Positions 1 to 64,000 of a stretch of 64,000 nucleotides of DNA are shown piece after piece. How positions within the stretch are numbered: the first letter of the stretch is position 1; the number at the start of each line of letters is the position of its first letter. This stretch comes from Daphnia carinata (taxonomy: Eukaryota). The stretch is from NCBI RefSeq assembly GCF_022539665.2, contig NC_081331.1:9734001-9798000 (forward strand), given 5' to 3'. The notes beneath the pieces are model-generated. The model saw nothing but the letters and a program-made list of their open reading frames with translations. It was not told the origin of the DNA and searched no databases. Position numbers and translations under genes: made by a program.

Positions 1-3000
1 GATTTCTTATCTATTTAAAACAAAATTTTGTATTTATCTTATACGTGCGTTTATTTAGCTTAGATTCGATGTGTTTTTTTTTCTTTCTTGTTGGGGGTTT
101 CCCTCGTGCTATTAAACTGGCCAACCGCATCTTTTCACACAGTCCGTTCGATTCATAAAATGGCATTACAACATCACGTGTACTCCTTTCTGCTTGATAA
201 GTTAGAAAACAATGGGCAACTGTGGAGTACATTATACGTGTAACTACCCCGACCTTTCCTGTCCTTTTTTTTATGCTCTTCTGGCGGTATGTACGTTTGT
301 ATGATAATGGAATGACTTTCACAGCAAGAGTGATAACCATCCGTCAGATGAGATGGACACATCAAACATTTTTTCGGGTAGTTACACTTGGAAATATCGC
401 TGGCGTTCGTTCATTTCCCTATCGTGAGTGTTCATAAAAGAATTCAAAAAATAAAAAGAACCTTAGTGGTGGGCTCGGGCATCAGATTACATTCACGGTT
501 AGCTATCAAGTTAAAGCGAAAGTATTCCACCATGTTATTTTTCTATTAGTGGTACGACACCATAAAAATTGCTGGCAATAGTAATAAACTAATCTTTTTT
601 TTTTCTCCTACAAAATATTCATGTGTATTTTTGAAAAAAAAAGGTATATGAGGTGTACTTAAATGCATCTAACGTTCCATTTGTCCTTCTTGCTTCCGTT
701 CCGTTTCATCGTGCAAGCGTGGAAAGTGAAAGCTGAAAAGCAACGATTACTGTAGGGGATAGACACAATTACCGAAGGACGTCAACCTCTTTCATTTTGA
801 AAAACTTTTCAAGTATAGCGTTGCAAAAAAAAGGCCATCTTTTTCTATCTTCCGTCTAGCGAAGCACGTAGATTTTTTTGCACGTAAGGTATTCTCCCAT
901 TGAAATTCGCCAGCTTTCTCCTCATAAATATTTATGTATTCCCTTTTTTTGGCTTATTCTGACCTACGTGTTTTGCAGCTTGCCAAAGGGGGAAACACGG
1001 TTAGCTTTGGTGTTAGTGGTGGTCATCGAAAGAATTTTAATGGGTGAATTTGCTGACTTTCTCCATAATTAAAATGGTTCTTTTTTTTCCAATCCAATTA
1101 GCGCTACAGAAAGAAAAATGACCTTTCTCATTCCCACCGTTACTATGTTTACATCTTACAACTTAATATTCTATTCAGAAAAGGGCTTTCATCGCTGGCG
1201 GGGGTATGCTCTGAAGTCACGTTGGCGATACAACGTTAATGGGGGTGCGGTTCCAAAACGAAAATTGTCGCATCTTAATCTGCACGAGTTACCCAACCTG
1301 TCATCTGGATCGTGTAATAGAAAACGTGTGGCAGACCGTTGTGTTTTTCAGACCGAAACAGAATAATCGCTTCACGCAAAACGGACGAAAAAAGAGTTTT
1401 ACTGACGACTAAAAAAGGCATTTGAAGTAGAACTGTATATACTTGAAAAACACGAACTTTCCAGGCTCATATGTACGTGGATGATCGTTGATGTGCGTAA
1501 CAACCTGCTTTTTTATGACATAGTATTTTGCTTAGGTCCTTTTTTTTATTAAGCCATGTATGGCTAAATGAGACGTTATGGAACAAGAGCCGTAACTAAA
1601 AACATACTAGCTATGTATAAACATGAATCCGCAAACGTGCACTTTCGTTAGTCAACAACGGGAGCAGCAATAAAAGAAATGCTGGGTTGTTCGGTGAAGC
1701 GCGATGTAGTCAAGCGAGAAATTTAAGCGAGAGTCACTCGTCTTCTATAGAGGACCTTCTAACACTTTCACTTCTTTCGACCCAAAAACTTACTATTACA
1801 GTAAGCACGCTCGGCAGACTCACGATGGTCGCCTTGCCGACTAGTCTGATGACGAAGCTTGAACAGAATCACGCGTGATGTCATTGAAGTGGCGGACGTT
1901 TCGCTTGTTAACACCTATCATGGTGGATGTTCGTAATAAACAGGCTGGACTCTTAAAATTTTATTTCTACAAAAAGCTGAATGATAAAGAAAAGGACACA
2001 TTAAAGAAGAAAAAAATGTAGTATAGACAAACATGAAAGGCTCACGTACGCAACGTGGAAAGGCCAATGATAAGCGCGTCGGAATTAAGGCCCATGGTAT
2101 TTAACGAGCCAGGATTTTTAAAAAGAGGTTTACTCGCACATAAAGAAAGCTAGAATTCCAGATCAGTGATCACGATTGTCATATTCCCGCGTCCCACGGT
2201 GATGACAAGTTGATTTCTCAAACAATAAAAAGGTTAACGTGACTGGGCGTTTTATATCAAACCATTCGTTGTTTATTTGATAAACATAAATGCAACTTGA
2301 ATCAGGCTTGGCTGAAATATTACAACTTTTGGTTAAACTAGGCTGTTATAAGTAGGCACATTTACATTTAGATTCCAAATTGCTTATTGGAATTTCATTA
2401 ATTGCTCGACCGCAACAGCACTCAGCAAATAAACCAAGCTGTAGTTAACAAGCCTGTCAACATTGTGGTTACGGTTTGCCACGTGTAGGTGGTTTCGATA
2501 GCTTCTTTGTTTCACCCATTTCATTTGATACTGAAGGAAGGCATAGTGAAGGCCAACTATTTTTAAACTGGAAAATGCTAGATCACCGATGAACTTTGTT
2601 TTCAAGGTCTTCCAGTAACCCCCCTAACTTACCCTTCTTCTTCCTACAGGTGACTTTCTCTCGTTACATGTGCACTTTATGTTTGTTTGCGAACAACAAG
2701 AACAAAACATTTTTTTTTAACGGCAACGTTTGCGTTCGGCGAAAAGTCATTAAGTTTGTTATGACAACACTTTAGCTAAACCACAATCTCGTTGTGGCGT
2801 TGTAGTTTTTTCAATGAGAAGTTGCTTTCCAATTGAACAACATTTTGAAAATTAATGATGTTCCAGCAGCCGTGCGGCACCGTAACGCTAACGAATGAAA
2901 TGAATCATCGTCGTTCTCAGGATCTGGAGCATTTTGTGAAAAGAAATGTATTATTTACAATGTTTGGTTATGACCTCTCAGACGAGGAATAATCACAATA

Positions 3001-6000
3001 TGAAAACCAATACCCTTTGCCATAGTAAGCGACTGTAGTGAGAACCCAAATACAGCCAAGCTTTAAATTTATTTTCAAACCAAATATGGTAAAATGAACC
3101 CCTCGTCGTATTTCTGGAAAAATAGAAGGGAAAAAACTAGTTTTTTTTTTAATACAAATAATTTCAAGTGAAAGCTTGTACACCATTACAGAGCTTGGGG
3201 TCACTTTTTACCTGTATACTTGACGTACCTGAATTTTGCACGCTCCATCTGCTATGCATTCTTTCGCGTGAAATAAAAAAGGTGGAAAACCCTACACACT
3301 AAGACCGAAAGTACTTTTAAAGTGATAACTTTCCCTTGAGACATTCTTTTTAATTAAAAAAAAATATATACGACACTTTAGTCCATTTGCCGGGGTCAAA
3401 CCTTTGGTTAACATGTTATGGCCACTATATCATTTTCGGACATGTTTTCTTTTACTAAACAACTCAGAGGTATACAGGTTCGATTGTCTCCTTTTTTATC
3501 CACGTTGTCTATGTAGTTAATGCTCTGGCTCTAGACGTGCAATGACCGAAGCAATCGACGCTTTGTACAAGTCGTGGCCTTCAGCGTTTGCGACACACAT
3601 GTTTCAACCCACGTAAGTTATTTAATAGTGTACCAAACACGTTTTTTTCTAGAAATAACAAACAATCGAACATTAGCAAACAATGAAACTTCGAGAGTTG
3701 AGACGTTGAGAAGACAGGATTGATTGTTTTACATGACTGCTGGAACAGCGGACAGGCAAGTAGCCCCAAAATGGTAGCCTACCTTTCACTTTAACCTGCT
3801 TTCCGCTTTATTACTTTAACCTCTCTGATGGAAGGTAAAGTACGTTTTTTTTTATCTCACGGAAACATCCTCCTTCTTCAACTGCGCATTTTTTTTCTTG
3901 ACCTATTTTGAACCATGACCTATTTGTCCTTCATCCGTTTTTTATTTTGGAAGCTCAAAACAATTGTCTCTTCATTTTTCTTGCCAGTTGACAATCGTTT
4001 TCTTTGTCACTTACCCTGACCTTACTTGAGAAACCTACGCTTGCCCTCCTAGATATGATGATGAGATTTAAGTTACTAAAAGGTAGCTTAACTATCTTGA
4101 ATTTCTCTCACAGGTTTCGGTCCCTTAAACTTTGTTTTCATAAATTTTAATCAATTCATAACCACGCGAGCCCCCGGAAGCCATTGTCTCTTCTCAATTT
4201 TCGCATTCTTCTTGATTGTAATGTTGTTTCCTAATACTGTAGTGCTATCACGTTTTGAATATTGAACTTGCTTGTAAAACAGAGAGTAGTGGCTTTTCGA
4301 CGAAAAATAAGATATCGAGTTCTAAAGCGTGAAGATTACATCAAGATATAGCTTTCTAATATATTCATGAATATGTTATTGTAGTGTAGGTCACATTAGT
4401 TTTGAATGTAATCGGGAATTCGTGTATCCGATAGATTTATTCTGCCTTTAGCGGCTGAAGATCCTTTATTACGCTAACTTACCGTGTGTGATGCCAGCGT
4501 CGTACCACGCCTTAAATAAAATTTTTTAATAATGGGACAAAAAAAATATATAAGCTCACAATAACATCTAACGATTCTTGGCAGTTGGGTAAAACATCAA
4601 TAATTAGAGCGCATCGATAGCCGCAAAGGTATAAGAATTTAATTTTAACGACGCACCGCAAACACCGCAGACACCGCAATGAGGTAGACAGTCAAAAGCG
4701 TGTAATCACGCATTTCTAAGTTAGTCTATGCTATACACGACGATCATTTTCTGGAGTTCGTATGCCTGTAAGGATGCTCTGTACATCCCTATGTATATAC
4801 AGGAAGATAAAACGATGCAACGGTCAAACGCTATTCCTCGAAAATGTAATTTTTAATTCAAAGAAAGAGTTGAAATATTCCTGGAGGAATAGGTTAATGC
4901 AGAGGCCAGCTTTCTAACGTTTGTTTAGAAGCTGGCTTTTCTCGACTGTTTTGTTACAGACAACACAATTATTTTTTGTGGCTTCGATTGTGACAAGTTA
5001 AAAACTATGACAGCGACAGATTGCCAAAAATGCCGACGTTTGCGAAAGAAATCTGGTTTGATAAGCGGAATGAAACGTGTAGAATTTAGACAACAATGAC
5101 TCGTGTGCGAACAAAGCAAAAGAGTCGGAGAACAGCCCTTAAGGTGTGTGTCCTTTAGCGCACGAAAGTTCTCACTCACGAGCGCAAAAACGAACCAGAC
5201 GATCCGAATTTTTGTTCCGGCAAATGCGGCCCTTTTAAGTGCGTGTAACATCTGCAACATTTCGTGATGTAAGGAATGTGTTTATCCTTTCTTTTTTTTG
5301 CTCGCTATTAAGTCCAGCACATTATAGACTTCTCCAATGTTTGGGCCTTTCTCTGTTAACGTCATTAGCTCTTCTTACGTTTCCTCGGGCGTGAACGAAA
5401 AATAAAAAAAAGCGCATCGCATCAAAGTGAAAAGAGCGTAAAAAAAGAAATAACAATACAAAATCGATAATAGGTCAAGAATGTAACGCCCTAACCCAGT
5501 AAAGAAAAAAAAAGAAAATAAATTTTTCTATAGTAAATCGTTTCAATCGTTGCGACATCGTTTATAAATCTATAGTTATGGAAGCGGGTCGGGAAGACAC
5601 GCGTCTAACGGGAAAAATAAAAGGGGGACGTGGACTAGACGGAAAAAAAAAAAAAAAAAAAGAAACATGTCGAGAAAGTGCAGTTTTCTCGGCTATTGAC
5701 GTAGCGTACGGTTATATACGTTTCTAGCCAAAATGTTTGTGAATGTATATAGTATGGAAAAAGTTCCGGGGAAAACCTAGCGGCTATAGAAGGATTGCGT
5801 GCTGGGCTACTTCAACCACGGATGACTTGTTCCACTTTCCCTACCAACCCCCCCCCCCCTTCATGTTTCTTTCATCTTTTTTCGTTTTTCTTTTTAAGTG
5901 CAACATTCGCATTAATGGAAAACAAAAGTTTCTGCAATTGCCAACATAATGAGCTTCATATTCGTCTAAATCGGCTTTAAAGGCATGTGTCGCTTTTGTG

Positions 6001-8253
6001 GTTATTGATGTGTCATGCTACTTTTCATTCACATCCCGCCTTCCATCTCGTTTTTATTTTTTCTTAAATTTTATTCTTTTGTTTTTTTCTATGTTTTCGA
6101 TTGCCATGTTTTTGACAGCTTAGCCTCGATCGTCAGCACTCCTCCGAGCAGAACGCGGTACGTTTAAAAATGTCCCATTTCATTCGACGAACGTGTTAAA
6201 GATGTTGGCCATAAATCACTGGATGAAATTGAGGACACGACAAAATTTGAACTTAAATACTTTATTTTAGGAGGTCATAGTGAAACTACACCTCCATTTT
6301 AGACGCATTTGAATTCAACGTGAATTAATGTGACGACCGTGAGGTTGCCGAAGCGTAGCTTTCTTGTTCCCTTGGATTCGTATTATCCTGGTGAGGAAGG
6401 TCGAATTGAATGTACAGGATAAAAATCGATCATAAATTATTTTCATTTTCCCGTCAGCATTGATTACATTTTAGTTTAAACGTAGAACAACAAGTTGAAG
6501 GGGAAAAACGCGCAATGGATGGGTTCATACTATATATCCTGAGGTGTAACATATTTCCATAATGATATCAGGGCTGATGTGAAAGCGAATCCCAGGGTGA
6601 AAAAAAAAGTGAATGACAATGTCCCTGAAGCTGTTTCACAAATGAAAATGAAATTGGGGGAATACGATACGGCATCTTTTCATTGACGGAAATTATGTGA
6701 ATCGAATAAATGTGTCTGGAACACACACACACACAGAAAAAAAAATGGTGAGATATAGAGTCTTTAATAAATACACAGGTGAAAGCCGGTGGGTTTACTA
6801 GGGAAATACCCCAACCAGAAAAGAACAATGGAAGAATTTAATTTCCACATTTTGGTTTCTTATATCGTGAGTTATAGCACTTCAACATCACGCTATCTCA
6901 GAAACGCTTTTTTTTTTCTTCTTATACGATCATATCAGCCCTGAAGGTATCAACTTTCGTTTTCATCTAGATGCTGTTGCCTGCCCAATGCGTCAGTCTT
7001 TCCAGTGATATGCAATCGAATGAAACAAAACAGAAAAACAGTGCGAAAAGTAACGCTGTTAGGACACACCCACTTGGGGTCACTCAACCGGAAATATGTC
7101 ATCAAAAATGGAGTCGTAGTAGAGAAACTATACATGGTCAAGCTGGCTAGCGTTAGCCTCATTTCTCACCATGTTGATGTTGTTATTTTTTTTTGCTGTT
7201 GTGTGGCACACTTTATTGTACTAACGCGTCGTAGACTCACGCAGCCAAACACGCGCGTTGGGCGTTCACGTTCAAAAATAGACTGACGTGCGCGCTAGAT
7301 TTCCTTAAATTGAAACGCTTTTTATGCGTGATTTTTTTAAAATGTAAAGTCGGCTGTGTTACAGTAGCTTGTGAAATTTGCGAATATGCGTAATGAGACA
7401 GGAAAACAAGGAAGATTGAGGTAAAGAGGCCACAGGGTCTCTCAGGATCTTGCTAGAACCACAATAAGCTGCTGTAACAAAAATCTTTTTCTTAATGTTT
7501 TTGGGAAGCTGAGCATTCCCATACGTCAGTTGATATTTTAGGTTCATTAAGTACCAATACAGCCATTGGCGGAAAATTCTATTGAAAGGCATTCAAAGCT
7601 GTCACGTCCAAATACAAACGGAAATTTCTTCGGCAAACCCTTTATGGGTCTATATATACCTAAGGCGGACAGCTTTGCCAATTTCGCTTTTTGCATTAAA
7701 CATAGCGAAAGGTAAGTGAACCCTGAAAGTCTTTGTTTCCCTAAGAAAAACAAAGAACAATTTTAGGATGGGCTTTTATATGAAGAAAGTTTTCTCCTAG
7801 TTAATTGACAAGTGAAAAAAAAAAAAAAGAAAATACACTTTTATCAGTTGTTCTGCAAAGCGCTTAAGTTAATGTGTCATTTCTCCGACTTTCCCAACAA
7901 TGGAATAGTCATGTAAGGGAGAGTGTGCGACAGTTGGATCCGCAACGTGAAAGAGAAATCAAGTTAATCAATCAAATTTGGCAGGATCAAATAAATTATA
8001 TTTAACGTTCGCAACAATAAATCGAAAATAACTTGAACAATTTAGTTTTGACAACATGGGTTTGTGCTTCTAAAAAAAAAGAAAGGGCACTAGAACTTTG
8101 ATGTCTTTTCTCTTAAATAGATTTCTCATTATGAACTGACTTTTAAACACGTACTGGAAACCATTCGGATAAGAATCGCAGAGTATTTTTGAGTTTGCCC
8201 TTGGATGGGTTCATAAAATGCGGAACGCAGGGCCATTTACTTATGTCCGTCGT

Positions 8254-10229
8254 TCAATTCCAATAGCTGCTGGGCAATGCTGGAGATAGGAAACCTAAAT
8301 CGACAGCTGTTGCTGTGCTGCCCGATTTGACATCGGGAAGATCCGTAATTTTCGATTCTTTCGATTGCAATCTGTAATTTTGCGAAGAATATCCTGATCC
8401 TCCTCCACTGTAACTCGGTGGGCTGTACGAAGGTTTCTCGTAGGTAGGTGCGGAATATGAAGGTCCGGGCGGTCCTGGATATCCATCGACACCTGGCTTA
8501 CCACGTGGTCCAATTTGTCCCTCTGGACCTGGAACACCTGGGTAACCCGGTGGTCCTGGTTTTCCTTGAGTGCCTGCCGGCCCCGAAGGTCCGATAGGTC
8601 CTATTGGGCCTTGACGTCCTGGCGTCCCATTGAAACCCGGTGGACCTGATTTACCTTGTGGACCGACTGGACCAGGTTCTCCAGGATAACCTGGAGTGCC
8701 AGTTGGACCTGGTGGGCCCTCTTTACCTGGTTTTCCAGGAAATCCCGGTGCTCCTGATCAGGAAATGCGAAACATTAGTGGAGGGATCAATAATTTGAAT
8801 TCTTTATTATTTACCCGTGTAGCCAGGAGGTCCAACAGGACCAACTGGTCCTACGGGACCGGGGAACCCGTCTTTTCCTGGTGTTCCATTGTATCCAGGA
8901 TCTCCTTTAGGTCCTCTCGGTCCAGGAACTTTGCTCGGTGCTCCGGGATATCCGTCTTTTCCGGGAGTACCTGGCAGTCCATTGTATCCTGCATCTCCTT
9001 TTGGCCCGGCTTTCCCGGGGTAACCTGGAAGTCCATCTTTGCCAGGATAACCAGCTGGACCAACGGGACCTACTGGCCCTAACGATCCTTTTGGACCAGG
9101 CCCGCCAGGCAATCCTGGAAAGCCATCTTTACCGGGATACCCAGCAGGACCCACAGAGCCCGGACGTCCTTCTTTACCAGGACGACCTTGTTGGAATTAA
9201 AAATATGTGTGTGTTAAACAAAATCATAAACCATCATGTGTTTGTAAAGATATAACGGACGTAGCAGCAGGGAAAACTGACCTGGGTATCCAATATCTCC
9301 TTTGGCTCCAACCGGTCCTGGCCCTCCGGGCAAGCCATCCTTTCCGTTATAACCAGGAGGTCCAATCAATCCAGGTGGTCCAGCTTTACCTGGGTAACCT
9401 GCAGATAATATAAGAGATAAGCCGTTGCTAGTTAAAAGACTGTGCCAAAAAAGGAAGTACCTCTTTCTCCAGGAATGCCTTGTTTTCCAGGAATTCCATC
9501 GTAGCCAGGTAGTCCTCTTTCGCCCGCTAGTCCCCTCGGGCCGGGAGATCCGTTTTTACCTGGGTATCCAGGTGCACCAATAGCACCAGGATAGCCTGGA
9601 GCACCTGTGTCACCTTTATAGCCCGCTGGACCAGGTGGACCTGGAGGGCCGGGTGGCCCGGGAAGATACTTCGGCTTCTCGTAGCCCCCACCACCATAGC
9701 CTCCTCCTCCTCCTCCTCGGTATCCACCTCCACCATGTCCACCACCTCCATATCGTCCTTCTTCAGCGTACTCTCCATCTTTTTTTTAAATGTAATTATC
9801 TCATCAAAAAACTTAAACATTTCATCTTTTCATTTGCACACCTCGTCCAACTTCTATGCCGAAAGAAGATCCTGGTGGACCGGGAGGGCCAGGTGGTCCA
9901 GGAGGACCTTTCAGCCATGGTAAGTAATCAAAAAAGCGTTCCCACTGTTCTTGTATTTTCTGAATGTTAGCTCTTTCTGCAGCTGGATAAGCATCCGGAT
10001 CCGAACCGTAAGGATTTAAGGATGCCCATTCATCTCTTGAAATCGGAATTTTATCAATAGGCTTTCGTCGAGGGGTGGCCGTTGCAAGTGAAAGAAATGT
10101 CGTCACCAATAGCGTTGCCTTAATCTATTAAGAACATTACAGTCAATGATTACACCTGCGAAACAGGTAAATTGTTAGTCACGGTAAGGTGCTATAAGCT
10201 AAACTAACCAGCACGTTAATGGCAGACAT
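8254..10229 (-). CDS. Secreted short collagen-like protein, cluster gene 1
   Basis: Exons (minus) 10229-10209, 10124(or 10118)-9842, 9778-9461, 9398-9282, 9186-8815, 8753-8254, all GT-AG and in frame. Signal peptide [23 protein letters not shown], then the motif [18 protein letters not shown], a Gly/Tyr-rich segment, long Gly-X-Y repeats and a Ser/Tyr-rich tail ending SSYWN-TGA. Confidence 0.88.
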
Positions 10230-13200
10230 TTTGACACAGTTCGGCTGGCTTGGTGGTCAACGGTTGAATAGCACAGCACTTGGTTACGTCCCTGCCTTTT
10301 GAAAAAAAAAAAACAAAAAAAAAAAACGTGTAAAAGGAATAAAGCTTGCTATTACAGCACAATTTAGTACGATCGGTGAGTGGAACAACATAACGTTTTG
10401 TATGCCTTGCGGTGCAAAAGCAGCTACACGTACGTGCGTATGAATTTACGTAGTGTCCTTAACATTACTCCGTCCATGTTTCTATTTTTGTCAGCGTAAA
10501 TCCCAAAACCTCGATGTTAAATAGAACAAACTGATGAGCTTAACACCTTTAGTAAGAGGTTATGTCGATAGTTTAAAGTTAAAAATTGAGTATGCGAAAA
10601 TAGTAATAACATTGACCGTTGGCTACGAATATTCCAAGGCACGTGCGTGAACTTTAAGAATCGCACAACAGTATTCTAAAGGTCATTTCCTTGAATTTGG
10701 CATTTAACACGGAGAAGATATAATACCAAAATGAATAATAGGAAATTGTTTCTTAATAAATACAGAAATATGATTTATGAGATAGTGTGATTATGATTTC
10801 CCTAATACTTCGTCACAAACAAATTAGTGTACGAGTTTAGGAATTCTACTTGCGGATGATGCACAGGTATACGAGAATGACGAAGCACATATCCAATTAG
10901 CGCACGTAACGTGTGTCAAAAACGAAAATGTCTTCTTGTACTTGAGAGGTATTTGGATGAAAATCTGATTCTCTAGTACGTACCTCACTGGGAAAAGAGT
11001 CTGAATGTTGTACCACGAACTGCCTGCAGTTTGGCACTGACTAGGGCTGAGAGACCATCGGCCGTTTAAGTAGGTGACGCCTTACGATGAAGAGATGAAA
11101 AAATTCCCGCGACGCTCACGTAGCTTCTGGTGCACCTCGTAATAAACACCGATTGTTCCAAAAGAATAGGGGCGATCTGCCGGACGGAGGACCCCCACCT
11201 GGAGCTTCAAAACAGCGTCCATATCCTAGCGGAATAGACATCGTTCACCGGCTTTTTATTCTTAACCTAATCGCCAATAAAATTCTCTCATGGACTGTAA
11301 CCACTTCCTCAAATACCGTAGACCCTTGACAAAAGTAGTGCACGTGTTAGTAAATGTGTTTCTGATTTATCGTTTGTTTCGTGTTCTTTGTTTGCTCGAT
11401 TTCTGAAACAGATTTGGTTGAACACCTGATAAAAGGAACCTACGGGATAAGCAAAAAAAAAAATATGTAAAATACGGTTAAATTCGATTACGGAAAAGCT
11501 AGTAAATTAAAAACTCAACGAAGCGTTTAAGTGCTTACCCATTGACTTCAGCTGGAACCGTTTGCCCACACGCCGCTGGTAAAAAAACAAAAAACATTTC
11601 GCGTGACCGCGGACGTGCTAAAATCTTATGTAAATTTTCAGCTGCTGGGCGTTTGTTTCGTCACATTCATTTGATTTTCGATTTTTTCCTGCCAAGTTTT
11701 TTTTTTAAATTACTATTAAAGATTAGAAAAAGACCGTACACAATGACAAATGACTTACTACAATTATATGTGGATTCCCCCGAATTACAGAGGGTGTGCA
11801 GAGACTGTTGAGATGCGCGTTACCGTACGATGCGGAACAAGCTACGCAACAGGAATCCTCTTATGAATAGCCAGTCTGCCGTGTAGAGTTTGTATAGGTA
11901 GTATGTAACCCAGTGTGTTTACCGTTATACCCCGCCGGTGAGAATACAATACCCTGCTCCAGAATTGGAATTTTTATACACGTATACATTTCTATACATT
12001 TGCGGGTGGAGGGGAGGGGGGAGATAAGTAATTGACGGAACACGAAATCATGGGGTGAAAAATCAGATGGGATAATTTTTAAATCACATCAGAAGAAATG
12101 AAATTGAGGATAGCTGTGCGGTTGTACACTTGATGAATCCGGTGTTCTATTTTGAACGGCGCCAATTTTAAACGTCAATTTTTTTGCTTGATCATTTTGG
12201 CTGTCCTCATATGGGAGCAGGCGGACAAAAGCGGTTTAACACGCAGTAAATATAGGTTACTCTATGATGGTTACACCTATTAGTCCAACTGTACATCTCT
12301 CTCTCTCTTTTTACGACGATGCATGCAATGATTCTTTTTAAGACGTAATTGAGAGAGAAATCTAGGTGATTCAGCAATCTAAATGTGACGACGGAGAAAT
12401 CTTGTCCTTCTTAATTCATGCGACTATTTTCAGTCGATCTAGATGAAAATCATTATCGCAACTTGTTTCTTGTCTCGCCATAAGAGCCCAGCTCCGGTTC
12501 GTAATAAATTCATATTAGCTTTGAAAAAAAAACAAAAATGCGATCCGCTATGCTATCTCGTCTTCTGGTTACCTAATGCAACTGGTCACGAATTCATAAC
12601 AGTTACGTGACTGGCCAACCGGTACCAGCAATAGAAGAGACGTGAAGCGTACGACCGTCAGCAAGTCCACCATATGTTGCACACACCATTCACGGCTATT
12701 GACAAGAAAAGAGACAGGGCATGCTGAAGCTATCTTGGGGATGACTTAGCCGTCTTCACTCAGACAGACAGCAACGCCACAGGTATACAGCAAAAATGGT
12801 TCCTGAAAAGCGAAAAAAACAAACAAACAACATTGGAAGAGAAAGCTTATAACAGTAAGTTGGTAATCGAAGCCTAATTTGAAATTTCGCTTTAAATGAA
12901 ACTATACGGTACAGACCCGTAGGATCATCGCAAACGTTTAAATTGAAGACTGACATCCTTGATCGATCTCGCCCCTAGTTTGTAATTCGAGAAAGTCTTG
13001 TTCAAGTTCGCATTACGCCCTTTTCGAGATACGTATTTGGAGTGTAGATACGTAAAGATTCAAGGCGCCAGGTATGTATAAGAAAAGGTAATATAAAAGC
13101 TAGAGGGCGAAACGGACAGGAAAACAAAAAGGACTATGACAAACTGCTATGTTTTCTTTTTAGGTACTTGGCCCGTCGGATAGAACAAGCGATGTTTACC

Positions 13201-15359
13201 CCCTCTTTCTTTTTAGCTTAAGGAAAAATGCTTCTATGATTTTGCTTGCCGCAATTTGCTGTCGAACACATACGAGTACGTTTGCGCAAGATATCGAGAC
13301 ATACGCCCACAGCTGGAATGTTTGTTAAGCTTTCACAAAAAATAAAAATAAATAAGTTAAACGACAAATCGGGGATTTTGTGAGCATACCGTAACAGTTG
13401 TCCAACATTATCACGTTAGTTCTGCTGATTCACTGTAATTTACAGTCAATTTCTTGGAACGTCCAATGATTGACGATTGAGAAAGTAGACTAAGTTCTGC
13501 TCGCGGATGCGAAAACTCGCTCATTGGGTCAAGGAATTTCTTTGCTATTCGAGTGCATCCTTCGAATTTACACCGACATCTCTAGCAGCAAAAATGCACT
13601 ACATCCTTATCATCAGCAATAGCGTTGAAATGCATTGCGTTTTTTATTCGTGTACCGCGCTTTTTCAAGTACCCTTTTTATTAACTTGATTGCACCGAGA
13701 GCTCGGTGATCCGAATACTGCAGAGTTTAAAACCCGTGTTTACGTGGATACCTGCAGACATGGTGAGGTGCGTAACTGTAACAGTTCACAGTCAGTAATA
13801 AAGGCGTGTAAATATCTTCTATCGTGTTGGGGAGTGTCCAACGTCTAAAATGATGCGCCCCCGTATCATATTTGATGTTATACTAAGTCTATTGTTAGTA
13901 ACAAGGACAATAGGGGCCAGGCTATCGTTTGGTTGTTTAGGATTATTATTTCAGAGTACCAATCATCTATCGAAAGTTTTTGAAAAATTCAAAATCGGGC
14001 TTATTTTGTCGGGCTTAAAATTTTGACATAGAATTCGACAGAACCCGCTATAACCCAATTTGAAGGTTGATTGAACATAAGATAATAATTTTACAGTTAA
14101 CCACGTATGTATTTAAATAAAACGTAATCAATGTGCTTGTAGCGAAACCACCTTGAATTTGAATTAACTCACATCACGTTCCTTCAAATGCAAGACTGGT
14201 GCAGTAAGGCTTGGTTTACCAGCATTCCTGTACGTAGTCCCATGAATGATTGAGTAGTTAGTTACGCCCAGTGTCACATCTAGAACAATGCACAACTGCT
14301 TTCTATAGCCATCAATAACTATATTTATCGACGTTTCCTATTTTATAATACGTCAAAAAAAAAATGTCTCTAATACATGCATGGATTATTGATCTCCTCT
14401 GCGATTAGGCTCTATCTGTTTATCTATTCAATTATTATTTTAACGAGCAAAGAACCATTGGCTGTGATGTAGAAGAAATCTGGCCTCCAGTTAACTGACA
14501 TTTCTCTACAAGCATTTTATATTTTTAGTTAACGCGTTCACATTGAAGAATTCACAAGTAAAGGCCATGCGGACCATCAAGCGTCTTGTAACTTTTTATA
14601 GGCTGGAAATACCCAATTCTGTAGACGGCCGAAAGAGGAGAACTTCAACGTACTATGTAGCTTTCTGTTATGTCGTTAACACATTCACAGTAAAAATCAA
14701 GAGAGCGAAACAAATTGAAACAAACTTTGTTGCTTTAGTGTAGGCCAGTGCAAAACTTTCCTCTACGAATATATGTATCTTATAACATCAATTCAAAGAA
14801 TGCATAAAAGTTTCTCCTATGAAAAAAAAAAAAAACGAAAGTATACGCCATCATTTTCCTGTAGGGTCTTTCCCTGATTTTTGCAGCTTAGATTTAACGA
14901 CATTAACTTTCGATCGGGCTGAAGTTTCTAACGTACTTGGAATTTTCCATGCTGTTGATGTATAAGCACATATAATTGGGCGCAGACTTTCCTCTCTGAC
15001 ACCCATAAGTAAAAATGAAAAAGCCTAAAATCAGAATGCCATGACTTGTGTGTGTGTGAAAATCACGTTACGCTATCACCTTTCTCTCACTCGCACTTTT
15101 GCGTGATTGAGTTGTAAAAACTTAATGATAGGTTTACTGTATAAGGAAATTTCGCAAAAGAAACGACATCGCTGTACATATATTGTGTATTTCAAGCAAC
15201 GTAAATCTTTCTGTTAATATCAATCAGTTTGATAATATCGCAAAAAATGTGATTGTAATCCAATGACGATGAGGAACGTAAATGTTTAGTCATAGAATTC
15301 TGTGTAAAATGAATCTTCGTGTTGATACGCTTGTAGGATAGCGTTCGCTCTTCACTTGT

Positions 15360-17245
15360 TTATCGGCCGTAGGCGGATTGCAACGGCTGGAAGGAGGATT
15401 GTACTGAATCCGACCATGACGATTGGATAGGAGTGGACCAAGAGTGCTGTTGGGCCGGTGCTTGGTAAGCGGGCTGCTGGGCAGGTGCTTGGAAAACGAG
15501 TTGCTCAACTGGTGCTTGGTAAGCAGGTTGCTGTACTGGAACCTCAAAGGCTGGGGCTTGGATGGTGGTCACTGCACCAGCAGCTCCGGCCGGGCCAACT
15601 GGACCAGCAGGTCCTGGGCCACCGGGTGTGCCAGATGGTCCCTGAGGTCCAGGTCCGCCTTGAGGCCCGGGTCCACCTTGAGGTCCAGCAGGGCCAGGTC
15701 CGCCTGGGAAGCCTGGGGAACCTGGTTTACCTTGGGGTCCGGGTCCTCCTTGAGGTCCAGCTGGTCCTGGGCCACCGGGGCCGCCAGGGAAGCCAGGAGC
15801 ACCGGGTTTACCTTGAGGTCCTACAGGTCCTGGGCCACCAGGGAAGCCAGGGGCGCCTGGAGCTCCATTGAAACCATCCTTGCCTGGTTTGCCTGGTTGT
15901 CCGGGTCCACCTGAAATTTAACATGATTGTGATGAATACTGATCGTATTGTCGAAACAGGTACGAGAATCGCAATACCTGGGAAACCGGGTCCGCCTGGA
16001 AGTCCGTCTTTGCCTGGAGCTCCTGGTCCGCCGGGGAAGCCGTCTTTGCCGGGTGCGCCGTTGAAGCCTGGGGATCCAACTGGTCCTTGAGGTCCAGCTG
16101 GGCCGGGTTGAGTGCTTGGGGCTCCAGGACGTCCATCTCTGCCAGGGCCTCCGGGGAAACCAGGAGTGCCAGCTTCACCTTTAGGTCCAGGGCCTCCGGG
16201 GAATCCGTTTGTGCCAGGTCGACCAGCAGGTCCAACTGGTCCGACAGGTCCGACAGGGCCAACAGGTCCTGGGCCACCAGGGAAACCAGGAGCACCATCT
16301 TTACCAGGGGCACCAGGAGCTCCAGCAGGTCCGGGTTGGTTAGAAGGCAAAGTGATACCAGGTGCACCGGGTTGACCTTTAGGTCCTGGGCCTCCAGGTG
16401 CTCCGTTGAATCCATCTCTGCCAGGGGCTCCAGGAGCTCCGTTAAGGCCAGGTGCTCCGTTAAAACCAGCAGCGCCCTTAGCTCCGGGGAAACCAGGTCC
16501 TCCTGGGGCACCAGGGGCTCCGTTTGATCCACGTTCGCCAGCCGGTCCTGGTCCACCAGGAGCGCCGTTAAGGCCAGGTGGGCCTTGTGGTCCGGGGTTA
16601 CCTGGAGTTCCGGGATTGCCAGCATTACCAGTTTCTCCCTTAGGTCCAGCAGGTCCTGGTGCTCCGGGTGGGCCAGGTGGTCCGACTACTGTAGCTTGTT
16701 GAGACTGGCTAAAGCCACCATTGAAAGAACTTCCATCACCGCCGGGTTGTCCTGGTGGGCCTGGTGGGCCAGCAGGTCCCTTAAGCCATGGCAGATATCT
16801 ATTGAAAAAAAAAAAATGAAGCGTGAATATCCTTTTGTTTTGCGATGACACTTCCGTGAAGCCATGCAAATCAATAGATCATTACTCGATGAATTTTTCC
16901 CATTGGCGCTGAATTTCTTCAATTTGAGGCCGTTCTGCAGTTTCGATAGCTCCGCTCGATGCTCCCCATTGGCCAGACGAGATCTGAGGTGTTGCTTCAA
17001 CGTGTTGATGAGTAGTGTCAAAGTGGGTATTGGTAAATTCAACTGGGCTCAATGATGCCCATTGTGAAAACGATACATCTTGAGGAATTTCAACAGCTTG
17101 CGGAGCAGGGCCGTACTGCGGAGCAGCAAAGGCCGTCAAAGCCAAAACAGGAAGAATCAACTGCAACATCAAAAACGCAATGTCCATCTGAATTTCGTTT
17201 CGCATATATTAAGGTGACTCAAATAAAACTTACTGCGGCCTTCAT
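15360..17245 (-). CDS. Secreted short collagen-like protein, cluster gene 2
   Basis: Exons 17245-17234 (MKAA), 17160-16886, 16798-15978, 15910-15360. Signal peptide, [18 protein letters not shown], interrupted Gly-X-Y domain, QQPAYQAP repeats, ends LQSAYGR-TAA. Confidence 0.92.
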
Positions 17246-17493
17246 GGCTTGTTAATTGTTGGTGTTGTGTTGGCTGATTTGATACGGCTATACGTCTATT
17301 GTCATGAAAATCAAACATGTATCATTTCAATTTTTTGAAAAGGATCTTTAAAGCTTTTTTCTTTTAAAATTGAATCAATGTTTTTTTTTTTTGTTTTCCA
17401 ATGCATTGCAAGCTTACAATTACAAATGAAGACTTTGATGTTGCTCAATTGTTTACCTCAGGTAGATGCTTCTCAATTCACCACCGACTCAAC

Positions 17494-17528
17494 ACTGATC
17501 TTAGACAGCCGAGCTGCAGCCTTTTAAA
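17494..17528 (-). promoter_or_regulatory. Core promoter of collagen gene 2 (TATA-like TTTAAAAGGC plus Inr TCAGT)
   Basis: TTTAAAAGGC at 17528-17519 lies about 30 nt upstream of the arthropod Inr TCAGT (17498-17494). A short non-coding exon with a GTAAAC donor near 17455 follows. Confidence 0.65.
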
Positions 17529-20116
17529 TGCCCGGCTAGAGCCGAGCGAATGCGAGAGAAATGTGACGTAACCCAAAGGTGAAGACGAGAGCTAGGGGGA
17601 TAGGACATGCAACGTATCCACGTAGGTAAAAGTAGAAATCTTAACTACAGAGAAAGAAAAGAAAGTGCAAGAATAACGCATTACGAAGAGACCAGGCAGT
17701 CTATCAGATCCCATTTTTTTTCCCCGATGTTGACACCATTTCCCCTTCTCTTCGTGAGCTATACTTCTCGACTCCAGAGAGTTCCAATGAAAAAGAAAAA
17801 AACGCATCACGGTATACAAGATTGATAATGAAAAAAAAAAGCTTTCACCTTTTGATGTGCAACACCTGGTTGAAATATTCTTTAAAAAACGATTATAGTG
17901 CTGGATTAACACAATGAAAAGAAGATGGTTCTTTTTTCGAATAAATATGGAGAGTTATAATAAATTTTCACCTTTATATTATTCAAATTTTATGCAAATT
18001 TTTGTTATTTTGAATACACACGAATGGTAAGATCACGTTTACTTCCGATGCGGGAGCATAAAAAGGACCTTTTTTATTTTTTAAAATGTTAATAGTTATT
18101 TTTTTGAATAGTGCAATTCTAAAAGAGGTTTATGAGCTGGGCAATTGCAAAAATGGTTTATGACGTTAACGAAGAACTGGAACATTTTACCCAATCAGGT
18201 TGTTCTCTCATTTCCTTTGCTATGGCCAATGACCGCGTGAATCAGCATATGAACATGCTATACGATATGACGAAAGCCACAGCTTACCGAAGCAGCAAAA
18301 ATGTAATCCCGGGAAGGGTGATGTGATCTAGGGTAATACCTGAGGTCTTGAGAGCTATATATAAAAGTGAAATCTAAGTTAATGGGAAAAGAAAAAAAAA
18401 AGAAGGTAGATGTACAAGTGACGAAAGGACCAACAGCCCCGGAGAATTCGTTTCCCGCATGTCGGACAGCTTGACTCTCTCTTTTTGCTTTGGAATTTTT
18501 TTTTTTTTCAAAATCTTTTTAATTCAATTATAAATGGACTGTCAAAATTCACCGAATGTTGCTCTCTAAAAACTATGTTCTTCGCTACTTTCCCAACATT
18601 TTTTCGTATTTTTTTTTTTTTTTAATGTTTGTTATTTCTCATTAGTCGAATGGAATGAAGTTGTAATAAAACATTCGGTTTAAAGTTACAACTTGTTTAA
18701 GAATTAGAACCGCGCTACATTTGAAAGGGGGAAATGCTGATTAAGTTTTCTTTCCGTGTCGCGTTTCCACTCAAGGCGGTTCCGAACTCAACTGTTTCGC
18801 GGCCTACTAGAGAAAATTGGGGGCGGAACGATTCTCGTAAATTCAGCCATTCCGAAACTCAACATTTTGCAACGAAGCCAGAAAGTTTGCCCCCAGGATT
18901 CGTGATTGACTGTAAATTTACAGACAGGTGCGAGCGCTCTGCTAGCCATTGGTAAAAAGCATAAAACGTTAAGATTAGAATTGGGTAATATAAAGGCCAT
19001 AATTCTATCATTTGGGCGGAATGAGGAACGCTCGTTTCTCACAAACCGGGCTGACAGGTATTTTCTAAATGTCATCAGTTTTGCGCTACTTGTAGAATGT
19101 CTGCGAAATGGATTTTTTTTTTTTACCTTGGGAGATTAGCAAACTCTCCAATCATCTCTCTGCACTTCTTACGAATCCTGGAGAGAAAAAAAAAACCGCA
19201 GTGAAAACGCTTCAGCAAACAACTCAACATCTAAACCAATTGCGGTCATCAAATTTCAATATCGTTTCTGCATCGGATACTATACAAAAGAGGTGGTACA
19301 CCTGATGAAGTAATCTTTTCCTTTAAGGGTACACTGTAAGGTTACCTGTAGAATGGGAAAATGTTTTTATTTCCCAAATTCGGAGATGAGGTGAAACTGG
19401 AACAAGGTAAACAAAACAAGATAATGCAATGAAGTGAAACCAGACATGTTTGACAAAATTCCCCGCCTTTTAACTGAGATTGCTTGGTATCAACGATGTG
19501 TATGATACGTCGATAAACTATGTGAGTCGACGAGCGTTTCTCTCTTCATTTTGATGTCTCATAATAAATTCGTCTCGTTCTAACAAGCAAAACAATGTCA
19601 TGTAAACAATTTTCACAGACTATTTTACTGATTTCTTGGACTAGACATGGGCCAGCTGTCCTACAGACGTGGGTGTAAATACCTTTCACTGCATTCCTTG
19701 TTTTTACTGTTCCTTATCATGCCGTATGAAACCGGCTTTGCTGTAGAAAAAAAGAAAGCCAAACGGGCAAAAGAGGACGCAAAGAAGAGGACACGACAGT
19801 TTAGCATATCTTGTCTACCAATAGATTTTTCATTTCTGTTGTGTTTTTTTTTTCGTAAAACAATTGCAATGATTTGATGACATGTTGCACATGATTTTCG
19901 CGAATGATATAGGGTTCTTTATATTTTCAAAGGCTCGCAAAATGATCTTTGTTCAATTTACACAAGCACTTTGCAAGAAACAAAAATAAAAATATATCTG
20001 TGAATGTGTTGATGAGTCTTTCGTTAATATGAACATGCCGAACAGTTCTAGGGCATTAAAGCTGGTTGGGAAAATTGGTGGCACGTTATCAGCTTGGATG
20101 AGCTAACATTAACCAC

Positions 20117-21628
20117 TTAATAGTAGCCTTGTTTGTAGACTGGGGCGTTGTTGTATGGAACAGGTCCGGGGGGTCCAGGGCGACCAACGGGTCCAACAGG
20201 TCCAGGAGCTCCATTATCGCCAGCTTTGCCAACTGGTCCGACGGGGCCGACTGGGCCAACGGGACCAACGGGGCCAGTTGCTCCAGGGTAGCCAGCAGGG
20301 CCGGTTTTACCTTCTGGTCCAGCAGGGCCAACAGGGCCAACTGGGCCTACTGGGCCAGGGCCGCCAGGGTATCCAGTAGGTCCTTGTTTGCCTTGAGAGC
20401 CTTGAGGTCCAGGACCTCCAGGGGCTCCTGCGGGACCAGGGCCGCCGGGGTAGCCATCCTTACCTGGTTTACCTTGTTCTCCTTGTGGGCCTACAATGCA
20501 TTAACACAATGTACTTCATCGTTATTAATTACAGTTTTAAACAACCACATACCTGGGGCACCTGGAGCGCCATTAAGTCCGTCTTTTCCTGGGCCACCGG
20601 GCAAGCCGTTAACACCGTCTTTTCCAGAAGCGCCGTTGTAACCTGGAGGACCAGCGGGTCCTCGGGGTCCGACAGGGCCGTTGCTACCAGGGGCACCGTT
20701 CAGTCCGTCTTTGCCTGGGGCTCCGTTGTAGCCAGGAGTGCCGGGTTCGCCCTTAGGACCAGGTCCGCCAGGGTAACCAGGAGCACCATCTTTGCCAGCA
20801 GGTCCTTGAGGTCCACGGGGTCCAGCAGGTCCAACGGGTCCAGTTGCACCGGGTGCACCAGGAGCTCCATCTTTGCCGGGGTATCCAGGTGCGCCAACGG
20901 GTCCAGGGATCTTGGATTGAACAGTGACACCAGGTGCACCAGCTTCTCCTTTAGGTCCAGCAGGTCCAGGTGCTCCGTTGTATCCGTCTTTGCCAGGGGC
21001 TCCAGGGGCTCCGTTAAGGCCTGGGGCTCCGTTGAATCCAGCTTCTCCCTTAGCTCCGGGGTAGCCAGGGGCTCCAGTGGCTCCTGGGGCTCCATCAGCA
21101 CCTCGTGCACCGGGCTCTCCTTGAGCACCTGGAGCACCATCAGCACCAGGTTTTCCTTCAGCTCCAGGAGCGCCATTGGCTCCTGGGGCACCAGTGTCTC
21201 CCTTTTCGCCTTTAGGTCCAGCATAACCCTGTGGGCCTGGTTGGCCTGGAGGTCCAGCGACGTATTTAGCATCACCATAGCTAGCTGCTCCAGGAGCTCC
21301 AGCTGGACCTTGAGGTCCTTGGGGTCCAGCAGGTCCTCTCAACCACGGAAGGTACCTTAATTATAAGATGCAAATTTTATGACATGTCGTTTTTGAATTC
21401 TTTTTGATTGCAACTTACTCAAGGAAGCGTTCCCATTGCTTTTGAATCTCCTGAAGCTCGTAGTTGTCAACGGATGAAATCTGTGCACGTTGATATTGGG
21501 GAGCAGCTAATGCGGCCGCGAAGAGGCATGTTAGAACGATAGCCTAAAAACAACACGAAAACATAATTCAACAAATGATGTCACGTGTTCCTCGACGTTC
21601 GTTTCGATCAACTTACAACTGCCTTCAT
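20117..21628 (-). CDS. Secreted short collagen-like protein, cluster gene 3
   Basis: Exons 21628-21617 (MKAV), 21543-21419, 21355-20553, 20490-20117. Signal peptide, [18 protein letters not shown], Gly-X-Y domain, ends [11 protein letters not shown]. Confidence 0.92.
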
Positions 21629-21876
21629 GATTGTCTGAATGGAGATACTTCCAAAGTAAAAAGTTTGTTGTAAAGGTCGACTTCTGAAAGCAAAACGGAT
21701 ATTGTTTAAAATGTGTATAGTTAAATGGCAGCAATGAACGGAAATGGAAAAAACTAAATCACTTGTTTGGATTCTTCTTTAATTAAGTTTCAATAACAAA
21801 TTGGGTTGTTAAAGATGGCGAAAGAAAAACTGTCCTACCTTTAGAACTGCTGTTTCTTTTTTCGCTGCTGGACGAA

Positions 21877-21913
21877 TGCTGATTAGAAAAAGGGTGATGG
21901 CGTGCCTTTTAAA
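21877..21913 (-). promoter_or_regulatory. Core promoter of collagen gene 3
   Basis: TTTAAAAGGC at 21913-21904, Inr-like TCAGCA at 21882-21877, then an AG|GTAGG donor near 21838. Confidence 0.6.
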
Positions 21914-23904
21914 CCATCGAGTGCTCCAATTGAAAGCGATAGAAAATTGAACCAGTCACGAAAACACACCCGCTAAACTTGTAAATGCAAGGCCATAAAC
22001 AGGTTGACGGGCTAAAGCAAAATCTGTTCTGCAGTCACTCACAGAAAGTGAAAGGTTAACATCATAAATGTATCAAACGAATACAATACTTTATAGGAAT
22101 CAGAGTGAAAGGCCGATAGTGGAAACAAACAAGCGCGTTATCTGTTTTATATGCACAGTTGATCTTGATTACCCAAACCTGCTTGCCAACGACATGAAGA
22201 TTGCTTTCTTTCTTCTTGGCAATTCTCATCTGTCCAGATTGAGGCTTAAAGATACATATACTTGAGGGGAATTCCGAAAGATCTTTTGCAATTTAAATAT
22301 TATTCATTGACAGTAACGTGTTGCCTGACCGTTGTCCCTTGTCCGTAAGTAAAGAAAGGCCTGTTTCAACGCGAGTAGAAAGTAAATTAGCGAAAAAATT
22401 AAAGGCGTAATGATTGCTGTGATTGCTGGTGGTCCGATTTCTTTTAATGAGATGACGTGAAATAGCATTGTGCTGTGTGTGTTGTGGGAGAAAGTGCATT
22501 GTTATTCTTAGATAAAAAAAAAAATTAAAAAGCTGCCCAACCTTCTTTCACCTGTTGGAAGAGCTACTCGTCAAGCCACTCCGTTTCAACATCCTTTGTT
22601 TTCTTTCGGATTTTTTGTGCTGATTAATCTTCTGAAATAGGGCGTGTTTGTAACGGAGTCATCTTAGAAATAACTATAGTTTAGTATTAAAGCGCGTAGT
22701 TGTCTTTAACGCGGTGAAGCTGCCAGTAATTAATGAAAAACTATGGGATGGCGGGGAATTTCAGTTGGCATTGAATTGAAATTTCATGGTGACAATCAAT
22801 CTCCATTGATAAGGGCACAGTCCACCTGTGATTCATAGTTTATGGGTCCTTCAAACTCAGAGTGGATACGAAGGGACAATTTTAATCCCATTTTATTTAA
22901 GACTGGTTGATTACTGGTAAAACTAATATCTTATTCGGAATCAGCGTTTAATTTTGGTTATGGAAAATTAAGTTTAATCGAATTCCAAGTCATTCAAGTT
23001 TTTGCACAAAAGTCGGGCTTAAATTTGGTCTCGTTTGGATTTCACATAAGATCGAAATACAATTAATTATGCACGATTTCCATTCAAAATTAAACGAGGA
23101 TCACGAAAATCGACTTAGTTTTTACTTGTGACTTATAGTTTTTGAGCTATTTGGTTTTTCCAAAAAGTGGGTCAAATGGCGTTCCGCGCATTTCAACACG
23201 AGCTCTTGCATGCAAATTCATCGTGTCTCAAAGTTCTTTTGCTCTTTACATCAAGTTAGGTGCTACCGTAATATGACTGGTATGAATTCCAAAGTAACCA
23301 ATTAAACCATATTGCGAAAAACCAACACGGGCCACGTTAATAATATGGTTGAGCAACCCTTACACGAAACTATTTCCGTTTTCTATCTCTGTGAAGCAAA
23401 AGGGCTTTCACAATGTAGATGCATAATAAGGGAATTCTTCGTTAAGATACGGGTGTTTTGGCCTTTCAAAAGCGGGCATTCAAAATCCTATATGACAGCG
23501 AGCATCAAGCAAGAACATTTCTGTTTTGCTTTCTCATGTGATGAAACTCACATCAGAGCCAACTAACACCCGTTATAACCATTTTTAGTGTATGCTACTT
23601 GTTCGTGTGATTTCTGGTTTGCTAGCATGTTTAGACTTTCTTCGAGTATCGCAGTTACTTTCTCTATATAAAATTTTTGTTTTGTTTCGGAAAGTAAAAG
23701 TTGCAGTAGCACCATTATGTTGTACATGTTTGTATATTAAAAAGCACTTCACATTTTTCAGTGTACATCAATTAACTTTGAAAATGGAAGTGATCATTTT
23801 ATGACGTGAGGAATGTAGAATTATTAGCAATATAGTTTCTTCTTAAGAGGTGTTCGTTTGAATGTACAAACGCTGACGTTCAGCCGTTAGTTCAGTGAGA
23901 CAGT

Positions 23905-25670
23905 TTATCGTCCGTAGGCGGATTGCAATGGCTGGAATGAGGACTGAGCGGGAGCCGACCACGACGACTGAACTGGGGCGGACCAAGATTGCTGTTGGGC
24001 CGGTGCTTGGTAAGCGGGCTGATGGGCAGGGGCTTGGTAAGCGGGTTGCTCAACTGCAACTGGGTAGGCTGGGGCTTGAACGGTGGTCACGGCACCAGCA
24101 GCACCGGCCGGGCCAGCTGGGCCAGCAGGTCCTGGGGCACCGGATGTGCCAGCTGGTCCTTGAGGTCCTGGTCCTCCTTGGGGTCCAGGTCCTCCTTGAG
24201 GTCCAGCTGGGCCAGGGCCGCCGGGGAAGCCCGGTGCACCTGGTTTACCTTGTGGTCCCGGTCCTCCTTGAGGTCCAGCTGGTCCTGGGCCACCAGGGCC
24301 GCCAGGGGCGCCAGGAGCACCGGGTTTACCTTGAGGTCCTACAGGTCCTGGGCCACCAGGGAAACCTGGGGCTCCTGGGCCTCCGTTAAGACCGTCCTTT
24401 CCAGGTTTGCCTGGTTGTCCGGGTGCGCCTAAATTTAAAGATAAAAGAATTAGGTAAGTCAAACATTATGCGAGGACGTACGAGTTCGAATACCTGGGAA
24501 GCCAGGTCCACCGGGGAGTCCGTCTTTGCCTGGAGCACCGGGACCGCCAGGGAAACCATCTTTGCCAGGAGCGCCGTTAAAGCCAGGTGGTCCTTGAGGT
24601 CCTTGTGGGCCAGGTGGGCCGGGTTGTCTGCTTGGTGCGCCGGGTAGACCATCCTTGCCAGGGGCTCCAGAGAAGCCAGGGGTTCCAGCTTCTCCTTTAG
24701 GGCCAGGGCCTCCAGGGAATCCATTGCCGCCAGGTCTACCGGCAGGTCCAACTGGTCCTTGAGGTCCTTGGGGTCCAGCGGGTCCAGGGCCACCTGGGAA
24801 GCCAGGAGCTCCATCTTTACCAGGGGCACCAGGGGCACCAGCAGGTCCGGGTTGGTTGGAGGGCAACGTGATACCAGGAGCGCCAGGTTCGCCTTTAGGT
24901 CCTGGGAATCCAGGTGATCCGTTGAAACCGTCTTTGCCAGGGGCTCCAGGAGCTCCGTTAAGGCCAGGTGCTCCGTTGAGACCAGCAGCGCCCTTAGCTC
25001 CGGGGAAACCAGGTCCTCCTGGGGCACCAGGGGCTCCGTTTGATCCACGTTCGCCAGCCGGTCCAGGTCCACCAGGCGCGCCATTGAGGCCAGCTGGTCC
25101 TTGTGGTCCGGGGTTGCCGGGAGTTCCGGGATTGCCAGCATTTCCAGTTTCGCCTTTAGGTCCAGCAGGTCCTGGTGGGCCCGGTGGGCCAGGAGGTCCT
25201 ACTACTGTGGTTTGTTGAGGTTGGCTATAGCTGCCACCATAACCACCACCAGAACTTCCGCCTGCACCAGGGAGACCAGGTGGGCCTGGTGGACCAGCAG
25301 GTCCCTTCAGCCAAGGCAGGTACCTTTAACCAAAGAACACATTAGTTATTTTGCAAATTGCTATGGGATAAACTGATCATTTTGAAACTTACTCGATGAA
25401 TTTAGCCCATTGTCGCTGGATTTCTTCAATTTGGGGTCTTTCCTCAGCAGGGTAAGCGTTGACATTGTTTCCATAAGGGTTAAGTGATGCCCACTGTTCA
25501 GCCGAGACTTGAGGGGCTGGCTCTACTGCCTGTGGAGCAGGTCCATACTGCGGAGCAGCGACCGCCATCGCAACCAAAACCGGAAGAATTGCCTAATAAT
25601 TTAAATTGAATTTGTTTAACTTCCATCCAAGCTGACTTCTGAAAAACTATCTACTTACTACTGCCTTCAT
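23905..25670 (-). CDS. Secreted short collagen-like protein, cluster gene 4 (close paralogue of gene 2)
   Basis: Exons 25670-25659 (MKAV), 25592-25393, 25323-24494, 24428-23905. [18 protein letters not shown], Gly-X-Y domain, QPAYQAP repeats, ends LQSAYGR-TAA. Same intron positions as gene 2. Confidence 0.92.
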
Positions 25671-26244
25671 GGCGAACTGTTTTATCGGCCGCTTTGCCTT
25701 GACTGATGAATTCCAACGTCTAGAAGCAAAACAAAATATTAGCACATTTCATCTCATTCATTTCCTTATAACTATCATTTAAATGAATCTAGTGCACTAA
25801 TTGTTTCTAACGAACTCAGGGGGCGTGGGCAGAAGCTGCGTGCATCTGCCGATGGCAAGTCAAGCATTAACCTACTTTCGCTTTCTCCCGAACTTTGAGG
25901 TCTACGAACCTCAGACAGCCGAACGAGAAAGTAATGGAAATGAAATCATGACATGACTCTTTAACTGCAAGGCCATATTGATTTCGATTTCAATATTGTT
26001 TGATTCAATAATCAATGTTTTTTTTTTTGTCATACTAATGAGTTACAACGAAAAAAATATGCGCAATAAGAGCAATGCGCATTTAATGATTAATTTTCGT
26101 GATATACATCTACGGCTAGCGAGAAGCCAGCCCAAATTGAAATCGTAGATTTAAAATGAATACTTTTAAGAAGTTCAGATATGATATTTGGAAATGAAGC
26201 TCCTACCTTTCCAAAGATGTTTCTCAAAGCACAGACGGCTGAAT

Positions 26245-26279
26245 ACTGACCATTGACGGCCGGACGTGGGCCTTTTAAA
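26245..26279 (-). promoter_or_regulatory. Core promoter of collagen gene 4
   Basis: TTTAAAAGGC at 26279-26270, Inr TCAGT at 26249-26245, then an AG|GTAGG donor near 26206. Confidence 0.65.
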
Positions 26280-27282
26280 CACGCGCGCGGTCTAGTGAAG
26301 GTGAAAGAAGAAAACGAAATTCACCGGTAACATCCCGATGCGCCTGTTAGACAGACAGGCCTTGAGGGCGGATGAGAGCTGGGCGAATCACACTATCTTC
26401 CGTATTGTGTGCTGTGGCGTTGTTTAACATAAAAGTGAAAGGTTAAGGAAGATGGGAGAAAGGAAAGAAAGGGGTGTAGACATAAGCAACAAAACGAACG
26501 AATAGAATCAGAGAACCTTATACCTAACTGGACAGTAACCGATGCATACGTGACCCAAATCTCTTCTTTCTTCGAAAATTACCTCTTTCAGTCGGCTGTC
26601 GGAACTCAACGGGCAACAGGATCTCTTTTCGTTGCCAAATAAAGCATTTTACGATTCAATTTTGGTATTTTGGTTTCGCGACTTCCTTTTAGCAAGACCC
26701 GCTCTTTTATCACCGATCGGCTGTTTGACGGTAGCGTCAAATACAATCAAAATTTAGCGCTGAAATACAAGAACGTGGACAGCCTGCATATAACTCAATG
26801 GTTGCAGTATAAAAGTATTTGAATTTGCTTTCAAATGTTGCTGATTTTTCCCAAAGGAAATTCTTTCGTTATTTTACTTCCAACTACCCTTAGAAAGAGT
26901 TTCCTCTTTGAAAAAAAAAAGGAAAAGAAACTTGTCGTGCACTTATTTCGCTAATCTCGCTTTCTAACGTCATTTTCCGACAAGCGAATTCTTTTGTACA
27001 CGAAATACAAAATATGGCCCGGGGTTCTTAAATGATGGATATGCAACCCTCCCAGTTCTATGTCGGCGTATAACATCATGCAATCAACTAAACTGGGTAT
27101 GTGAACCAGACGGTGAAAGCGATGGTTGGGGTTCGTTTAGTCTTGAAACTACCAGGCGGTTCGTAGCCAGTGGCGCCTCGAGATCTTTTAACGGAAAGCC
27201 CACGATGTGGAAACAAGAGTTCATCAGGGCTGTTGATGCTAGTAAGACTCTATTGCGATTTCTCTGTTATTACAGCTGGGGC

Positions 27283-28865
<1,583 letters not shown>

Positions 28866-29253
28866 CTTTCCATACAATAATACCACATAAACAACGGTGC
28901 GGATGGCGTTGGTCATTTGTTCTGCCATGGAAACTTTCGAATTTGATTCGAGTAATTGACCTTAAAGATTTTGCTATATTTAGACTTTGTATTTATTTGT
29001 TACATGAAATCTGTACTAAAACCTTAAAAAATAATAGAATAAAAAATAAATGTCTATGTTTCTAGGCCAATACACTAGCAAAAACAGTTGATTCGCCGAC
29101 GTTCCGCCGAATGTTCCATGGCCATAGAACACTCGAGCCCTTGTTTACAGACCAATGCGTTCTCATCAAACAACAATCCTCGTATGGCTGGCATCCTTCA
29201 AAGCTAGAATTTCATGGTGATCTTGTGTAATTGTGTAATTTTGTGGTGAAACC

Positions 29254-30500
29254 ATGACCAACGTTTGCAGAGTGCATGGCAATACTTCAGAATGTGTCTC
29301 ATCTGAACTAGCGAAACTCAAAATTGCCGTCGCCTTAGTAGTCATACGTAGCAAGCCAGCCGACCAAAATGCCAAGGATTTCGTTCACAACTTAGTGTTT
29401 TTTCAACAAGATAAAGTAAGTGTTTTTGAGCACAGCCATTTCACATTGTACTATTTTCATTGTTTATTGTGATCTCAGGGATGACTAAGTAACTAAATGA
29501 ATATTTACAGGAGCAAAGATGGAAAGCCGAATATCACCGACTCAAACAGGAAGTTCTACAGTTAAGACAACAACAACTTTTATTTTCAATTAACACCAGG
29601 CTCAGTTCGCATTCGAGTGGTAAAACCCGAACAATAATGTTTGACAATATTTATTTTCCAATATCAATGGCAGTTTCTTTTTAAAATTTTTTCATGAAAA
29701 TGGCAGAGGATTTTGGCATTAGTCCAAACCGTCATTATTCTCAACTAGTATTAACACCACCCGATTCGCAATCAGATAGCCAGCCAAGTACAACATTGAC
29801 GTTACCGACATTGGCACCCAACATCCCTGAAAATGACAAAGCCGACGCAGATCACATGACATTTCTACGGGCTTACTTCTATCTAGAGCATCAATTGCGT
29901 TTAAATCTGCCATCACCACCATCACTAATCGGCCTTAATAACGAAATCTTGGAGAAGGACGTGGTGCGGCAAAGCGTGCTGTCTGTATTGCAACATGTCG
30001 ATTCCAACACACCCAAGGAACAATCGGATTTTTCGAGATGTTTGGATAGCTTTCGCGTCTGCGTTCGATTACTCGACTCTCACGGCAAATGGAGTCAATC
30101 CATGCTGGACAAGTTCATTGAACTGTCCTCCTGTTGGTTGAAACGGATGATGCAGGGTGACAACGTGCTTAGATACAACGCCCTGCTTGCCATTTTAGCC
30201 GACTCGAACGGGATGGCCGCACTGCTAGCTGAATCTGTTGTCAAGTCGATAGCCGAGTCGCACGAAAAGATGAATGAGTGGGAGTGGGACAGCGTAGAGC
30301 TCATCCCTCGGCCTGTGCTGACCCACTTTTCCGGTAGTTCCTATTACTTCCTCTTGCTGGAGAAAACCATTCCTCGAATGGGTTCGTCCGATAGGAGTCG
30401 ATTCCAGGCCGCTTTATCCCACGTCGGACAGCGGGTTCACGTCAACTTTCCCCTCTTTGCTGCTTCGATGATGCGGCTGGCCCATCAGCTTGGCAACTGA
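29254..30500 (+). CDS. MEI4: Meiosis-specific protein MEI4-like (meiotic double-strand-break factor)
   Basis: Exons 29254-29415, 29511-29619, 29707-30500 (GT-AG, in frame, 354 aa). N-terminal KLKIAVALVVIRSKPADQNAKDFVHNL...EQRWK...LKQEVLQLRQ and C-terminal SYYFLLLEK...NFPLFAASMMRL match my recollection of the conserved vertebrate MEI4 terminal motifs (KLALALAIIRSKPADK...WRSK...EVMQLRQ; FPLF..YLWR). Confidence 0.8.
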
Positions 30501-31167
30501 ATCGAAAAGACGTGCCTGCTCATTTATGCCCTCCGTGCGCTACAATCAATTTCCCATTGTTTCCCTTTTTACTTCATGCTCTTTTTTGTAATAATTGCAG
30601 CTTGATTTACCCACTGATTCGCAATCTGTTTTTGTTTGTGTGTGTGTATGTATGTGTCATGGGTTTATTGCATCTATTCAATTTATTCTTTTTTTTTTTT
30701 TATTATTTTTTTTTTCCTTGTTTCTTTTCTTTCGTCATCAAAAGGAGGCCCTTGAGCTTCGCTGGATCACCATGGCGTAGAGGATTGCTGGGGGAACAAG
30801 ATGAACGAGGAAAATGGATAGAGAGCCGAAGAAGATGCAAGGAATTTTAATAAAAATGTACATAGCAAGTTTAAATATAAATGATAAACAAAAGAAACTT
30901 TCTCTTTCTTATCCATCACATTTTTTTTTCTTTTTTTTTTCTGCATTTTTTTTTCTTTTAACTTCTCCCATCATGTTTCGCACACCGTTACTCCGCCCTG
31001 TATTCCAATGGCCCGGACCATCATCTCTTCTTCTGGAACGAGTTGTTTTTCAATTTCATATTTTCTTTCATTTTTACTTGTTGACAATGTTGCTTCGCAT
31101 ACATTTCGTTGTTGTCCAACGAAGAGGTCCTCTTCTTGCAGGTTATTTCATTATTTTTTCTACTATT

Positions 31168-34100
31168 TTAGTTGTCCAGGTCGTAGCTCTGTACGATTGA
31201 TGCTTTGCGCAATTCGATCATTGGCATGATACCGTTTTCCTGCTAGGATGAAAACAAGAAAGAAACATCGGGTGAATAACAAAAGCACATGAACACGCAC
31301 GTCAAAGAAAAGGGAAAGTGAAGTAGCGTTTTTTTTTTTTTCGACGGTTATTGAACTTTTTTTCACAGGGCATGGACCAGTTTTGTACCCAAAAGATTTA
31401 TGTCTTGCTCCATAAAAAGAAAACACGCAATCTTTCTTTTTCTTTTCCGTCCTTAAGAATATATGTATATATAAGAATAAAAGATAGTATAAGACGAACC
31501 CCGTGAAGAGATGGGACGTCGTGATTGGTCGGAACATAAGTGTGACTCGGGGGCGTGCATCGAAGACAACTGCGTCTCAATGTAGGCCGCTGGCGGGATC
31601 CTTGGCAACGCAACGCGAAGCGAAGTTCCTCGCCCATCTCTGAACAGAGCGATTGCTATGCATAGAGAGAAAAAAAATGGAACGTGGGTATTACACAGAT
31701 AGAACAAGAAATCACCAATTGAAAGACAAGTGCGCAAAAGACAAGGTCCTCGTTTGAATTTCGCGGAATTTTTGGGGGGCGATGAAAACAAATGAAATGT
31801 ACGTAGGGGAAAGTGACTGTTGCTGAAAGGATGTGAAAGCGAGACGACCAACTGTTGGTCTGAGCCGTTCATCGCAGTAATTGAAATGGAGCTTAAAATT
31901 ATAGCTTGGTTTTATACCTTCTCTTGCTGGGCGTTGCGTTTCGAGTTCCAGCAAAACTCCAGTATGGCTACAACGATAGCCATGGCCAGCCCGCACAGCA
32001 GGACAACAAATACGCCGCCTGTCATGTGGTTGCGAATTTCCCCAAATGGCAAATCGTTCGCATCGCCAGAGAAATGCGGGGCGTAATCCGGTTGGAAACG
32101 GACGAGCGATCGGACGTCCGGAGAAATGCATAGATAGAGAGCAAGGAACCAGACAATCGATTGTTAGAAAGAGCAAAGGAAAAACGGTCGTTTGCACAAA
32201 AAAGAAGTTGAAAGAGAAAGGCTGTTTTTTATTTGATTTTCAAATAGAAGAAGAGACTGACCGATATTTTCAACGCCCAAGGCACTGGCTTTCGACTCTT
32301 TATTCTTATCGTCTCGGTTGCAGACGTCGCCCGTGTCCTTCCACCACTATTTGTTGATTTGATTGCAAAAATGTAAACGAATAATTAATTTATTAATTAA
32401 GGTAATGGGCGAGGATGTGACTAAACATTGTTGGCACTTATTTGTATCATAAAAAGAAACCGTTTTTATTTTTGGCAACTCATGTGAATAAAAATAAAAA
32501 CAAATTGAAAAATAAAGAAATCGTGAAGAGCCGCATCGCTCCTTTAATCATACCTTGTTGTATAGTAGGTGAATGGAGCCTTTCTCTTGCAGTTCCAAAA
32601 TGGCCAACGAAATTCGATCCCGCCAAGGCGACCCTGTTAATTGCCAAAACAAGAGAAAACGTAAAAACGATTTGAATGAAAATGGGTTTGGCGACAGGCT
32701 AGTGCCAAACCAAGCGAGTCGGCTTATTTTGCTTTTTTACGTCCATGACAAAAAAACATTGAAAATTAAGATAAAAATTGATGTCGTAGATTAAGGACAG
32801 ACCTTTCGGTGTTCCAATGCCGTAGCCTTTGGAGTCGAGGAGACCCCCGATTTGGGTCAAGTTGCAATTGCGCTGGACGACGTAGTCGAGGGTAGTCGAC
32901 TCCATCAGAAAGGCAAAATTGCCTTCCATTACGCGCTTCGTGCCTTCCTCGTACGTCGAAACGAAGACGGACGGCTTCTTGCTCTCCATGTAACGCCACA
33001 TTTTCTGGTATGTCTCGATCCGAGAATCCTGATTTCATATACGACATCATCAAAAACATCGATTTATAAAACAATTTTTTTTTTTAATCTTAAAAGCTAT
33101 ACACAAAAAAACATTGACGGACGTTCAAGGTTCCGCGTTTAGAAGGCCATTGGGGGTGAAAAAATAAAAAGGGAAAACGATTCAAAAGAGCTTCACTCTC
33201 GCTGTCGTTTTATTATTATTTTTTTCTTCTGTCGACTTGCGAAGAAGAAGAAGAAAAATGGAATGACTCGGCAAAGAAGTGACGCGTCAGTAGAAACTGG
33301 GTTATCCCTTAAAAGGTCATCATTTTTAACTAACATTTTACAGCTTTTGATGTAACAAAAGAGGGAGGAAAGCCAGTTGGACGGGCTTGAGTGCTCATCC
33401 GTTCGGATGAGACCGGTCCTGCCCTTGAGATCAGGTGATATTTACACACACACACAAAGAGAGAAAACAAAAAAAAAAAAGCTATAAAAGTTTCCCATAC
33501 AGCGTGATGCCCATTTTAATGAAGCTGCCACCATAGAAAGACGAGCAAAGTCGTGAAAAAAAAAAAACCCGAAGAGAAAGTGAAAGGGATGGTATAATTA
33601 ATGGGAATATACTTTTTTTAGAGGAAAAGAAAATGGTAATAAAGTAAATATATATATACTCGAAAGAAAGTCATGGTGGATCCTGCGTCGAGCGTGCCGT
33701 AAGAAATTTCGCTCTGGTCGGCCAAGTCCTCGACCGAGTCGATAGGCGCAATCATTCGTTCTACGGTGAGGAAGGCCGCCAGATTGGCCGTGTACGACGA
33801 GATAATGATCAGCGTGAAGAACCACCAAATGCCGCCGACGATCCTCGTTGATGCCGCCTGTTTAGTCACGCACGACACGCGACCCAGACGCAAAGAAGAA
33901 TCAAAGTAACACGACTATTAGCGTCATTTCTCTCAGCTTATGATTATGAGAATTGATTGGGTTTTTTTTTTTTGCGTCAGCATTGTTTGTCCGGTTGTTG
34001 CGGGATGGTTAGGTGGGATGATGGATGAAGGAAATTCTTCTTTTTTTTTTGCCATTTCTTAGCGCATTAATTGTTGAGTGTTTTAAAAATTCGAAAATTG

Positions 34101-37100
34101 CGCATAATCGTTTCAAAGCTGCCACCGAGAAAGACGTTATTGCACGCACTGCGTTTCATCGCTAAACACAAACATACAGAGAAAATGAAGAAGGAGAGAA
34201 GGACTTAGACGGGGAGTGAAAGTTTCAGTTAAAAAAAAAATAATAATAATGAATAAATACAAAGAAGAAGAGGCTGAAAGAATCCCCACGCTTCCTGACT
34301 TTCATGCGTCGCTCCCAGTTTAGGGACCGAAAAAAGAAACATCACGTAAGCAATACAACGCACGACACAAGACACGAACGCAGACAAACGGGAGAACACG
34401 AAAAAATTGTCGATGTATTAAAAAATTCGAAAGTTAGGAAAAGAAAAAAAAAAATAAAGAAAAAGGAAAAGAAAAATAAAATAAATAATTATTGATTCAC
34501 AACGATCACCAACAAAGGCCACTATTGATATTCAACAAGCCAATGGAATTCGTAAAAAAAAAAAATATGCATTATTTTAAGGGAGGTAGTGGGGGCATGA
34601 GAAATAGGGGATGGATTCAGCGGGTTTACCAAGTCAATCCCGACGGCTCGTATGCAAAATTTTGCGGTCAAAAAAGCGGAACTGCCAGTGTACGAAAATG
34701 TTGATGGGAAAAATTAAAGCAAAAATGGGGCATAATCTACAGCTGCACATACTCGCCTGGACAGGTGACTTTTTGTTAGGTAATTTTTATGTTACGTGTG
34801 TGTGTGGTTTGAAAAAAAAAAGAAATGGCTTTTTGGTCTTTCTTGGTGACAGATGGAACGACTTCGGACCAATTTGCGTACTGGCCACTAAAGCATACTA
34901 TTGGCTCGAAAAACAACAGAAGAAGAACGCGATAGGGTTCGAACAGCATATTAGGGTCAATTTCGGGATTGAAGGTAGATATCAATTAAGAATAACAGAA
35001 TATTAAGAAAAGGTAAAAAATATAGCGAGGTAGGTCGGGGTTGGAATGTGTACGCACTAGCTCAAATGAATTACTTGCCAAGATGGTTTCGCTTGAAACA
35101 ATCTTGTCTTGGATGAATGAATAAGAACAATGTCTCATATTCACATTCCAGTTTGTTACAGACTAGCAGTTGATTTCATCTCTTCAAATGCACGAAAATT
35201 TTGCTTGACGTGAATCGCATACGAGAACAAGGTGTAGGTGAGGTTTATCAAATAAAATCAACTTAATGCAAATAAAATGAAATTATTGAACAGAATTTTA
35301 AAAAAGAAAGAAAACTAAATCGGAAACGGCCCGTGAAGAAGAAAAATGAACGGAGCGGCCAATGAGCCAGCGAGAATTCGGTCCTTTTGCAGATCGAAAA
35401 GAATACCTTGGGATTGAGATCTGATCCTTGTTGCATGAGAGTGCCGATGGTGAACCAGAAACTGTTGGCCAGCGAGAAGTCGTTGCTGCTGGCCAGGGTG
35501 GCATGCTCGCTATCGAACAATGCGTCTGTATTGTGCGGCTGTTGCAGAATCCGGTCGATACCGCCAATGCTGCCGGACAGGTAGTGGTGGCAGTGGTGAC
35601 ACCGGCTGCCCACTCCGCTCCCGTTCACATTGTCGTGCCATTCGTAAGGCGTGAAGCGGGCCACCACCCACATGGAGAGCGAGACTAGGACGTAGGCCAG
35701 CAACAAGAAGAGCCAAATCTCCACGGCCAGTGGATTCATAAAAGAGAACAACCGCGTCGGAGTCGGCGTCGGAACCTGATCACATTCGCATACAACTTGT
35801 TTGTTTTGTGTCTCATTTTAACATTTAAGTTGCTTTTTTTAATAATCGCTGTAACGTTCCGACACTGTACCGCATGGATTCTGAACTCAATCGCATCTTG
35901 CATTTCACCCAATTTAAATAAAATAGGATAAATAAAAGTAGATTTTGATGTTTAGCTCTAAAAAAAAAAATAAAGTGAGGCCATCGTCTTGGGGGCAGCT
36001 TTTGAAACGTTCCATTTCGGATAGAAAGCAATGGCAATATTTCTATTATTTGGCAGGCTGATTGTTGCGATGGTCGGACAGAGAGAGATTGGCATTGAAG
36101 AGGATAAAAAAGAAAGAGGACAGGAATTGAAGCGGTAGGCTGCTTGAAGAGGGTTTGTGATTTGTCGTTTATAGACCTTGGGATTGAGTCCTGATCCTTG
36201 ACGGAGGAAAGTGCCAGTAATGAACCAGAAACTGTTGGAGATGGAGAACTGATTCTCGACCACGTCGCTGTCAGCGTTGCAAGGGTGAGGGTTGTTCCAT
36301 TCGTAAGGCGAGAAGCGCGCCATGACAAATAGCGTGAAACTGACGAGGATGTAGGCCGCCATGACGTACAGCCAAATCTCCACCGCCAGTGGGTTCATAA
36401 AGGAAAAGAGACGCGTCGGCTGGCTGGTCGGGATCTATTCACGACACCCATTTCATTATGTAAATCGCTCTTCATCATTTTTTTTTTCTCTAAGATTCAT
36501 GTTCTACTCTTTCTGCTTTGAATGGGGGGGGACATAACAATGGGAGTTGAATAAACACACAGATTCTGATTTATTTTTTGTTTTTTGTTTTTTTTTCAAA
36601 AAGAAGTTGGTGTTACGAATGAAAGGACCTTTAATCAGCTACATTGAAGACTACCACTGTGGTCCCACTTTGTTCGTCTTTATTCGTTCAACCAACTTTA
36701 AAAGAACTTTCACTTTGCGTTTGTTGACTTGTTTGAAGACGGTCCCGAAAAAAGTGCGGTCAAGGCGAACCGGGAGAAGATATATAATTTTTTTTTTATC
36801 ATGTTTACTACGAGCTCTATAGTGCGAAGGCCATCCTTATATCAGCAATCAAAAGACAGAGCCGAAAAATATTCAAATGTCACTAAGAAAACGTATGACA
36901 TCAGCGGCAGGTTTTTTATTTTTCCATGTTTCTCCTCTTTCGCTATTGATTCTCTTAGGTCCGCTCAAAGGACTGGCCTATTCTTTTTTATTTATAGACG
37001 TATTTCTCAGACGACCACTAAGATTTGTTGCATCGATAGCTAGACGATGAAATGTCGATAGGTTTAGTAAAACCTTTTTCTTTTTTTTATTACTACTGCC

Positions 37101-40100
37101 AGTAAAAAAAGATTGAGAAATAGAGACGAGTGATGGCTCGCAAAACCCTGCGAAACGATGCTACTTTCTTAGTTGTGAAATCGAAAACGATGTCGTCAAA
37201 CTATCAATTGGAGAGGCTTTTTGGAAAAAATACGAAAACAGTATTTTGAATCGTAAAAAAATGAAAGAATGAACCAACCTTGAACAAGATGCTAATGCCG
37301 AGGTTCATAAAAGGCTTCGTAAAATCGATGACCATTTCACGGGCGTAGTTGATCGTCATCGATCCGACGGCCAGATCAGCTTTCTGTAATTTGAATTGAC
37401 GTCATGACTTTTTTTTTTTTTCTTTTAACGAATTCAAATGTGGCCGCATTATTGACAGCGTCGCAACACTTGAAATGTGAATGCATTAAAAAAGAACAAT
37501 GAGTAACGGCACCTTTTCGAGAATCTGGCGGACGATGCCGTTCCATTCACCCGTGTCGGGATCTAACGCTCCGTATTTCTTGTCGGGTACCAGCTCAATG
37601 ACGTAATTGAAACCGACCATTCCTGTAAAATAATAATAATAATAATAATAATAAAAAATACAGGAATTTTCCTTGTGGTGAAATCTGTTTGTGGTTGGAA
37701 TCAAGTCATGCATAAATCATTGCGAATTGGGATTGGCAATAAAAATGATGGCGAAATCTCATACCAGCAATGGCTTTGAGTAGGTCGATGCAGAATCCCT
37801 CGTAGCGGTCGTTGCCGGTCAGATTACGTTCCGATCGAACCATCACGTACGGCATTTCCTGATGCGACGCATCAACCCGGTAAGTACAGAAACATTTAAA
37901 GAAAAAAGAAAAGAAGGAAGCATTAGATAAAACGAGACGCTATTTTTGCTACCGTAACATCAAGCGGAGCATCATGGAATATATCAATCGTTTACTGATG
38001 ACGGTTTCAACTCCATCAGAGCGGACGACCATTAAAAGATTGGCAGCATTGAAACTTTATTTTTTTTTTCTTTGTTAGCTACATGATCGAGCAAAACAAA
38101 CGAGGGCCTTTCCTTTTTTTTTGTTCCTTATTCTTGTTTGTTATTTTTGTTGTTGATCGGTTTGAAGCCCAAGGATCTAGCATCCAATTCAAGTTCCCCT
38201 TCCATTGCCTATCCAACTATTTTTGAAAAAGGAGAAACCTACACGAAGTGAGAGTATAAAGGGGAAAAAAAAGGGGGAACGTAAACACGATCTGTAATTA
38301 AGATCTCTCTCCGCGTGATTCTTTTTGCTGCTGATGCAGCTGAGCTTTCTCCCTTTACTCCCTAAAGGAGAGAAAAGAGGCACGATCCGTTCTTTAAAGC
38401 AATCTTGTAAACACAGATCAACATCGTCCCAATTCGTTTTCGCTCGGCCGAATCGAGCGCGTCTACAGGTGAGTCCAAAGACATCGGGTTAAATTAGAAA
38501 AAGGCCTTTCTTTCTGGATTGAATCCATTCCTCAATGCTATTAACTTGTTTTTTTTTTTTTAATTTTATAAATAAAACCATCAGCCAATAAGCCTAAACA
38601 GCGTCATCCCTTTATGGAAATGCGCGTGAACTGATGGGGCCGGGAAAACGAATCAACGCGTTCAAACGACGTGTTTTTACCTCGTTGGTCATGACGATAA
38701 GAGTGATGTTGGGCGTACTGCCTTCGTAAAAGGCCACCGGATCGGTAATGTTGAGTCCCATCTGACCGTTCCACTCGCCAACTTTCGTCAGATTCTCCCG
38801 CTTCAGCTTGAGCAAGTCCAGCGTGATATTGGAGCGTCGCCCTTCCTTGAATCGGACGGGTCCCGTCAGTCCGACAAATTCCACCTATTAAATTTTTTTT
38901 TTGTAGGAAAAGCGTGATTGTTGTTCAGTACATCAGGATGCGATTAATTTAAAAAAGAATGGGAGGGACAATACTAATGTTGAGCTATTCATCGCCTGCC
39001 CAATAGGAACGTATAGCCATAAATAAGAAATGTTGCACCTTATCAGTAAACACAACACACAGACACGCGCACAGCTGATGTATAGATCAAACGGTATAAA
39101 TCAAAGGCTACTATAGCAATCTGAGTTGCGATCCATCTATTTTTCTTTCTAGTTTATATTGTGTGCCAGTGGATGTACGTAGCGATATATATGATTTCAT
39201 AGCTACCGTGTTGATGTAATTGAAGAGCGACGATCCGTCATTCCACGGCTGCTCGATATCGCACGAGAGGTTGGCCAGCCTCAGTGCTGTGCCCCGATCC
39301 AGGGCGGCCAGACCGTGAGCCAACGCCATAACGCTGTCGTAGACTAGAGCTGGCTCTGCCTGTTTATCGACCATAGTGACACAATCAGTTGAATATCAAG
39401 CGCTCGCAAAGAAAAACAAAATTGGGGAAAAGCTGTGAATTGTTTCAATAAATGGCCTACCTGGATGATGTTCGATTTATTGAGAATGCTTTGGCCGATC
39501 GGCTGGAACTTCTCCATATCTCTCAGAAGAAGCCGCGTAAAGTTACTGTCAGCGTCGACGATGCGGAACGCCGAAATGTTGACAAAGTTGTACTTGAAAT
39601 CTTCCAAGTCAAACGTTTCCAAATCCTTTGAAAGAGAAAGTCCCCACGAAGAAGAAGAAAATGTAATGAAATTGATGGCAATAGAATAAAAACAATGACG
39701 TTCACAGTGTTCCATTACCGGCGAAGCGAAGAGGTAGTGATACTGATAGTCGTTCATTTGTAGTTGCAGAACCTGGCGTGAACAAGTTGTGCCACAAATT
39801 GCGTGTTAGAATGTCCGACCGCACACGTCGTCATCATTATGAAAATCGAGAGGAGAAAAGAAGAAACAGAAGAGCAACGATGAATTGCAATATAGCTGTG
39901 TCATTAACATATTTATGCAGCATATATCACTGTCGTGTTCTTTTTATTAACATATTTGGCGAGCGGCAAGGTCTCTTTGTGTCGTGCAAAATGGAGAGTC
40001 AAGTCAAGCCGTTACACCAGCTACGCGCAGATTTATTCATTTATTATGAAGTTGTTGATGGCCGTGTTCCCCTTCTTTCCCCAGTTGAGGTGCAGGGGGG

Positions 40101-43100
40101 CTGAAAGAACGAAAATGTGTGTATATATACGGTGCGGAAAAAGAAAAAAAAAGGCCGTACAAATCTACGTTGGGCTATTAGTGCCGTCGTAAAGTCAAGA
40201 ATGTGCACGTTGGCGGTCCCCAGTCATTTTTCATATTTCCCGCTCTCTCTCTCTCTCTTTCTCCTTTCTTTTCTTTTTTCACGCAAGAAGGAAAAAAAAG
40301 GAGGGCGTCAAGGAGACACTCGACTCCCCAAAAACTTTAGAACACAAAGACAAGAGAACACGTCCTCCCCCCCCCCTTCCTTTGATAATTTGGCCCGCGT
40401 TCACGTGATTTGGGTCTCGGCCGAGGGCATCGTTAAAAACACAGAAAAAAATCGTTGGTGTGGCGGTTCGTGCGGTCGTCACTTGTGTCGGAAACCTCCC
40501 CCTCCACCCCCCCCCCAACAAAAAAAAAAAAAAATTCGTGGAACAAAGGGCGTTGGGTAACATCCATAACGTTCTAACTAGTGCTGGTGTTCTTCGACCT
40601 TCCCTCCCGCACACAGCAAAGATGTGAAAGATGCCTCTAGCAAGTCGGGACGAGGGTGGACAAACGTCGTTACAAACAGATTTATGTCGCGGGCGGCTTT
40701 TTTGCTTTCTCTGAGGTTCGCTGGAGAGCAGAAGAATAAAAAGAATTTTTTTTTTTTCCTCCAAGCGCATTGGTATTACAATCATCTCCCCATATAAGTC
40801 CCCCACCCCCCCATCTGATGGTGTCGCCACAACTCGAAATGGGGAACTTTTACTGATTTGTGGAGGGGGGTCTTCGATCTCCATTGGGCTTGTATAATAG
40901 ACGAAGATATAGTGTTCCATGAAGAGAGCGGCTTCTCTTTTTATGTTTAGGCGTATCGATGCGAACGATGGACGTCCGTGAGTAACAAATGAACGGACTT
41001 TCGGGGGGGGGGGGGAGCTTGTTGTACTTCTGTTTTCACGATGTGTATTTTTTTTATTTGTATGGAACTTACGGCTCTGAAGAAGGTGTGGACGTGCTCC
41101 GTCCGCGTATCGACGATGATGTTGTTGATGTCTCGTTGCTTGATCTCGCGCAGCACTTGGCGGTAAGTGCTCACCGTTCCTTGGCGGATGTACACCTCCA
41201 TTTTGCTGGTGGGCGGCGATCGTACCAAATCCTGCAGTCGTACCAAACCTGACGTAACACACCAACAAAAGCAAAGATGTTGTAGTTTTAGTTTGTCTGT
41301 TGAAACGAGCAATTGGCGAAATAAAAGAAAAAAAAAAGAAAAGAAAACAACAACTCGTTAAACGTAGAACTTCTTGTGATTTAGAAGCGCGTTGCAATCG
41401 ACGTAATTGAATTGCACTTTTGAAATGTCGTGACACGTTGCAAAAACCGAAAGTCTCGCCGCAAACCCGTCGAGGGAGGAAGCATTTAGGTACAAAACCC
41501 ATTGAGTTCATTGCAGTCAGTTTCGGGAAAAAAGAAGTGAAAGGAAACTGTTGATCCCTCGTGAAAAAAAAATGACGCAGTGTGTTCACGCAAGATTTCT
41601 TCCCGCTCCTCCTCCCTCCCTTCCGAAAAAATTGGATCAACCCTATTTTCGTTTCATTTTCGTTCTTCTTCTATTTGCTTGTTGTATGCACACTTCAACA
41701 TTTGAATGGCGGTGTGATGCCACAAAACTCCCCCCCCCCCCTCATCTTCGCTCCAGCCCAAAGTAAATAAAAACCTATCGAAAAGAAAAATATATAATAA
41801 AATAAACAGATTGAGAAACAAAAGTGAAGCAACGTATGTGAAGGATATACTGTTGCCCAGACAGCAAGTAAAATGGGAAAACGGGAGTAAATAGACCTAC
41901 ATGAAAGATGATGATAGGAAAGCCTTTCTATATCCAATAAAGGAAACAGAGCTGGATGCTGGGTATAGCAAAAGCACCGCTCACAGAGAAATTCTCATAT
42001 CGCTTTTTTTTTTTGCTGTTATACATAAATCTAAATATATACTCTATATAGTAACAGCTAGGAGAAAATGAATTTTCCTTTTATTTATTATTATTATTAT
42101 TTTTTTTTTTGTCTTCCTTCCCGTTTAGCCGGAAGCTCGCCAAAGCATGAAAGGATCTCTGGATGAAGAGAGAAAACAGCACAATTCGATCGGTATATAC
42201 ATATATAGAGAGAGATATGCCTATAGTAATATTATATCGCCTCCGGCACCGGATATTTCAGGGCTCTCCGACCCTTTTTTTTTTTTTTTTTCATCGGATT
42301 TATGCGATATCGGTAGCCACCTCATTCTTTCGTTTCGATCTATAAGAAAGTCAGGAATAAGAAAAAGTCTAGACGAAGAATAAAAAAAAAAACACGTAAT
42401 AACGTAACGCAACAAAGTGCATTACGAGTAGACGAAGACCCTTTACAAAAAAAAAAAAAAAAAAAAAAAAACCCTGACAAAATAAACATTTAGAAAATAA
42501 ATAAATAAAAAATTATTAGCTGGAGTTCCGACCCCTTTTCCTTGGCCACATGCCAGCTGTGTTATTGTATATATATATACAGTAGTCCCTATTATTATTG
42601 GTAGGCAATGAATCGAGACTCGAGTTAAGTGCTGGCCAACATTTGGCAAATTTCACATGGAACTCTCTCACATCATAACGTGCTAGTACTTTTCTTCTTC
42701 TTTTTGAAAGGCAATATCTGCAGTGGCCCATTTTAGTTTGTCTACAGATTTCTTCGGACCGCATTCGTCCGACTTTTTTCTAAAGCATAAAGTCTTTTGA
42801 CATCAACAAAGAAGCAAAAAATGGTGCAATGTGGGCCAGTTGTCGCCCATTGCGCTATGGAAACTTGTTCGTCATCTCGGGTTCATCTTTTTTTTCTTTT
42901 CCTGTCATCAAAAAGAAACTGAAAGGGCACCTTGTCGCATGAACAAAAGCGAACAAAAAAACAAATAAAGCGGGGCAAAACAATATGACGCAAGTTGACG
43001 TGCTCTTTTTTTTTTTTTTGTTTTTATCGAATTAAAAATGAAAAGGGAGAGTACACGCCAAATAGGATTTTCTTGAAACTGGCACCGATATGCTTTGGGT

Positions 43101-46100
43101 CGCAGGGTGTGCGACAAATCAATACTATTTATCGGCTATGGTTGTCTGGACGTCGTCAGTGTTAAACTTAAAAATATCGAGCCAAAGTTTTGTTCTGTTT
43201 TTTTTCTTGGAAATGCTTTGCTTTGCGCTGTCAGATATGCAAATTTTTTGCGTGTGCATTTTATTGTTACCTCCTTCATCTTCGTAGATGATGGCCACTT
43301 TGGTCCAGTTGAGGAAGCGCATCAGGTCCTTGTAAGCGGCGTTGAGGACCTCTTGCGATGGATGCAAATTGATGGAAAGCTCGTTACGGGCGCCCGTCCG
43401 CGACTCCAAATCCAGTCGCGTCTCCAGGTGCGGAATATCGAGCGCGTCGCAGATGGACTGGACGTGCGGTCCGAGCAGCGGATCCGACGGCCCGAAAATG
43501 GCCTGCACTCCAAAGTCGATCTGCTTGCAGGCTATCGTCAATTGAATAAAAAAAAAAAGAATGGAAAATTAAACGTTATCATATGAAATTAAATAATTCG
43601 TAAGTATAAATATCTGTGGTTTAATAGCCATATTTATTTATCGATGATAAAAATGGAAATTTTTGGTTTCACCTTGATCTAGTGAAACAATTCATTGCCC
43701 ATCGTCATGAAAACATGCGGGTTATGTAGAGCAGAACATGTAATCTAAGGTGTATTATCACGAAATCGAGATCTATACTCCGGCGTTCAAGGTTTTCACA
43801 CCCTTTTTGAACGCATCAATAATCATAGCGTTTCGATCTTGTTGCATAGACAATTTGGGCCATGCACTCGACCGAAACATACCACAACTATTTCTCAATT
43901 TCTTTCTTTTTTTTTTTTTTTTATAAACCAAATTTGATGATGCTTGAAAGAAAGAGAAATCAAGTGGTCATCTTCAAGGTTGTCGACGCAATTAAAATGT
44001 TTTCTTTTTTTTTTTTTTTTTTATCCCATGTAAAAAAAAAAAGAGAGAGAGAAAGAAAGAGAGAAAAGAACTTCTGAATGTTATTAGATGTTTTCGGGGG
44101 CTAACCGGCCGGCCTTGGTTCGTGAAAGTGACGAACAGTTGGAGGTCACCGGTTTGAACTAGACACTATGTGATGTGAGTTCTTCTTTAATAATGCGCTC
44201 TTAGAAAATTTTACGGGTCCGGTCATTAAAAACAAGGCCACCAGCTCTTTTTTGTTCCTCATCTTTTCTTCGTCTCCCTCTTGAACTGTGGCCCTTTAAA
44301 AGTAAGAAGAAAAAAAAACGGGCATTGTCAAAGTTCACGATCATATCCGTTTCCCTTTATGATCGATGACGAGTAAACGCATATCAGATCTTTGTTGCAT
44401 CCCCCCTCCTTTCCCCTCCTTCGTTACGTACCCCGGCTTTCTTCTACATTTCCTTCTTTTCGATCCTTATCGTACCGGCTCGCATCCGAAAGGAGTTTCT
44501 TGATCCTTATTGACGTTTTATAATGAAACCGACCTTTTTCTTCTTCTTCTTGCTAAATCGAGATTTGTCATTTATGTAAGCGAAAATCGAAACGTGTCCA
44601 AAGCTAAAGTCGAAAGTTATTATCGCCAAGCCTTTTGTCTTCATTTATACAACTCGAGGCTTGTGTGGGATATGTTTTCTATATATAGATATATATATCA
44701 ATGCAGATAGACGTTGAATAAAAGAAAGTTGTCTGACTCGTATACCGGGAATAACTAGGCGATCTATTGCATTCAAGGTGCTTTGCAGCAATTGTTGTGC
44801 CACGCTTCCGTTTGATTCGGTCAGAGAGGAGGGTCGCATCTTCTATGGAAACAACCGTGACACATCGTTTTCCCCATTATTGCACAAGGATGTGTTCACT
44901 TGGCCGCATCCATTCACGCCCTTTTCCTCAATTGTTACACGGACTGTACACGAGCCATTGCCTGTCAATGGAAATGGATCCCTCCCGGTCGCACAATACG
45001 TCAGATCAATCATCTCTTATATACGAATGAGCCTTTTGCTTTCTTTTTTTTTTTTATTGGCTTTTCGATCTTAGCTCTTTAGTGATACGAAAGAAGAGCC
45101 TCTCTACGATATTCTACATCTGTTTCAATCAATTTTTGGTTTGGTATTAATGATAAAAAATTTAATAATATGCACGAGCTTATTCATTTTAGTGGCCTGG
45201 TGAGATGAATAGCATCAAATATTACGTGAAACAAAAGCTCTGGTCCCGGTCTGCCCCTCATTCAGCTCCCCCTCTTTTTTTTTTTTTAATTATTAAAATC
45301 GCGTATTTATGACATCGCCTGGTGCATATCGCCGTTAAGTCTGGCTTTATTATAGCTGAGACATCTTCATTAAGAATTCTAAGGAAATAACGGAAATAGA
45401 CAAAAGGGTGAATGACGTAATAGCTCTCATTAAAGCGACAGGCTCAAGGCCCGCAAAAACAGGCCGTTAATCAACTTTGTCACTTGGTTCGTCTTTAAAA
45501 AAAAAATAATAAAATGTGGGGTTTAATTAATCCTTTTTCTCATAGTTTGTAGCCTCTCAGCCTTGGAAATAAATGACGAAATGGGGGGGGGGTGTGCTGA
45601 CTTTATATCTCACCACCTGATTTTATACAACCCCATCCCTCCCAGAATGAACGAGTTTTGCGTGATGGGTGGCGTGCGTGCTCAAGCGGATACAATTTTC
45701 GGGGATCCACTGCGCAGCGATATATTTGATTGTCTCTGGAACGCAGAGTGGTGCTGCTTTCAAGGATCCAATCTGATCTCTGAGCACACACACACCCATT
45801 TTTAGATACTACCGCAAAAAAAAAAATTGCGAACGAACAGTTGGAAGTAAAAACAAAAATCAAGTGGTCGCGTAACAGGAAAGAATATCACGTTTAAAAA
45901 AAAAAGGAGGGGGGGGGCGAAAAAAAAAACAGATCAAAATATCTGAAAAAGAAAAGAGAAAGTTGTTGCCAAATACTTTTTTTTTTTTGATGATATCATG
46001 ATGTAAGATTTTTTTTTTATTTAAGGTGGCTACGTGCGAGCGTGCTCGTGAGAGTCCCTCAATTGGAAAAAAAGGGGGCAAAGGAAAGAAAGAAAAACAG

Positions 46101-49100
46101 AATTGACTCGGACAATAAAGACTTGTGTCCAGCTTCCCGATAAGGTCCCACACATCGTCTCTCAGGGCCGATGAATCCGGGACCTGATCTGTTTTCCCTT
46201 TCTTTTTATTATTATTATTATTCTAGGATTCTGTTGGGGAGGAACTATACGTGCGTCTGTGAGGGACCTTTTTCGTTGTGTGACAGGGTAGAAACATTTT
46301 GATTTAAAAAAAGCAAAACAAAAAAAAAAAAAGGTTACTGTCCTCTTTTTTCTGTTTCTTGACACATTAGATATAGGCCGAGAAGAACATCGATACGAAG
46401 CGGCCATCGGAGTGGACAAAAGAACATCCAGACGACACAAGAAAAAAAAAAGGCGGAAGGGTTTAATACAAAAAAAAAAAAAAAAAAAGAAATGTCTTAT
46501 TCTGTGTTTGTCGGCACATCTCTTTCTCGTTTGTTTACAGAGTCTTATATAGCCGATGGACAATTTCGTTTTTTTTTTTCGATTATCCGACATGTCCTGA
46601 TGCCTAGCACTCGTGTTCGCTACAGAGGACACTGGATTTACTTGTTTCCCAATATCATCCGGATCAAAAATACAAACGCACTAAAGAAATATCTTGCGTG
46701 ACAGCCTTCAGTTATTCTTGGTCAGTAGTTTTAAACTTATCACAAAAAAAAAAAAAAGGGCTGTTAAGGTTTTTATACTACGATTACGCGCCGTTTACGG
46801 CGAGTTATCCTGGAGGCTGTGTACATTTGCATGCGTCCATGCAAATATGCAATCCCTGCGGGGCGATATATATTTGTTAGGCGTATTAAACATTTCATCT
46901 ATCGCATAACTGGCTACCGTTTTTGGCCGATACCGTCGACATTTTTTTGAGTTAAGTCCGGCTATATAAGAAACGCGTGATAGTGAAAACAAAAAAAAAA
47001 CAAAAATGCTGCATGAAATATTTGGGTAGATCCTTTTATCTTGTTGGGTTCTTCCCCTCCCCCCCCCCCCTTTTTTTTTTTCATCCTCACATTGAAGATG
47101 CCTATTGATTAATCAAAAGAATGATAAGAAGCCCAACACGCTGAGAAAATAGATGAAGGAATGACGATTACACGTTATAGAATAAATAAACATTCTTTTT
47201 TCTTCTATTCCCCGTTTGATTATTTACTTCTTCAGAGATCCAAAGAAAATGTGGAGGACAACACAGAACGCTGCGAGCGGAGAGTGTGAGAATGATGGCA
47301 TACGTGCGTTGTATATGCCTCTCACTTTTTTTTTTCTTTCTACTTCGTGATGATTGGAGAAAGTGGTGGCTCTCTCGGTAGATGACTTCTTAAACTTCTG
47401 TAGTCAAGATACACACACACCATTTGGTATTCGAGTGAAAGGCCGCAAAAAAAAAAAAATGGAAGAAAAGAAAAAAAAATGTAAAGAAAGAAGGAGAGCT
47501 GCAATAATATTAAATTGTATACATAAATGGATATTCGTTTTCCGTTTGTCGCTTTGAGGCTGGGCCCTAAAGGTGGAACTCGGCCAGTCGATAAAAACGA
47601 AACGATTTTCGTCCCCCTTTTTTAAATCTGGATGATTTATTTATTTTTAAAGCAAAGTGATTTGTGGCTTTTTGGCGAGAGAAAGCAAACAAAAAAAAAA
47701 ACATGGACTTCCACAAACGATTCCGTATAGTGCGGTCCTTTTCAGCCACAGCCATACGAACTGCACAACAACTTGTGAAAGCGTCTTTCTTTCGTTATTT
47801 TTTCCCCGATGCCGTTGAAAATGGTTAACACAACGCCTGGCCATGTATATAAACGTGCAGTTTTCCTTGTACTCCCACGGACTGCGAGGCAAAACTGTCA
47901 ATACAAGCGGGAAAAACCTGAGCTAATATGCAAATTCAATTTTAATTTACGGATAGATTTAGCCCGTAGGTTATTTTGAAGAAGAATAGATGACCAAATA
48001 AAATGAAGGTAATAAAAAAATATTAGAAAAAACGAACGTTTGTAGCATAACAGCCATTTAATATGCAAAACAGGAAAATTTTAACCATCTTTTCTCCGGA
48101 TGGGCATTCAAAAGAGTATGGATCATCATGACCTGAAAAAAAAAAATGAAGCCTACAAACTTTGATCCCTTGTGTAGAGACACCCACAGGGTTCTCCGTA
48201 TAATTCAATAGCGGATGAGGCTTTTGTTGGTTTATGGCACACACACCTTTCCCCGTTTTCTCTCCTCGTAGTTGGGATTCTCTTTGCCGTTGGCGTTCCA
48301 TTATTCACGCTCAATGTACGGAGGAGTTTAAACATTAGTACGGAGAAAGAAGAGAGTGTCCTGGTTCCTCTCTAGACTCTTCTTTGCCCTCCGTTCGGGC
48401 AATCATCATTATAATTTCTTGACTGGAATATGGTAGCTACTTTCACGCTAGGATCGCACTAGTTCTATAAGGATTAACTATTCATTTATTATTAAATTTT
48501 TTTCTTTTGGAACTTCCTTGTAATAATGAATTAGTGCAGTCATTAACCACCTTCACATGACTGGACGAGAAGGTCGTGATATTCGCTGAAAATTAATTAT
48601 GTACCCCGTCCCAGGGTATTCAGACGTCTGAATCTTATAAGAATTTTTACTAATAAATCGTTGGCGAAAAATAACACGTGATGAATTGAATGATGGGAAA
48701 TCTATGGGAGCTTGTCACGTAGAGGTCTCATTAACAAAGTCGGACGATAGTTGACTGTTGATAGTCCATAAATATAAGTAATAGCTATTTGAAGGATTTC
48801 AAAGAAAATCAGACGATCCGTGTGGCATAATGTTGGTTAAAAAAAAATGTGTTAGAACTGGATACGGTGGCGCTCCGTTTCAAGGAGATCAAAAAGGAAA
48901 TGAAATGTTGTTCATGATTTTTGTGTGTGTTGGCAGTCACGAGTTTCCGGTCCGACTCAACAGTGCTCTTCTCGATATGCAAATCTCCCTTTAAAAGATT
49001 TCTTTTTTTTTTTCGAGGTCCAAAAAAAGGACACATTCCTATTTTGATTGATTGTGACGGATACGTTACAGTACTACCTAACGGTATAACTTTGAATAAT

Positions 49101-52100
49101 TTTTGCCCCCCCCCCCAAGAAAAAAAAAAAAGAAACAAACAAAAAATGCAGTGTCCCGCTTTTGCATTTCTATTGCGGTCCACGTGAACGAATCGCTCGC
49201 TTGACCGTAAGAGAAGGGAAACCAAACGTTTCACATATCTCTCGTTTTTCAACAGTGCCTCTTTCGTGCTGTGTAGGCCTTGTTTTCCATTGGCCATCTC
49301 AATCTGGAGAAGATAAAGCCAAACACGACACAGACACGACAGAATTTAAAGAGAGAGAGAGCGGCAATCGACGCATTCATTACTAAAAACCCGAGAAAAA
49401 ACCCGAAAGACAGATCGTTCATGGCTACACATTTGCTTTTAACTAATCGGCCGAGTGCTGGTCACGATGGAAAGGGCATTTTATTTCTTTTTTTTTTTTT
49501 CGCGGAAAATCCTCGGCTATGTTTATGCCAATAGAGAAAATAGGTGTGGAGACGAAGACTGAACGTGACTAGTATTTATACAAATTAGTTCTTGGCCACT
49601 GGTAACAACAGAAAGACAATTTTCTTTGTCCAACCATTTATTTTCTGGCCTTTCTCTTTCGTGTTAAACGAGCAACAATAGGGCAGTAGAGGAAAGAGTT
49701 TTTTTTTTAACATTGCTGCTTTACCTGCATTTGCCCCTTTTTTTTTAATGGTATACAAAAATTTGAATGAGATGAGCGCGAAGAGAAACTTGGCCGGGCA
49801 CGCACACGCCATTGGCTTATTTTTATTTTATTTTTTTTTTATTATTCCTCCTTTTTAACCCACGCGATTTCACCGAGCGCAAAGTGCACTATTTTGTCCA
49901 AATGGAACAGCATAAGTTATTATAATAGGCACGCGGAAAACGAAAGAAAGAGAACTCGGAAAATGTCATTCGTCATGGGATCGGCGAACTGGAGTTTGTG
50001 TCTCATGTTTTCCCGCATATCGCCAATAATTGCGTGCGAGCTACGCTCTCTCTTTGACAAGCGCACTTCATAAGCTGTATCTGATGTCGACATTTGCATA
50101 TCATGTACCAACTGAGGATCGTGTACGTTTTTTGATGTTTCGCCTTCGAGTTATTAACGTCACGCTGTTGTTAGCGTTTATTTGTTTATCGCTTTGTGTT
50201 TTGTGTAGCAGCGGAGCCGATTGGAATTGAGGGATGATATTACGGGAGAAATTGTACCTTTCTTGGACGTGCGAAAGCTGTCGTCCCTCGGCACGTACTG
50301 AATGTCGTACACGAGCGTCGTGTTGGGCAAAATGGTGCGTTCGCGATTCAGCCGGTAGACGGCGTACTTGAAGGCCAACTCGGCGCTGCCGTCCTTCTGG
50401 TCCTCTCTGAAGATACCACCTGTTATTCCGATCACGTTTTTTTTTTTTTTTTTCGTTGTTTTGACATTTACACGTGTAAAAAGGGAGGAGAAAAAAGAAA
50501 GCACATCATTAGCATTTCTTTGCGAAAGACAAAAAAACTAAACATAATAAACAAAATAAATGGACAAGAAGAAATGTATGAAAAAAAAAAAAAAAGATGA
50601 GAATGATAAGGGCTCGATAACAACCACCCGCTGCCGATCGTCTTTGTGCTGTGTCTTGTAATGATGCTTCTATTCCGTACATGGAACAAATGAATATTTA
50701 TGAATCGATTGACTTGAGCAGTTGTATCAATCTGTGGCGTCCCCTTTTTCTTGCTGCTTTTGAGCCTCGTTTTGTTTTAGTTGGTTTTTCCCTTTTTTTT
50801 TTTTTTTTTTTTACATCATGGAAAGTTTTAGCGGCAGAAGGCCAATGAAGTTTTGAATATCTTATTTTTTTTTTTTACAGTTTATAACCAGTGGGTTTTA
50901 TACGTCAATCTTTTGGACTTTTATAACATCTTCTTTCAAGAATGGACGTCCAAACTTGGCCGTTACGAAACGCTAAAGTTACGAAATCGTCAACAACCAG
51001 TTTTTTAAAAGGGTTGTATCTAAAAAAATGTTGAATCTGCTTCGCTCCGTTTAGTTTGTCGACAATGCGGCGTTACTTAAAATGAAAATACGTTCCCAGG
51101 GTAACATTGCGCAGTCCGTCCTGAACGGCAGAAACGTACCCTACGTCTTTTACGAAATAAAATGGGGATAATAAAAGTAAAAAAAACGGACTGATAAAAG
51201 CCTACAGTTGAAGCAGGAACGATTGCGTCATATTTCCCAGAGCGAGGGGTTAACCTAAAATTCCAGTTAAAGTCTCGTATAGCCTCGTACCCAATTCGAA
51301 TTGTCTTTTTTTTTTTTTCTTCTTAAATGACAAAAGAGGGAAAAGAACTTGTCTCATCGGTCCATATTTTTTTTATCGTAAATACTCGTTTTCCTGTCAA
51401 GGTGAAGAATTCGGGTACGTTTTGTTGATCCAATTCTGATGGGCATTAACATTTTATCGACGCGTGCCCTACTATCTTAGATTTTTACTTTCATTCATCG
51501 CTTTGTGCTGCAGTGAAGAGAGAAGTTAGTTCTTGTGCCTATACGTGGTTTCGCATAATTCTCGTGGCAAAGTTCCTGCTGATAGAACATCTGTTCCTTT
51601 GTTTATGCATGCGGCGTGATAAGTTTTATTTGAACGTCTACCTTAAAAAAAAACGGTACTCAATCAGATGGCAAAAATAAAAAGGGCCCGAAAACAGAAA
51701 GTTGCTGATTTCTGTCCAAGAAGTTTTGAATAAATTCATCGAGGGCTATTGCGTATATAATTTTGTGATTCTTTTGTTTGTTTAAAAAATATTATTTATT
51801 GCGACTTCAATACTTTTTTTTCGAAGGGGGGAGGGAATCATTACATATCGTCTGTTTAACCTGCGCTCACAATTGAAAATTTAGGTGAAGTGGCAAAAGC
51901 TTTTTGGTTCTGAGAAAACAAATGCAAAAGCTGCTCCCAAGTGAAGTGTATAATGAAGTATCACGGTTACACGAATAAGCAAAATCAACTATTCTTCTTC
52001 TTCTAAGAAATCCATTTACGGCGGTATAAATTGACACGAATATGTTCCCATTCTCGGAATACCTTTATTATAAAGAATCGAAAGCATGTAAAACGCAATG

Positions 52101-55100
52101 ACCTGATCAGCTATTAGCGAGGTCTTTGCTCCTACAGAGAAAAAAAAAGGAAAAGAGATTGGATTAAAGTCGAAGGTGTGTCAAGTGAATGTCTGGCTTT
52201 CACTCAAAATAGAGCCATTACTACCGTTTCATTTCTTTTTCTGATGCGGTACTCTGTAATTGCTAAATTTTGCTTTTAACACGACGAGCACATTATCACA
52301 TGACACCCTTGCGATTCGCAATTCATTCCCTGGATTTGCGAAGGTGTCTTTCAAAATGTAGGGACTTTAAATATATAACGATAGTATAAAGTCATTCGGG
52401 TCGTATCAGAATTCTCATATAACCAGTTACACTCAGACAGGTAGCAGACAAGTAGAACTGGGCTGCTAGTACCTGCGTATATGGAATTAAAAGCTTTGCC
52501 TTTCCTTAGCGAATTGGATATTGAATTTGACGAATAACCAATTCAGGGTCTTATAAAACAAGGAAACTAAACTTTCGAAAAAATGACGAATAGAATCACG
52601 ATTGGCAAAAAATAATGAAATCGTAAAAAAAAAAATTTAGAGAAAGAGAACGACAACCCAAACTACAGTTTACATTCAAGGGAGGAGTGGGAATCCCCAG
52701 ATTTCTAGTGCTGTTGTACTGCCAACGTAAGTTGGTTCTTCGATCGGTCGTTGTGGCGCATAGTGCAGTACACACAAAAATCTATTTAAAACAAAAAAAA
52801 AAGTTAAACCCATACCCTGCAACTAGCGAGAGAGTATGTCTCAAAAAAAAAAAATATATAATATGTGTTCTCACAGTTTTCCATGGCTTCTCGCTAATAA
52901 GATGATGAATATAACGTAACCTTACAACTGAACGTACACAACGTTTCAATGGCTTGGGTCGTCAAAGTAGAGAGGCATATATACATCTAGTTAAACATGT
53001 AACTATTGACAGCAAGTTGCCTTGTACAAGCAAGCCTACGTACATGAACACACCGAAAAATGGGCCAATGAGCCTTTGCTGGGGTGGGGGGGGGGACATC
53101 GACGTCCATATCTGCTGACATAGACTTTAAAGTAATCCTTTTTTGATTTTTGTTTTTTCTTTCTTTTGGGATGGCACACTGCTCCTCATGTATGGTCTCT
53201 ATATAAATCTATACTCTTTTCCTTTGAAGACTGTAGCTGTAATAATGTAGCTTTTAGATGCTCGATGAAATTAATGGTTAGCTAACAAAACTGAGGTGAT
53301 GAATAGATTATTTTCTATCGATCCTCAATTTTTTCTTTGCGCATATGGAAGGCTCGGAGGGTCGGAGATCGACACGTTTCGATCTCGATGAACCACAACT
53401 CTTCTGCCTGTATACACGATGTGAATAGCTCGCAAATGATGTGCGGCCGACTGCTATCGATGATAGCGTCCGTCTTCCATTGAACATATATGCCTAATAA
53501 TATTCTATAGCTCCATGCGCTTGTGGTGTTTCGACAATCTCCTTGGTTACAACCTTTATCGCCATCTAGCCGCATTTTTCTTATACTTTCTCTCACGAAT
53601 TTTTTTTTTTTTCACGTTGAATTATCCCCACGACAACTACAAACTCCAATTCGATTCGTCGATTTAAAGACATGCAGTCTTATGTACCTAATTAAAAAAG
53701 GAGTCCCTTTTATGCGCCGAGGGGTAGTTACACTGTGTTCAAGAAATAGCATAATATTATAATAATCCTTAACGATACAGCATAAGAGAACATACACGGT
53801 AGCCTGCCAAGCAGCGTTAAGGTTTCCTTCAGCTGAGGAGGATTGAGTACGGTTCGGAACAACCTACACAGCCTGTGCGTTATAGATCGTACTTGTGTAC
53901 TCTTAGTGTAGTCTGTAACCAACCCACGCGTTTTTTTTTTTTTGGTAGTTTTAAGGTAAAAACTACAGCCCAAGTTGATTTTTGATGCCATTGCCGCCTT
54001 TCATCTTCTTTCGATTTTGCACGTCCAAAATTCGTAAATTTTAGATATGAAATCGACAGCTGGGATAGTTCTATCATTCACCTGAACTCTGCATGTACAC
54101 TCTCTTTATTGGATGAAAAGTCTTTTCTTTTGGCTATTCTCCGCGTAGCTCTTGATGGTAGTCTTTTGAGGAGGGAGCACTAATCGGATTGGTCGCGTAT
54201 CCTCCTATATATACAGTCTTTTTTTTTTCTCTTTATATTCCTTGAAATCCTGAATCTATTTCAATTTATCGTTCGTCCAAGTCGAAATGGACGTAGATTG
54301 AAAGTAGTTTCGTTCGTAACGAAACGATCGTTGTTTGCTGTTGCTTGTTTAATTTTTGGATGGCAGCCTAGCCTTTAACTGGGCAAAAGATTACGTTGTT
54401 GCACCATAATACGAAAACGGATAAGAGATGGCTGTTCTTCAGGCTGCCCTGAGTCGGATGGAAACTTATCTATGTACTAGGATGCCTTACTATATCAAAG
54501 GGACGTTGCGCAATACGAACGGCGGATTAAACCAAAGACACAAAAATGAATGATAGACGTGCAATAAAGAAATAATTAAGGTAAGTAATGGGAAGCAATG
54601 CAGAATGGAAATAAAAGATGGAAAACAACAACAACAAAAATACCCTTCCTGCCACGAGAGGCTCGCAAAAGAAATGAATAATTCCTTTATGTTTATGCAC
54701 TTCAATCAATCGTGTACAATAACGAATTGCCCCCCTGCCCGCCTCAATGCTAATAACGATTTCTATACTGATTGATAGAAAAGCTTCGTTTGCTCTTCTG
54801 CTTATATCGATTTTTAAAAGCAAAGTAAACGAACGAAAAAAAAAAAAAAGAAGTTGTGCTGCTGTTAAAATTGAATTCCGTTTTTCGTACCTATTCGAAT
54901 GACGGGCGGAAGCGCTGAGACGCACTGGACGACGAAGGCGAGGGCTAAGAGGCAGGTGAACAAGCGGCTGTTCCATCTCGGCGGCCGAACGGAGAACGAC
55001 GAATAGGGCGACAAGCGGATATCACCTGCCCGGAAGGTTTCTTTTAGAGTTCCGCTAGTTGTCGTTTGAGCGGACGACGTCGACGGAAGGAGCCATTTCC

Positions 55101-55134
55101 ACTTTTCTCGCTTCCTCACTGCTGCCGCGGCCAT
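31168..55134 (-). CDS. Ionotropic glutamate receptor, kainate type (GRIK-like)
   Basis: Exons (minus): 55134-54891, 50419-50258, 43531-43271, 41248-41073, 39772-39719, 39625-39461, 39359-39207, 38884-38681, 37858-37765, 37622-37513, 37383-37279, [36434-36177 OR 35775-35407], 33857-33660, 33028-32803, 32633-32554, 32346-32262, 32018-31918, 31655-31500, 31239-31168. Phases are consistent throughout. Signal peptide, ATD, S1 ([27 protein letters not shown]), M1-M2, M3 [12 protein letters not shown]2 ([23 protein letters not shown]), M4 ([12 protein letters not shown]). Confidence 0.95.
35407..35775 (-). CDS. Glutamate receptor pore exon B (M1-M2), Q at the Q/R site
   Basis: 369 nt, phase 0-0, AG/GT flanked. 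Encodes [46 protein letters not shown]...[23 protein letters not shown]. The Q codon CAA is at 35433-35431. Confidence 0.9.
36177..36434 (-). CDS. Glutamate receptor pore exon A (M1-M2), R at the Q/R site
   Basis: 258 nt, phase 0-0, AG/GT flanked. Encodes [86 protein letters not shown]. The R codon CGT is at 36203-36201. Confidence 0.9.
37631..37654. repeat. (TAA)8 microsatellite next to a splice acceptor
   Basis: Read directly from the sequence. Confidence 0.85.
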
Positions 55135-57893
55135 GGCGCTCAATGCATCGAGCTCGCTCGTCCTGGCCTCGCACTCCGGTCGTTTTTTTACCTGGCTCGT
55201 TTTGATCGCCGTGTTCTTACACAGTGCGATAAAAACTTGTCCTGTTGGCACAAAGATTTTTCTTTTTTAAAAAGAAAAAAAGGTCGTCAACGACCGGCTT
55301 CCTGAACGTCCCGAACAATAGCGCCTCCCCCCACGCACACGGACGTGAAAATCCAGCAAATTGGAGATCAAATAGTAGGCAAACTATTTTTCTTTTAAAT
55401 GGCTGTCAGCAAATCGATGAATGACAATGAGCAGGAACATCAATTGTCTTCTTTTTTTTTTTAAGAGTTCAGTGAAGCCAGATGAAACGGCCGCTGTCTG
55501 TGCAATTCACACTGCAAACTTGTTCAACTTTTTTGCGCAAAGGGATAAATATGTACAGTCCAATTTTGACCTAATTTGATGGGGGAGGAAAGAAGAGGGA
55601 CTACCTTGCAGATCAACACATTTGGAATGTCGAAGGTAAATGTTAAGAGTTACTACTCCCCTTTAAAAAAAAAGAAAAAAGATCGGGAGTTTGTACAGCA
55701 CTGCTCCTAACGGCAAGGCAGCCCGTAAGCGACTGGCTTCCGATGGCTACGATTCCTAGCGATCCCACCCATCCGGCAGTGGAACGCACACATAAGGGAG
55801 GCAAAGACACCCCCTAGACAACCTCGTCCTTGTGTCTTATGCATTCCGTTCTCTGGTGTAGTACTCCACCAACCACTAGCACACACCCCCCCCCCCCCCC
55901 CACGCACATACGAAAACCTATACTCTTAAGTCTCCTTGTAATATCCCCCTTCCCATTGCTCTCTGATGTAGACACACACGTATAGAGCTCGGTGGGATCC
56001 TCTTTTGTTTTCTTCTTTCTCCATTTCGTCCTTCTCTTTTTTTTCCGGCGTTCGCGGGAGCTCCAGGAGGATGGTGCGGCGACGGCGCATTGCGTTCAGT
56101 ATTCTTCGTTTTTTTTAGGATTCTCAATTCAACGTAGAGAGAGGCCTACGAGAAGGAAATTATTCAAGCCAAAGAAAATGCAGAAGGTGTAACTACGCCA
56201 TTCCGAATAAACCCTCCCCCCCCCAAAAAAAAAAACGCTAGTTTCACAGAATCAGGTGAAACACGATCTTTCAATTGATTAGTAAGAGGTGGGTAACACG
56301 TTCGCTCCCGCGTGTAACCCTATATTAGTTTTGGCTAAACGAATTATGAGCATATTTACACGGTCGATTGTACTACAGCATCGGCTCCGATGACAAAGCA
56401 AAGTCTATTCGTGTTCTGTTTAATGTCCGCCCCGGCTGTCAAGCGAAATGTGTTCAACCAGAAAACCAATAGAAAAGATGTTGATGTTAGAACATATATA
56501 TACCAATATATAGTGGTGATGCTTGCCAAGCTGGTAATACGATCCGACATGCATTACCTACATATATACCAACAGCTTGTGTGTGTGTGTGTGTGTACGT
56601 GTGTGGAGAATTTCTTTTGTTTTTAAAACATTTCTCATCGTAATGTCGTGGAATTACTATAACTATACGCGTGGTGTGTTTGTGTGTGTGTCTGTGTGTG
56701 TGTGCGTGGGGACGAATTATTTGGAGGATGATTGATATCCACTGGTTTTCATGCCAGATGCCGGCCACCGGAAGTCCGGAAGTTGAACTTTTTTTTTTTT
56801 TTTTGCTTACCGATCCAGTGTTCCATGAACATTCCCCTAGTAATACAGAAAGAACCAATCGGAAGAATTCGGAGAAGAAAGAAAAAATCTGTTCTCTTTT
56901 TTTTTATTTGTCTTTTTTCGTGTTTTTCTTTTTTGTCTTCAATATTGTACACTTCGCGAGTCCATATCTTACATCGTTGTGCAGCCTAAATCCTACCCAC
57001 ACGGCCGCTCGTCCTTTTCTGTACAGTCTAGTACACTTGGCCAATTTTTATCGATTATGGAATCGTAGCTGCAACCCCCTCCCCCCCCAAAAAAGGAATA
57101 AACGCCAAAAATCACTACGAGCGTTAAGTTTAAAAATTCGTTCATGGTCTATAATTTAACTTCTGATTTGTTTCACGTCTTCCCTGAAACGATTGTTTGC
57201 GAGGTAAAAAAAAAAAATTCACTTTTGCTTGGTGCATCGGCAACACGCACACATGTTGAAGTACAAACGAGAGGCTAATGTCCACGTCATCGATTTCCAT
57301 TTTGTTTTGCGCTCTGCTTGTTTCTGCACTCTCTAGAAACGAAGCCTCATTTACGGAATGTGCGAACGAAACTATTGATCAATATTGTAAATCCATAACG
57401 CAGTACAAAAAAAAAACGTCCCTCAGCAAAGCCCCAAAGTCGCTTTCCCCCTCATTGAACATTACTCATATTTGACGCACTAGATCATACGATGCAAATA
57501 ATAGTCACATCGGAAATCAAGCGCATACAGGAATGAAGATGCATTAACTGAATGGCTATCGTCTGTGTTAATATCGTTAACAGCCTCGTCAAGTTGGCTA
57601 TAAAAATTGATCGTGAAGATGGCCCTGCTGGCTGCGATATATCAAATCAGGAGCTATATGCAACACAACGATAGATGAATGGATACGCTGGCTTCCTCTT
57701 CTCGCTTCCCATCGTCGACGATCGTGACCAGTTAAGAGTTAAAGAGCAGAAAAGTCGGTTAACGACCGGAGCAGTGGGGTTTGTTTGATGGAGGGTGATA
57801 CGAGCAACACATTAATGGCTCATTCAAACTGCCCGCCACGTAACAGTTGCTTAAGTAGCTCTTAAATAACATCTAAGTCAGCTTGGATTTCCT

Positions 57894-57921
57894 AAAAAAA
57901 AAAAAAAAAAAAAAAAAAAAA
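57894..57921. repeat. Poly-A tract (28 nt)
   Basis: Read directly. It is one of many homopolymer tracts in the receptor introns and upstream region. Confidence 0.85.
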
Positions 57922-60900
57922 GAAAGGAGCGTTTGACTTAATGCTCTGCAATGGCTCTATATAGCCAAGGATAGGGGAAGTTGGTGTTCCGTTTAAAAGA
58001 GCATTGATTCTTAATGTTTGAGGAAGGAACGAGACCGGAAAGACACCCACGTACATAGCGAATTATTGCCCCCAAATTGGTACCTTCTTTATCTCACTTG
58101 TTATTCGTTATTATATACTTTTCTTTTCTATATATATATATTCCCTTTCTATTTTTCCCCTCTCGAAGTGTTACAAACGCCAAGAAAACATGTCCACCCC
58201 CGTATCATCCTACGCTGCACCCAGCACGTTCCTCAGTGCTGCAAATAAAGATAAGTGTTGCTTCCAATGTGGCTATAAGACAGCCAACAAGATCAGTCGC
58301 CCTTACACCAAAGGATGATTATAATTTCCTATATTACGGAAGCCTTATTTATTCATGCAGCAAATAGGAGGGCAAAAAAAAAAACGCATTAAAAAAGTTA
58401 GCGCTCTTGCGTATCATTTCATTTAATAGGAGAGAGATTGTGAATGCTAGAGCGCTCACAGCTAATCGTTTACTTGCAATATTCAATTATTTGAAAGTCT
58501 ACTTTTTTCCCTCTGCCTTTGATATCGAAATTGAATCAGCGATGCCTAGCGCCTCATCATACAAGCAAAGATTGAAATATCCACATCTCAGGTTATTGGT
58601 TCCAAATCCGTTTGCCATCATCGTAGTCTAATTTATAGCTGTTCCATATTGCTTTGTTTATCTACTCCTTTTTATGTAGGCACTTAGCTTATATTTCCTT
58701 TATTTAACGTAAGTTACGTTCGGGGTTGCTCTGCCAAACGGGCAGAGCTTTTTATTTTTTTCTTTTTTACGACGGGATTTCGACCTTTAACGAAAGTGAA
58801 ATAAACAAAGGGACAGCTACAGTAGCTAAGTGAAAATGGATCAGAAAATGAGCAAAGGGTTAGGATAAAAGAAGGTGTAAACAACACACAGTATTGCCCA
58901 TACGCTGTCCTGACTTGAATGTCCTTTCGGGGCGTATATGGCAAACGGAGGATGGTCCTATAACCATGTGTCGTAAACTGCTAAGATGTCACGGGGAAAC
59001 ACATCGAGCTACTTTACTTTGGTTTGGCTATGTGAGGCGAACATATTTTTTTTCCCCCGTCCTTACGATATCGCTAGTTTCATCAGCGTTGGATTGATCG
59101 TAATAGCACAGCGTGGGTGCGTGTTGTCCTTCTTGAAATGCCGGTTAGATTGTCAATATAGAAGAATTTGTTGAGCTATTAATTTAGGATGTCGCTTGAC
59201 TAATTGGAAAGAAAAAAAATGCGGCCTATAAAAGACGCAGCCCGAACTCATCACTGCGTGGAAATATCTGGTCTCCCAATATAGCAAACATCTTCCAGTA
59301 ACATGGATTCATTCAATTTGATCGTTTAATGAAACGTTGTCGTTGGTGATGCTGGGTGGAATGCATTGGCAAATGTTATATTCTTTTGAAATCTGAATAA
59401 ACATACGTGAAAATCGAATGTGGCATATTGTATTGTGTTCCGTTTAATTTTGTTCAATTCATGTAAGAAGATAAGAGATGAATGAGAATTCAGATGTTCA
59501 TATCGCATACAATCATCAACCTTACCGTGCCAACCATCATCCGTGTGAGGTGACGTCAAGGTAATGACCGATCGATTTTTTATTCTTATTTTTTTTTTTT
59601 TCAAACGAACTTTCTGTGCCATGCCTAGCATGTTTGATAGCTGGAAAACGCCTGCTCCACACTTAATGCTCCATTTGTGTTCTAACTTGCTGCAAGGCGC
59701 TGCTGTTTCGTCTATAGTTGAGCATTTCTATTTATTCACTCCTTGCCTCCACAATCTTTTAGAATCTTTTATCCAGTAACCTAAGTTTTTTCTTTCTCTA
59801 TTTATCTGAGCCTATTTTGTGTAGTCAACATTTTTTTTTTTAAATGACCCAAACGGGTTGGACGAATTCCCGGATTTCTGCATTTGAATCAGCTGCGCTT
59901 TTATAAAGCAAAACATTTTTTTTTCTCCCCATCTAATCATTATGCATAAAGCAATTCGTTTTCTCTCAAAGCAATCTCAGTCGATCAGAGTCGAACTCGC
60001 AATATGACAACCAATAGCCGAACGATGGAACCCCTCCCCACCAAAAAAAATAAAATAAATAGAAAACGAAATTGCAATAAAATAATTGCGTAACGCAAAA
60101 GTAACAAAGAGATAAACGTCAGCGTTAAACTCCAGAATTTTCTAGCATGCATAATCTATTACAGCCTAAATCGACGTGCATTTAAAGACATAAAGAACGG
60201 CAAAATGCGCGTATTTTAACAAGATTATACCGTCATCAGCAGGCACACTATGTCAGTCCGTATGACTCACTTAACTGGCAATTCTATTCCGCTATGAAAA
60301 TTCGTTTATAACGAAGAAAAAAAAAAGCGGAATGTTTACATCCGATAGAAATCTCTACATCACCACAATAGGGAACAACAATAATTACATGCCACACGCA
60401 CACACGTCCCGCGAGATTGTTGCTTATCGCCGTAATAGCGAAAGGGGGATGAGGCTTACGAGTTGTCTCCCAACTCGCGGATTTTAAATCAAAATAATGC
60501 TGTGGCAGGATTTCGATGGAATTCTCGAGTTCTTGTGCGTAATCCTGTCTACTTTCTCAGTTGCCGCTTCTTCACCCGACCTACTTCGTTACACTCCCTT
60601 GACGGTTTGAAATCCCGAGAAAGACAAACTTCTCCTCAACGTCCTATTATAAGTGTCTTTGATGCCACGTCGCTGCCATCTGGCAACAAGGAGTTTCCAT
60701 TCTCTCAGTCAAAAGAAAAAATTTTGTTCCATCGTCTGTTTGATTATATGAAAGTCGGTGGTATTGTTTATTGTATACGCATCCGACTTTTCCTCTTGGC
60801 CGTAAGTATAACGAACGCGGTCCCACTTTTACTAGCACTCTGACGTACAAATAATTGCGATTTACGGTACCCATGAAATGCATAACTAAAACATCGCTTA

Positions 60901-63900
60901 TTTATTAGAGACCAACAATTCCGCACATGAATTGAATGTCGTTGAATCGTATAAGCCAAGCGATGGGAATTTTTAAAATGCGACCAAGTAATCAATGTGT
61001 TCCTCGGAGGACTGCTTATCAATCATCGGTTACACGATCGTCGATCTTTAATTGGGTGGAGTGCTCGTCTAGTACGTAGTATAATCCTTGTAGTATCCGA
61101 ATCAACAACCAAATGATGGAGATGCTTATTATTGGCTTTGGTCCTTTTATTCATTTCCTTTACATTTGATTCATTTGATCTTCTGCAAGGAAAAAAATAA
61201 ATAATTTAAAGCTGAAGGGTCTGATGTTTGCGACGGAGATGAGGATGCATAGAAAGTCGTGTCATTTATTGGTCTTGATTCGATTGCGTTTCTTTTGTGC
61301 CGGCAGATCGAGATTCTTGGAAATATATTAGAATATTCATGAGATCTTACATAAGGGCCGCCAAACTTCCCATTTGCAACAATTAACCTTTTATTTTTCT
61401 CCACCAGTTTTTTTACATGAAAATGAAAGAACGACTTTCACTTCTAAAACTTCTATAATCGGATGACACTTTCTCCCATTTTTCAATTTAATTTTAAATT
61501 CGAAAATAAATAATAGCTGATTCTAGCACTTGATAACTTTTTCTTTGTTTACGCCATCAAATCGTGCATTTCTACCATGAGCAATTCAATTGAAATTTCA
61601 CGAAATTCACGAGCTAAAACAAGTGACGCTTTATCCACAGTGACTGATGAGATGGCGCTCCCGTTTGGCTTCTGTTTGGTTATCCGGGTGTGAAATCGAA
61701 ATGCCATCATCCTTTGAGCTTCTAGGCCCATACGTCCTGCCGACTCTTGAATAGTCGCAACGACATTTACGCAATTCAATCCCGTTAATCTTCGTCGGGA
61801 TTTGGTGGCCCACAGGAGAATCGTGTAGAACAAACAAAAAATGTGATCCAATCTAAACAGGAAATAAATCTGCCTTTCCTATTTCTTTGTCTTGCTCTTT
61901 AGCGAAGGAACTTGGCCGACAGTGAGTATGCGTTGTCTGTGATTGTTTTCTATCGCATTGGAAACGAGTTCAATATCACAGGCAATTCGTGAAACGTTAC
62001 CGGATGCGGGAATGAAACGTGAAATGAAAGTGGATGCAACAGGAATTGAGATTCAGTGATATAATGAAAAATTGGAGAATAGCGATGGTGAGGTACAAGT
62101 GCGAGCAACGACGTGCTTCTTTTTTTTTTCATCCGATTGACTCTTGATTATCGCGACTATTATATTTGTGTTTTGAGTATGTGTTGAAGAGGGCGGCTTT
62201 TATTATTATTATTATTTTTTTTTTGTCTTTGATTTGGCGATCGTGCCGAAAGGGCGTGACGTGAAATCCAGATCGGAAGACTGATGAAGGCAGAAGATCA
62301 GGGCGGGACTACAAAAAGAGCCACAGCAATTAGTGGATGAAATTGGCTCCCCCGAGGGTGAAGGGCAGTTTGGTGTGCGAATGGTGAGGAATTCTCTGAT
62401 TCAATTGCAACAACCGAGCGTGAATAAAAAAAAGAAACGACCATAAAAGATTGGATAGAAACAGGGGAAAAGCCAAAACAAAAGAGACATAGACAGAACG
62501 CCTCACTGCTATAGACGGGAAAAAAACAAGAACGAGAACAATAATCGGTTTGCTACAACTGGGAAAAGGTTTTTTTTTTTTTTACTTACCATGTTAGCAG
62601 AACGTCAGCTGAAGCTTTTCCCGTTCAGTCAGCCTCCACCGCAACTATCTATTTTTCTTCAACCTCAATTTTTAGCCACAACCCTTTTACATTGTTACGT
62701 CAGAAATTCGATTGGCCGGATTTGGCTTTGACAAATTTTGGGTACGCAATTATTAAGTTTGCATAATAGATCGTGTGTACTGCGTCAGCTTGATGATACT
62801 GGAAAAAGGCAGCCACAAGCCAAACAAGTCCATCATCGATAAAGATCCGTTTTTTTTTCTTAAGGGCTATGTAGCTGAAATGGTTATAGACGGTAAACGA
62901 ATGTTTCACGAAGCAAATAGGCAACTAATAACGTGAAAACAAGCGATAGATTGATAGATCTCGGAGACCGGCGATTGGAATAAAGGAAAGATGAAGTCTG
63001 TTTAGGGCGAGATTTGTGATTTTTGAATGTGAAAATTTGGGGAATAAACAAAAGGAAATGATGTAGAAGCCATTGAACCACATCTTGTATAAGCCTGTCG
63101 ACATCATCTCGTCGTTGAGGGATGCCTTTAAACAATGGAAGATCGAAGAGCGATCGGTTCATCCATGGCTACGAGGCGAACACAAACAAGAAACGGAACA
63201 AAAACGTAAAGGAACAACTCGACCGCGCCAACGGCCTATTGCTCTTCTCTGAACGTCGTCAAAGAAACCAACAAACCAACAAAACAAATAGAATTGGGAA
63301 AAAAAAAAGTTAGATTGAGGAACTCTGATGCCCATCCGATGTCTTGCGCAAAAGGGCGGAACCAAGAACCCTTCAGCTTTTTGCCATTGCTTTTATATAT
63401 TTTTTTTTTTTCGTTGCACTCGGAAGTTGGTCGTAAAACTCGCGTGTGTTCAAAGAGAACCAACTTGCAGCGCCCCCCTTAACAGTATTATATCGGTGCT
63501 GGTCTTGTTTTTCTTCCTGGGAAAGTCAAAACACTTTGTCGGACGAAGACGATCTGTTCTTTTTCAAAAGCTCCATCCCTATACTTAAACTGTCGACAGG
63601 AAAACGAGGGATAAAGAAAGAAGGGAGGAAAAATAAGGAAATGGCATGGCCAGCATTCGATATCGAATGTTTCTAACTTGATGGTAGTTGAAGGGACCGA
63701 TAGCAATCCGAATGGATTGGCGATGATAAAGACAAAAGCAAAGACGATTGAACTAAAGGCGGAAACCTTTCGGCAGACGTGCGTCCGCTCCATTGCGCCA
63801 AGTTTGTAAGCCATTCTTCGGCGGCTGTGGTATGGCTACTAGTGGAAGGCGTCTCCCGCTATGGCAGCGGCCAAGTGAAATTCGATTCGTGATTATATGG

Positions 63901-64000
63901 TGCGGGAAAAAAAAAGAAACGTGACACAAGGCGTTTCCATTCGTGTAAAGATATGAAGATAGGATGAGCTATAATGTCGATCATAAACGTCTGGATGATC

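What the first reader, a model, noticed from the sequence alone, without database searches (positions are those of the whole stretch)
35407..36434. Genomically hard-wired Q/R switch: duplicated, likely mutually exclusive pore exons in a kainate receptor
Seen: two homologous exons 401 nt apart, each covering the whole M1-M2 segment from [16 protein letters not shown] to GSxLNPK. Both are intact and phase 0-0, between the single S1 exon and the single M3 exon. Exon A reads FLRQG and exon B reads LMQQG. Known: in vertebrate GluA2/GluK1/GluK2 this residue is switched by ADAR editing (CAG to CIG). R gives Ca2+-impermeable, low-conductance, polyamine-insensitive channels; Q gives Ca2+-permeable, inwardly rectifying ones. 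The R codon here is genomically encoded as CGT, so no editing is needed. Inference: splicing replaces editing as the Ca2+-permeability switch, a convergent solution. Including both exons would duplicate M1-M2 and break the topology, so they should be mutually exclusive. I have an unverified recollection that insect orthologues (Drosophila CG11155-like) have similar isoforms, so novelty needs a literature check.
Basis: partly seen in the sequence, partly recalled or inferred. Interest (0 to 1): 0.9.

Follow-up and report, generated by a model that had tools for sequence, protein, structure and literature searches.

The report
Splicing-chosen Q/R pore in kainate receptor
A water-flea glutamate receptor gene carries two side-by-side versions of its channel-pore exon, one with arginine and one with glutamine at the site that vertebrates change by RNA editing; both are spliced into RNA in a close relative, and conserved intron sequences are predicted to pair so that only one is chosen, which would let splicing set calcium entry.

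Summary
Observation confirmed. This Daphnia-type gene is the orthologue of fly CG11155 (ukar). It has two intact M1-M2 exons: A (R, codon CGT, aligning to GluK2 residue 621) and B (Q). RNA contigs of a congener (two runs, one study) splice both from the same upstream exon; no A-to-B joint is listed. The R-then-Q pair is in gene models of decapods, isopods, barnacles, branchiopods and insects, and in a second paralogue. All 26 R copies form one clade. The 13 chelicerate models read have one segment. New here: (1) three conserved intron blocks, two after the exons and one before the M3 exon, fit a downstream docking-site/selector switch (predicted -32.0 and -32.9 kcal/mol; 0 of 1000 shuffles as strong); (2) the R exon also lacks the +4 acidic residue (G in 121 of 121 R copies, D/E in 114 of 115 Q copies). 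Against strict exclusivity: a fly cDNA and many fly models include both exons or neither. Calcium permeability is untested. Not found in ten paper searches, but key fly papers were unavailable. The isoforms are already in public annotation, and the scan noted the exon pair before in another genome.

The parts
37279..37383 (-). Single upstream S1 exon; common donor at 37279
   Evidence: joints to both A and B
36177..36434 (-). Pore exon A: pre-M1, M1, short loop, M2 with R at the Q/R site and G at +4
   Evidence: joint 37279-36434 in runs X1 and X2
36201..36203 (-). Genomic arginine codon CGT at the Q/R site
35987..36013 (-). Conserved intron block X, predicted selector for exon A
   Evidence: 27/27 identical in L002 and L037, variant in L044; duplex with Y -32.0 kcal/mol
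35407..35775 (-). Pore exon B: pre-M1, M1, 37-residue longer His/Cys-containing loop, M2 with Q at the Q/R site and D at +4
   Evidence: joint 37279-35775 in X1 and X2
35431..35433 (-). Glutamine codon CAA at the Q/R site
34826..34863 (-). Conserved intron block Z, predicted selector for exon B
   Evidence: 38/38 identical in L037; duplex with Y -32.9 kcal/mol
34104..34138 (-). Conserved intron block Y, predicted downstream docking site, about 250 nt before the M3 acceptor
   Evidence: 35/35 identical in L037; its best two partners are X and Z
33660..33857 (-). Single downstream M3 exon
31168..55134 (-). Whole kainate-type receptor gene (CG11155/ukar orthologue), approximate start codon to stop codon
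   Evidence: tblastn of Daphnia proteins P0019 and P0126 across the window; start codon seen, stop codon; tree

Best explanation
This kainate-type receptor gene has a tandemly duplicated pore exon whose two copies are each spliced from the same upstream exon, likely mostly one at a time under competing intron RNA pairing, and the choice is predicted to give either a calcium-poor, polyamine-insensitive R subunit or a calcium-permeable, rectifying Q subunit. Mechanism in steps. (Shown) Exons A and B are intact, and both are joined to the S1 exon in RNA of a congener. (Predicted) Docking site Y pairs with X or with Z over largely the same bases. X:Y loops exon B out and brings exon A next to the M3 acceptor; Z:Y favours B-to-M3. 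(Inferred, no element found) Something else must skip A when B is used. (Inferred from topology) Both-exon or no-exon mRNAs are in frame but would put S2 on the wrong side of the membrane or delete the pore, so they are likely unproductive leaks. (Inferred from GluK2/GluA2 and from fly KaiR1D Q604R) R at the apex and loss of the +4 acidic residue together would lower Ca2+ permeability and polyamine block, probably dominantly in heteromers. My odds: mostly either/or splicing 0.85, RNA-pairing control in Daphnia 0.75, a permeability/rectification difference 0.75.
For: RNA contigs: joints 37279-36434 (depth 49.4 and 33.6) and 37279-35775 (31.7 and 11) in X1 and X2; no A-B or skip-both joint among the 12 listed. 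Two more metagenome contigs without introns at these borders, probably transcripts, read A straight into M3 or S1-A-M3 (L001, L006). Conservation: 115 of 120 listed homologues carry R then Q. All 26 R copies, from two paralogues, form one clade (100/99, 52 rows). R codons vary (CGT, CGA, CGC, CGG, AGA), so the residue is what is kept. +4 is G in 121 of 121 R copies and D/E in 114 of 115 Q copies. RNA pairing: X, Z and Y are the three longest exact words shared with L037 in these two introns (27, 38, 35 nt). X and Z are the top two of 1698 windows against Y (next -22.7) and of 1292 windows in L037. Y is the best of 76 intron windows for having two strong partners. 0 of 1000 shuffles of Y reach either energy. 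X and Z resemble each other, as expected for selectors copied with the exon (model in PMC6071210, passages read). In flies, KaiR1D(Q604R) escapes philanthotoxin block and fails to rescue basal release (bioRxiv 10.1101/2025.10.06.680643, passages).
Against: Fly CG11155-PB and cDNA HL08030p include both exons, although they stop just after the M3 exon. Of 120 listed fly models, 57 are R only, 26 Q only, 18 both and 19 neither. The D. pulex RefSeq model X6 includes both. The RNA evidence is contigs from one study of a congener; contigs drop rare forms, and the A-M3 and B-M3 joints were not listed because that organism's M3 exon differs by about 15%. No compensatory base change was seen because the blocks are identical between the window and L037, and L044 lacks its own Y. 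No X- or Y-like motif was found beside the exon pair in the insect loci, none of which reaches M3. In a placozoan receptor, R at this site increased rather than removed rectification (PMC12226733, passages). No channel function was measured.
Confidence: 0.68

Rival explanations
1. The two exons are loosely coupled cassettes. Both-in and both-out mRNAs are common and serve to turn down functional receptor, rather than forming a clean switch.
For: Both-exon cDNA HL08030p and CG11155-PB; 18 both and 19 neither among 120 listed fly models; every combination keeps the frame, so decay of mis-spliced forms would not enforce exclusion.
Against: No A-B or skip-both joint in two Daphnia runs; overlapping X/Z pairing to one site; the fly both-exon cDNA is also truncated downstream; automatic isoform models need only a few reads (own knowledge).
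Confidence: 0.14
2. Splicing is either/or, but the main effect is on assembly, trafficking or gating through the different M1 and M1-M2 loop. The R form is a poorly conducting modulatory subunit and calcium permeability is secondary.
For: Exon B differs in M1 and has a 37-residue insert here; exon B runs from 86 to 247 residues in relatives. R homomers conduct cations poorly (PMC12226733 passage). In the second paralogue it is the R exon whose M1 has diverged.
Against: The M2 halves sort by R versus Q across both paralogues while M1 and the loop vary freely; decapod Q exons have no insert (86 residues); +4 co-varies with R/Q.
Confidence: 0.15
3. The duplicate is an assembly artefact or a decayed pseudo-exon.
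For: Several exons of this window are oddly near-identical to a congener, which hints at assembly mosaicism.
Against: The pair is present in independent Daphnia proteins and contigs and across Pancrustacea; both exons are in RNA.
Confidence: 0.01

Closest known systems
Drosophila CG11155 (ukar) kainate-type subunit, with annotated isoforms
   Same: Orthologue. Same R-then-Q exon pair. R-only (PA, 910 aa), Q-only, both and neither forms are in public annotation. That ukar is CG11155 follows by elimination from gene lists, plus recall.
   Different: No paper found that notes the Q/R meaning of the isoforms. The fly Q exon is longer (165 aa in D. erecta). The X/Y/Z elements were seen only in cladoceran contigs.
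ADAR2 Q/R editing of vertebrate GluA2, GluK1 and GluK2
   Same: Same pore position (GluK2 621) and the same two residues from one gene.
   Different: The choice is by splicing and swaps the whole M1-M2 segment, including the +4 residue and the loop.
Mutually exclusive exons with a downstream docking site (insect 14-3-3zeta, Mhc, MRP1, as summarised in PMC6071210, passages read)
   Same: Tandem duplicate exons, a selector-like block after each exon, and one complementary site in the intron after the cluster.
   Different: Here the pairing is only predicted, with no covariation and no mutant test. No gene of this family came up in the passages searched (0 hits for CG11155 or glutamate).
AMPA receptor flip/flop exons (recalled)
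   Same: Mutually exclusive duplicate exons in an ionotropic glutamate receptor.
   Different: Flip/flop alter the S2 ligand-binding region and kinetics, not the pore.
Genomically R-encoded GluA2 genes in some fish (recalled, not checked)
   Same: Arginine fixed in DNA at the Q/R site.
   Different: There the R is in a whole gene copy, not an alternative exon. The unnamed R-only contigs L015, L032 and L042 look like this state.

Membership tests
Kainate-type ionotropic glutamate receptor (CG11155/ukar orthologue group) | Pore segment closer to GluK than to GluA; ATD-S1-M1-M2-M3-S2-M4 order | tested here: met
   GluK2 E 9.8e-32 versus best GluA 5.2e-20; exons in order by tblastn
Kainate-type ionotropic glutamate receptor (CG11155/ukar orthologue group) | Groups with CG11155 rather than with the second paralogue | tested here: met
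   Tested with the D. pulex orthologue P0019 as stand-in. The N-terminal tree of 24 rows puts it on the CG11155 side (SH-aLRT 98, unrooted); the C-terminal tree separates paralogue 2 at 100/100
Kainate-type ionotropic glutamate receptor (CG11155/ukar orthologue group) | Glutamate-gated cation current and kainate pharmacology | not testable with these tools
   needs expression and recording
Mutually exclusive exon pair | Homologous tandem exons, same phase, each spliced from the same neighbour | tested here: met
Mutually exclusive exon pair | Never or rarely included together or skipped together | tested here: inconclusive
   None in Daphnia contigs of one study; a both-exon cDNA and both/neither models in flies
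Docking-site/selector splicing control | Conserved intronic selectors, each complementary to one shared conserved docking site, with overlapping pairing | tested here: met
Docking-site/selector splicing control | Compensatory base changes between species | tested here: inconclusive
   Blocks identical in the window and L037; the L044 X variant still pairs with the window's Y (-31.6) but its own Y is not in the contig
Docking-site/selector splicing control | Disruptive and compensatory mutations shift exon choice | not testable with these tools
   needs a minigene
Q/R RNA editing site | Genomic Q codon recoded to R in mRNA by ADAR | tested here: not met
   R is genomic CGT in exon A and CGN or AGA in related contigs. 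Extra editing of exon B's CAA is not excluded; no difference there was among the rows shown (15 rows not shown)

The most novel reading that the evidence does not exclude
Before crustaceans and insects split, one pore-exon duplication gave an arthropod kainate receptor a splicing-based Q/R switch that does the job of vertebrate ADAR editing and goes further, changing the +4 polyamine site with it. It is run by a competing docking-site/selector RNA structure, was inherited by two paralogues, and was later fixed to R-only or Q-only genes in some lineages. In flies, the ukar exon choice would set the calcium permeability of the presynaptic KaiR1D/Ukar autoreceptor and so separate its calcium-dependent basal role from its homeostatic role.
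Probability: 0.45. Interest if true: 0.85.

Novelty: new variant of a known kind. Interest (0 to 1): 0.68.

Why it matters
Q/R control of calcium entry through glutamate receptors is taught as an RNA-editing device of vertebrates. A splicing route to the same residue, kept across crustaceans and insects, would be a clear case of convergence. It is directly testable in Drosophila, where ukar is required for presynaptic homeostatic potentiation and KaiR1D calcium permeability matters for basal release but not for homeostasis (bioRxiv 10.64898/2026.03.20.713276, passages). Work that uses only the R-form cDNA (PA) may be studying one of two channels. The predicted docking/selector trio gives exact bases to mutate.

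Tried and rejected
No whole genome is held for the window, so no search for a second Daphnia paralogue was possible. Steric exclusion by a distant branch point is rejected: the intron is 401 nt, with AG dinucleotides at 22, 38, 59 and 75 nt before exon B's acceptor. Exclusion by frame or decay is rejected: all four combinations keep the frame. Weak acceptors as the cause are not supported: pyrimidine content before A (0.29) and B (0.47) lies within the range of constitutive exons (0.24-0.82 among the 14 of 19 acceptors correctly placed on AG). An upstream docking site was not found: five upstream blocks (four patches conserved in L002 plus exon A's acceptor) gave best partners of -17 to -26 kcal/mol, none as strong as X or Z with Y. 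A fourth conserved block near 34524-34504 pairs with Z at -25.4 here but only -19.5 in L037; left open. No Rfam match in 33700-37400. No selector or docking motif was found beside the exon pair in termite-like or hymenopteran-like loci; these do not reach M3 and their strong inverted repeats look like mobile elements. A second M3 exon, which might explain the RNA mismatch, is not in the window; the mismatch matches congener L037 at 23 of 23 listed sites. Dating against chelicerates is unresolved: the tree has no reliable root. Run X3 did not cover the exon pair. A finer RNA lay was not obtained, so A-M3 and B-M3 joints in Daphnia rest on contig-length arithmetic. Li 2016, Nguyen 2024, Kiragasi 2017 and Hatje 2013 are not held, and the supplements of PMC6071210 could not be read; any of these could mention the isoforms. 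No structure or complex prediction was run.

Full report
Observation. The minus strand carries a kainate-type receptor gene from about 55134 to 31168. Between the S1 exon ending at 37279 and the M3 exon at 33857-33660 lie two homologous exons: A at 36434-36177 (258 nt) and B at 35775-35407 (369 nt), 401 nt apart, both AG..GT, phase 0-0 and open. Exon A aligns without gaps to GluK2 551-629, which puts its arginine (CGT, 36203-36201) at position 621; B has glutamine (CAA, 35433-35431). Exon A is 99% identical to Daphnia pulex and D. magna proteins, and the B insert resembles D. magna. The organism is therefore a Daphnia, by inference.

Expression. Three RNA runs were offered, all as assembled contigs. 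In X1 and X2 (one study) the S1 donor joins exon A (depth 49.4 and 33.6) and exon B (31.7 and 11). No A-B joint and no skip-both joint is among the 12 joints listed. The RNA comes from a congener: its M3 exon matches contig L037 at 23 of 23 listed differences from the window. That is probably why the joints into M3 were not called. Contig lengths fit complete paths. Other metagenome contigs without introns at these borders run exon A into M3 (L001) or S1-A-M3 (L006, L008, L011, L012). Contigs drop rare forms, so low-level co-inclusion is not excluded.

Conservation and age. Of the 120 best of 952 homologues, 115 have R then Q, 4 have R with a partial or diverged second copy, and 1 has two identical R copies. 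The ranking favours double-copy models, so this shows presence and not isoform frequency. Hosts span decapods, isopods, an amphipod, Artemia, Daphnia, and insects from mayflies to Drosophila. A second paralogue (termite, locust, mayfly, planthopper, beetle; a similar model in the barnacle Pollicipes) also has R then Q, but there the R exon has the diverged M1. In a tree of 52 exon copies all 26 R copies form one clade (100/99; 86 columns, bootstrap not fully settled, long branches flagged). The flanking region separates the paralogues at 100/100. The exon duplication therefore likely predates the gene duplication. Of 17 chelicerate models picked, 13 could be parsed, and all have one segment with histidine at the site. 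Whether chelicerates branched before the duplication or lost an exon is unresolved. Losses occur in both directions. Some hymenopteran models and a tephritid model of paralogue 2 are Q only. Unnamed genomic contigs L015, L032 and L042 have the R segment fused to S1 and M3 with no room for a Q exon.

Fly orthologue. The search from the D. erecta N-terminus returns D. melanogaster CG11155-PA (910 aa, R only). Among the 120 listed fly models, 57 are R only, 26 Q only, 18 both and 19 neither. CG11155-PB and cDNA HL08030p contain both exons and end four residues after the M3 exon. So co-inclusion does occur in flies, at least in a truncated transcript. This is the main evidence against strict exclusivity.

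How exclusion may work. Frame and steric exclusion do not apply. Alignment with cladoceran contigs shows the introns are mostly unalignable apart from short blocks. The three longest exact words shared with L037 are X (36013-35987, after exon A; also identical in L002), Z (34863-34826, after exon B) and Y (34138-34104, before M3). X and Z each pair with Y over overlapping bases, at -32.0 and -32.9 kcal/mol. They are the two best of 1698 windows across the region, the next being -22.7, and the two best of 1292 in L037. Y ranks first of 76 intron windows for having two strong partners, and none of 1000 shuffles of Y reaches either energy. X and Z resemble each other. I first noticed the complementarity by eye after seeing the conservation, so the scans are follow-up tests. 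This layout matches the downstream docking-site model described for insect 14-3-3zeta, Mhc and MRP1, and the duplication route proposed in PMC6071210 (passages). That paper notes the model explains only one of the two splicing choices. No compensatory change could be counted, and the elements were not found beside the exon pair in the insect loci, which do not reach M3.

Predicted channel effect. Besides Q/R, the +4 residue is G in 121 of 121 R copies and D or E in 114 of 115 Q copies. The +4 negative charge is a known determinant of polyamine block, and fly KaiR1D(Q604R) escapes philanthotoxin block and does not rescue basal release (bioRxiv 10.1101/2025.10.06.680643, passages). So the R exon removes two determinants at once, which one editing event cannot do. 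A caution comes from a placozoan receptor in which R increased rectification (PMC12226733, passages). Exon B also has a different M1 and a longer cytoplasmic loop. No function was measured here.

Prior art. Ten library searches (listings, plus passages of seven papers) found no description of Q/R isoforms of CG11155/ukar. The term 'Q R site' scored zero occurrences in every paper listed, so it probably did not match the slashed spelling and those two searches were weak. Four likely papers are not held. The isoforms themselves are in public annotation. An earlier finding of this scan (e1-7595653, another genome) reported the same exon pair and left either/or use open; it is not independent evidence.

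Verdict. The feature is real, ancient and expressed. It is best read as a mostly either/or pore-exon switch with a predicted docking/selector control and a predicted effect on calcium permeability and polyamine block. It is a new variant of known kinds; interest 0.68.

Noticed in passing
window 33028-31918 and 35496-35407 versus 33857-33660 and 31655-31499: Four consecutive exons and the 3' 90 nt of exon B are 97.5-100% identical to congener contig L037 (1/226, 2/80, 0/85, 0/101, 0/90 differences), while the M3 exon (32/198) and a late exon (23/157) differ by about 16% and the introns barely align. Either true ultraconservation, or the window's assembly took bases from another Daphnia's reads. 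It does not affect the R and Q residues.
   Followed up: partly
L015:933-1508, L032:1089-1726, L042:5699-6406: Unnamed aquatic metagenome contigs hold an R-only orthologue in which the introns flanking the R segment are absent and the Q exon is missing.
   Followed up: partly
L019:344-3414, L021:2950-5668, L023:2942-5660: A second paralogue with its own R-then-Q exon pair in genomic DNA; L030 and L026 show no R exon by tblastn between S1 and the Q exon.
   Followed up: partly
proteins P0536, P0549, P0551, P0580, P0584, P0588: Spider, scorpion, mite and tick relatives have histidine at the Q/R site.
   Followed up: no
window 34524-34504: A fourth conserved intron block that can pair with Z (-25.4 kcal/mol; -19.5 in L037) and might compete with Y for Z, biasing the choice to exon A.
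   Followed up: partly
window 36453-36435: The purine/GU-rich acceptor of exon A is conserved in L002, and several insect R-exon acceptors are also GU-rich.
   Followed up: partly
window 8257-25325 (minus strand): A cluster of Gly-X-Y collagen-like genes, several in tandem.
   Followed up: no
window 27286-28677 (minus strand): Exons resembling a tryptophanyl-tRNA synthetase (HLGN and KMSKS-like motifs; family name recalled).
   Followed up: no
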